A DNA stretch of 64,000 nt from Heterodontus francisci (Eukaryota). Location: contig NC_090401.1 of the NCBI RefSeq assembly GCF_036365525.1, forward strand, positions 31,083,036-31,147,035, written 5' to 3'. Under the pieces are notes generated by a model that was not told where the DNA came from, made no database searches, and saw only the letters and a program-made list of their open reading frames with translations. Below, piece after piece: positions 1 through 64,000 of this stretch. Position numbers and translations under genes: made by a program. Numbering within the stretch: position 1 is the first letter of the stretch; the number at the start of each line of letters is the position of its first letter.

Positions 1-1319
1 TCATGGCTGCTTCCCAGGAAGTGGGCACACACCAGCAGGAAATGCTTTCCTGTTGATTAAGGCAGCTGGATGGTCCGTGGGAACATTGATGCCCATACGC
101 GAGCCGTCTATCACAACTTACACCGACATAAATCCAGTGTTGGCCCCGAACCTGATGGCCCTCTTGTCCTGACTGTCAGTGTTGGTCTGGTAGTTCATAT
201 AGTCACCGGCTCTCTTGAACAGGGCATTTGTCACCTCCTTGATTAAGCCAATGGGCTTCTGCCTGGGAGACCCCACACATGTTCCCGATGGAACCTGGAA
301 AGATCCAGCTGCAGAAAGTTTTAGTGCCATAGTGATCATCAGGGCCATTGGCATAGGGTGACCCCCCCGCAAATCCCATAGATCACAACTCAACCTACAG
401 CTGTGCATTAGTCTGTGATGGACTCCCTGAAGAGCCGTAGTCTTCACTGAGAATACCGCACGGAAATTTGGAGGTGGCTGATTCGAGACTGGTACACTCT
501 CTTGTGCAGGTGGGCCCTTCTTGGCATGGCCAGCTTCTGATGCTCCCATCGAGGAGCTTCACGGGCAGGCACAGCTGACTCTTGGCCCTCCCTCCATCCG
601 AGGTGCTGTGTCATGCCATGGTGGTCCAAAATTGACAGGGTGTATGAGACTCATGCCAGGTAACCTGTGGGCCACCAGAGCACTGTTGATGCAGAGACAA
701 CCCTGCCTTGGCAACTGAGCTTTTGACAATTCTCCTGGTGGACTCCGTGATAGTCCTCAGTACCCACCCTGCTGATAGTCGACCCTCTCATCAAGCAGCA
801 AGGGTGACCAAACATCTCTCACAGCAGTTTGGTTACCCAATACAGCCCCCGCAAACCCAAGCCCAAGCGCATCCCTCTTGCAGAGCCCCCGAGACCCCAA
901 CTCCGCCCCCCTTGCTGAGCATACAGCAACATAGACTGACAATGTCCTCCGAATCCCCCTCTTTCCCGCTGCAGCATTGTTCATAGCTGCCTCCCTGTCA
1001 TGGCACTGAGGCCTCTCGCATCGTTGTGGCCGGTGTTTTAACTGTCGTGAAACCGAAGCCGCCCGCTGTCCACTAAATCAAGAGCCAATCTTTAAAATCG
1101 AGGTTAATTAGATGTAAATGCATTACAAACAACTGCTCAGCAATTTAAAATAGATTCCTGTCATATCAGGGCAGTAATGCTGCCTTGGTCCTTTCCTGCC
1201 GCTGGCAAAATCTGGGACCGTTGTCACAACACTGGATTTCCGGATGGATGGTTCTGATGCGATTCTCTGTTCCCCCATGCCACCACTCCCACTTTAAAGG
1301 GCCGCATTAAATTCTGCCC
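1..1319 (-). mobile_element. PIF/Harbinger DNA transposon, transposase 5' part and terminal end (partial, decayed)
   Basis: Near-identical to 31569-32887. HARBI1-like fragments (ALKLSAAGSFQ, IKEVTNALFKRAGDY, IDGSRMGI..NRKAF). Ends in aaattctgccc, a GGGC-type TIR. Confidence 0.85.
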
Positions 1320-2685
1320 ATGGTGACAGTCATTGCAGCTGTGTTGTGTTTCAATGATTCCATGTCAGTGCATTATTGCAAGCCGTGGCTTGAATGTATG
1401 CCCCATTGGAATATAGTGATGTGAGGCAATGAGAGTTGCAAGCTTGCCTGAAGGTGTGGCACGGATGCATAGTGAAGGTGGAATAGGTCAGCTTGCAGCA
1501 CCTTGTTACATGCAGTATTTTGCCATCAACTTGGTTCATGGTACTGTGGTTTTACCTTGAAGATTCCTTCAACTATTGAGCCTTCTCTATGTTATTCTGG
1601 GGTGTTTAAGATATTGTGCAGTGTTGAACCTGTCTGCCACCATCTCCATACCATACCCATACGTCAGCAGGGCACACATTCAAGACTAAAGGATAGGTTC
1701 CGGAGATGTGTTCAAAGTTGTGCTAACGTCTGCCTGTAAACCTAAGAATGCATTTTGATGACCTCAGCAAATGACATTTGATGGGGTGAAATTCGCCTTG
1801 GTCTAACAGTATGGATCTAGAACCTCTTTCTTGCCAAACATTTGGCTTAAACCAGTATCTCATTAGCACAAATTGCTCTCCCAGTCACTCTGACTTCCCC
1901 CTAAGTATGAGAGAGAAGAAGAGAAGTGATTGGAAAAGTTAACACAGGCACGGAGCCAATAGAATGGGTGTTTGAGGCATGCAAGTGCTGAAATGATTAA
2001 TCTACTCGCTTCCCAAGTCTTGGCATTCCATCATTCAGTTATCTGCCCATTCTACATGAGATAAGGAGATAATAAAATGGAAGTTTTTTTTAAAAAGCTT
2101 GGATGTTAAAAAAAAACTTACTGATTGGCAGTAACCCAAATATAATGTGAAGAGGATTCCAGTCTTTAGAAACAAGCAAAGGAACTTCTGTGTCTTAAAA
2201 AAATAAACACAAGTACAAATACATCTCAAACATGAAAACTCTTCAACTAGGATCTTAAAACAATCCATCGGTTTGAAAGAAGTTTACCTGGCCATTAAAG
2301 CAACCATGAGATTTTCAAAATTGTACATAACAGGGTATACTCCTGTAACACACAATTTAGTTAAAGGCAAAAAAAAAAGTCAGAAGTAAATGTAAAAGAA
2401 AAACTGATACAATTGCTCATTAATCCAGAATAGAGATAGTGAATGTTTCATGGCTAGAATTTTGGCTTGAAACGGGGTGTAGTTGACGATGATGGGAGAT
2501 TAAAACCTACTGCCAGAGCTTAACTGCTGCATAATATCTTTCACACTGCTATATTCTGAAAGGCAAAACAGTCACAGAGAAAAGACATAATATTCAGAGC
2601 CTTTATTTATTTTCAGTCAGATTCTTCTTCATATACAGCATGTAAAGGAAAGATGTTCATTATTTTCAGTTGTCTTAAGGCACTT

Positions 2686-5600
2686 TTACTTTCCGTAGCG
2701 TAGGATCGAACCTAGGAAAGCACCTGCAGTTCCCAACACAATGTTGGCACCTGCAGAGAGTCCAGCGGCCCCTTTAAAGAAAAGAAAAATATAAATGTGA
2801 ATTAATTGCACACAATATGACATGTCAACAATTTGTTAATAATCAACAATTCTTATAATCCAGATCTAAACAGTATCCAGAGGAAAGATCAAAACCCTAT
2901 TATAACTGATTTTACCGTTAATTTCTTTATTTGTATTTACAATAAAGCCAACTCATTTATCATTAGCATGTTGTTGAGGTTAAAACATAATAGTATTAAC
3001 ATTTATTGCAAAAGTGCCTTCTCGCTTCTATTAAAACTGTACTGATAAGTTTCCGAGACAATTGGGTAATATAAAAATTTATTCAGCACTATCATAGATG
3101 CCCAGGAATTCAAATACTATCAGGGAGGCTTTAAACAAGAAAGATTGAGAAATGTTCATTACTTATCACTGAAGCTTACCAGCAGACTGAAGGACAGCCA
3201 CCAGACTTCCAGCTGCTACACCTCCTCCATTGGCGACAGCTGCTGTAGACATCATACTTGATGCAATAGAACTGCCTGCTATTCCAGCGCTGGTAAATCC
3301 CACTGCTCCCAGAACCACTGGAGCAGCAACAATGGTTGTAACTGAAGGATGAAACATCCACATTTAAACACAACACATATACACACAGGAGCTTAACAAT
3401 ATTGCCTAAAGCCTGATACATACAATTGTAGCATATCAGAATTCTTCCTGTCTGCAATGATGGTTTATTTCCTTTACAACATTTCAATCCAGTATTTTGC
3501 AATATCAATTATATTTATAATAATCCAGATCCAAGATATGCTTCACAATTTTCCTCAAGATCCCCTATCTGGAATTTCCACAGGGGTGCTCCGGATTATT
3601 TGCTGTAATTTTAGCAGAAAACCTACAGAAATGATACAAATGGCCACTTGTGCCTTTTCTTCAAGGTTTTTGCTTATATTCAAAAGTTATTGCAGATAAT
3701 CTGGAGAACTCCCATCAAAATTCTATCGCTCAACCTTGAACAGCACTGAAGCCGAATAGAGGTAGCAGAATTAAACAGCAGTTCAAGAATAACAGCTACC
3801 AACAAATGTATCTCATGATTCATTTTGTGATGCTTGGACTGAAAATTATAGAGGAACATCTATCAAATAGTAAAATATTGACTGCTTGCAGCAATCTAAT
3901 CATACTGTATGTAAAGGTAGTGCTGTAAGTTGTCACATTACGTGCACTGTGACTGAACTAATATTACTTATTAGAAATTAGTATACGTAAGAAAGTTGTA
4001 TAGGAGAAATTAATGGGGCTGAAGGTTGATAAGTCCCCAGGACCTGATATTCTATATCCCAGAGTGTTAAAAGAGGAAGCTATGGAAATAGTGGATGCAT
4101 TGGTGATCATCTTCCAAAATTCTATAGATTCTGGAGCAGTTCCTGCAGATTGGAAGGTTGCAAATGTCACCTGACTATTTAAGAAGGAAAGGAGAGAGAA
4201 AACAGGGAATAACAAACCTGTTAGCCTTACATTAGTCATTGGGAAAATGCTCGAATCCATTCTAAAGGATGTGATAAATGGACACTTGGATAATAATGAT
4301 CTGATTGGGAAATCATGTTTGATGAACCCGTTGGGATTTTTATTGAGGATGTTACGAACAGAATTGATAAAGGGGAGTCGGTGGATGTGGTATACCTGGA
4401 TTTTCAGAAGGCTTTTGATAAAGTCCCCCACAGGAGATTGGTTTGCAAAATTAAAGCACATGGGATAGGAGGTACTATACTGGCATGGATTAAGGATTGG
4501 TTAACAGGCAGAAAGCAGAGAGTGGGAATAACTGGCTCATTCTCACGTTGGCAGGCTGTGACTAGTGGGATACGCGGGGATCAGTGTTTGAGCCCCAGCT
4601 CTGCACAATATCTAACATTGATTTGGATGTGGGAACCAAATGTAATATTTCCAAGTTCACGGATAACACAAAACTAGGTGGGAATGTGTGTTGTGAGGAA
4701 GATGCCAAGTAGCTTCAAGGGGATTTGGACAGACTTAATGAGTGGGCAAGAACATGGCAGATGGAATATAATGTGGAAAAATGTGAGGTTATCCACTTGG
4801 GTAGGAGGAATAGATGTGCAGAGTATTTCTTAAATGCTAAGAGATTAGAAGGTGTAGACGTACAAAGGGACCTCGGTGTCCTTGTCAATAAGTCACTGAA
4901 AGCTAACACGCAGGTGCAGCAAGCAATTAGGAAGGCTAATGGTATGTTAGCCTTTATCGCAAGAGGATTTGAGTACAGGAGTAGTAAAATCTTGCTTCAA
5001 TTGTATAGAACATTGGTTAGACTGCACTTGGAGTACTGCGTGCAGTTTTGGTCCCCTTACCTTAGGAAGGGTATTATTGCCATAGAGGGAGTGCAACACC
5101 AGACTTGTTCCCGGGATGGCAGGACTGTCCTATGAAGAGAGATTGGGGAAACTGGGCCTGTATTCTCTTGAGTTTCGAAGAATGAGAGTAATCTCATTGA
5201 AACCTACAAAATACTTAAAGGGATAGACAGGGTAGATGCAGCTAAGATGTTTCCCCTGGTTGGGGAGTCTCGTACCAGGGGACACAATTTCAAAATAAGG
5301 GGGAAGCTTAGGTCAGAGATGAGGAAAAATTTCTTTACTCAGAGGGTTGTGAATCTTTGGAATTCACTACCCCAGAGGGCTGTGAAAACTCAGTCATTGA
5401 GTATGTTTAAAGCAGAGATTGACAAATTTGTAAATACAAATGACATAAGGGGATATGAGGATATTGTGGGAAAAAGGCATTAAAGTGGATGATCAGCCAT
5501 GATCATACTGAATGGCGGGGCAGGCTCGATGGGCTGAATGGCCTACTCCTGCTCCTATGTTCCTAAACTGTGATAGTCCCATTGTACACCATAACTTCCT

Positions 5601-8600
5601 ACCGTGTCCTTCCTTCTTTAGTTGATACAGCTGCTGAATTACTTGAAAATAATATATTACATCACTGTTGTCTACTTTAAACATATCAGGGGTGATCTAA
5701 ACCGGCCCACCCAGCAGAAACTAGGTGGGTGGGAGTTAAAATTGACCAGGTAACTTACCCAACAGAAATCCATCAGGGATTCACTGATTTGAATTTTAAC
5801 CTGCTCTACTGAATAGGTGTCAAGAACACAAGTCCAAAGCCAGCTCAGGCCTTCTTTACATATGCGTGTCAGGTCCTGATGACATCAGGATCCAACTGCA
5901 ACTTTAACTGCTGTCATGAGCAGCGATACCGTTGTAGATTTTCTGCGATTTGAAGAAGGAGCTCCAGGCAGAAGAGGCCCATAGAAATAAAGCGTTTTTG
6001 CTTTTCTTGTGAGGCCTAGAGGTGCAGGAGTGCTTTTCCAGACACCGCAAGGAAATATTTTGGGCCTCAGTTGCCGCAGACTCCTACCAAAATTCTTTCC
6101 CCAAAACGAGACCCCTGGGAGACTGCCCTCGAAGTTGATCCTGTCTAGTTGTCTGTTGGGTGGTCTCTAAACCGCCAATCGAGCTATGGACTGCTAGTTT
6201 TCCAGTTTCCTTCTAAGAAATTGGGTTCTGGATCATGCTTTGGTGGTGTGAGGGTCGGGAGCTGGGGAATAGGAACAGAAGTAGCTGGCGAAAGGGATAA
6301 GAAATAAATGGCTATGGCTTCCACTACCCACCGCATCTGAAAATAAAAACATATGGGAGCAGAAGAACATAGAGAAACAAGCAAAAAAAGAAAATCAAGT
6401 TCTGGCAAGAGATGGAGTAAAAAAGTAGAATGTGAGAGCGATAGAGAGTGAAATAGCAACACAAATATGACATGGATAGATGCAAGACTATATAGAGTCA
6501 TAGAGTTATACAGCACAGAAACAGGCCCTTCAGTCCACCGTGTCTCTCCCGGCCATCAAGCACCTAACTATTCTAATCCCATTTTCCTGCACTTGGCCCG
6601 TAGCCTTGTATGCTATGGCGTTTCAAGTGCTCATCTAAATACTTCTTAAATGTTGTAAGGGTTCCTGCCTCTACCACCTCTTCAGGCAGTGCGTTCCAGA
6701 TTCCAACCACCCCCTGGGTGAAAAGTTTTTCCTCAAATCCCCTCTAAACCACCTGCCCCTTACCCTAAATCAACACCCCCTGGTTATCGACCCCTCTGCT
6801 AACGGACAAAGTTTCTTCCTATCTAACCTATCAATGCCCCTCAATTTTATATACCTCAATCAGCTGCGCCCTCAGCCTTCTCTGCTCTAAGGAAAACAAC
6901 CCGAGCCTTTTCAGTCTCTCTTCATAGCTGAAATGCTCCAGCCCAGACAACATCCTGGTGAATCTCCTCTGCACCCTCTCCAGTGCAATCACATCCTTCC
7001 ATAGTGTGGTGCCCAGAACTGTATACAGTACTTCAGCTGTGGCCTAACTAGTGTTTTATACAGATAACCTCCCTGCTCTTATATTCTATGCCTTAGCTAA
7101 TAAAGGCAAGTATCCCATATGCCTTCCTAACCACCTTATCTACCTGTGTTGCTGCCTTCAGTGATATATGGACAAGTACACCCAGGTCCCTCTGACCCTC
7201 TGTACTTCCTAGGATCCTGCCATCCATTGTATATGCCCTTGCCTTGTTCGTCCTCCCAAAATGCATCACCTCACACTCCTCAGGATTAAATTCCATTTAC
7301 CACTGCTCCGCCCATCTATATCGTCCTGTAATCTAAGGCTTTCCTCCTCACTATTTACGACACCACCAATTTTCATGTCATCTGCGAACCTACTGAGAGG
7401 ATTTGAAAATTTGTGTCAGAGCCCCTGCCATCTCCTCCCTTGCCTCACATAACAGCCTGGGATACATCTCATTTGGGCCTGGGGATTTATCCACTGTTAA
7501 GCCTGCTAAAACTGCAGAAAAGATTCACAAGGATGTTGCCTGGTTTGGAGGGCTTGAGTTATAAAGAGAAATTGGATAGGCTGTGTCTGTTTTCCCTGGA
7601 GCAAAGAAGGCTGAGAAGGGTCATGCTAGAGGTATATAAAATTATGAGAGGCATAAATAGGGTAGACAGCCAGAGTCTGTTTCCCATGGTAGGGGTGACT
7701 AAAACTAGAGGGCATAGATTTAAGGTGAAAGGGAGGAGGTTTAAAAGGGATCAAAGGGGTACATTTTTCACACAAAGAATAGTGGGTATTTGGAATGAGC
7801 TGCCTGAGGAGGTGGAGGAGGCAAGAACAGTAGCAACATTTAAGAGGCATCTGGACAGGTACTTGAATGAGCAAGGCATAGAGGGATATGGAATTAATGC
7901 AGGCAGGTGGGATTAGTATAGATAGGCATTATGGTCGGCATGGACGTGGTGGGCCGAAGGGCCTGTTTCTATGCTGTACGACTCTATGACTTTCAATGCT
8001 AATATGTTCAAGTATATCACAATCCCCCTCCCTGATCTCTGCACCTACATTGTCCTTCTCCATAATGAACACAGATGAAAAGTAATCATTTAAAGCCTCA
8101 CCAATGTCCTCCGGCTCCGCACACAGATTGCCACTTTGGTCCCTAATGGGCTCTACGCTTTCCCTGATTATCCTCTTGCCCTGAATATAGTTATAAAACG
8201 CCTTGGGATTTTCCTTTATCTTGCTCGCCATTGGTTTTTTCATGTCCCCTCTTCGCTCTCCTAATTACTTTTTTTAAGTACCCCCCTACACTTTCTATAC
8301 TCCTCTAAGACCTCCACTGTTTCTAGCACTCTGAATCTGCCATAAGCCTCCTTTTTTTCTTCCTTATCCAATCCTCTATATCCCTTGACATCCAGGGTTC
8401 CCTGGACTTGTTGGTCCTATCCTTCACCTTAATGGTTACATGTTGGCTCTGAACTCTCACTATTTCTTCTTTGAATGACTCCCACTGGTCTGATGTAGAC
8501 TTTCCTACAAGTAGCTGCTCCCAGCCCACTTTGGCCAGTTTTATCATATTGAAATTGGCCTTCCCCCAATACAGTACCTTTATTACCAGTCCCTTTTTGT

Positions 8601-10860
8601 CCTTTTCCATAACTGCCTTAAATCTTAGCGTTACGGTCACTATCCCCGAAATGCTCCCCCACTGATACTTCTACCACTTGTCCGGCTTCATTCCCTAGGA
8701 CTAGGTCCAGTACTGCCCCTTCTCTTGTAGGACTTTCTACGTGCTGGCTCAAAAAGTTCGCCCGTATGCATTTTAAAAATTCCACCCCCTTTTAGCCTTT
8801 TGCACTAAGACTATCCCAGTTGATATCGGGGAAGTTGAAATCCCCTATTATTACCCTATTATTTTTACACCTCTCAGAAATTTGCCCATATATCTGCTCC
8901 TCTATCTCTCCCTGGCTGTTTGGAGGACTGTAATATAAAAAGAACTTGCATTTATATAACACCTTGCATGACCGCAGTACTTCCAAAAGTGGTTAACAAC
9001 AAATGAGGTACTTTTCTGAGATGCAGTCAGTGTCATAATGTAAAAAATGCAGCAGTTAATTTTCACACAGCAAGGTCCCACTAATATCAATGAGGTAATG
9101 ACCAGACAATCTGTTTTAGTGATGCTAAAGGATAAATGTTGTCCAGGACACTGGGAGAACTGCCCTGTACTTCTTTTAATTGAACCATGGGATTTTATAC
9201 ATTTTTTGAAATTTATTAATTCAAGGATGTGGACATGGCTGGAATGGCCAGCATTTATTGGCCATCCTTAACTGTTCCTGAGAAGGTGGTGGTGAGCTGT
9301 CCTCTTGAACCACTGCAGTCCATGTGCTGAAGGTACTCCCACAGTGCAATTAGACAGGAAGTTCCAAGATTTTGACCCAGTGACCATGAAGGAAAAGTGA
9401 TACAGTTCCAAGTTAGGATGGTGTGTGATTTGGGAGGGGAACTTGGAGCTGTTGGTGTTCCCATGAGCCTGCTGCCCTTGCACTACAAGGTGGTAGAGGC
9501 TGGGTGTTTGGAAGGTGCTGTCTATGGAGCCTTGGTGAGTTGCTGCAGTGCATCTTGTAGATGGTACACACGGCGACCAAGTTGTTCTGGTGGTGGAGGG
9601 AGTAAATGTTTAAGGTGGTGGATGGGGTACAGATCAAATGGGCTGCTTTGTCATAAACGTTGTTGAGCTGTATGAGTGTTGTTAGAGCTGCACTCATCCA
9701 GGCAAGTGGAGAGTACTCCAACACACTCCTGACTTGTGCCTTTTAGATGGTGGACAGGCTTTGGGGAGTCACGAGGGGAGAGTTACTCACCACAGAATTT
9801 CCAGCCTCCGACCTGCTCTTGCAGTCACAGTATTTGTATGGCTGGTTCTGTTAAGTTCCTTGTCAATGATAACCACAGAATATTGATGGTAGGGGATTCA
9901 TTGATGGTAATAATATTGAATAACAAGGGGAGTTGGTTAGACTGTCTCTTGTTGGAAATGGTCATTGTTTGGCACTTGTGTGGCATGAAAGTTACTTGCC
10001 AATTATCAGCACAAGTCTGGATGTTGTCCAGGTCTTGCTGCATTTGGTTATAATTTGCTTCAATATCTGAGAGATTGAGAATGCAATTAACATTATGCAA
10101 TCACTAACAAACATCCCGACTTCTGACCTTACAATGGAGTGAAGATCATTGATGGAGCAGCTGAAGACGGTTGGGCCTAAGCCATTACCCTGAGTGATGT
10201 CTGGAGGCTCAGATGATTTGTCTCGAACAGCCACAAACATCTTAATTTGTACTAGGTAACACTGAAGCCAGTGGAGATTTCTCTCTGAATTCCAATTGAT
10301 TTCAATTTTACTAGGGCTCCTTGATGCTGCACTCGATCAAATGTTGCCCCGATGTCAAGGGCAGTCACTCTCATCTCATGTCTAAAATTCAGCTTTTTTG
10401 TCCGTATTTGAATCAAGGCTGTAATGAGTTCTGGAGCTGAGGGTCCTGGTGAAACCTCAATTCAGTATCAGTGAGCAGGTTATTGGTGATCAAACTCGGT
10501 TTAACAGCTCATCTGAAAGATGACACCTCCGACAATTCCGCACTCCCTCAGTACTGCAAAGATGTATCAGCCGAGGTTATTTGCTCAAGTCTCTGGAGTG
10601 GAAATTGAACATACGACCTTCTGACTCCGAGTCGATATCCTCCGACTAACAATGAGCAATGCAATGGGAGATCTACTAATTTCCTTTGTAAATTTTTGAG
10701 AGCATTGTCACACTTTGTGTAATGTGCAATACTGCTGCTAGATCCACTTCAGTAGTCCCCTTCCTAGGATGTTTTTGTCTATTATTTAAAAATATATATA
10801 TTTTGCAGTCAAATAGTGCTTACCTGCACCTATAGCTGCAGCTCCAGCTATCCACAACAT
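2686..10860 (-). CDS. IFI27: Gene A copy 1: interferon alpha-inducible protein 27-like (ISG12/Ifi-6-16 family), 94 aa, spliced
   Basis: Coding exons 10860-10824 ([12 protein letters not shown]), 3341-3180 (162 nt, [54 protein letters not shown]) and 2771-2686 ([28 protein letters not shown]). All GT-AG, phase 1; total 285 nt. AATAAA at ~2602-2611. The symbol is family-level; orthology is untested. Confidence 0.9.
3990..5565 (+). mobile_element. CR1-clade LINE, 5'-truncated RT and 3' end, in gene A intron
   Basis: RT motifs [62 protein letters not shown]. Frameshifts present; tail cctactcctgctcctatgttcct. Confidence 0.95.
6485..8930 (-). mobile_element. CR1-clade LINE fragment (EN to 3' tail, internally deleted)
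   Basis: [10 protein letters not shown] endonuclease motif, [31 protein letters not shown], and a (ctctatga)-type tail at ~6490. Confidence 0.9.
7513..7990 (+). mobile_element. CR1 3'-end fragment nested in opposite orientation
   Basis: [17 protein letters not shown]...[14 protein letters not shown], with tail ctatgctgtacgactctatgac. Confidence 0.88.
8935..10635 (-). mobile_element. Deu-domain SINE (SacSINE1-like) split by a CR1-clade LINE insertion (~9215-10488)
   Basis: Tail aagaacttgcatttatat and core ccaggacactgggagaact at 8935-9200; SINE head resumes at ~10490-10635. The insert encodes RT motifs ([41 protein letters not shown]). Confidence 0.75.
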
Positions 10861-11021
10861 GATAATCTGCTAATTTGCACACTGTAAACTTAAAAAAAGT
10901 CTTTCATTAGAGGGGAATAAATAAATAAATAATAAAAACCAGTAGATGTATTTGAATTTCCAAAAGGGAATTGATAAAGTGCCACATAAAAAGGTTATTA
11001 CACAAGATAAGAGCTCATGAT

Positions 11022-11560
11022 GGGCTGGATTTTGTGGAGGAGACGGGGCTTCCTGCCTCAGCCTTTTCATGTCCCACCCCGCCCCCCACCCCCAAGCCTC
11101 AGAGAGATCCTCTGTTGTTTTCCTGTCCGAGTGTCCCGCGCCAGCATCCCTGTCCCTTGGAGGATCCTGCCTCCAAGAGCTGCCGGCCAATCACTGGGAG
11201 CAGTGGCCACTGCCGGTATTGCAGAAGCCTGGGACCCAGGCCCAGCGCTGGAACCCCAGACCTCAGGTAAGAGAGGAGGGGTTGCTGAGGCCAGTCCGGA
11301 AGGCCGCAGCGAGTGGGGTTGCGGGGGGGGGGGGGTGGTGGGTGCGGTGGTGGTCATAAAGCCCAGGAGGAGTGGAGCCCTGGGAGGTGCATTGTTTTCC
11401 AGCCAGGGCCCTCCATGAACCACAGATTGCCCATAGAGGAGGGCCCCACCCCCAAGCCACAGGTAGGTTCCTCGTTTTACAAGGCAACACCCCCTGACTC
11501 CATTAATAGGCCACTTAAGGGCCTAGTGACAGGCGGGTGGTGAACTATAAAATCCAGCCC
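11022..11560. mobile_element. MITE / non-autonomous DNA transposon inserted in an old CR1 fragment
   Basis: TIRs gggctggatttt ... aaaatccagccc. The flanks continue a CR1 RT fragment (..HKRLLHKIRAH..). Confidence 0.75.
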
Positions 11561-13712
11561 AATATTGGCACTAATATATGACACATGGATAGAGGATAGA
11601 GCATCGGTGTCCAAACTTTTTGCATGAGGGGCCACATTACAATTTTTGTCCTCCGTAGGGGTGAACAAATTTCGGAAAGTTAAAGGCATTAGAAACGTAT
11701 CTTACAAGAATAATGTCGCTTGATATTGTATTCCTTGAAAACAGCTACCTTCTTGTCACATCAGACACAATATGGCCCTCGTTGTCCAAGAGTGTTTGAA
11801 TGCTCGACATTCAGGATCAATTTTCCTTTCCTTGCTGTATTCATGAGCCACCATCTTTCTTTCGATAAGTATTTTGGGTAAACACTGTTTGAGATAGATA
11901 TCAGGGCTCCTGCTCTCGCTCCTGGTTGAAGGGGCTCCCGGTTAAATGGGCTCGGCTCTCTCTCTTGGTTAAATGGGCACTGCCAGCTTGTTGGGTTATC
12001 GCCTGGGGCCCTGGCAATTTCACTCTGCCAGACGGCAGGGGCGGGCAAAAAGGAGGTAGTGAGCGTCTTCAACCTTCCCTGGTGGCTAGAAACTTCAACA
12101 GCCTGGCGCTGCTCCACTCCTCTCCCCAGCTCTCTTCAGACTTTATCATGTCCAGCAAAGCATTGCGTGTCTGCCATTATTAGTCCATCAGCCACTACTT
12201 AGGCACTGCAACTCCAATATTAGTTCAGATTGGCGAACCGAATAGAAACCTTTGGTGGGTCTGATAAAAGGAGGCAGCCTTCTGACAGCTGGGGGGTCCT
12301 CCTGATCGGTCAACCTGAGCCCGATGGAGGGCCACCCCTGAAGCCCCAACTACCCCCATCGCCCAACACGCACCACCCCCACCCTCCACCCCTTGTCGCC
12401 TATCCGACCTCCCTTGCCTCACCGGGGCCCGACTGATTGCCCCTGCAATCTTCAGCTGGGTTGCAGTGCCAACAGTGGCCATCGCTCCCACTGATTGGCC
12501 GGCAGCTCCATTAGGCAGCACTTCCTGCCTCAATGAGGTGGAAGTCTTGCCCAAGACCAATTAAAGGCCTGGGGACCTGAAAGTCCGGTCTGGATCCCAT
12601 GCCTGGTGGAGGCGGGATCACCACCAACTCTTGCATTGGCGGACGGCTTCCCCATGCCCACCATAAAATTCCAGCCAGCACCTCAAGACAGTTCAACACT
12701 CCACTGGAGTGTCAGCTTTGAGTTTTGTGCTTGGAGTGGAACTTCAACCCACAACCTTCTGACTCAGAGGAGAGAATGTTACCAACCAAATGCAGCCGAC
12801 ACCTAATCCTAAATCCTAATATGACACAAGGTTGTAAGTTAGTAATTGTTTAAGATGAAAGCTGCTGGTACTGAGGAGATGCCAGCCTGCTGATTGGCGA
12901 TTGGCCAGCAGCTCCTGGAGGCGGGACTTCCTGCCCCAGAAGGGTGGCAGACCAAGCCAATGCCAATTAAGGGCATGAGCCACCCAAAAATTGTTGTGTG
13001 GTTTCCAGACCCGGCGGAGCTGGTCTCACCCCTCCCCCCCCCACCGGCCAGAATTTTACATTGGGCTGGAAGCCCCGCCCACTGGCCAAAAAGTCAGGGG
13101 TGAGCCTCCCTCTGCCGGACCTGGAAGCCAAGGGTACGAGATGGGAACAGCAGCACCCGCCCCCATTCCCCCACCTCTCACTCAATTTTATGTCCTCGCC
13201 CGACAGCCTGCTCCTGCGGGGTGGTGTAAAACGCCAGCCCCCAACAATTAGGCCAGATTTGAAATTAGTGGGTTAACACTTCTGTTGAAATTAGTGGAGA
13301 GGGGGATTTCATCCTCTAGTATCTCCAGTCATGGTCTCTGCGCCTTTCTTTGCTGAGTCGTCAACATCATAAATGTTGTTGTAGTTGCAGTAAACCTTGG
13401 GTGCGGCCTCATCGCTGTAATGGAATACAGTCGGGCCATCGCTCCCTGGTCCCAGAGAGGACAGCGCCAGCCATCGCCTTCAACATCGCGCAAGTCACGA
13501 CCCAATTAACAAAAATACAAATGGAAATACACTGGTGTTTTATAATAAACTGGTGTGTACTTGCACTATCATTTTCATAACAATCACTTAAAAACATCAC
13601 TAAAAATGCAATCTGCTGAACAACTATTGAATCACTATATCAAATTTATCTTAAATATTTATATCTAGCTTCAATTTTAAATATTAAATCTTATCTTAAA
13701 TATTAAATATAC

Positions 13713-13832
13713 CTGTTGTATTTTGTAGTTGTCCAATGTCAAACTTGAACGTCAGCTGTTCTCTATTGGCAGCAGAAGCGGCTGTGCAGAAAATATAGTA
13801 AACTGAAAGAAGTCCGCTGGGCCCTAATGCTC
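13713..13832 (-). promoter_or_regulatory. Gene A non-coding exon 1 and core promoter (TATA-like box, IRF-core AAACTGAAAG)
   Basis: Donor cag|gtatat at 13713/13712. The block tgcagaaaatatagtaaactgaaagaagtccgctgggccctaatgctc aligns to the equivalent block before gene B (~28062-28109). TSS not determined. Confidence 0.6.
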
Positions 13833-13837
13833 GTGGT

Positions 13838-14000
13838 GTGGAACTCAGTCATTGAGTATGTTTAAAGAAGAGATTGACAGATTTCTAAATATCAATGACA
13901 TAAGGGTATATGAGGATAGTGTGGGAAAAACACATTGAAGTGGATGATCAGCCAAGATCGTACTGAATGGCGGGGCAGGCTCAATGGGCTGAATGGCGGG
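13838..14000 (+). mobile_element. Short CR1 3'-end fragment directly upstream of the gene A core promoter
   Basis: Matches the 3' end of the CR1 at ~5388-5540 (actcagtcattgagtatgtttaaag...gtggatgatcagcc...gggctgaatggc). Confidence 0.85.
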
Positions 14001-15241
14001 GCACTCTACTTGGTATTTGTGTTGGAGGATCAGGGGAAACCATTTATTTTGGTATTGCACAACACTTCTGACTACTATTTACAGTGGCAGACTCTCATAT
14101 AAATAGGGAACTTGTTGCTTATGTATGCATGACTCAGGCGTGAAAGTTACAACTTCACTGAAGGTCCCTGGACACAATTTCAGAAAGTGGCAAGAGAAAG
14201 TGAGAAAAAAAGTCAGAGTTAAAAAGAAATTCAAAACCAAGGCCTGAATTTAACCTGGACGACAGGGGTCCCGGTGACAGGCTGGAAGGGGACAACCCCA
14301 CCTTGGCCCTGTTTTGAACCCCCATCCAAATTCCACAACGGGCGTGAATTGTGTTTGATCGGAGGTAAATGATCTGCATTATACAAAGAAATCACAAAAG
14401 ATAGAAACTTATATGACCCAAAGAAAATACATACAGGAAAATCACCAGAAAAATACAAGAAGAAAGAAGCACAAAATATAAAGTGTGACAAGATCCTTGC
14501 GATTCTTTAGCACTCTTGAGACTGAGTTTTATGGGCTCCCTCTGGATGGGAACGTAGGCGGTGGAGTGCCCGTCGCCTTCCTGACCCCTTGGCATTTAGT
14601 CCAGGCAGCCATTTAACTGCCTGTAGTCAGGGTCCCTTTAAAGACCCTTTAAGGATGGTGATCTCTTCCACAAGAGCTGCTGGCTAATCAGAGGGCTGAC
14701 AGCTCAGTAGTAATGGCAATGCCACTGGAAACAGTGGCCACTGCTGTTACTACAGGAAGACCAGGACCAGGACCAGCGCTGGAGCCCCGGACCACAGGTG
14801 AGTGTGGTGGGCTCGCCAGGACAGCAGGAAGAGGCCCTTAAGTTAATTGGTCAAATTTTATTTGATGACACTTCTGTGAAATCCCTTGGGAGGTTTTATT
14901 TTGTTGAGGGAGATATATAAATACAACTTGCTGTTGATGAGTTGCATATTTTGGACTTTATTTGTTCCTGGTTTAACTTCAAAGGACTTTTCCAAATCTT
15001 CTGACACAGAGTTGCAGGAGGCTTCAGGGACAGTGGGGTCACAATTCCCATATAAAGTTATTGCCAAAGCATTATTTTTAGCACAGGATTGTTCCTGTTA
15101 CTTTCTGCAATTGAAGAATAATAAATATTTTCTGATAGCTTAGTTTAGTTTAGTTTAGTTTAGAGATACAGGACTGAAACAGGCCATTCGGCCCACCGAG
15201 TCTGTGCCGACCATCTGCCACCCAATAGTGCCCTATGGATC

Positions 15242-15358
15242 AAATAAAAGCAAAATACTGCGGATGCTGGAAATCTGAAATAAAAACAGAAAGTGCATCT
15301 GTGGAGAGAGAAGCAGAGGTAATGTTTCAAGTCTGTGACCTTTCTTCAGAACTCAAGA
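15242..15358. mobile_element. Short retroposon fragment (Penelope-like repeat type) with target-site duplication
   Basis: aaagcaaaatactgcggatgctggaaatctgaaataaaaacagaaagtgc flanked by the direct repeat gccctatggatc (~15230-15241 and 15359-15370). Family assignment is from recall. Confidence 0.6.
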
Positions 15359-16635
15359 GCCCTATGGATCTCCACTACTAACAATCCCTTACCAGAGCTT
15401 TTCCTATTTATTATCATTTTCTGCTTCCTGTTGTTTAGCCAGATTTCAGTCCAACTTTCAATGCCTATTTAGCATTTATTCTATGAAGCTTAATCTTACA
15501 ATGTGAATTTTATCAAGTCCCTCTGAAAATTCAAGCAGATTATATGGTTGATTCCATGATTGGCAACTCCTGGTGAGAAGCAGCACGGGTCAGAAAATCG
15601 TGGGTCTGCAGCCCCTGATTTTCCATCCATTTAAATATTTAAATTAATATACCAGGGTCTGTAAGCCTGTGATTTCCCGAACAGCATGCCCTATAAGTGC
15701 CAATTCTTGCCAGGAGAGCTCAATTGGAGAATCAGTCCTGATATCCATGGGACTGACATCCCAACAACTCAGTTACTTCCTTCAAAAAGTTAGAATAGGT
15801 TTGTGAGGCTCAACCTCATGTTACAAAATCCAAAATACCTGTGGTTTTTGGCCTCCAGGCTTTTCAGATGTTGATAGCATGCTATGCAATGCTTCTGGAC
15901 ACAAAACGTGATGAAACATACTGTGTTAAAACATTATGCTGCATTACTTGTGTGTGACAAAGTGGCACCGTTTTTCTTCTTTCCCAAAAGTTTGCCAAAC
16001 ATTTTTCATGAACTTGTTGCCACTTTAAAATGCAGCTGCTAATTCATGAGTCTGGATGTGCACCAAAAGTGATTGTTAGGAGCAAAGAAATAACGTGAGC
16101 AATATAGTAAATGTTATCAGGTTTGTGCACAACCAGAAAAGGACAGGAGGAAGATCTTCCTCAGCTTGGTCCCAACATCAGAAGAACCCCCAGTGACAAC
16201 ACCCTCCCCCGCCGCCCACCCCCAAGGAACCAGTGTTAAAAGTTTGATTCTTACTCCACCCTCACAGTTGAAGTTGATAATTTGGTAGCATATCCTTTTC
16301 AAATTAGCGTCAAATAGGTGCTATAAATTCTGCCCACTCAGCCTGTTTAAACCCATTTCACACAAAGACTTCAGAACCAGCAGAGGAGTCTTTCATCCCT
16401 TCAGTTTAGGCCGCATCTAGATCCACAGCACAGAGATGAAATGTGGGTGTTCTGTTCAAAGGTATCGCTGAGTTGTTGCCCCATTTTTGCTTCCTGCTGA
16501 TTTGGGAGGTTCGATCCTGAATATTGATATATTTTACTCATCTATATGGATGAATATTAACTCTAATTAGTAAAATAATAACCAGGGAGCCCGCAGTTAA
16601 TATTTTAAAGTAATAAGTTGATTTCATGGTACAAT

Positions 16636-17240
16636 GGGCTGAATTGGATTTGGGCAGCACCAGCACCATTTTTAAAGGGCCTTAAGCCCTTCCAAATAAT
16701 TATAATTTTTAAAGGGAAAATATAATTGATTTTTATTAAATATAAAAATAAGTGATGGAGGCCTTTCCCCAACCCCCCACAATGGGGGGTTTCATTGCCT
16801 GAAATGACAATCAATTGATTTTGTCAAATACCCAACGTTTCCCCCCCAACCTTCAATCTTTTGCCCTTCAACTGCATCCCACCATCCTCACGTCCAATAA
16901 AAATTGATTTCCCCACTCCTCCACACCTCTTGCCTTGAAAATTTTATTCCTCCCTCCTCCCCACCAGGTTCTCACCTCGGAACTCCGCGCGAAGGCCTAA
17001 CGGAGGCTGTAAAATCAGCGTGGGACGGCAGGTAAGTTATTTTGCATACATTTATCTGCATATGAAGATTCAGGGCCCGCTGCCAGGCAGTGGGGGGAGC
17101 CACACCGCGGTTCACCCGTTGCTGGTAATATGCAGCGGGCCCTTCTCAACATTGCAGGTCAAGGCGGGCCTCTCCCCACAGAATTTTACGGGTCCCCGCG
17201 CCGCGACCCACAGCATCGAGGGGCCAGAAAAATTCAGCCC
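16636..17240. mobile_element. MITE with GGGCTGAATT TIRs and 3-bp AAT target duplication (Harbinger-type)
   Basis: aat|gggctgaatt ... aattcagccc|aat. Confidence 0.75.
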
Positions 17241-17399
17241 AATGTGTCTTTCTCCATGAACTGTAATTAGGAGTATGGTATTAAACTAACAATTATAGGA
17301 CTATTCATAGGAATTGTTTCAATTGTAAGGCACAATTCCAAGTATTTCCCATTTCCCAACCCATTGCACATTGAATCATTAATAATGGTAATTTCCTGT

Positions 17400-17870
17400 G
17401 TAAATAAAGACCTTGCATTTAAATATCTTTCATGTCTTCAGTATGTCCTAAAACACTTCTCAGCCAATTAATTACTATTTTGAAGCAGAGTCACAGTTCT
17501 GCTGGCAAATGACAACAAATTAATGCACAGCAAGATCACAAAAACAGCAGTGAGATAAATGACCAGCTATTTTGTTTCAATGTTGTTGGTTTAGGAATGT
17601 GTTGACCAGGACACCAGGAGAACTCCCCTGCTATTTTTCAAATAGTGCCATCATTTTCTTACACCTGAATAACAAGATGAGACCTCGGTTAAAATGTCTC
17701 ATCCAAGAGGGAAGCACCTCCGCCACCATGCAGAAATTTCAGCCTAAATTAGGCTCTCAAGTGCTGTAGGGGGTCGGTGGGGGGGGGGGGGGGGCGTGGG
17801 GGGGGGGGTGGTGCTTTCACCTACAGCTGTCTGACTTGGGCATGAGAGGGGCTACCAGTTAACCAAGGGG
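17400..17870 (-). mobile_element. Deu-domain SINE
   Basis: aagaccttgcattt tail and ccaggacaccaggagaactcccctgc core; similar to 8935-9200 and 22335-22690. Confidence 0.7.
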
Positions 17871-19190
17871 GCTGGTTTGCCATCACCAGTGCATAGGAAA
17901 CACTTTCCTCCCGCATATGTTTGAGTCTGGTGGTTTTGTCTCTTCAGTCTGTTCTGGATTCAAAGTTGGGTCATTATTGTTCAGTGACATTACTCTGAGC
18001 CAATTCACCACCTAGTGAATCTCCCAAATTAGCAGCTGTTAGTGTTTGTAATGGGTTGACAGCCAGTACAGAATTACTGAAAAAGTGCAAGTGTCTTTCA
18101 TAAGGTGCTGAACATTAAAGTGCATAGATTAAGTGATAATTTAAATATACAGTAACCGAATATAAATGCAGAACTTTAGAGACAAATACTCTAACTTTTC
18201 AGAACCCATAATATTAAATTGTAAGTCAAGAAGAATAGTCACTCTCCAAGACAGATGAAATAACAGCAGCTTGCATTTGTACAGTGCCTTCAATGTTGAA
18301 AAATATTCCAAGGAGCTTTACTGAGATATAATCACAGCCAAAGAAGGAAAGATTAAGAGCAGACCAAAAGCTTGGTCAAAGAGTTGGGTTTTAAGGGAAA
18401 AGAAAACACCAAAACAAATGTTATTTAAGGTGTAATTTAATCAAGGTTTGTTACATAAAAGTATTAAGATTTAGTTATTGTGATTTAAAGTATGACATCT
18501 TCTCAGATATTCATTTGTAGATGCAATGTGTACTTTTATCACCTCAAATCATTCTGACATAAGATATTGCAGATGCAGGGTTTCCCAAGACCCACATGTC
18601 AGCCATGAGACTTGTAGTTTTTGAGCAGTGTACTGTATTTATGAAGTAGCCCCACTCCTGACAAAAATCTCATGCGATACAGTTGAGAACCTTGCAACTC
18701 CAGTTATATTTCCATGCTTTATGCCAAAGTTACAGGGGAGAGGGGTTTTATGGCAAAACAACAGCAACTTGCATTTATAGAACACTTTTAATGTAACAAA
18801 TGTTCCCGTGTGCTTTTACAAGAGCATTATCAGACACCATTTGACACAACCACATAAAAGGACAGCTTGGGGATCAAGGAGGTACATTTTAAGGAGCACT
18901 TTACAAATGGGATATATACTTCAGCCCAACCCCCAGCAGATAAGATTCATTCTTGGAGTGGACCACAATAAGTATTGGTGTTACGACCAGGTGAGAAAGA
19001 GAAACTGGAGATTGCTGTCAATCTCCCCATGAGCTTCAAGTATTTTCTGCATTTGCACTGTTAAAAACTAATTAAAGTCAGCACTAAAAGTTAGGGTTAG
19101 TACTTAACTATGCAAGGACCCTTTTAATGATTTATGTTCCTGCAATACCACTTAACCTCTCCAGCCCAGAAAGGGAACAGTTGAAGCTAT

Positions 19191-20031
19191 TGTAACAACT
19201 CGGTGAGAAAGGTGACGAGGGGTCCCTCTCAGTCTTCACCTGGTCTTACTGTAACAGGGTTTAATTTTAAATACACAGTGTTTGAGCTACCCCTTGGTGA
19301 ATCCTTGTTCACCCCTTTCCAATTATAAGGCAAAGAAACCAGCGCAAACAGGCTTTCTTAGGTTTAAAGAAAAAAAGGTGAAATTTTATTAAACTTGGAG
19401 GTTTTAAAACACAAACACTAATTCGGTTAACGCCTATGAATACACGACGTGCCCACGCTAGCATGCATACATGCAAATAGAGACAGAGAAGAGCAGAAGA
19501 AAAATAAAATGGATAGGTTTGAGGCAATATCTGAAGAGTTGTTGTTATAGTTCTTCCAGCTCACTGTCGAGTCCTTGATTATAGGTAGATCTTGCTTTTC
19601 GTTGGGCTCCAGTATTCTTCTTAAACCTAGTTCACTGTAGGTGACCTTTCTCTCTTGGGGTTCATGTGTCTTCAGTGGGTTTTGGAGTTCCGCGAGAAAG
19701 AGATGGGAGCAGACAGGCAGGAGAGGAGGTCTGCTTCAGTCCAGGAGCATTCTGCTTTTGCCAGTTCAAACACTGCAACAGCCAGTTAGTTATGTGACTA
19801 ACTGGCCTGGCCATGTCAGTTTGTGGATCGAATTGAAGCAGGGAATAGCTCCTTTGTCTACGAGCACTGTCTGTTAATCTGTAAATGTATCTTTCCAGCC
19901 AGGGGCCTGGCAACCCCTTGTCACAGGTCTTCTCTTTTTCTCAGCAACAATTTGAAATTTAATGTCCATGTGGCAAAAATAATAAGCCACATTGTTGCCA
20001 GTTTGGGGGGGGGGGGGGGGGCTGCATGACA
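19191..20031 (-). mobile_element. Solo LTR-like element
   Basis: tgtaac...tgaca termini; homologous along its length to 24982-25773; AATAAA on the minus strand. Confidence 0.65.
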
Positions 20032-20408
20032 ATTGGTATTAAATTCAATGGTGCACTTACAGGATCCACAGAACACTTGCCATTTCTATGAAATGTAGTC
20101 ACAGAACTGAATGCCTCCATTCACCCTGTGGTCAGTTATAGAATGACAAAATCTGGGGCTGAAACAGTGTAGAATGTTTCACCCAAAACTAATTAAGAAG
20201 ATTGCTAACAGGGCATCTGGGTATTAGCAAAAGGATAGAACCACCTATACTAAAATTAAAAGTATTTTCAATTACTGGATTTATTTTGAAACCCCAACCT
20301 AGAGAATATTCAACAGGTACTAACAGAATGCTACTTCATTTCCGGCCCAAGTAAATCCTCAGGAGCTGCCTAACTGCGGAGAATCTACTTTAAAGCAGCA
20401 TGCTGAAT

Positions 20409-23400
20409 TTAGGGCTCATCTTCAGAACTCTGAATAAGCTCTTTAGCAGCACAGCCAGTGGCAGCACCAGCACTTCCTACTATAGCAGCACCAGCAGTAG
20501 AGAGTCCAGCAGCTCCTTCATGAAGAAAAGAACATATATTAATCCTTACAAATATGTAGCAATATTTAGAACACATTCGTTAAACTTTATAAAACTGCCT
20601 CCATTCCCACTCTGAGAGAATCTGTTTATCCTGTGCTATGAACCATTCTTCAAAAAAAATAAAATGCACAGCCAAGAAACTATTCAGGCCTTTGATCTTA
20701 TTTATTTTATTTATTGATTTAGAGATACAGCACTGAAACAGGCCATTCGGCCCACCGAGTCTGTGCCGACCAACAACCACCCATTTATACTAACCCTACA
20801 GTAATTCCATATTCCCTACCACCTACCTACACTAGGGGCAATTTACAATGGCCAATTTACCCATCAACCTGCAAGTCTTTGGATGTAGGAGGAAACACCC
20901 AGCAAAAACCCACGCGGTCACAGGGAGAACTTGCAAACTCCGCACAGGCAGTACCCAGAATCGAACCCGGGTCCCTGGAGCTGCAGTGCAAACCACTGCG
21001 CCACTGTGCTGCCCTTGCTAATATAAAGGCTGCTGAGTAAGTCTTCTCTCCTGAATGGCCATCCAGTTTTCCCCTAATTTGTGCATTAAAAAGTTATTTC
21101 AAAATACAAACTACAGAATAGAGCTTTTTGTAGTGACTTTGCTGATCAGTTTCACTCTATATTAAACAAACATAGCAGCACCAGAGTTTTATTATGACAC
21201 TAGTTCACCAATATTAGCCATTTAAGCAATCACTATCTCACCCACAGCCAAGACTGATAACTTCCTGTCTGAGAAACCACGGAGCCCTGCCCCCACACAA
21301 ACTTCACCACTTTCTATGTTTATACATGGAAGGATGACTTAAAGGTGTTGGACAAGTGATTACATTAAGATCAATCTTCATAACTTTTCCTCAATTTGAT
21401 TTAAAAGAAAACATGGAATCTTACCAATAGACTGGAGGGTTGCGACAACACCACCAGCTGCTACACCCCCTCCATTAGCGACTGCAGCCACAGACATCAT
21501 TTTTGCTCCCAAGGATCCAGCTGCTATTCCAGCACCAGTGAAGCCAGCTGCTCCAACAACAACTGGGGCAGCAACTACTGCAGCAGCTGCAAAAATAGAA
21601 TAAAGTCAGTTGATAAGGGAACTAAAAATTTGCTTGGTGATACAGCACCCCGTTTAGGCTCTTGGCTGTAGAGATCACAGCTCCAACAAATCCAAAAATG
21701 GCATGGGAAGAAATGGAGCAAAGGGGTTTGCCATGACCCTGGCAGCCTTTCAAAAAGAAAGGAGCATGACCTTCAGTTAGCAAGAGTATAAATTACACCA
21801 TGATGTCTTTGTTTTAAAAGAGCACATCATCATGTCACATGTTTGCATTTTAAAGTTGCAAATTTGAAAAAGAAAGGTGACTTTGCAATGAAATACTCAA
21901 CCCTGATACTCAGAATGGACCATAAAAAACGTACAGCACAGGAGGCCATTCAGGCCATCATGCCTGTGCTGCCTCTTTGAAAGAAAAGTCATGCTTAGTT
22001 CCACACCTCCACTTATTGTCCATAACCTGCAAGTTCCTCATCCTCAACTATCTGTCCATCTCCCTTTTAAAACTATTTATGGAATTAGCTTCCACCGCCT
22101 TTTCAGACAGAGCATTCCAGATTCCCACAACTCAGTGAAAAAAAAAATCTCTCCTCATCTTCCCACTAGATCTTTGGCCAATGATTTGAAATCAATGACA
22201 TCTGGTTATTAACCCAATATTTTTTTCTACTTTATTTGCTTCTTTAACCACCTTATTAACTTGCCCTGCCACCTTTATGAATTTGTGTATATGAACAACA
22301 AAGTCTCTCTGTTCATCTACACTCACTCAATCTAGGCTGGCAATTTAGTGCAGTGCTAAAGGACGGATGAATTGTCAGAGATGCCATTTTTCCAAGGAGA
22401 TGTAAAACCAAGCTGCCATCTGCTTATTCAGGTGGATGCAGCAAAAGATGCCATGGCACTTTTTGAAGAATAGCAGGAGTTCTTCTGGTGTTCTGGGCAA
22501 CATTCCTCAATCAGTAAATACCACTGAAAATAGATCATCTAGTTATTTTTTCCATTTGCTGTTTGTTGGACCATCCTGTGCACAAATTGGTTGCCACATT
22601 TCCTGACAGAGCAGCAGTGACTGCACATAATCAAGCAATTGTGAAGCAATATCGGGACATCCTGAGAAGGTGTATATCAATGCAATTTCTTTTACCTGCT
22701 CCTCCTGCAACCCAGGCAACTGTCGACCAATCTATAAATACATGGGCAAAACAGAAATATTAGACAAGTATTCAACGGTGAGACAAGCCACTCATTTGAT
22801 AACTTTCTTGACTGCTAAGTCAGTAATGTAGGAAAGCAGTCAAGTTACAACCAGCATTTTATTAGTTTGCAGACTACTTGTGTAATTGTTTCCTCTCAGC
22901 ATGAGCACTAATAATGTCAGGGGCACATTCATATACAATCCTACAGATCCCAAGCTCAAGGGTCCCTGCTAAATATGGGGGTCCCTCCAGGGTTAGCAAA
23001 CTATGTCCAATAAGCATCTCCCTGTCCACAATCCCATTGGACAAGAAATCTCCTGGCCACGCCCATGAGTCTCAGTGCTGGAGAGCTGCAGTCCAGTTTT
23101 CTCCTTTCAGGTAGGTTTTAATGAATGGGGATGAGGGGGGAGGGAGTTGTTCAGGGTTGCTGAAGGACCCTAAAGAGCCCTAAGAATTCTTAATTGGTCT
23201 CTGATTAAGCTATTTTTATATTACTTACTTCTAGGCTATTGGCACCAGTTCTCAGGCAGCTGAAGGCAACAGTGTAGCCTTGCCGGAGTTGCAAAGGCTG
23301 GTGATTGGGAGGACCTGGTTTTAAGAAAAATGCCTGCACTGGGTCATTTTCTATCAAGTTCGTGGATGCAAAAATAACTGGGAGTGTCCATCTGACACTT

Positions 23401-24707
23401 TCCCAATGCAGTGAACAATACTGGTTTAGAAGGAAAAAAAAGTGGTTAAGTGTTGCATTCCCCCAGCCCTGCGATCTCAAACCTGACAGAACACACGAAA
23501 ATGAAAAACCATTCAAGAAAAATAGTTTCTCTTAGCAACACAATTAATGGTAGTTTACAATCACTATGGATTCTATGGACACACAGTATGGAAAAGAGGG
23601 AAGAGATATGAGGAAGAGGATGAGTAGAGGAGAATGGGGGTTACCTATATCACATGAAGGTAGGCTTGAACCTGCAAAACAGGGAAGATAACAGAATGAG
23701 AACATTTTATTTTATTTTTGTCTTTTAAAAATATATTTCTTCTATACACCCAAAATCATCTCACGTATCATTGCTCACAACGTCAGAGGATACCAACTTG
23801 CATTTATATATCATCTTATCAACTTCAAAATGACCAAAAGCATTTTATGATCAATGAATTACTTTGGAATTGCACGGGTATTTAGAGAAAAGTGTATAGA
23901 AAATTGAAAACTTTCAATATAATTTACATAGCTAGATGGACGTATCTCCACTATGCCCTTTGCATATGCTCAAGAATAGTTAAATATTCAAACAAAATGT
24001 GCTTCAAAATAGTTTAGCACACCATCCCATATTTTTAATCACTATAAATCCCAACTGGGATATTTGGTGATTTCTTCTGCACTATCTGTGCCAGATGTAA
24101 TTGATGTTCGATGATTCTATGTTATTCCAGGTAACATGAAAAGTTTGATATCTCACTTTTCCCCTCCATCTTGATTCAATCATGCCTGACTGCTGTCTGC
24201 CCCTCAAACATTATGCTTAACACTGTTCCATCAAGAATCCTAAGCTTTTGAACTGTGCTCATAATCTCAGTCAACTGGTAGAATTGCTAAATGTACTGTT
24301 TCTTTTTAAATGGTAAAGCAGCTTCAACTGTTCTTTTCTGGACTTCAGCGGTTTCCTTCTAGTCACTTGCCAATAATTTGTGAATTCTCCTTTTCACCAG
24401 CTGGGTCTTTCCTTCCAGCTTTAGTGTTCAGTCTTTGCGATCCAAAGTTTAAAGTTACCTACTCAGAGTTCACAGACTTATTTGCCCATTCTATACTTAT
24501 CAATGTATTGAGACTTTATTGCTTACCTGTTTCCAATAAAAACTAACTTTTTTACAAAAAAGGGAGAAGATTCAGCAAGATTGTAGAGAAAGGCCAGGCA
24601 TAAATTTGCAAGTATTTGAAATGAATCAACATTACCACATAAATCTACTTCTCACCTGTGTTGAAAGAAGCAGACAAGATCAACGCAATATAGACCAGCT
24701 CTCGCAT
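20409..24707 (-). CDS. Gene B copy 1: ISG12/Ifi-6-16 family protein with signal-peptide-like N-terminus and acidic tail (IFI6-like), 127 aa, spliced
   Basis: Exons 24707-24656 ([17 protein letters not shown]), 23671-23645 (GSSLPSCDI), 22731-22696 ([12 protein letters not shown]), 21586-21425 (162 nt, [54 protein letters not shown]) and 20515-20409 ([35 protein letters not shown]). All GT-AG, phase 1; total 384 nt. AATAAA at 20280-20285. The last two exons are secure; the upstream micro-exons are inferred. Confidence 0.82.
20698..21014 (-). mobile_element. tRNA-derived V-SINE (HE1-like) in the last intron of gene B
   Basis: Minus-strand head GGGCAGCACAGTGGCGCAGTGG (A box) ... GGTTCGATTC (B box), V-domain-like core, CR1-like tail and AT-rich end. 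Confidence 0.85.
22335..22690 (+). mobile_element. Deu-domain SINE in a gene B intron
   Basis: atgccatggcactttttgaagaatagcaggagttcttctggtgttctgggcaacatt...tgctgtttgttggaccatcctgtgcacaaattggttgcc. Confidence 0.7.
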
Positions 24708-24981
24708 TTTTCCAATATTTTCAAGGAAGACTGATACAAGTATTGTAGATTTCAGTAATAGCTGGAACACAATAGGACCTTCCTGCACAGATCAACACAA
24801 GAAGCAATTTCAATTAAAAAGGTTACGAGGGAAGTACTGACAGTGCTGTGTAATAACCTCATCTGGTAGCAGATTTATAAATTACAGGTAGAGATGGTTC
24901 AAATTGTTATCGGAAAAGCTCGGTTTCATGTTTTGTCTACAGTAATCTTCAGTGAAATTATAATTCTTCACTCTTAAAATG

Positions 24982-25773
24982 TGTTACAACCAAGTGAGAA
25001 ATGTGTCCAGGGGTCTGTTACTATCTTCATCTGGTCTTATTGCAACAGGGTTTAATTTTAAACACGGTTTTGATCTCCCCTTTGTGAATCCGTGTTCACA
25101 ACTTTCCAACTATAAGGCAAAGAAATGAGCACAAACAGGCTTTCTGTGGTTTAACGAAGAAAGATGAAATTTATTAAACCTTAAACTTGAACTCTAATAC
25201 AGTTAACACCTACGGATATACAAATACCCACGCAATACACATATGCAAATAGAGACAGAAAAGAGCAGAAGAAAAGATAAGTAGAACAGTTTGAGACAAT
25301 ATCTTGTTACAGTTTCTCGAGCTCGCTGTAGTCCTTGATTGAATATATGGTCTTGTGTTTCATTGGGGCCCAGTATTCTTCGTAAACCTTATTCACATAG
25401 GAGATTCTGAGTTTACGTATCTTCACAAGATTCAGTTCTGTGGGAAAAAGAGATCGAGGCAGGCAGACAGGAGAGGAAGTAATTCTTGCTTCAGTTCCAG
25501 AAGAGATCTTCACTTCATGAGCACAGAGCTTTGTCTTTTCAAAGTTTTGCGTTTCCAGTTTAAAGCTCCCCTGGTTGGCCAGCAGGTGGTCACGTGACCG
25601 ATTGGTTTGACCAGGTCTCTTCCGTGCATTGGGGCAGGGACTGGTTCCTTTGTTTCAACACTGTCTGCTACTATGCAAATGTCCTTCCAGTCAGGGCTTG
25701 CAATTTTAAGTTATTGTTCAAGTGGTGAAATAATGTGTGCCTCAGTCTTGGCAGGTGGGGGGTTTGCCTGATA
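24982..25773 (-). mobile_element. Solo LTR with 4-bp target-site duplication in gene B intron 1
   Basis: aatg|tgttacaacc ... cctgata|aatg; same family as 19191-20031. Confidence 0.75.
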
Positions 25774-25914
25774 AATGATTGTAGATAAAAACTTTATTCT
25801 TAGTAGGTTACATCAGTGACTAGTTCTAATAAACATGTAGTCATGTAGCTGCTGTCAGAGGTGGTGTTTCCTTATGCATTCCTGAGATATGGGAAATGCT
25901 GGAAAAGCTGAATT

Positions 25915-26985
25915 TTTAATACCCATCGCTAGTTGCCCCAAGATTCTTCTCCTTGAATCATTGCAGTCCTTTTGGTGAGTTTTTCCAAAATGGTGTAGGG
26001 AATTTCAGGATTTTGATCCAGCAACCATAAAGAAATGGTGGATGTACATCCAAGTCAAGATGGTATTTGACTTGGAGGGGGAAGGTGTTCCCATACTCTT
26101 GCTGCTCTTAACTTTGGTAAAAGTGCTGTTGAAGTAAGCTTGCAAGTTGATACAATGCAACCTTTAAATCATACATATTGCAGTCACAGGGTTCTGGTGA
26201 TTAAAAGGGTGGATATTGAATTCAATGCCCAAGGACCGATCAAGCAGACCACTCTGTATTGGATAGGTTAAGCTTTGAGTGATAGTGCAGATGTATCCAT
26301 CACAATTGACTTTGTAGTGAAGAAGCACTGGGGGGCCAGCAGGTGAGCCAATTATCAGTGTACCCATCTTCTGTTCTATTCCTGCAGCCATGGCATTGGT
26401 ATGGTGGGGCCAGTTAGGTTTCTGGACAATGTTGATAACATTAAATGTCTTACTGGAGATGGTCATTACTTGGCACATAGTGGTGTGAATATTAGCCCGT
26501 CTGGATATTATCCAGGTCCTGTTGCAAGCTGGCATGACCTGCTCTTTGAGTTGTGAATGAAGCTTAAAATCGTACAATCGACAGCCCCATTCCTGACCTG
26601 ATAAAGGGAAGTAGCTGAAGATGGTTGGGCTGAGGACACTTCACTGAGAAAGCCCTGGGGCTGCAATGATTGGCCTCCAACAACATGAGCCTCTTTCTCA
26701 GTTTCAAATATAACCTCAGCACCACATTCCCACCTACCCCCGATAACCTTTCACCCCTTGCTCAAGAATCTATCCACCTCTACCTTAAAAATATTTAAGG
26801 ACTCTGCTTTCATCGCCTTTTGAGGAAGAGAGTTCCAAAGACTCACAACCCTCAGAGGAAAGATTTCTCCTCATCTCTGTCTGAAATGGGCAACCACTTA
26901 TTTTTAAGACAGTGACCCCTAGTTCTAGATTCTTCCACAAGAGGAAACATCCTTTCCACAACCACCCTGTCAAGACCCCTCAGGA
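25915..26985 (-). mobile_element. Degenerate CR1-clade LINE fragments
   Basis: 25915-26700 resembles 9260-10260. 26720-26985 encodes CPFQTEMRRNL, a CR1 3' end. Confidence 0.65.
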
Positions 26986-27993
26986 GTTTAACTGCACATC
27001 TGCTCCATGCCTGACATTGCTGTATCATTTATGTATAAACAATGGGGAGTATTATTAGCGTCACATTTTGATAGCAAATTATGGCCTATTATGTTGCTGA
27101 GATTCTTTCTCATCTCCTTTTCTGTATATATCTCCTGGTGTGAATAGCTACCCGAAACCTACTTGCCGATTTTAATTTTATTCCTGTTTTACAAGATTCC
27201 TTTTTAACCACCCTGCCCAACTGCAGTCACTCCTTATCACCTGTCAGTATCTTGATCCATTACCAATTCCAAACAAGTTTTTTTATTTCACTTACAGCTG
27301 GTCCCAATGGTGAACTATTTCCCCTGTTGTGCCCAATGCTCACCTCGGAGACTGAACACTTCATAACCTGTGGCATTTACTAATCTTTACAAGCATTTCA
27401 ATGGTCCCCAATTCTACTATCCTTTCCTTCATCTCCATGACTTGCAAACATTCATAGATACTCGAGCTAACTCCCCACTCAATGACAGGACCGATGCCAC
27501 AATCCACAGCTCCCTATTCTTTCCTTTGTTCACTAGATTCTCAAATATATTTGAACAATTCATAAAAAGAAACCTCGTCCATTAACTAGTTTCAACCAAT
27601 TTAATCTGTAGACGGTTTTCATCTTATTCTGAAACTTGTTACTATCCATCAACATATTTTGTTATCCGATTTAAGCCAATGTCTGACCTGCACAGTATCC
27701 GCAGAACATGAAATGAATGGGTTAACACTTCTGCAAAAAGTGCGGAGAGACTCATTTCAGGAAAGGGACAGTGGCTTGTCTCATAGCTGAAAAAGAAATG
27801 CACCTGGAAGAGTGTTACTGCACCAGCCATCAATATCACACAAGTAACAGAAATACAATGGTAATTTATGAATATATTGGTGTATATGTGCAATAATTTT
27901 AAATGCTTATTATAGAAAAGTAATATCGCTAAAAATGCAAACTGTAGAATAGCTACACTGCATCAAATTTCTTTGAACTATCCTCTATATTAC

Positions 27994-28110
27994 CTGATAT
28001 ATGTTGGAGTTGCCTAAAACCAAACAGAACTTCACTCGGAACAACCTGACACACAGCGCATTGCAGAATATATAGCAAACTGAGAGGAGTCTCCTGGGTC
28101 CTAATGCTCA
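27994..28110 (-). promoter_or_regulatory. Gene B non-coding exon 1 and core promoter
   Basis: Donor cag|gtaata at 27994/27993. TATA-like sequence (minus strand TATATATT) at ~28067-28074. Homologous to the gene A promoter and intron-1 start. Confidence 0.6.
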
Positions 28111-28280
28111 ATAAGTTCAACATGTTCAATTTTCAATCCACCTCGATCTATTTTTTTTGCAGCAAGAACAGTCTCCCCCAGTATTTTATAACTGTAGTTT
28201 AGAACAGAAAGCCGAGGGACATCACCTTTTTTTTTCACTATTAATTTTTAACCAAGGCGCTGAAGAGTCTGTAGATTCAA

Positions 28281-28341
28281 GAAATGGAAACTCCATTATC
28301 AGTTTTGTTTCCTCGGAAATCCACATGATGTCACTGACAGC
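28281..28341. promoter_or_regulatory. ISRE cluster upstream of gene B copy 1
   Basis: GAAATGGAAACT (28281-28292) matches the ISRE consensus GAAANNGAAACT. AGTTTTGTTTCC (28301-28312) has one mismatch. Overlapping TTC-N4-GAA (ttcctcggaa) and TGATGTCA at 28326-28333. About 200 bp upstream of the TATA-like box. Confidence 0.75.
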
Positions 28342-29051
28342 TCTTCAGCAGAAGCTTTTAGAAATGCAACAACGTTTAGAGATTTAAAACTTTAGAAGGT
28401 GTATGTATGTTGGAGACAGTTTTTAATTTGCCGCACTGATCTGAAACTAAAGTTGTGGATCAATGATGTCAATAGAAATGAAAACCAGGCAGTTTCAATA
28501 ACACTGGCAGATCGGCAGTGTTAGATTTACACCCAAGTGGCAAATTGAGAATCAACCCCATTGTGTGTGAACGGGATGTTGGAAACCAGTTGTTCTGACA
28601 GCAAGGAGGCCGACAGCTCACTGGATTCAGGCTGGCCCAACGTTGGCCACTGGAGACCGCTGGGCCTGCAGCAAGTTAATCCCAGTAGATTGTCGCAATG
28701 GGGATGGAGGGCTGCCCAGTGGCAGTGGCCCGGAAATGGGTGCCGTTCCCTTCTGCTACATGGTTGGCAACCCCACTGTGGATCACGTGTGGCGGGCGAC
28801 CATTTTACATAGTAGAGGCAGAGCCCCCCACCACCCCCCCTCCAAATCACATGGCGGGGCGGGATGCGAGCAGTCAGTTACACCATCAGATGACTCTGGA
28901 GCAGGTACTGCTGCCATATTTAAAGGCCTGCCAGCCCTGCATTCACACCTGTTTTGGAGTTGTTTGCAGCTTTCAGTGTGCTGCTGAAAATGGTGTTGGA
29001 TTGACTCCTGGATGACCACCACCCCCCAAACTCCCGAGGAGGACACACAAG

Positions 29052-30797
29052 ATGGCTGAGCCAAGACACAGGATGGACCCAGGGTTTAGTGGTGCCTCCC
29101 TGCAGATTCTCCTCCAGGCTGCACGGGAAAGGAGGGAGGTCCTCTTCCCCAGCGATGGCAAGAAGAGGTCCTCTCCCCTGACCAAGCAAGCCTGGACCGA
29201 AATAACAGAGGAGGTCAGCAGCTGTGGGGTCACCCAACACAACTGGGTGCAGTGCCGAAAGAGGGTCAATGACCTCCTGCGTTTGGCCAAGGTGTCTGCT
29301 CCATAACTCTCTATTACTGAGTGTAAGTGGCTATGCAGGAGGATGTGGGGCATGATGAGGGTGGCACAACCACAGTGATGGCAGAGGGGGTAAGGCATCA
29401 CTACATCCTGACAGATGCATGGCTGCATGTTGGCCACAGGCCACCTTCTTTCACAGCTCACCCCCCATTAACTCCCCTGAGAGCGGATGGGAGCATGAGC
29501 TATATGTGATGCCCCAATAGGAGACAAGGGGCTGACACTAGCAGAACTGTCATGTTGATCTCTCTGCGAATTCTTACTATCTCTCTCTTTCCACTTGCAG
29601 GACAAGAGGTCCCACAACAGGAGAAAGATGGCTCAGTCTGGCAGAGACCTTCCAGATCTACGGCCTCTCACCCCAGCCGAGGAAGAGGCCTTGGAATTGT
29701 TAGGGACCAAGGGCAGACACACCATATCAGATCGAGAGACTACAGTCTCTACACAAGAGAGTGAGGCTTGGCTTCCATCAACATACGGATCACTTCTGGA
29801 GACACACATCACTTATGGTGGACATGACGAGATCTGCACAGAATAATCCACATGTTTATGTTCTCTCAGGCAAGTCGGCGGTCGCAGGAGATTCAACCAG
29901 AAGGGGGACAGCCATCCACCTCTGAGGAGGAGGAGCACTCCGAGGATGAACTGTCCCATGACTTTCCTGCACCTTCCACCAGAGCAGAAACCAACACCTC
30001 AGTGGGTTTCTGCTTGGCTGTAGAATCAGGGTCACTAATTGGTGAGAGCACAGCATACGTACCTGAGCAGCTAGCTGAGGCTGAGACAACCGAGGACACT
30101 GATAGTCGGATCTGGCCAGGCCCATGCTGAGCCCCAGTCTGATGATGAGCCTATGGTATTGTCAGCACAGGGCATACTTGAGTTCCAGAGAGAGTAAGGC
30201 AACATCTGGCGGCGATGCCAGAGGCTATGAGTGGACGATGGAGGAGTCCATCCGTGCTATGACTGCTGCCATGTCTCAGGCGTATGAGCACATGGCTTCT
30301 CCATCGAGAGGTTGGCGACCCTCATGGAGGGCCAGATCCTACAGATGCGTGCAGACTTTCACACCACCGCGTTGGCCATGAACTTGATGCAGCAGGGGCA
30401 AGGCAAGAGAAGGACAAGGCGCCTGGAGTCTTCTCCATCTCCTGCTCCTTCTCTAGTGAGCAGGGAGGTTCAAGTTAACCTTGAAAGGGAGAAGGAGAGG
30501 CTGACATCCGCAGCTGGGGGCTCCCCTCAGGGCGCTCTGATTGTGGACACCGGCTCCTCAGCCCCTCTGCCAGTGAGACCAGCTCCAGCAGCCTTGAGGC
30601 GTGAGGAGGGTTCTGCACCAGTGCAGGAAACCTCCTGGCAGCAGGGGCCCTCCAGGCCTCAGGCAGCCAGAGGACAGCCACCAAAGTCATCACAGGCCAT
30701 GGGGCAGCTTGATCAGCAGCCTGCCTCCAGCCCAGCAGCTAGCGCAGGGTTCACACCTCATTGGAGCACCCACAAACACGTTAAGAAAACCACATAG
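29052..30797 (+). pseudogene. Harbinger Myb/SANT-like (trihelix, MSANTD/NAIF1-type) DNA-binding protein, spliced and degenerate
   Basis: Exon 29052-29291 (FSGASLQILLQAARERREVLFP...KQAWTEITEEV...NWVQCRKRVNDL). Exon 29601-29760 (NRRKMAQSG..LTPAEEEALELLG). Third exon from ~29870 with an acidic region and frameshifts. Confidence 0.8.
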
Positions 30798-31129
30798 CTA
30801 CACTTGAGGATTCATGACTGTCAGAAATTTTACGTATTGATTAATTAAAAGTTCATTTGCTCAAATCATTAATGATCATTATGTGAAAGCCATTTTCCAT
30901 TAGGCCTTAATTGTGATCTGCTGACATTCCCCTTCCCCATTACTGAAATGCCTATTTAACTACAGTCCTCATTAACATATGTTCTCCCATGGGCACAATT
31001 GTGATTTGCAGCTGAGCGCAAATCAGGGAACACAAATGGAAAGGAGGTGACAGACTACGTGCATCGAGGTGAGGTCTTTCTTGGTTCTCTGCGACTGGGC
31101 ATCAGGAATGCTGGAAGCGGCTGATTGTG

Positions 31130-32552
31130 AGGTTGTCTCTTGCCTCCTTGGCACACAGCTCAATCTGCCTGGCCTCTGGTGCAAGGGCTTCAACATCCAG
31201 CACTGCTTGCTCCTTTCCCTCCTTTGCATCTCATCATCATATATGGCCTCCCGCCTCTGCAGTGCCAGATTGTGCCGAGCACAGCAGACCACCATGATAC
31301 GCGATACTCTCACTGGGACATACTGCAAGGCTCCACTGCATCGATCCAGGTACCAGAATCTCATCTTCAGCAGCCCAATGGCCTACTCAATGATCACTCA
31401 GGTGGAGCTATGGCAAGTGTTGTACCTCTCCTCTGCTGCAGTGCGGAGGCTGTTCAAAGGCATCAGTAGCCATGTCTTTGATGGGTAGCCCTTGTCCCCG
31501 ATAATCCATCCCTGAGGCGAGCGGGGTCCTGAAAAGCTGTGCACCGGGACTGTAGACGTGTGTAAGCATCATGGCTGCTTCCCAGGAAGTGGGCACACAC
31601 CAGCAGGAAATGCTTTCCTGTTGATTAAGGCAGCTGGCTGGTCCGTGGGAACATTGATGCCCATACGCGAGCCGTCTATCACAACTTACACCGACATAAA
31701 TCCAGTGTTGGCCCCGAACCTGATGGCCCTCTTGTCCTGACTGTCAGTGTTGATCTGGTAGTTCATATAGTCACCGGCTCTCTTGAACAGGGCATTTGTC
31801 ACCTCCTTGATTAAGCCAATGGGCTTCTGCCTGGGAGACCCCACACATGTTCCCGATGGAACCTGGAAAGATCCAGCTGCAGAAAGTTTTAGTGCCATAG
31901 TGATCATCAGGGCCATTGGCATAGGGTGACCCCCCCGCAAATCCCATAGATCACAACTCAACCTACAGCTGTGCATTAGTCTGTGATGGACTCCCTGAAG
32001 AGCCGTAGTCTTCACTGAGAATACCGCACGGAAATTTGGAGGTGGCTGATTCGAGACTGGTACACTCTCTTGTGCAGGTGGGCCCTTCTTGGCATGGCCA
32101 GCTTCTGATGCTCCCATCGAGGAGCTTCACGGGCAGGCACAGCTGACTCTTGGCCCTCCCTCCATCCGAGGTGCTGTGTCATGCCATGGTGGTCCAAAAT
32201 TGACAGGGTGTATGAGACTCATGCCAGGTAACCTGTGGGCCACCAGAGCACTGTTGATGCAGAGACAACCCTGCCTTGGCAACTGAGCTTTTGACAATTC
32301 TCCTCGTGGACTCCGTGATAGTCCTCAGTACCCACCCTGCTGATAGTCGACCCTCTCATCAAGCAGCAAGGACGACCAAACATCTCTCACAGCAGTTTGG
32401 TTACCCAATACAGCCCCCGCAAACCCAAGCCCAAGCGCATCCCTCTTGCAGAGCCCCCGAGACCCCAACTCCGCCCCCCTTGCTGAGCATACAGCAACAT
32501 AGACTGACAATGTCCTCCGAACCCCCCTCTTTCCCGCTGCAGCATTGTTCAT
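31130..32552 (-). pseudogene. Harbinger (HARBI1-like) DDE transposase, disrupted
   Basis: Motifs across frames: VIDGSRMGI..NRKAF, GSSHDA, GDKGYPSKTWLLMP, IIE*AIGLLKMRF (TAG at 31383-31385), LDRCSGALQY..VCCARHNL. Multiple frameshifts. Confidence 0.88.
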
Positions 32553-34254
32553 AGCTGCCTCCCTGTCATGGCACTGAGGCCTCTCGCATCGTTGTGGCCG
32601 GTGTTTTAACTGTCGTGAAACCGAAGCCGCCCGCTGTCCACTAAATCAAGAGCCAATCTTTAAAATCGAGGTTAATTAGATGTAAATGCATTACAAACAA
32701 CTGCTCAGCAATTTAAAATAGATTCCTGTCATATCAGGGCAGTAATGCTGCCTTGGTCCTTTCCTGCCGCTGGCAAAATCTGGGACCGTTGTCACAACAC
32801 TGGATTTCCGGATGGATGGTTCTGATGCGATTCTCTGTTCCCCCATGCCACCACTCCCACTTTAAAGGGCCGCATTAAATTCTGCCCATGGTGACAGTCA
32901 TTGCAGCTGTGTTGTGTTTCAATGATTCAATGTCAGTGCATTATTGCAAGCCGTGGCTTGAATGTATGCCCCATTGGAATATAGTGATGTGAGGCAATGA
33001 GAGTTGCAAGCTTGCCTGAAGGTGTGGCACGGATGCATAGTGAAGGTGGAATAGGTCAGCTTGCAGCACCTTGTTACATGCAGTATTTTGCCATCAACTT
33101 GGTTCATGGTACTGTGGTTTTACCTTGAAGATTCCTTCAACTATTGAGCCTTCTCTATGTTATTCTGGGGTGTTTAAGATATTGTGCAGTGTTGAACCTG
33201 TCTGCCACCATCTCCATACCATACCCATACATCAGCAGGGCACACATTCAAGACTAAAGGATAGGTTCCAGAGATGTGTTCAAAGTTGTGCTAACGTCTG
33301 CCTGTAAACCTAAGAATGCATTTTGATGACCTCAGCAAATGACATTTGATGGGGTGAAATTCGCCTTGGTCTAACAGTATGGATCTAGAACCTCTTTCTT
33401 GCCAAACATTTGGCTTAAACCAGCATCTCATTAGCACAAATTGCTCTCCCAGTCACTCTGACTTCCCCCTAAGTATGAGAGAGAAGAAGAGAATTGATTG
33501 GAAAAGTTAACACAGGCACGGAGCCAATAGAATGGGTGTTTGAGGCATGCAAGTGCTGAAATGATTAATCTACTCGCTTCCCAAGTCTTGACATTCCATC
33601 ATTCAGTTATCTGCCCATTCTACATGAGATAAGGAGATAATAAAATGGAAGTTTTTTTTTAAAAGCTTGGATGTTAAAAAAAAAACTTACTGATTGGCAG
33701 TAACCCAAATATAATGTGAAGAGGATTCCAGTCTTTAGAAACAAGCAAAGGAACTTCTGTGTCTTAAAAAAATAAACACAAGTACAAATACATCTCAAAC
33801 ATGAAAACTCTTCAACTAGGATCTTAAAACAATCCATCGGTTTGAAAGAAGTTTACCTGGCCATTAAAGCAACCATGAGATTTTCAAAATTGTACATAAC
33901 AGGGTGTACTCCTGTAACACACAATTTAGTTAAAGGCAAAAAAAAAAGTCAGAAGTAAATGTAAAAGAAAAACTGATACAATTGCTCATTAATCCAGAAT
34001 AGAGATAGTGAATGTTTCATGGCTAGAATTTTGGCTTGAAACGGGGTGTAGTTGACGATGATGGGAGATTAAAACCTACTGCCAGAGCTTAACTGCTGCA
34101 TAATATCTTTCACACTGCTATATTCTGAAAGGCAAAACAGTCACAGAGAAAAGACATAATATTCAGAGCCTTTATTTATTTTCAGTCAGATTCTTCTTCA
34201 TATACAGCATGTAAAGGAAAGATGTTCATTATTTTCAGTTGTCTTAAGGCACTT

Positions 34255-37200
34255 TTACTTTACGTAGCGTAGGATCGAACCTAGGAAAGCACCTGCAGTT
34301 CCCAACGCAATGTTGGCACCTGCAGAGAGTCCAGCGGCCCCTTTAAAGAAAAGAAAAATATAAATGTGAATTAATTGCACACAATATGACATGTCAACAA
34401 TTTGTTAATAATCAACAATTCTTATAATCCAGATCTAAACAGTATCCAGAGGAAAGATCAAAACCCTATTATAACTGATTTTACCGTTAATTTCTTTATT
34501 TGTATTTACAATAAAGCCAACTCATTTATCATTAGCATGTTGTTGAGGTTAAAACATAATAGTATTAACATTTATTGCAAAAGTGCCTTCTCGCTTCTAT
34601 TAAAACTGTACTGATAAGTTTCCGAGACAATTGGGTAATATAAAAATTTATTCAGCACTATCATAGATGCCCAGGAATTCAAATACTATCAGGGAGGCTT
34701 TAAACAAGAAAGATTGAGAAATGTTCATTACTTATCACTGAAGCTTACCAGCAGACTGAAGGACAGCCACCAGACTTCCAGCTGCTACACCTCCTCCATT
34801 GGCGACAGCTGCTGTAGACATCATACTTGATGCAATAGAACTGCCTGCTATTCCAGCGCTGGTAAATCCCACTGCTCCCAGAACCACTGGAGCAGCAACA
34901 ATGGTTGTAACTGAAGGATGAAACATCCACATTTAAACACAACACATATACACACAGGAGCTTAACAATATTGCCTAAAGCCTGATACATACAATTGTAG
35001 CATATCAGAATTCTTCCTGTCTGCAATGATGGTTTATTTCCTTTACAACATTTCAATCCAGTATTTTGCAATATCAATTATATTTATAATAATCCAGATC
35101 CAAGATATGCTTCACAATTTTCCTCAAGATCCCCTATCTGGAATTTCCACAAGGGTGCTCCGGATTATTTGCTGTAATTTTAGCAGAAAACCTACAGAAA
35201 TGATACAAATGGCCACTTGTGCCTTTTCTTCAAGGTTTTTGCTTATATTCAAAAGTTATTGCAGATAATCTGGAGAACTCCCATCAAAATTCTATCGCTC
35301 AACCTTGAACAACACTGAAGCCGAATAGAGGTAGCAGAATTAAACAGCAGTTCAAGAATAACAGCTACCAACAAATGTATCTCATGATTCATTTTGTGAT
35401 GCTTGGACTGAAAATTATAGAGGAACATCTATCAAATAGTAAAATATTGACTGCTTGCAGCAATCTAATCATACTGTATGTAAAGGTAGTGCTGTAAGTT
35501 GTCACATTACGTGCACTGTGACTGAACTAATATTACTTTATTAGAAATTAGTATACGTAAGAAAGTTGTATAGGAGAAATTAATGGGGCTGAAGGTTGAT
35601 AAGTCCCCAGGACCTGATATTCTATATCCCAGAGTGTTAAAAGAGGAAGCTATGGAAATAGTGGATGCATTGGTGATCATCTTCCAAAATTCTATAGATT
35701 CTGGAGCAGTTCCTGCAGATTGGAAGGTTGCAAATGTCACCTGACTATTTAAGAAGGAAAGGAGAGAGAAAACAGGGAATAACAAACCTGTTAGCCTTAC
35801 ATTAGTCATTGGGAAAATGCTCGAATCCATTCTAAAGGATGTGATAAATGGACACTTGGATAATAATGATCTGATTGGGAAATCATGTTTGATGAACCCG
35901 TTGGGATTTTTATTGAGGATGTTACGAACAGAATTGATAAAGGGGAGTCGGTGGATGTGGTATACCTGGATTTTCAGAAGGCTTTTGATAAAGTCCCCCA
36001 CAGGAGATTGGTTTGCAAAATTATAGCACATGGGATAGGAGGTACTATACTGGCATGGATTAAGGATTGGTTAACAGGCAGAAAGCAGAGAGTGGGAATA
36101 ACTGGCTCATTCTCACGTTGGCAGGCTGTGACTAGTGGGATACGCGGGGATCAGTGTTTGAGCCCCAGCTCTGCACAATATCTAACATTGATTTGGATGT
36201 GGGAACCAAATGTAATATTTCCAAGTTCACGGATAACACAAAACTAGGTGGGAATGTGTGTTGTGAGGAAGATGCCAAGTAGCTTCAAGGGGATTTGGAC
36301 AGACTTAATGAGTGGGCAAGAACATGGCAGATGGAATATAATGTGGAAAAATGTGAGGTTATCCACTTGGGTAGGAGGAATAGATGTGCAGAGTATTTCT
36401 TAAATGCTAAGAGATTAGAAGGTGTAGACGTACAAAGGGACCTCGGTGTCCTTGTCAATAAGTCACTGAAAGCTAACACGCAGGTGCAGCAAGCAATTAG
36501 GAAGGCTAATGGTATGTTAGCCTTTATCGCAAGAGGATTTGAGTACAGGAGTAGTAAAATCTTGCTTCAATTGTATAGAACATTGGTTAGACTGCACTTG
36601 GAGTACTGCGTGCAGTTTTGGTCCCCTTACCTTAGGAAGGGTATTATTGCCATAGAGGGAGTGCAACACCAGACTTGTTCCCGGGATGGCAGGACTGTCC
36701 TATGAAGAGAGATTGGGGAAACTGGGCCTGTATTCTCTTGAGTTTCGAAGAATGAGAGTAATCTCATTGAAACCTACAAAATACTTAAAGGGATAGACAG
36801 GGTAGATGCAGCTAAGATGTTTCCCCTGGTTGGGGAGTCTCGTACCAGGGGACACAATTTCAAAATAAGGGGGAAGCTTAGGTCAGAGATGAGGAGAAAT
36901 TTCTTTACTCAGAGGGTTGTGAATCTTTGGAATTCACTACCCCAGAGGGCTGTGAAAACTCAGTCATTGAGTATGTTTAAAGCAGAGATTGACAAATTTG
37001 TAAATACAAATGACATAAGGGGATATGAGGATATTGTGGGAAAAAGGCATTAAAGTGGATGATCAGCCATGATCATACTGAATGGCGGGGCAGGCTCGAT
37101 GGGCTGAATGGCCTACTCCTGCTCCTATGTTCCTAAACTGTGATAGTCCCATTGTACACCATAACTTCCTACCGTGTCCTTCCTTCTTTAGTTGATACAG

Positions 37201-40200
37201 CTGCTGAATTACTTGAAAATAATATATTACATCACTGTTGTCTACTTTAAACATATCAGGGGTGATCTAAACCGGCCCACCCAGCAGAAACTAGGTGGGT
37301 GGGAGTTAAAATTGACCAGGTAACTTACCCAATAGAAATCCATCAGGGATTCACTGATTTGAATTTTAACCTGCTCTACTGAATAGGTGTCAAGAACACA
37401 AGTCCAAAGCCAGCTCAGGCCTTCTTTACATATGCGTGTCAGGTCCTGATGACATCAGGATCCAACTGCAACTTTAACTGCTGTCATGAGCAGCGATACC
37501 GTTGTAGATTTTCTGCGATTTGAAGAAGGAGCTCCAGGCAGAAGAGGCCCATAGAAATAAAGCGTTTTTGCTTTTCTTGTGAGGCCTAGAGGTGCAGGAG
37601 TGCTTTTCCAGACACCGCAAGGAAATATTTTGGGCCTCAGTTGCCGCAGACTCCTACCAAAATTCTTTCCCCAAAACGAGACCCCTGGGAGACTGCCCTC
37701 GAAGTTGATCCTGTCTAGTTGTCTGTTGGGTGGTCTCTAAACCGCCAATCGAGCTATGGACTGCTAGTTTTCCAGTTTCCTTCTAAGAAATTGGGTTCTG
37801 GATCATGCTTTGGTGGTGTGAGGGTCGGGAGCTGGGGAATAGGAACAGAAGTAGCTGGCGAAAGGGATAAGAAATAAATGGCTATGGCTTCCACTACCCA
37901 CCGCATCTGAAAATAAAAACATATGGGAGCAGAAGAACATAGAGAAACAAGCAAAAAAAGAAAATCAAGTTCTGGCAAGAGATGGAGTAAAAAAGTAGAA
38001 TGTGAGAGCGATAGAGAGTGAAATAGCAACACAAATATGACATGGATAGATGCAAGACTATATAGAGTCATAGAGTTATACAGCACAGAAACAGGCCCTT
38101 CAGTCCACCGTGTCTCTCCCGGCCATCAAGCACCTAACTATTCTAATCCCATTTTCCTGCACTTGGCCCGTAGCCTTGTATGCTATGGCGTTTCAAGTGC
38201 TCATCTAAATACTTCTTAAATGTTGTAAGGGTTCCTGCCTCTACCACCTCTTCAGGCAGTGCGTTCCAGATTCCAACCACCCTCTGGGTGAAAAGTTTTT
38301 CCTCAAATCCCCTCTAAACCACCTGCCCCTTACCCTAAATCAACACCCCCTGGTTATCGACCCCTCTGCTAACGGACAAAGTTTCTTCCTATCTAACCTA
38401 TCAATGCCCCTCAATTTTATATACCTCAATCAGCTGCGCCCTCAGCCTTCTCTGCTCTAAGGAAAACAACCCGAGCCTTTTCAGTCTCTCTTCATAGCTG
38501 AAATGCTCCAGCCCAGACAACATCCTGGTGAATCTCCTCTGCACCCTCTCCAGTGCAATCACATCCTTCCATAGTGTGGTGCCCAGAACTGTATACAGTA
38601 CTTCAGCTGTGGCCTAACTAGTGTTTTATACAGATAACCTCCCTGCTCTTATATTCTATGCCTTAGCTAATAAAGGCAAGTATCCCATATGCCTTCCTAA
38701 CCACCTTATCTACCTGTGTTGCTGCCTTCAGTGATATATGGACAAGTACACCCAGGTCCCTCTGACCCTCTGTACTTCCTAGGATCCTACCATCCATTGT
38801 ATATGCCCTTGCCTTGTTAGTCCTCCCAAAATGCATCACCTCACACTCCTCAGGATTAAATTCCATTTACCACTGCTCCGCCCATCTATATCGTCCTGTA
38901 ATCTAAGGCTTTCCTCCTCACTATTTACGACACCACCAATTTTCATGTCATCTGCGAACCTACTGAGAGGATTTGAAAATTTGTGTCAGAGCCCCTGCCA
39001 TCTCCTCCCTTGCCTCACATAACAGCCTGGGATACATCTCATTTGGGCCTGGGGATTTATCCACTGTTAAGCCTGCTAAAACTGCAGAAAAGATTCACAA
39101 GGATGTTGCCTGGTTTGGAGGGCTTGAGTTATAAAGAGAAATTGGATAGGCTGTGTCTGTTTACCCTGGAGCAAAGAAGGCTGAGAAGGGTCATGCTAGA
39201 GGTATATAAAATTATGAGAGGCATAAATAGGGTAGACAGCCAGAGTCTGTTTCCCATGGTAGGGGTGACTAAAACTAGAGGGCATAGATTTAAGGTGAAA
39301 GGGAGGAGGTTTAAAAGGGATCAAAGGGGTACATTTTTCACACAAAGAATAGTGGGTATTTGGAATGAGCTGCCTGAGGAGGTGGAGGAGGCAAGAACAG
39401 TAGCAACATTTAAGAGGCATCTGGACAGGTACTTGAATGAGCAAGGCATAGAGGGATATGGAATTAATGCAGGCAGGTGGGATTAGTATAGATAGGCATT
39501 ATGGTCGGCATGGACGTGGTGGGCCGAAGGGCCTGTTTCTATGCTGTACGACTCTATGACTTTCAATGCTAATATGTTCAAGTATATCACAATCCCCCTC
39601 CCTGATCTCTGCACCTACATTGTCCTTCTCCATAATGAACACAGATGAAAAGTAATCATTTAAAGCCTCACCAATGTCCTCCGGCTCCGCACACAGATTG
39701 CCACTTTGGTCCCTAATGGGCTCTACGCTTTCCCTGATTATCCTCTTGCCCTGAATATAGTTATAAAACGCCTTGGGATTTTCCTTTATCTTGCTCGCCA
39801 TTGGTTTTTTCATGTCCCCTCTTCGCTCTCCTAATTACTTTTTTTAAGTACCCCCCTACACTTTCTATACTCCTCTAAGACCTCCACTGTTTCTAGCACT
39901 CTGAATCTGCCATAAGCCTCCTTTTTTTCTTCCTTATCCAATCCTCTATATCCCTTGACATCCAGGGTTCCCTGGACTTGTTGGTCCTATCCTTCACCTT
40001 AATGGTTACATGTTGGCTCTGAACTCTCACTATTTCTTCTTTGAATGACTCCCACTGGTCTGATGTAGACTTTCCTACAAGTAGCTGCTCCCAGCCCACT
40101 TTGGCCAGTTTTATCATATTGAAATTGGCCTTCCCCCAATACAGTACCTTTATTACCAGTCCCTTTTTGTCCTTTTCCATAACTGCCTTAAATCTTAGCG

Positions 40201-42430
40201 TTACGGTCACTATCCCCGAAATGCTCCCCCACTGATACTTCTACCACTTGTCCGGCTTCATTCCCTAGGACTAGGTCCAGTACTGCCCCTTCTCTTGTAG
40301 GACTTTCTACGTGCTGGCTCAAAAAGTTCGCCCGTATGCATTTTAAAAATTCCACCCCCTTTTAGCCTTTTGCACTAAGACTATCCCAGTTGATATCGGG
40401 GAAGTTGAAATCCCCTATTATTACCCTATTATTTTTACACCTCTCAGAAATTTGCCCATATATCTGCTCCTCTATCTCTCCCTGGCTGTTTGGAGGACTG
40501 TAATATAAAAAGAACTTGCATTTATATAACACCTTGCATGACCGCAGTACTTCCAAAAGTGGTTAACAACAAATGAGGTACTTTTCTGAGATGCAGTCAG
40601 TGTCATAATGTAAAAAATGCAGCAGTTAATTTTCACACAGCAAGGTCCCACTAATATCAATGAGGTAATGACCAGACAATCTGTTTTAGTGATGCTAAAG
40701 GATAAATGTTGTCCAGGACACTGGGAGAACTGCCCTGTACTTCTTTTAATTGAACCATGGGATTTTATACATTTTTTGAAATTTATTAATTCAAGGATGT
40801 GGACATGGCTGGAATGGCCAGCATTTATTGGCCATCCTTAACTGTTCCTGAGAAGGTGGTGGTGAGCTGTCCTCTTGAACCACTGCAGTCCATGTGCTGA
40901 AGGTACTCCCACAGTGCAATTAGACAGGAAGTTCCAAGATTTTGACCCAGTGACCATGAAGGAAAAGTGATACAGTTCCAAGTTAGGATGGTGTGTGATT
41001 TGGGAGGGGAACTTGGAGCTGTTGGTGTTCCCATGAGCCTACTGCCCTTGCACTACAAGGTGGTAGAGGCTGGGTGTTTGGAAGGTGCTGTCTAAGGAGC
41101 CTTGGTGAGTTGCTGCAGTGCATCTTGTAGATGGTACACACGGCGACCAAGTTGTTCTGGTGGTGGAGGGAGTAAATGTTTAAGGTGGTGGATGGGGTAC
41201 AGATCAAATGGGCTGCTTTGTCATAAACGTTGTTGAGCTGTATGAGTGTTGTTAGAGCTGCACTCATCCAGGCAAGTGGAGAGTACTCCAACACACTCCT
41301 GACTTGTGCCTTTTAGATGGTGGACAGGCTTTGGGGAGTCACGAGGGGAGAGTTACTCACCACAGAATTTCCAGCTTCCGACCTGCTCTTGCAGTCACAG
41401 TATTTGTATGGCTGGTTCTGTTAAGTTCCTTGTCAATGATAACCACAGAATATTGATGGTAGGGGATTCATTGATGGTAATAATATTGAATAACAAGGGG
41501 AGTTGGTTAGACTGTCTCTTGTTGGAAATGGTCATTGTTTGGCACTTGTGTGGCATGAAAGTTACTTGCCAATTATCAGCACAAGTCTGGATGTTGTCCA
41601 GGTCTTGCTGCATTTGGTTATAATTTGCTTCAATATCTGAGAGATTGAGAATGCAATTAACATTATGCAATCACTAACAAACATCCCGACTTCTGACCTT
41701 ACAATGGAGTGAAGATCATTGATGGAGCAGCTGAAGACGGTTGGGCCTAAGCCACTACCCTGAGTGATGTCTGGAGGCTCAGATGATTTGTCTCGAACAG
41801 CCACAAACATCTTAATTTGTACTAGGTAACACTGAAGCCAGTGGAGATTTCTCTCTGAATTCCCATTGATTTCAATTTTACTAGGGCTCCTTGATGCTGC
41901 ACTCGATCAAATGTTGCCCCGATGTCAAGGGCAGTCACTCTCATCTCATGTCTAAAATTCAGCTTTTTTGTCCGTATTTGAATCAAGGCTGTAATGAGTT
42001 CTGGAGCTGAGGGTCCTGGTGAAACCTCAACTCAGTATCAGTGAACAGGTTATTGGTGATCAAACTCGGTTTAACAGCTCATCTGAAAGATGACACCTCC
42101 GACAATTCCGCACTCCCTCAGTACTGCAAAGATGTATCAGCCGAGGTTATTTGCTCAAGTCTCTGGAGTGGAAATTGAACATACGACCTTCTGACTCCGA
42201 GTCGATATCCTCCGACTAACAATGAGCAATGCAATGGGAGATCTACTAATTTCCTTTGTAAATTTTTGAGAGCATTGTCACACTTTGTGTAATGTGCAAT
42301 ACTGCTGCTAGATCCACTTCAGTAGTCCCCTTCCTAGGATGTTTTTGTCTATTATTTAAAAATATATATATTTTGCAGTCAAATAGTGCTTACCTGCACC
42401 TATAGCTGCAGCTCCAGCTATCCACAACAT
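34255..42430 (-). CDS. IFI27: Gene A copy 2: IFI27-like (ISG12 family), 94 aa, spliced
   Basis: Exons 42430-42394, 34910-34749 and 34340-34255. The last exon reads ...ANIALG...RYVK*, versus ANIVLG...RYGK* in copy 1. Confidence 0.9.
35560..37135 (+). mobile_element. CR1 LINE (duplicate of 3990-5565)
   Basis: Same RT ORF fragments at 35885-37053. Confidence 0.95.
38055..42205. mobile_element. Nested CR1 / Deu-SINE cluster (duplicate of 6485-10635)
   Basis: Same ORF fragments with offset 31570. Confidence 0.85.
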
Positions 42431-45280
42431 GATAATCTGCTAATTTGCACACTGTAAACTTAAAAAAAGTCTTTCATTAGAGGGGAATAAATAAATAAAT
42501 AATAAAAACCAGTAGATGTATTTGAATTTCCAAAAGGGAATTGATAAAGTGCCACATAAAAAGGTTATTACACAAGATAAGAGCTCATGATGGGCTGGAT
42601 TTTGTGGAGGAGACGGGGCTTCCTGCCTCAGCCTTTTCATGTCCCACCCCGCCCCCCACCCCCAAGCCTCAGAGAGATCCTCTGTTGTTTTCCTGTCCGA
42701 GTGTCCCGCGCCAGCATCCCTGTCCCTTGGAGGATCCTGCCTCCAAGAGCTGCCGGCCAATCACTGGGAGCAGTGGCCACTGCCGGTATTGCAGAAGCCT
42801 GGGACCCAGGCCCAGCGCTGGAACCCCAGACCTCAGGTAAGAGAGGAGGGGTTGCTGAGGCCAGTCCGGAAGGCCGCAGCGAGTGGGGTTGCGGGGGGGG
42901 GGTGGTGGGTGCGGTGGTGGTCATAAAGCCCAGGAGGAGTGGAGCCCTGGGAGGTGCATTGTTTTCCAGCCAGGGCCCTCCATGAACCACAGATTGCCCA
43001 TAGAGGAGGGCCCCACCCCCAAGCCACAGGTAGGTTCCTCGTTTTACAAGGCAACACCCCCTGACTCCATTAATAGGCCACTTAAGGGCCTAGTGACAGG
43101 CGGGTGGTGAACTATAAAATCCAGCCCAATATTGGCACTAATATATTACACATGGATAGAGGATAGAGCATCGGTGTCCAAACTTTTTGCATGAGGGGCC
43201 ACATTACAATTTTTGTCCTCCGTAGGGGTGAACAAATTTCGGAAAGTTAAAGGCATTAGAAACGTATCTTACAAGAATAATGTCGCTTGATATTGTATTC
43301 CTTGAAAACAGCTACCTTCTTGTCACATCAGACACAATATGGCCCTCGTTGTCCAAGAGTGTTTGAATGCTCGACATTCAGGATCAATTTTCCTTTCCTT
43401 GCTGTATTCATGAGCCGCCATCTTTCTTTCGATAAGTATTTTGGGTAAACACTGTTTGAGATAGATATCAGGGCTCCTGCTCTCGCTCCTGGTTGAAGGG
43501 GCTCCCGGTTAAATGGGCTCGGCTCTCTCTCTTGGTTAAATGGGCACTGCCAGCTTGTTGGGTTATCGCCTGGGGCCCTGGCAATTTCACTCTGCCAGAC
43601 GGCAGGGGCGGGCAAAAAGGAGGTAGTGAGCGTCTTCAACCTTCCCTGGTGGCTAGAAACTTCAACAGCCTGGCGCTGCTCCACTCCTCTCCCCAGCTCT
43701 CTTCAGACTTTATCATGTCCAGCAAAGCATTGCGTGTCTGCCATTATTAGTCCATCAGCCACTACTTAGGCACTGCAACTCCAATATTAGTTCAGATTGG
43801 CGAACCGAATAGAAACCTTTGGTGGGTCTGATAAAAGGAGGCAGCCTTCTGACAGCTGGGGGGTCCTCCTGATCGGTCAACCTGAGCCCGATGGAGGGCC
43901 ACCCCTGAAGCCCCAACTACCCCCATCGCCCAACACGCACCACCCCCACCCTCCACCCCTTGTCGCCTATCCGACCTCCCTTGCCTCACCGGGGCCCGAC
44001 TGATTGCCCCTGCAATCTTCAGCTGGGTTGCAGTGCCAACAGTGGCCATCGCTCCCACTGATTGGCCGGCAGCTCCATTAGGCAGCACTTCCTGCCTCAA
44101 TGAGGTGGAAGTCTTGCCCAAGACCAATTAAAGGCCTGGGGACCTGAAAGTCCGGTCTGGATCCCATGCCTGGTGGAGGCGGGATCACCACCAACTCTTG
44201 CATTGGCGGACGGCTTCCCCATGCCCACCATAAAATTCCAGCCAGCACCTCAAGACAGTTCAACACTCCACTGGAGTGTCAGCTTTGAGTTTTGTGCTTG
44301 GAGTGGAACTTCAACCCACAACCTTCTGACTCAGAGGAGAGAATGTTACCAACCAAATGCAGCCGACACCTAATCCTAAATCCTAATATGACACAAGGTT
44401 GTAAGTTAGTAATTGTTTAAGATGAAAGCTGCTGGTACTGAGGAGATGCCAGCCTGCTGATTGGCGATTGGCCAGCAGCTCCTGGAGGCGGGACTTCCTG
44501 CCCCAGAAGGGTGGCAGACCAAGCCAATGCCAATTAAGGGCATGAGCCACCCAAAAATTGTTGTGTGGTTTCCAGACCCGGCGGAGCTGGTCTCACCCCT
44601 CCCCCCCCCCACCGGCCAGAATTTTACATTGGGCTGGAAGCCCCGCCCACTGGCCAAAAAGTCAGGGGTGAGCCTCCCTCTGCCGGACCTGGAAGCCAAG
44701 GGTACGAGATGGGAACAGCAGCACCCGCCCCCATTCCCCCACCTCTCACTCAATTTTATGTCCTCGCCCGACAGCCTGCTCCTGCGGGGTGGTGTAAAAC
44801 GCCAGCCCCCAACAATTAGGCCAGATTTGAAATTAGTGGGTTAACACTTCTGTTGAAATTAGTGGAGAGGGGGATTTCATCCTCTAGTATCTCCAGTCAT
44901 GGTCTCTGCGCCTTTCTTTGCTGAGTCGTCAACATCATAAATGTTGTTGTAGTTGCAGTAAACCTTGGGTGCGGCCTCATCGCTGTAATGGAATACAGTC
45001 GGGCCATCGCTCCCTGGTCCCAGAGAGGACAGCGCCAGCCATCGCCTTCAACATCGCGCAAGTCACGACCCAATTAACAAAAATACAAATGGAAATACAC
45101 TGGTGTTTTATAATAAACTGGTGTGTACTTGCACTATCATTTTCATAACAATCACTTAAAAACATCACTAAAAATGCAATCTGCTGAACAACTATTGAAT
45201 CACTATATCAAATTTATCTTAAATATTTATATCTAGCTTCAATTTTAAATATTAAATCTTATCTTAAATATTAAATATAC

Positions 45281-45400
45281 CTGTTGTATTTTGTAGTTGT
45301 CCAATGTCAAACTTGAACGTCAGCTGTTCTCTATTGGCAGCAGAAGCGGCTGTGCAGAAAATATAGTAAACTGAAAGAAGTCCGCTGGGCCCTAATGCTC
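45281..45400 (-). promoter_or_regulatory. Gene A copy 2 non-coding exon 1 and core promoter
   Basis: Same sequence as 13713-13832. Confidence 0.6.
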
Positions 45401-45914
45401 GTGGTGTGGAACTCAGTCATTGAGTATGTTTAAAGAAGAGATTGACAGATTTCTAAATATCAATGACATAAGGGTATATGAGGATAGTGTGGGAAAAACA
45501 CATTGAAGTGGATGATCAGCCAAGATCGTACTGAATGGCGGGGCAGGCTCAATGGGCTGAATGGCGGGGCACTCTACTTGGTATTTGTGTTGGAGGATCA
45601 GGGGAAACCATTTATTTTGGTATTGCACAACACTTCTGACTACTATTTACAGTGGCAGACTCTCATATAAATAGGGAACTTGTTGCTTATGTATGCATGA
45701 CTCAGGCGTGAAAGTTACAACTTCACTGAAGGTCCCTGGACACAATTTCAGAAAGTGGCAAGAGAAAGTGAGAAAAAAAGTCAGAGTTAAAAAGAAATTC
45801 AAAACCAAGGCCTGAATTTAACCTGGACGACAGGGGTCCCGGTGACAGGCTGGAAGGGGACAACCCCACCTTGGCCCTGTTTTGAACCCCCATCCAAATT
45901 CCACAACGGGCGTG

Positions 45915-46769
45915 AATTGTGTTTGATCGGAGGTAAATGATCTGCATTATACAAAGAAATCACAAAAGATAGAAACTTATATGACCCAAAGAAAATACAT
46001 ACAGGAAAATCACCAGAAAAATACAAGAAGAAAGAAGCAGAAAATATAAAGTGTGACAAGATCCTTGCGATTCTTTAGCACTCTTGAGACTGAGTTTTAT
46101 GGGCTCCCTCTGGATGGGAACGTAGGCGGTGGAGTGCCCGTCGCCTTCCTGACCCCTTGGCATTTAGTCCAGGCAGCCATTTAACTGCCTGTAGTCAGGG
46201 TCCCTTTAAAGACCCTTTAAGGATGGTGATCTCTTCCACAAGAGCTGCTGGCTAATCAGAGGGCTGACAGCTCAGTAGTAATGGCAATGCCACTGGAAAC
46301 AGTGGCCACTGCTGTTACTACAGGAAGACCAGGACCAGGACCAGCGCTGGAGCCCCGGACCACAGGTGAGTGTGGTGGGCTCGCCAGGACAGCAGGAAGA
46401 GGCCCTTAAGTTAATTGGCCACTTCAAGGCATCAATTGGCCCCTGGGCGGGAAGGCTCTCCTTGGCCTTCCTCGCCCTTGGACTAAAGTCCAAGGTGTTG
46501 GGAAGGCGACGGGTACTCCACTCCCCGCCTACCCATGCAATTTTATTGACCCCCTCCCATCTCCATTCCCATCCCGAGGGGGCCCATAAAACTCAGCCCC
46601 ATGAGTGCTAAAGAATAGCAAAGATCTTGTCACTCCTTATATTCTGTGCTTTCTTTTTCTTATATTTTTCGGAGATTTTCCTGTATGCATTTACTTTGCA
46701 TCACATAAGTTTCTATCTTTTTTGATTCCTTTGTATAATGCGGATCATTTACCTTGGATCAAATAAATT
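45915..46769. repeat. Long imperfect inverted repeat (~170-bp arms) enclosing the MITE
   Basis: 45915-46086 aligns with the reverse complement of 46600-46769 (tttgatc..ggtaaatgatc.gcattatacaaag..gatagaaacttat..catacaggaaaatc..gtgacaagatc..ttctttagcactc). Confidence 0.85.
46087..46599. mobile_element. MITE with (GGG)CTGAGTTTTATGGG TIRs (right part lost in copy 1)
   Basis: Left end agactgagttttatgggctccctctggatggg versus right-end reverse complement gggctgagttttatgggccccctcgggatggg. Confidence 0.75.
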
Positions 46770-47930
46770 GCTGCACTTTTCTTGATTCCTTCCCACCAGT
46801 GTGGGTACCCAGGATGGTACCGTGGTCTAAGCAGTATCTTCCAAAAGTTTAGCATTACTTTACTTTGTTCCTCTCTGCCCCTGTACATAAAACATGAAAT
46901 AAATGTTTCTGGCCCCTCTCCCACCCCCAATAACCATACAATTCATTCCTTGCCCTCTCCCCCTACAGAATACTTACCTGGCGTACCTGATCTTCCCCCT
47001 CCACTTTTCATAAACTGTGAACTTTACCCCTTCCCAGAAGCCCCTACACCAATTAGAGAAGTGTGACCCTTTTCCACCAACTCCCCCCGCACTGAAACCC
47101 TTACCTGCTCCCCCACTCCCCACCAGTGTTACACCTCGTATCCCCAGATGGGGATCTGAAGGTGCTGGAGTGCCAGCCACTGGCAGCAATATTGCTACAG
47201 AGCAGGGACGGCAGGAGCAGGTAAGTAATTAAATTGTTGATTACAAAAATTTAAATATTGAAATTTTGAACCCTTGCCAAGCGGTGGGGGGCCACCACAA
47301 GACCTCGCCACTGCTGGCAATATGAGGCCAGACCTTCCCGACGTCGAGGCCCCTGGCGGGCTTCTCCCGGAGGCAATTTCCAGTATCCCCCGCCATGACC
47401 CCCGATATCGATGGTGCTGTAAAATTCAGCCCAAAGAGTGGGCAGCAGGTGCTTATATAAATCATCTCATCACATCTTTACCTACTCCGTTATGATGACA
47501 AATGTCCTTGGGGGAAGAATACAAACCATGTCCTATGTCATTGAGTTATATCCCTCAACAAAACTATCTGGTGGCATTTGCACTTTGCCTGCTCGTGATG
47601 CTCTCAAATGTCTCGTTATATGACAAGTCTGTGTAGGCCAAATAAAAACTAAGAGAAAGAGAAACAGACCGGGGAAAGAGTAAGAAATACAGCGGGAAAG
47701 AAAAAAGTCCAATGGGTCTGGAAAAATGAGAGAGATGCAAAGATCAGGTGGCAGAGGACTTCTGGGCAATACCACAGGAGATCAAAGTACAAAGTACTGA
47801 AACTTTCCGGTGAACCCAGACCTGCGGGGATCCTAGAAAATATACAGAAAAAACAAACTACCGGATAGTTGGCAACTTGTGTATTTACACTATTTACTAA
47901 ATTTAAAGTGACGCTGTCAACCTGGAACGG

Positions 47931-48034
47931 GGAAATGAAACTGATCTTCAGTGTAAAATCTGATCCCTTCAAGCTGTTAGTGATGCAATCCGATTTCTGA
48001 AGAAACGAAACTGAATCCATGTAGTTTCAATGTC
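47931..48034. promoter_or_regulatory. ISRE cluster (putative interferon-responsive enhancer) present only in copy 2
   Basis: GAAATGAAACT (47932-47942) and AGAAACGAAACT (48001-48012) both match AGTTTCNTTTC on the minus strand. Degenerate AGTTTCAATGTC at ~48023-48034. 47970-48035 aligns with the reverse complement of gene B's ISRE block. Confidence 0.72.
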
Positions 48035-48639
48035 CTGTTCAAACAGTGGAGATCACACAATGAAGTAAAGTTCATTTTTACCGCCATGTTTACTCTCTAA
48101 ATTTGCTCTGTGGTTGCAGTGTTTAAGGAGCTGGCCTGATTCCAGCTTGTTGAAAACAACAATTCCTGATTTAACACTTCAACGATTTCTTCCCTTTGCT
48201 GGAGAGTGAGCTGCAGAGGAGAGAAAAAGAAACAAGAAAGGGGAACAAAACAAGAAAGATAGAAAAGAAAAGGAGATAAACAGTCATCTTCACACTGCAC
48301 TGAATGCTGTAGTACAGAGTCCATTTTCATGCCATGCAATATTGATATCATTGATAGACACTAATGGTGTGACTGTTAATGATTCAATAGTTCAGATAGT
48401 TAGCTCTTATCAACCATTCAATTGTTACTGGTAATAGGGCAAAGCACTAGTCTATTTCCAGCTTTAAAATGGAGGGAGAGAATTTCCAAAGGGCTGGATG
48501 ACCTCCCCCCCACCCTCTCGATGGACCCCACCCGCCACCCCCCCCCCCCACCACCCGCCATACTGGGGCCCAGCCAATTGACCCAGCGAGGCCCCACACA
48601 CTTACCTTTTCTGATTAAGAACTGATTAAGATCATCCAA

Positions 48640-49130
48640 AGCTCTTCTGCTGAGGTCCTAACTCACACCAAGTTCCGTTTGCTCATCATCCCCATGCTCA
48701 CTGACCTAAATTGGTTCCTGGTTAAGCAACGCCTCGATTTTAAAATTCTCATCCTTATTATCAAAAGCCTCCATGACCTTGCCCCTCCCTAGCTTTGTAA
48801 TCATCTCCAGCTCTAAAATCCTCTGAGACATCTCTGCTCCTCCAATTCTGGCTTTTTGTGCATTCCTGATTTTAATCACCCCCACCACTCGTGGCCGTGC
48901 CTTCAGCTGCCTAGGCCTTAAACTCTGGAATTCGTTCCCTATATCTCTCTGACTCTTTATCGCTCTTTCTTCCTTCAAACCTACTTGTTCGACCAAGCTT
49001 TTAGTCATCTGCCCTAATATCTCTTTATGTGGCTCAGTGATGTCAAATTTTATTTGATGACACTTCTGTGAAATCCCTTGGGAGGTTTTATTTTGTTGAG
49101 GGAGATATATAAATACAACTTGCTGTTGAT
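48640..49130 (+). mobile_element. L2-clade LINE 3' end (only the last ~90 bp survive in copy 1, at 14851-14940)
   Basis: L2-like C-terminal coding remnant (LTDLNWFLVKQRLDFKILIL) and tail ctgtgaaatcccttgggagg...tatataaatacaacttgctgttg. Confidence 0.75.
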
Positions 49131-52100
49131 GAGTTGCATATTTTGGACTTTATTTGTTCCTGGTTTAACTTCAAAGGACTTTTCCAAATCTTCTGACACA
49201 GAGTTGCAGGAGGCTTCAGGGACAGTGGGGTCACAATTCCCATATAAAGTTATTGCCAAAGCATTATTTTTAGCACAGGATTGTTCCTGTTACTTTCTGC
49301 AATTGAAGAATAATAAATATTTTCTGATAGCTTAGTTTAGTTTAGTTTAGTTTAGAGATACAGGACTAAAACAGGCCATTCGGCCCACCGAGTCTGTGCC
49401 GACCATCTGCCACCCAATAGTGCCCTATGGATCAAATAAAAGCAAAATACTGCGGATGCTGGAAATCTGAAATAAAAACAGAAAGTGCATCTGTGGAGAG
49501 AGAAGCAGAGGTAATGTTTCAAGTCTGTGACCTTTCTTCAGAACTCAAGAGCCCTATGGATCTCCACTACTAACAATCCCTTACCAGAGCTTTTCCTATT
49601 TATTATCATTTTCTGCTTCCTGTTGTTTAGCCAGATTTCAGTCCAACTTTCAATGCCTATTTAGCATTTATTCTATGAAGCTTAATCTTACAATGTGAAT
49701 TTTATCAAGTCCCTCTGAAAATTCAAGCAGATTATATGGTTGATTCCATGATTGGCAACTCCTGGTGAGAAGCAGCACGGGTCAGAAAATCGTGGGTCTG
49801 CAGCCCCTGATTTTCCATCCATTTAAATATTTAAATTAATATACCAGGGTCTGTAAGCCTGTGATTTCCCGAACAGCATGCCCTATAAGTGCCAATTCTT
49901 GCCAGGAGAGCTCAATTGGAGAATCAGTCCTGATATCCATGGGACTGACATCCCAACAACTCAGTTACTTCCTTCAAAAAGTTAGAATAGGTTTGTGAGG
50001 CTCAACCTCATGTTACAAAATCCAAAATACCTGTGGTTTTTGGCCTCCAGGCTTTTCAGATGTTGATAGCATGCTATGCAATGCTTCTGGACACAAAACG
50101 CGATGAAACATACTGTGTTAAAACATTATGCTGCATTACTTGTGTGTGACAAAGTGGCACCGTTTTTCTTCTTTCCCAAAAGTTTGCCAAACATTTTTCA
50201 TGAACTTGTTGCCACTTTAAAATGCAGCTGCTAATTCATGAGTCTGGATGTGCACCAAAAGTGATTGTTAGGAGCAAAGAAATAACGTGAGCAATATAGT
50301 AAATGTTATCAGGTTTGTGCACAACCAGAAAAGGACAGGAGGAAGATCTTCCTCAGCTTGGTCCCAACATCAGAAGAACCCCCAGTGACAACACCCTCCC
50401 CCGCCGCCCACCCCCAAGGAACCAGTGTTAAAAGTTTGATTCTTACTCCACCCTCACAGTTGAAGTTGATAATTTGGTAGCATATCCTTTTCAAATTAGC
50501 GTCAAATAGGTGCTATAAATTCTGCCCACTCAGCCTGTTTAAACCCATTTCACACAAAGACTTCAGAACCAGCAGAGGAGTCTTTCATCCCTTCAGTTTA
50601 GGCCGCATCTAGATCCACAGCACAGAGATGAAATGTGGGTGTTCTGTTCAAAGGTATCGCTGAGTTGTTGCCCCATTTTTGCTTCCTGCTGATTTGGGAG
50701 GTTCGATCCTGAATATTGATATATTTTACTCATCTATATGGATGAATATTAACTCTAATTAGTAAAATAATAACCAGGGAGCCCGCAGTTAATATTTTAA
50801 AGTAATAAGTTGATTTCATGGTACAATGGGCTGAATTGTATTTGGGCAGCACCAGCACCATTTTTAAAGGGCCTTAAGCCCTTCCAAATAATTATAATTT
50901 TTAAAGGGAAAATATAATTGATTTTTATTAAATATAAAAATAAGTGATGGAGGCCTTTCCCCAACCCCCCACAATGGGGGGTTTCATTGCCTGAAATGAC
51001 AATCAATTGATTTTGTCAAATACCCAACGTTTCCCCCCCAACCTTCAATCTTTTGCCCTTCAACTGCATCCCACCATCCTCACGTCCAATAAAAATTGAT
51101 TTCCCCACTCCTCCACACCTCTTGCCTTGAAAATTTTATTCCTCCCTCCTCCCCACCAGGTTCTCACCTCGGAACTCCGCGCGAAGGCCTAACGGAGGCT
51201 GTAAAATCAGCGTGGGACGGCAGGTAAGTTATTTTGCATACATTTATCTGCATATGAAGATTCAGGGCCCGCTGCCAGGCAGTGGGGGGAGCCACACCGC
51301 GGTTCACCCGTTGCTGGTAATATGCAGCGGGCCCTTCTCAACATTGCAGGTCAAGGCGGGCCTCTCCCCACAGAATTTTACGGGTCCCCGCGCCGCGACC
51401 CACAGCATCGAGGGGCCAGAAAAATTCAGCCCAATGTGTCTTTCTCCATGAACTGTAATTAGGAGTATGGTATTAAACTAACAATTATAGGACTGTTCAT
51501 AGGAATTGTTTCAATTGTAAGGCACAATTCCAAGTATTTCCCATTTCCCAACCCATTGCACATTGAATCATTAATAATGGTAATTTCCTGTGTAAATAAA
51601 GACCTTGCATTTATATATCTTTCATGTCTTCAGTATGTCCTAAAACACTTCTCAGCCAATTAATTACTATTTTGAAGCAGAGTCACAGTTCTGCTGGCAA
51701 ATGACAACAAATTAATGCACAGCAAGATCACAAAAACAGCAGTGAGATAAATGACCAGCTATTTTGTTTCAATGTTGTTGGTTTAGGAATGTGTTGACCA
51801 GGACACCAGGAGAACTCCCCTGCTATTTTTCAAATAGTGCCATCATTTTCTTACACCTGAATAACAAGATGAGACCTCGGTTAAAATGTCTCATCCAAGA
51901 GGGAAGCACCTCCGCCACCATGCAGAAATTTCAGCCTAAATTAGGCTCTCAAGTGCTGTAGGGGGTCGGTGGGGGGGGGGGGCGTGGGGGGGGGTGGTGC
52001 TTTCACCTACAGCTGTCTGACTTGGGCATGAGAGGGGCTACCAGTTAACCAAGGGGGCTGGTTTACCATCACCAGTGCATAGGAAACACTTTCCTCCCGC

Positions 52101-53376
52101 ATATGTTTGAGTCTGGTGGTTTTGTCTCTTCAGTCTGTTCTGGATTCAAAGTTGGGTCATTATTGTTCAGTGACATTACTCTGAGCCAATTCACCACCTA
52201 GTGAATCTCCCAAATTAGCAGCTGTTAGTGTTTGTAATGGGTTGACAGCCAGTACAGAATTACTGAAAAAGTGCAAGTGTCTTTCATAAGGTGCTGAACA
52301 TTAAAGTGCACAGATTAAGTGATAATTTAAATATACAGTAACCGAATATAAATGCAGAACTTTAGAGACAAATACTCTAACTTTTCAGAACCCATAATAT
52401 TAAATTGTAAGTCAAGAAGAATAGTCACTCTCCAAGACAGATGAAATAACAGCAGCTTGCATTTGTACAGTGCCTTCAATGTTGAAAAATATTCCAAGGA
52501 GCTTTACTGAGATATAATCACAGCCAAAGAAGGAAAGATTAAGAGCAGACCAAAAGCTTGGTCAAAGAGTTGGGTTTTAAGGGAAAAGAAAACACCAAAA
52601 CAAATGTTATTTAAGGTGTAATTTAATCAAGGTTTGTTACATAAAAGTATTAAGATTTGGTTATTGTGATTTAAAGTATGACATCTTCTCAGATATTCAT
52701 TTGTAGATGCAATGTGTACTTTTATCACCTCAAATCATTCTGACATAAGATATTGCAGATGCAGGGTTTCCCAAGACCCACATGTCAGCCATGAGACTTG
52801 TAGTTTTTGAGCAGTGTACTGTATTTATGAAGTAGCCCCACTCCTGACAAAAATCTCATGCGATACAGTTGAGAACCTTGCAACTCCAGTTATATTTCCA
52901 TGCTTTATGCCAAAGTTACAGGGGAGAGGGGTTTTATGGCAAAACAACAGCAACTTGCATTTATAGAACACTTTTAATGTAACAAATGTTCCCGTGTGCT
53001 TTTACAAGAGCATTATCAGACACCATTTGACACAACCACATAAAAGGACAGCTTGGGGATCAAGGAGGTACATTTTAAGGAGCACTTTACAAATGGGATA
53101 TATACTTCAGCCCAACCCCCAGCAGATAAGATTCATTCTTGGAGTGGACCACAATAAGTATTGGTGTTACGACCAGGTGAGAAAGAGAAACTGGAGATTG
53201 CTGTCAATCTCCCCATGAGCTTCAAGTATTTTCTGCATTTGCACTGTTAAAAACTAATTAAAGTCAGCACTAAAAGTTAGGGTTAGTACTTAACTATGCA
53301 AGGACCCTTTTAATGATTTATGTTCCTGCAATACCACTTAACCTCTCCAGCCCAGAAAGGGAACAGTTGAAGCTAT

Positions 53377-55197
53377 TGTAACAACTCGGTGAGAAAGGTG
53401 ACGAGGGGTCCCTCTCAGTCTTCACCTGGTCTTACTGTAACAGGGTTTAATTTTAAATACACAGTGTTTGAGCTACCCCTTGGTGAATCCTTGTTCACCC
53501 CTTTCCAATTATAAGGCAAAGAAACCAGCGCAAACAGGCTTTCTTAGGTTTAAAGAAAAAAAGGTGAAATTTTATTAAACTTGGAGGTTTTAAAACACAA
53601 ACACTAATTCGGTTAACGCCTATGAATACACGACGTGCCCACGCTAGCATGCATACATGCAAATAGAGACAGAGAAGAGCAGAAGAAAAATAAAATGGAT
53701 AGGTTTGAGGCAATATCTGAAGAGTTGTTGTTATAGTTCTTCCAGCTCACTGTCGAGTCCTTGATTATAGGTAGATCTTGCTTTTCGTTGGGCTCCAGTA
53801 TTCTTCTTAAACCTAGTTCACTGTAGGTGACCTTTCTCTCTTGGGGTTCATGTGTCTTCAGTGGGTTTTGGAGTTCCGCGAGAAAGAGATGGGAGCAGAC
53901 AGGCAGGAGAGGAGGTCTGCTTCAGTCCAGGAGCATTCTGCTTTTGCCAGTTCAAACACTGCAACAGCCAGTTAGTTATGTGACTAACTGGCCTGGCCAT
54001 GTCAGTTTGTGGATCGAATTGAAGCAGGGAATAGCTCCTTTGTCTACGAGCACTGTCTGTTAATCTGTAAATGTATCTTTCCAGCCAGGGGCCTGGCAAC
54101 CCCTTGTCACAGGTCTTCTCTTTTTCTCAGCAACAATTTGAAATTTAATGTCCATGTGGCAAAAATAATAAGCCACATTGTTGCCAGTTTGGGGGGGGGG
54201 GGGGCTGCATGACAATTGGTATTAAATTCAATGGTGCACTTACAGGATCCACAGAACACTTGCCATTTCTATGAAATGTAGTCACAGAACTGAATGCCTC
54301 CATTCACCCTGTGGTCAGTTATAGAATGACAAAATCTGGGGCTGAAACAGTGTAGAATGTTTCACCCAAAACTAATTAAGAAGATTGCTAACAGGGCATC
54401 TGGGTATTAGCAAAAGGATAGAACCACCTATACTAAAATTAAAAGTATTTTCAATTACTGGATTTATTTTGAAACCCCAACCTAGAGAATATTCAACAGG
54501 TACTAACAGAATGCTACTTCATTTCCGGCCCAAGTAAATCCTCAGGAGCTGCCTAACTGCGGAGAATCTACTTTAAAGCAGCATGCTGAATTTAGGGCTC
54601 ATCTTCAGAACTCTGAATAAGCTCTTTAGCAGCACAGCCAGTGGCAGCACCAGCACTTCCTACTATAGCAGCACCAGCAGTAGAGAGTCCAGCAGCTCCT
54701 TCATGAAGAAAAGAACATATATTAATCCTTACAAATATGTAGCAATATTTAGAACACATTCGTTAAACTTTATAAAACTGCCTCCATTCCCACTCTGAGA
54801 GAATCTGTTTATCCTGTGCTATGAACCATTCTTCAAAAAAAATAAAATGCACAGCCAAGAAACTATTCAGGCCTTTGATCTTATTTATTTTATTTATTGA
54901 TTTAGAGATACAGCACTGAAACAGGCCATTCGGCCCACCGAGTCTGTGCCGACCAACAACCACCCATTTATACTAACCCTACAGTAATTCCATATTCCCT
55001 ACCACCTACCTACACTAGGGGCAATTTACAATGGCCAATTTACCCATCAACCTGCAAGTCTTTGGATGTAGGAGGAAACACCCAGCAAAAACCCACGCGG
55101 TCACAGGGAGAACTTGCAAACTCCGCACAGGCAGTACCCAGAATCGAACCCGGGTCCCTGGAGCTGCAGTGCAAACCACTGCGCCACTGTGCTGCCC
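53377..55197 (-). mobile_element. Duplicates of the solo LTR (53377-54214) and HE1-like SINE (54881-55197)
   Basis: Match 19191-20031 and 20698-21014. Confidence 0.7.
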
Positions 55198-58100
55198 TTG
55201 CTAATATAAAGGCTGCTGAGTAAGTCTTCTCTCCTGAATGGCCATCCAGTTTTCCCCTAATTTGTGCATTAAAAAGTTATTTCAAAATACAAACTACAGA
55301 ATAGAGCTTTTTGTAGTGACTTTGCTGATCAGTTTCACTCTATATTAAACAAACATAGCAGCACCAGAGTTTTATTATGACACTAGTTCACCAATATTAG
55401 CCATTTAAGCAATCACTATCTCACCCACAGCCAAGACTGATAACTTCCTGTCTGAGAAACCACGGAGCCCTGCCCCCACACAAACTTCACCACTTTCTAT
55501 GTTTATACATGGAAGGATGACTTAAAGGTGTTGGACAAGTGATTACATTAAGATCAATCTTCATAACTTTTCCTCAATTTGATTTAAAAGAAAACATGGA
55601 ATCTTACCAATAGACTGGAGGGTTGCGACAACACCACCAGCTGCTACACCCCCTCCATTAGCGACTGCAGCCACAGACATCATTTTTGCTCCCAAGGATC
55701 CAGCTGCTATTCCAGCACCAGTGAAGCCAGCTGCACCAACAACAACTGGGGCAGCAACTACTGCAGCAGCTGCAAAAATAGAATAAAGTCAGTTGATAAG
55801 GGAACTAAAAATTTGCTTGGTGATACAGCACCCCGTTTAGGCTCTTGGCTGTAGAGATCACAGCTCCAACAAATCCAAAAATGGCATGGGAAGAAATGGA
55901 GCAAAGGGGTTTGCCATGACCCTGGCAGCCTTTCAAAAAGAAAGGAGCATGACCTTCAGTTAGCAAGAGTATAAATTACACCATGATGTCTTTGTTTTAA
56001 AAGAGCACATCATCATGTCACATGTTTGCATTTTAAAGTTGCAAATTTGAAAAAGAAAGGTGACTTTGCAATGAAATACTCAACCCTGATACTCAGAATG
56101 GACCATAAAAAACGTACAGCACAGGAGGCCATTCAGGCCATCATGCCTGTGCTGCCTCTTTGAAAGAAAAGTCATGCTTAGTTCCACACCTCCACTTATT
56201 GTCCATAACCTGCAAGTTCCTCATCCTCAACTATCTGTCCATCTCCCTTTTAAAACTATTTATGGAATTAGCTTCCACCGCCTTTTCAGACAGAGCATTC
56301 CAGATTCCCACAACTCAGTGAAAAAAAAAATCTCTCCTCATCTTCCCACTAGATCTTTGGCCAATGATTTGAAATCAATGACATCTGGTTATTAACCCAA
56401 TATTTTTTTCTACTTTATTTGCTTCTTTAACCACCTTATTAACTTGCCCTGCCACCTTTATGAATTTGTGTATATGAACAACAAAGTCTCTCTGTTCATC
56501 TACACTCACTCAATCTAGGCTGGCAATTTAGTGCAGTGCTAAAGGACGGATGAATTGTCAGAGATGCCATTTTTCCAAGGAGATGTAAAACCAAGCTGCC
56601 ATCTGCTTATTCAGGTGGATGCAGCAAAAGATGCCATGGCACTTTTTGAAGAATAGCAGGAGTTCTTCTGGTGTTCTGGGCAACATTCCTCAATCAGTAA
56701 ATACCACTGAAAATAGATCATCTAGTTATTTTTTCCATTTGCTGTTTGTTGGACCATCCTGTGCACAAATTGGTTGCCACATTTCCTGACAGAGCAGCAG
56801 TGACTGCACATAATCAAGCAATTGTGAAGCAATATCGGGACATCCTGAGAAGGTGTATATCAATGCAATTTCTTTTACCTGCTCCTCCTGCAACCCAGGC
56901 AACTGTCGACCAATCTATAAATACATGGGCAAAACAGAAATATTAGACAAGTATTCAACGGTGAGACAAGCCACTCATTTGATAACTTTCTTGACTGCTA
57001 AGTCAGTAATGTAGGAAAGCAGTCAAGTTACAACCAGCATTTTATTAGTTTGCAGACTACTTGTGTAATTGTTTCCTCTCAGCATGAGCACTAATAATGT
57101 CAGGGGCACATTCATATACAATCCTACAGATCCCAAGCTCAAGGGTCCCTGCTAAATATGGGGGTCCCTCCAGGGTTAGCAAACTATGTCCAATAAGCAT
57201 CTCCCTGTCCACAATCCCATTGGACAAGAAATCTCCTGGCCACGCCCATGAGTCTCAGTGCTGGAGAGCTGCAGTCCAGTTTTCTCCTTTCAGGTAGGTT
57301 TTAATGAATGGGGATGAGGGGGGAGGGAGTTGTTCAGGGTTGCTGAAGGACCCTAAAGAGCCCTAAGAATTCTTAATTGGTCTCTGATTAAGCTATTTTT
57401 ATATTACTTACTTCTAGGCTATTGGCACCAGTTCTCAGGCAGCTGAAGGCAACAGTGTAGCCTTGCCGGAGTTGCAAAGGCTGGTGATTGGGAGGACCTG
57501 GTTTTAAGAAAAATGCCTGCACTGGGTCATTTTCTATCAAGTTCGTGGATGCAAAAATAACTGGGAGTGTCCATCTGACACTTTCCCAATGCAGTGAACA
57601 ATACTGGTTTAGAAGGAAAAAAAAGTGGTTAAGTGTTGCATTCCCCCAGCCCTGCGATCTCAAACCTGACAGAACACACGAAAATGAAAAACCATTCAAG
57701 AAAAATAGTTTCTCTTAGCAACACAATTAATGGTAGTTTACAATCACTATGGATTCTATGGACACACAGTATGGAAAAGAGGGAAGAGATATGAGGAAGA
57801 GGATGAGTAGAGGAGAATGGGGGTTACCTATATCACATGAAGGTAGGCTTGAACCTGCAAAACAGGGAAGATAACAGAATGAGAACATTTTATTTTATTT
57901 TTGTCTTTTAAAAATATATTTCTTCTATACACCCAAAATCATCTCACGTATCATTGCTCACAACGTCAGAGGATACCAACTTGCATTTATATATCATCTT
58001 ATCAACTTCAAAATGACCAAAAGCATTTTATGATCAATGAATTACTTTGGAATTGCACGGGTATTTAGAGAAAAGTGTATAGAAAATTGAAAACTTTCAA

Positions 58101-58890
58101 TATAATTTACATAGCTAGATGGACGTATCTCCACTATGCCCTTTGCATATGCTCAAGAATAGTTAAATATTCAAACAAAATGTGCTTCAAAATAGTTTAG
58201 CACACCATCCCATATTTTTAATCACTATAAATCCCAACTGGGATATTTGGTGATTTCTTCTGCACTATCTGTGCCAGATGTAATTGATGTTCGATGATTC
58301 TATGTTATTCCAGGTAACATGAAAAGTTTGATATCTCACTTTTCCCCTCCATCTTGATTCAATCATGCCTGACTGCTGTCTGCCCCTCAAACATTATGCT
58401 TAACACTGTTCCATCAAGAATCCTAAGCTTTTGAACTGTGCTCATAATCTCAGTCAACTGGTAGAATTGCTAAATGTACTGTTTCTTTTTAAATGGTAAA
58501 GCAGCTTCAACTGTTCATTTCTTGACTTCAGCGGTTTCCTTCTAGTCACTTGCCAATAATTTGTGAATTCTCCTTTTCACCAGCTGGGTCTTTCCTTCCA
58601 GCTTTAGTGTTCAGTCTTTGCGATCCAAAGTTTAAAGTTACCTACTCAGAGTTCACAGACTTATTTGCCCATTCTATACTTATCAATGTATTGAGACTTT
58701 ATTGCTTACTTGTTTCCAATCAAAACTAACTTTTTTACAAAAAAGGGAGAAGATTCAGCAAGATTGTAGAGAAAGGCCAGGCATAAATTTGCAAGTATTT
58801 GAAATGAATCAACATTACCACATAAATCTACTTCTCACCTGTGTTGAAAGAAGCAGACAAGATCAATGCAATATAGACCAGCTCTCGCAT
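54592..58890 (-). CDS. Gene B copy 2: IFI6-like ISG12-family protein, 127 aa, spliced
   Basis: Exons 58890-58839, 57854-57828, 56914-56879, 55769-55608 and 54698-54592. Two synonymous differences from copy 1 seen (55735, 58867). Confidence 0.82.
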
Positions 58891-59164
58891 TTTTCCAATA
58901 TTTTCAAGGAAGACTGATACAAGTATTGTAGATTTCAGTAATAGCTGGAACACAATAGGACCTTCCTGCACAGATCAACACAAGAAGCAATTTCAATTAA
59001 AAAGGTTACAAGGGAAGTACTGACAGTGCTGTGTAATAACCTCATCTGGTAGCAGATTTATAAATTACAGGTAGAGATGGTTCAAATTGTTATCGGAAAA
59101 GCTCGGTTTCATGTTTTGTCTACAGTAATCTTCAGTGAAATTATAATTCTTCACTCTTAAAATG

Positions 59165-59956
59165 TGTTACAACCAAGTGAGAAATGTGTCCAGGGGTCTG
59201 TTACTATCTTCATCTGGTCTTATTGCAACAGGGTTTAATTTTAAACACGGTTTTGATCTCCCCTTTGTGAATCCGTGTTCACAACTTTCCAACTATAAGG
59301 CAAAGAAATGAGCACAAACAGGCTTTCTGTGGTTTAACGAAGAAAGATGAAATTTATTAAACCTTAAACTTGAACTCTAATACAGTTAACACCTACGGAT
59401 ATACAAATACCCACGCAATACACATATGCAAATAGAGACAGAAAAGAGCAGAAGAAAAGATAAGTAGAACAGTTTGAGACAATATCTTGTTACAGTTTCT
59501 CGAGCTCGCTGTAGTCCTTGATTGAATATATGGTCTTGTGTTTCATTGGGGCCCAGTATTCTTCGTAAACCTTATTCACATAGGAGATTCTGAGTTTACG
59601 TATCTTCACAAGATTCAGTTCTGTGGGAAAAAGAGATTGAGGCAGGCAGACAGGAGAGGAAGTAATTCTTGCTTCAGTTCCAGAAGAGATCTTCACTTCA
59701 TGAGCACAGAGCTTTGTCTTTTCAAAGTTTTGCGTTTCCAGTTTAAAGCTCCCCTGGTTGGCCAGCAGGTGGTCACGTGACCGATTGGTTTGACCAGGTC
59801 TCTTCCGTGCATTGGGGCAGGGACTGGTTCCTTTGTTTCAACACTGTCTGCTACTATGCAAATGTCCTTCCAGTCAGGGCTTGCAATTTTAAGTTATTGT
59901 TCAAGTGGTGAAATAATGTGTGCCTCAGTCTTGGCAGGTGGGGGGTTTGCCTGATA
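59165..59956 (-). mobile_element. Solo LTR (duplicate of 24982-25773)
   Basis: Same termini and aatg target-site duplication. Confidence 0.75.
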
Positions 59957-62176
59957 AATGATTGTAGATAAAAACTTTATTCTTAGTAGGTTACATCAGT
60001 GGCTAGTTCTAATAAACATGTAGTCATGTAGCTGCTGTCAGAGGTGGTGTTTCCTTATGCATTCCTGAGATATGGGAAATGCTGGAAAAGCTGAATTTTT
60101 AATACCCATCGCTAGTTGCCCCAAGATTCTTCTCCTTGAATCATTGCAGTCCTTTTGGTGAGTTTTTCCAAAATGGTGTAGGGAATTTCAGGATTTTGAT
60201 CCAGCAACCATAAAGAAATGGTGGATGTACATCCAAGTCAAGATGGTATTTGACTTGGAGGGGGAAGGTGTTCCCATACTCTTGCTGCTCTTAACTTTGG
60301 TAAAAGTGCTGTTGAAGTAAGCTTGCAAGTTGATACAATGCAACCTTTAAATCATACATATTGCAGTCACAGGGTTCTGGTGATTAAAAGGGTGGATATT
60401 GAATTCAATGCCCAAGGACCGATCAAGCAGACCACTCTGTATTGGATAGGTTAAGCTTTGAGTGATAGTGCAGATGTATCCATCACAATTGACTTTGTAG
60501 TGAAGAAGCACTGGGGGGCCAGCAGGTGAGCCAATTATCAGTGTACCCATCTTCTGTTCTATTCCTGCAGCCATGGCATTGGTATGGTGGGGCCAGTTAG
60601 GTTTCTGGACAATGTTGATAACATTAAATGTCTTACTGGAGATGGTCATTACTTGGCACATAGTGGTGTGAATATTAGCCCGTCTGGATATTATCCAGGT
60701 CCTGTTGCAAGCTGGCATGACTTGCTCTTTGAGTTGTGAATGAAGCTTAAAATCGTACAATCGACAGCCCCATTCCTGACCTGATAAAGGGAAGTAGCTG
60801 AAGATGGTTGGGCTGAGGACACTTCACTGAGAAAGCCCTGGGGCTGCAATGATTGGCCTCCAACAACATGAGCCTCTTTCTCAGTTTCAAATATAACCTC
60901 AGCACCACATTCCCACCTACCCCCGATAACCTTTCACCCCTTGCTCAAGAATCTATCCACCTCTACCTTAAAAATATTTAAGGACTCTGCTTTCATCGCC
61001 TTTTGAGGAAGAGAGTTCCAAAGACTCACAACCCTCAGAGGAAAGATTTCTCCTCATCTCTGTCTGAAATGGGCAACCACTTATTTTTAAGACAGTGACC
61101 CCTAGTTCTAGATTCTTCCACAAGAGGAAACATCCTTTCCACAACCACCCTGTCAAGACCCCTCAGGAGTTTAACCGCACATCTGCTCCATGCCTGACAT
61201 TGCTGTATCATTTATGTATAAACAATGGGGAGTACTATTAGCGTCACATTTTGATAGCAAATTATGGCCTATTATGTTGCTGAGATTCTTTCTCATCTCC
61301 TTTTCTGTATATATCTCCTGGTGTGAATAGCTACCCGAAACCTACTTGCCGATTTTAATTTTATTCCTGTTTTACAAGATTCCTTTTTAACCACCCTGCC
61401 CAACTGCAGTCACTCCTTATCACCTGTCAGTATCTTGATCCATTACCAATTCCAAACAAGTTTTTTTATTTCACTTACAGCTGGTCCCAATAGTGAACTA
61501 TTTCCCCTGTTGTGCCCAATGCTCACCTCGGAGACTGAACACTTCATAACCTGTGGCATTTACTAATCTTTACAAGCATTTCAATGGTCCCCAATTCTAC
61601 TATCCTTTCCTTCATCTCCATGACTTGCAAACATTCATAGATACTCGAGCTAACTCCCCACTCAATGACAGGACCGATGCCACAATCCACAGCTCCCTAT
61701 TCTTTCCTTTGTTCACTAGATTCTCAAATATATTTGAACAATTCATAAAAAGAAACCTCGTCCATTAACTAGTTTCAACCAATTTAATCTGTAGACGGTT
61801 TTCATCTTATTCTGAAACTTGTTACTATCCATCAACATATTTTGTTATCCGATTTAAGCCAATGTCTGACCTGCACAGTATCCGCAGAACATGAAATGAA
61901 TGGGTTAACACTTCTGCAAAAAGTGCGGAGAGACTCATTTCAGGAAAGGGACAGTGGCTTGTCTCATAGCTGAAAAAGAAATGCACCTGGAAGAGTGTTA
62001 CTGCACCAGCCATCAATATCACACAAGTAACAGAAATACAATGGTAATTTATGAATATATTGGTGTATATGTGCAATAATTTTAAATGCTTATTATAGAA
62101 AAGTAATATCGCTAAAAATGCAAACTGTAGAATAGCTACACTGCATCAAATTTCTTTGAACTATCCTCTATATTAC

Positions 62177-62524
62177 CTGATATATGTTGGAGTTGCCTAA
62201 AACCAAACAGAACTTCACTCGGAACAACCTGACACACAGCGCATTGCAGAATATATAGCAAACTGAGAGGAGTCTCCTGGGTCCTAATGCTCAATAAGTT
62301 CAACATGTTCAATTTTCAATCCACCTCGATCTATTTTTTTTGCAGCAAGAACAGTCTCCCCCAGTATTTTATAACTGTAGTTTAGAACAGAAAGCCGAGG
62401 GACGTCACCTTTTTTTTTCACTATTAATTTTTAACCAAGGCGCTGAAGAGTCTGTAGATTCAAGAAATGGAAACTCCATTATCAGTTTCGTTTCCTCGGA
62501 AATCCACATGATGTCACTGACAGC
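62177..62524 (-). promoter_or_regulatory. Gene B copy 2 exon 1, core promoter and ISRE cluster
   Basis: Donor at 62177. GAAATGGAAACT at 62464-62475 and consensus AGTTTCGTTTCC at 62484-62495. Confidence 0.72.
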
Positions 62525-62752
62525 TCTTCAGCAGAAGCTTTTATAAATGCAACAACGTTTAGAGATTTAAAACTTTAGAAGGTGTATGTATGTTGGAGAC
62601 AGTTTTTAATTTGCCGCACTGATCTGAAACTAAAGTTGTGGATCAATGATGTCAATAGAAATGAAAACCAGGCAGTTTCAATAACACTGGCAGATCGGCA
62701 GTGTTAGATTTACACCCAAGTGGCAAATTGAGAATCAACCCCATTGTGTGTG

Positions 62753-64000
62753 AACGGGATGTTGGAAACCAGTTGTTCTGACAGCAAGGAGGCCGACAGC
62801 TCACTGGATTCAGGCTGGCCCAACGTTGGCCACTGGAGACCGCTGGGCCTGCAGCAAGTTAATCCCAGTAGATTGTCGCAATGGGGATGGAGGGCTGCCC
62901 AGTGGCAGTGGCCCGGAAATGGGTGCCGTTCCCTTCTGCTACATGGTTGGCAACCCCACTGTGGATCACGTGTGGCGGGCGACCATTTTACATAGTAGAG
63001 GCAGAGCCCCCCACCACCCCCCCTCCAAATCACATGGCGGGGCGGGATGCGAGCAGTCAGTTACACCATCAGATGACTCTGGAGCAGGTACTGCTGCCAT
63101 ATTTAAAGGCCTGCCAGCCCTGCATTCACACCTGTTTTGGAGTTGTTTGCAGCTTTCAGTGTGCTGCTGAAAATGGTGTTGGATTGACTCCTGGATGACC
63201 ACCACCCCCCAAACTCCCGAGGAGGACACACAAGATGGCTGAGCCAAGACACAGGATGGACCCAGGGTTTAGTGGTGCCTCCCTGCAGATTCTCCTCCAG
63301 GCTGCATGGGAAAGGAGGGAGGTCCTCTTGCCCAGCGATGGCAAGAAGAGGTCCTCTCCCCTGACCAAGCAAGCCTGGACCGAAATAACAGAGGAGGTCA
63401 GCAGCTGTGGGGTCACCCAACACAACTGGGTGCAGTGCCGAAAGAGGGTCAATGACCTCCTGCGTTTGGCCAAGGTGTCTGCTCCATAACTCTCTATTAC
63501 TGAGTGTAAGTGGCTATGCAGGAGGATGTGGGGCATGATGAGGGTGGCACAACCACAGTGATGGCAGAGGGGGTAAGGCATCACTACATCCTGACAGATG
63601 CATGGCTGCATGTTGGCCACAGGCCACCTTCTTTCACAGCTCACCCCCCATTAACTCCCCTGAGAGCGGATGGGAGCATGAGCTATATGTGATGCCCCAA
63701 TAGGAGACAAGGGGCTGACACTAGCAGAACTGTCATGTTGATCACTCTGCGAATTCTTACTATCTCTCTCTTTCCACTTGCAGGACAAGAGGTCCCACAA
63801 CAGGAGAAAGATGGCTCAGTCTGGCAGAGACCTTCCAGATCTACGGCCTCTCACCCCAGCCGAGGAAGAGGCCTTGGAATTGTTAGGGACCAAGGGCAGA
63901 CACACCATATCAGATCGAGAGACTACAGTCTCTACACAAGAGAGTGAGGCTTGGCTTCCATCAACATACGGATCACTTCTGGAGACACACATCACTTATG
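62753..64000 (+). mobile_element. PIF/Harbinger transposon, Myb/SANT-gene portion (truncated by the window end)
   Basis: Matches 28570-29817. ORF 63235-63489 is Myb/SANT exon 1 with R>W and F>L changes. Confidence 0.85.

Follow-up and report, generated by a model that had tools for sequence, protein, structure and literature searches.

Loss of an ISRE-bearing segment from one copy of a tandem IFI27/ISG12-family gene cassette in the shark Heterodontus francisci

A tandem pair of IFI27/ISG12-family cassettes

The window analysed here, a stretch of 64,000 bases from Heterodontus francisci (NC_090401.1), holds two copies of a tandem unit, each carrying two predicted IFI27/ISG12-family genes, named A and B (Table 1). 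Gene A2 is predicted to comprise a core promoter, a non-coding exon 1 ending at 45281 and exons at 42451-42394, 34910-34749 and 34340-34255, and gene B2 an exon 1 ending at 62177 followed by exons at 61913-61871, 55769-55608 and 54698-54592. The predicted spliced ORFs (94 aa for A, 96 aa for B) are intact with GT-AG introns in both copies, Pfam PF06140 (Ifi-6-16) matches exon 3 of A1, A2 and B2 with 76.9-77.1 bits, the curated cut-off being 29.1, and homologues carry the name IFI27-like. Induction of these genes by IFN would be expected of the ISG12 family and is here a prediction. A1 and A2 have identical core promoters and differ in two amino acids; the exon SNPs pointed out in the preliminary description (2693/34262 and 2738/34307) are real and account for these two non-synonymous changes (A78V and V93G).

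Copy 1 and copy 2 differ by 62 substitutions over 29,817 bases (99.8% identity, 0.21% divergence), 40 of them transitions, with CpG loss not in excess in copy 1 (7 vs 6). No N bases occur in the window, and the copies follow one another without an assembly gap. The sole interval able to hold the junction between them, 29818-31568, is spanned by a putative degenerate Harbinger/PIF-type transposon; neither a junction nor a gap is visible there, and the transposase remnant keeps one frame across it. This element gave a Myb_DNA-bind_5 match of 39 bits, over the cut-off, while two of three DDE_Tnp_4 pieces were matched at 16.6 and 13.2 bits, under the cut-off of 24.8, and none of the four longer minus-strand pieces gave a match. 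An Rfam search of 29818-64000 returned no structured-RNA matches.

Table 1. Positions of the genes, regulatory sites, repeats and rearrangements in the window
Feature	Position	Strand	Remarks
Copy 1 of tandem unit (deleted copy)	1..29817	.	to the window's left edge or beyond
Copy 2 of tandem unit (full copy)	31569..64000	.	
Gene A1, predicted	2686..13832	-	structure as A2; intact ORF
Gene A2, predicted IFI27/ISG12-family, 94 aa	34255..45400	-	PF06140, E 1.2e-21
Gene B1, predicted	20409..28109	-	protein identical to that of B2
Gene B2, predicted second IFI27/ISG12-family gene, 96 aa	54592..62292	-	PF06140, E 9.6e-22
Segment missing from copy 1, 2,624 bp	46419..49042 (equivalently 46418-49041)	.	
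Copy 1 deletion junction	14850..14851	.	
ISRE-like site 1, 1-nt spacer	47931..47942	+	gone in copy 1
ISRE module	47972..48037	-	gone in copy 1; exact site 48001-48012 and one-mismatch partner 48023-48035
Lone exact ISRE	53180..53192 (18994-19006 in copy 1)	+	both copies; edge of repeat-end fragment
One-mismatch ISRE-like site	45366..45378 (13798-13810)	+	both copies; beside gene A TATA-like box
Gene B2 proximal promoter module	62461..62525	+	head-to-head exact ISREs 62464-62475 (+) and 62484-62494 (-)
Gene B1 module	28278..28342	+	ISRE 28281-28292 intact
Retroposon 3'-end fragment	45401..45571	.	inserted exactly where A/B core-promoter homology ends
TIR-bounded stretch, 1,624 bp (MITE-like composite)	45809..47432	.	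between gene A promoter and module; cut by left breakpoint
Long imperfect inverted repeat	45922..46763	.	arms 45922-46171 and 46479-46763
LINE-like 3' tail	48964..49140	.	cut by right breakpoint
Putative degenerate Harbinger/PIF-type transposon	29016..32887		Myb/SANT ORF (+), DDE transposase remnants (-)

A 2,624-bp deletion in copy 1

The absence of 2,624 bp from copy 1 had been read as a deletion there rather than as an insertion in copy 2, and our analysis bears this polarity out, since copy 1 has lost the partner arm of an inverted repeat and carries a cut LINE-like tail. The arms of this repeat (about 250 bp, with 79-87% complementarity) enclose a loop in which the breakpoint at 46418 falls, and copy 1 keeps the left arm only. 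An insertion in copy 2 was ruled out, as there is no TSD, the other arm of the old inverted repeat is present in both copies and the LINE-like tail is continuous over the right end. The junction shares a single G, in agreement with the microhomology of about 1 bp described before, and neither a TSD nor a flanking direct repeat occurs there. Such features (zero to a few nucleotides of microhomology, no TSD, unrelated end sequences and truncated elements) fit end joining as against TE insertion or NAHR, and tandem repeats offered no explanation for either breakpoint.

That both breakpoints cut through repeats held for the elements themselves, the right one lying in the LINE-like tail and the left one in the TIR-bounded stretch. 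The tail presumably belongs to an L2 LINE, the TIR-bounded stretch would be a MITE, and the retroposon fragment beside the gene A promoter presumably belongs to the CR1 family; the elements were defined by their repetition within the window and by TIR/3-bp TSD anatomy. Two of the six best-scoring window matches cross the right breakpoint convincingly (identical columns to its left and right of 56/79 and 47/85 in one, 22/33 and 65/99 in the other), and no other copy in the window convincingly spans the left breakpoint. The retroposon fragment shares 92% identity over 156 bp with 36957-37112.

No predicted exon is touched by the deletion, nor is the core promoter. Placed at random, a deletion of this length would take the ISRE pair described below in 15% of exon-sparing placements and in 8% of all placements. 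A GAS-like site at 47031 in the lost segment was given no weight, since both copies have a further pair of such sites within a repeat.

ISREs of the lost segment and the gene B promoter

Two exact GAAAN(1-2)GAAACT sites (47932-47942 and 48002-48012) occur in the lost segment, 2,577 and 2,647 bp from the gene A TATA-like box, so that the pair of ISREs reported some 2.6 kb upstream of gene A is indeed present. When the segment was dinucleotide-shuffled 3,000 times, exact ISREs averaged 0.025 per shuffle and two sites were never found (0/3,000). Both sites, taken as 47931-47942 and 48001-48012, have a 1-nt spacer and fit exactly the fish consensus given in PMC3688568, (G/A/T)GAAAN(1-2)GAAA(G/C)(A/T/C), which has ten exact matches in the window, including three more A-rich ones in the lost segment (46648, 47654 and 48222). 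The canonical ISGF3-type ISRE, GAAANNGAAACT, has two half-sites and a 2-nt spacer (PMC6954429); compared with this form, the 47931 site is off at one position and the 48002 site at more than one. Exact ISREs with a 2-nt spacer are those at 53181 and 62464, and copy 1 retains both. The non-redundant unit contains five exact ISREs against 0.3 expected (0/200 shuffles), four of them within the A-side and gene B modules, where they form pairs separated by 70 bp on the A side and 20 bp in the B promoter, with at least two ISREs in a short module.

The ISREs of gene B2 lie 217 and 237 bp from its TATA-like box, and their module aligned with the lost module in inverted orientation with a score of 45, the highest score among the shuffles being 33 (0/300). 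When the shared core was held fixed both flanks matched, random flanks doing as well in 12/19,825 and 45/19,804 cases, and the homology extended beyond the core in just this pair out of ten site pairs. Under lax gap scoring the inverted homology fell short of significance, with 61/500 shuffles as good and 233/500 once the ISRE cores were masked, and the alignment was uninformative in either orientation. Homology in direct orientation was rejected (83/300 shuffles equally good). The homology makes the lost module an inverted paralogue of the proximal promoter module of gene B, which lends the ISRE pair independent support; ISRE-like site 1 was not found to have a counterpart in gene B. No homology that could place the ends of the inversion was detected past the 65-bp module. 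No relic of an A/B core promoter or exon 1 rose above shuffles within 45401-54500 in either orientation (four comparisons); among 24 comparisons in all, one was clearly significant (an exon-2 relic, 0/200) and one at 2/200 was taken as chance. A search for a third ISG12 gene or a promoter relic facing away from the inverted module, by tblastn with seven named homologues and by promoter alignment, found none. Identity of the modules (49/67) against that of four-fold sites (23/40, p=0.14), with an intronic comparator of 99/147, leaves purifying selection unsupported.

At position 28306 (62489 in copy 2) gene B1 carries a T in place of the C seen in copy 2 and in the gene A module, a CpG transition that alters the core G of an ISRE half-site and that is derived in copy 1, since the gene A module has the copy-2 base. 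The probability that at least one of the 62 substitutions falls in the 20 core bases of gene B is 4%. This second change to an ISRE in copy 1, absent from the preliminary description, points in the same direction as the regulatory divergence proposed there.

Proposed history and alternative readings

The homology shows genes A and B to be old paralogues that once shared an ISRE module, which in B lies about 220 bp from the TATA box; the A-side module is inverted and lies 2.6 kb off, two repeat insertions making up 1.8 kb of the gap. There it might enhance the response to IFN over a short range and in either orientation, bound by ISGF3/IRFs. After the duplication, an NHEJ-type event starting in the loop of the inverted repeat removed the 2,624 bp from copy 1, and with them both exact ISREs, sparing the predicted exons and core promoter; the derived base in B1 adds a CpG transition in one of its two promoter ISREs. 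Copy 1 may thus have become less IFN-inducible, strongly at A1 and partly at B1. We give about an even chance to this reading, namely a real and very recent tandem segmental duplication, of at least two copies, of a two-gene ISG12/IFI27 cassette, after which copy 1 lost IFN inducibility early. Most simply, a redundant copy would have begun to decay, as opposed to the two copies adaptively sharing out their tasks. We infer the regulatory divergence of the duplicates from sequence, and it stays at that level because deletion of the pair has a chance rate of 15%, the module is inverted, displaced and not significantly more conserved than neutral sites, gene B promoter ISREs are present and the copies might be alleles.

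Of the other readings, the one that survives best, although we hold it to be doubtful, accepts the duplication and the deletion but grants the latter little effect, the module being vestigial or A1 and A2 being induced alike by shared elements, such as the lone site, the TATA-proximal site or, in the role of an Epromoter, the ISRE-rich promoter of gene B. The lack of demonstrable constraint on the module and a deletion placement that fits chance are consistent with it. A1 still has ISREs at 5.2, 14.5 and 34.1 kb, the first being the lone exact site (18995; 53181, at 7.8 kb, for A2) and the second the intact site of the B1 promoter (the gene B promoter ISREs lie 17.1 kb upstream of gene A in copy 2), and ISREs 5-15 kb off could buffer the loss. 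In human ISG clusters IFN-responsive promoters can drive neighbouring genes, and in K562 cells the ISGF3 peak closest to clustered 'induced gene only' promoters lay in another promoter for 36 of the 73, as reported in PMC8602369. Against this reading, both exact ISREs and the partner half-site have persisted despite differences between A and B at 17 of 40 four-fold sites, and no exact GAAAN(1-2)GAAACT cluster besides the lost pair occurs within 5 kb of gene A. The initial statement that these were the only clear ISREs near gene A holds in this sense of a sole exact cluster, and not for single sites, since the lone exact and the TATA-proximal one-mismatch sites remain. Moreover, zebrafish IFIT paralogues lacking ISREs showed no induction in the data of PMC3688568.

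An assembly artefact, in which a single-copy locus is represented by both its haplotypes one behind the other and the deletion and ISRE SNP are a heterozygous cis-regulatory polymorphism and not a divergence of paralogues, appears unlikely. The divergence of 0.21% falls within the 0.1-1.1% heterozygosity given for vertebrate assemblies in PMC8081667, heterotype false duplications are described as commoner in more divergent regions (PMC9516828), and the adjacent copies with allele-like divergence and a large indel resemble those described in both sources. A numeric heterozygosity for sharks was not found in passages and the Discussion of PMC9826928, whose figures or supplements may hold one. 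The patchiness of the differences (variance/mean 3.6) resembles haplotype blocks, a pattern that gene conversion gives as well. However, according to PMC9516828 false duplications are mostly separated by gaps, whereas the shark copies show neither a gap nor a visible junction and the transposon frame runs unbroken across the possible junction interval. In addition, assuming random tiling, a randomly placed 64-kb window would lie inside an exactly two-copy span in 2.8% of cases, which favours three or more copies. If the copies were alleles, the locus would represent a segregating loss-of-ISRE haplotype plus an assembly error worth correcting.

A stronger version of the history, which we consider improbable, would have the cassette, still 99.8% identical and coding in full, uncoupled from IFN at both genes, by the deletion at A1 and the core substitution at B1. 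Selection would have disfavoured twice the dose of pro-apoptotic ISG12 protein or favoured a copy with constitutive expression, and the deleted element would be a former proximal promoter module that inversion and the insertion of transposons had turned into a distal enhancer. Given chance rates of 15% and 4%, neither change is evidence of selection, and combining the two is post hoc. If true, this version would offer a natural, SNP-tagged experiment on promoter-to-enhancer conversion and post-duplication dosage tuning in a cartilaginous fish. It is very unlikely that the module serves gene A as an alternative promoter further upstream, the deletion of which would take a 5' exon and the start site used on induction. 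In its favour, the minus strand carries at about 47835-47844, some 90 bp from site 1, a TATA-like 10-mer identical to that of gene A, and in mammalian IFIT genes the ISRE pairs are normally found no more than about 200 bp from the TATA box (PMC3688568). Against it, the core promoter and exon 1 relics are lacking as described above, the inverted arm has the identical AT-rich word as well (46037-46048) and a splice scan gave no strong exon near 47800.

Loss of interferon control in duplicates is an already known principle. Duplicated ISGs of which some copies lack promoter ISREs include zebrafish IFIT5A and IFIT12D and human IFIT1B (PMC3688568); those paralogues are old and their expression was measured, whereas the shark copies are 99.8% identical, with a base-mapped lesion in a distal inverted module and a predicted difference in induction. 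European sea bass has five tandem ISG12 genes, and regulatory variation in its IFI27L2A/IFI27L2 cluster is reported to underlie a major VNN-resistance QTL (PMC11899128), a likeness in tandem arrangement, gene family and cis-regulatory differences tied to expression and viral resistance. In sea bass the candidates are SNPs in promoters, for which new KLF15/TEAD4 sites are predicted, in contrast to ISRE loss by deletion between near-identical duplicates in the shark, and the term ISRE is absent from the main text of that paper. The zebrafish isg12 array, with eight genes of which six are highly inducible, is a comparable tandem expansion with unequal inducibility, for which the text consulted (10.1101/693333) gives no cis-regulatory cause. 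The gene B module is similar in anatomy to IFN-responsive Epromoters of the OAS3 type, two-ISRE promoter modules whose enhancer activity within an ISG cluster reporter assays and ChIP have demonstrated for human cells (PMC8602369), whereas activity in the shark is predicted and the A-side module is detached from any detectable core promoter. Our literature searches found no ISG12 promoter studies in cartilaginous fish.

The exon SNPs of gene A, and the difference at 21552/55735 in gene B, would let copy-specific induction be read by RNA-seq. If the copies are real and differently induced, the locus would provide a clean, base-resolved case in which IFN control was lost ahead of protein divergence.

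Paired ISG12 genes in the two tandem units

On the minus strand of each tandem unit lie two genes, A and B, which belong to the IFI27/IFI6 (ISG12) family (PF06140, E ~1e-21) and whose models are all predictions; gene B is absent from the preliminary description. Self-alignment of the window resolved two colinear copies, with positions 1-14853 matching 31569-46421 at 99.72% identity (left block) and 14850-29817 matching 49042-64000 at 99.76% (right block). The copies differ by 62 substitutions, 40 of them transitions, and by 15 gap columns, mainly in homopolymers; CpG loss showed no bias between copies (7 versus 6). Substitutions are patchy along 1-29817 versus 31569-64000 (16 within the first 3 kb; variance/mean 3.6), the longest identical runs between copies reaching 3,079 bp, and this patchiness suggests gene conversion or a haplotype mosaic. 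The predicted gene B proteins are identical, and those of A1 and A2 differ at two amino acids (A78V and V93G). Both gene A coding SNPs (2693/34262 and 2738/34307) are non-synonymous and the single gene B one is silent, numbers insufficient for a test.

Among the 18 named homologues compared, gene A exon 3 best matched that of a bamboo shark (45/52), followed by a smooth-hound (44/51), which points weakly to a cartilaginous fish, the ISG12 domain being highly conserved. Judged by sequence, genes A and B are old paralogues, since their third exons are 70% identical and agree at 23/40 four-fold sites. The two genes also align at the core promoter, the non-coding exon 1 and the start of intron 1 (score 211 versus a shuffle maximum of 99, n=300), which supports an end of gene A exon 1 at 45281. 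The ATG exon of gene A appears to differ from that of gene B, where it has no detectable counterpart. Intron 1 of gene A contains a relic of gene B exon 2 with its acceptor (0/200 shuffles), which stops at the position of the gene B ATG. A candidate exon could extend the gene B N-terminus. A ~560-bp repeat occurs once beside gene B and once inside it, the two copies being 73% identical.

Coordinates of genes, repeats and putative regulatory features in the window
Feature	Position	Strand	Remark
Gene A		minus	predicted, 94 aa
Gene A ATG exon	42451-42394		
Gene B, copy 2 (B2)	54592-62292	minus	predicted, 96 aa
Gene B, copy 1 (B1)	20409-28109	minus	predicted, 96 aa
Gene B exon 2 relic	44828-44869		
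Candidate gene B exon	near 57828-57854		27 nt, in frame
~560-bp repeat	53377-53933; 59165-59686		
Segment missing from copy 1	46419-49042		2,624 bp
Inverted-repeat arms	45922-46171; 46479-46763		
Gene A2 ISRE module	47972-48037		
Gene B2 ISRE module	62461-62525		
GAS-like site	47031-47039		
TATA-like 10-mer	47835-47844	minus	
Extra ISRE-like site	62657-62669		one mismatch
Harbinger/PIF-type transposon	29016-32887; 1-1319; 63199-64000		putative, degenerate

The segment missing from copy 1

The window contains no N, and the sole large difference between the copies is a segment present in copy 2, the extent of which had been placed exactly by the preliminary description. Seven GAAAN(1-2)GAAACT matches occur in the window against 0.46 expected (0/100 shuffles), five of them in the non-redundant unit (0/200 shuffles), and two lie in the lost segment, a pair found in 0/3,000 shuffles. 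As exact pattern matches 2,577 and 2,647 bp from the gene A TATA-like box, they agree with the earlier claim of two ISREs ~2.6 kb upstream of this gene. With their 1-nt spacers, both sites agree with the consensus applied to fish ISGs in PMC3688568 but are no exact fit to the canonical 2-nt-spacer form given in PMC6954429. Copy 1 retains a lone exact ISRE 5.2 kb from A1, the gene B promoter 14.5 kb from A1, and a one-mismatch ISRE-like site adjoining the gene A TATA box, which is weak evidence because the loose consensus yields 1.6 such matches per kb. In copy 2 the lone exact ISRE lies at 53181 and adjoins the truncated start (~53165) of the ~560-bp repeat. The lost segment also holds a GAS-like TTCNNNGAA site, and the extra ISRE-like site, common to both copies, lies ~410 bp upstream of the gene B TATA-like box.

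The junction (a single shared G, no flanking direct repeat) bears out the ~1-bp microhomology without TSD reported at first, and from this 1-nt microhomology we infer that the copy 1 deletion arose by an end-joining-type event. Two other LINE-like tail copies align over the right breakpoint (56/79 + 47/85 and 22/33 + 65/99 columns); this and the other repeat family names used at the breakpoints are presumed. No other copy within the window convincingly spans the left breakpoint, which falls between the 79-87% complementary arms of a long inverted repeat, in its loop, and within a 1,624-bp stretch having terminal inverted repeats at both ends. Copy 1 keeps the left arm and lacks the right one. 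Insertion into copy 2 was rejected, as the inserted DNA would have to bring along an inverted copy of its own flank that was already old and diverged; copy 1 therefore lost the segment, and the cut LINE-like tail and missing arm uphold the polarity originally proposed. The inverted repeat is unusually long, with imperfect, A-rich arms (DNA fold z -21.5), and is the sole such pair in the unit; that its hairpin promoted the break is speculation.

ISRE modules of genes A and B

Reverse-complemented, the gene A2 module aligns with its gene B2 counterpart, in which two ISREs stand head to head 217-237 bp upstream of the gene B TATA-like box (score 45 versus a shuffle maximum of 33, n=300); the direct orientation was not significant. 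Genes A and B share orientation, so the gene A module is inverted relative to its gene. Since ISRE pairs are alike by motif alone, the flanks alone were scored with the shared core fixed: random flanks equalled the module in 12/19,825 and 45/19,804 cases, the ISRE-free flank being the more significant, and homology extended in this pair only, of 10 site pairs. A laxer alignment of the modules was not significant, and neither A/B homology past the 65-bp module nor a third promoter or gene relic was found. Of the 2,572 bp between module and gene A core promoter, 1,795 bp derive from two repeat insertions. In our reading, the gene A module would descend from an ISRE module that was proximal in the ancestor and has since been displaced and flipped; it would now be a distal enhancer or a vestige, between which sequence cannot decide because the 49/67 identity of the A and B modules does not significantly exceed that of neutral comparators.

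Among the 62 substitutions, that at 28306/62489 falls within the minus-strand ISRE of gene B and alters a half-site core G in copy 1. Since the gene A module carries the copy-2 base and the difference amounts to a CpG transition, the copy 1 state is derived; ISRE damage thus affects both ISG12 genes of copy 1. B1 retains its other promoter ISRE. Without the better of its two ISREs, the human OAS3 promoter had five-fold lower enhancer activity and two-fold lower promoter activity (PMC8602369). Neither event is rare by chance: a deletion would remove the ISRE pair in 15% of exon-sparing placements, and a substitution would hit the 20 core bases of gene B with a chance of 4%. That both struck one copy is suggestive, though a post hoc observation.

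Standing of the duplication and fate of copy 1

The likeliest reading, with about an even chance, is that the duplication is real and copy 1 less inducible, representing early decay of a redundant copy. Published work describes ISRE loss with loss of induction among duplicated zebrafish IFIT genes (PMC3688568), unequal inducibility within zebrafish ISG12 arrays (10.1101/693333) and cis-regulatory variation in the sea bass IFI27L2A cluster (PMC11899128). Literature on shark ISG12/IFI27 promoters or duplications yielded nothing on this locus, within a coverage mostly outside subscription journals.

Second in rank, and rather less likely, is a real duplication and deletion with the loss buffered or the module vestigial; buffering is favoured by human clusters, where 36 of 73 induced genes lacking recruitment of their own had their closest ISGF3 peak at a different promoter (PMC8602369). 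Two alleles assembled in tandem are an unlikely source of the copies: their divergence of 0.21% is allele-like, within the 0.1-1.1% range given in PMC8081667, but the gap usual at false duplications (PMC9516828) is absent here. With exactly two copies the junction must fall in 29818-31568, within a degenerate, putatively Harbinger-type element; the transposase remnant of this element keeps a single frame from 31023 to ~32300. For the join to be seamless, two such elements must have recombined or the copies must number more than two. The two-copy span of 65,760 bp accommodates a 64-kb window at 1,761 start positions (2.8%), which, given random window placement, favours at least three copies. 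The putative Harbinger/PIF-type transposon at the unit boundary, with a Myb/SANT ORF and DDE remnants, is a candidate recombination substrate behind the duplication. The TATA-like 10-mer, the same as that of gene A, ~90 bp from ISRE site 1 and recurring as a word at 46037-46048, is a possible alternative promoter, although it is very improbable that the lost element served gene A in this way.

The copy 1 lesion is real and well defined, and the kind of event is already published; it is attractive mainly for its recency, its SNP tags and the second hit.
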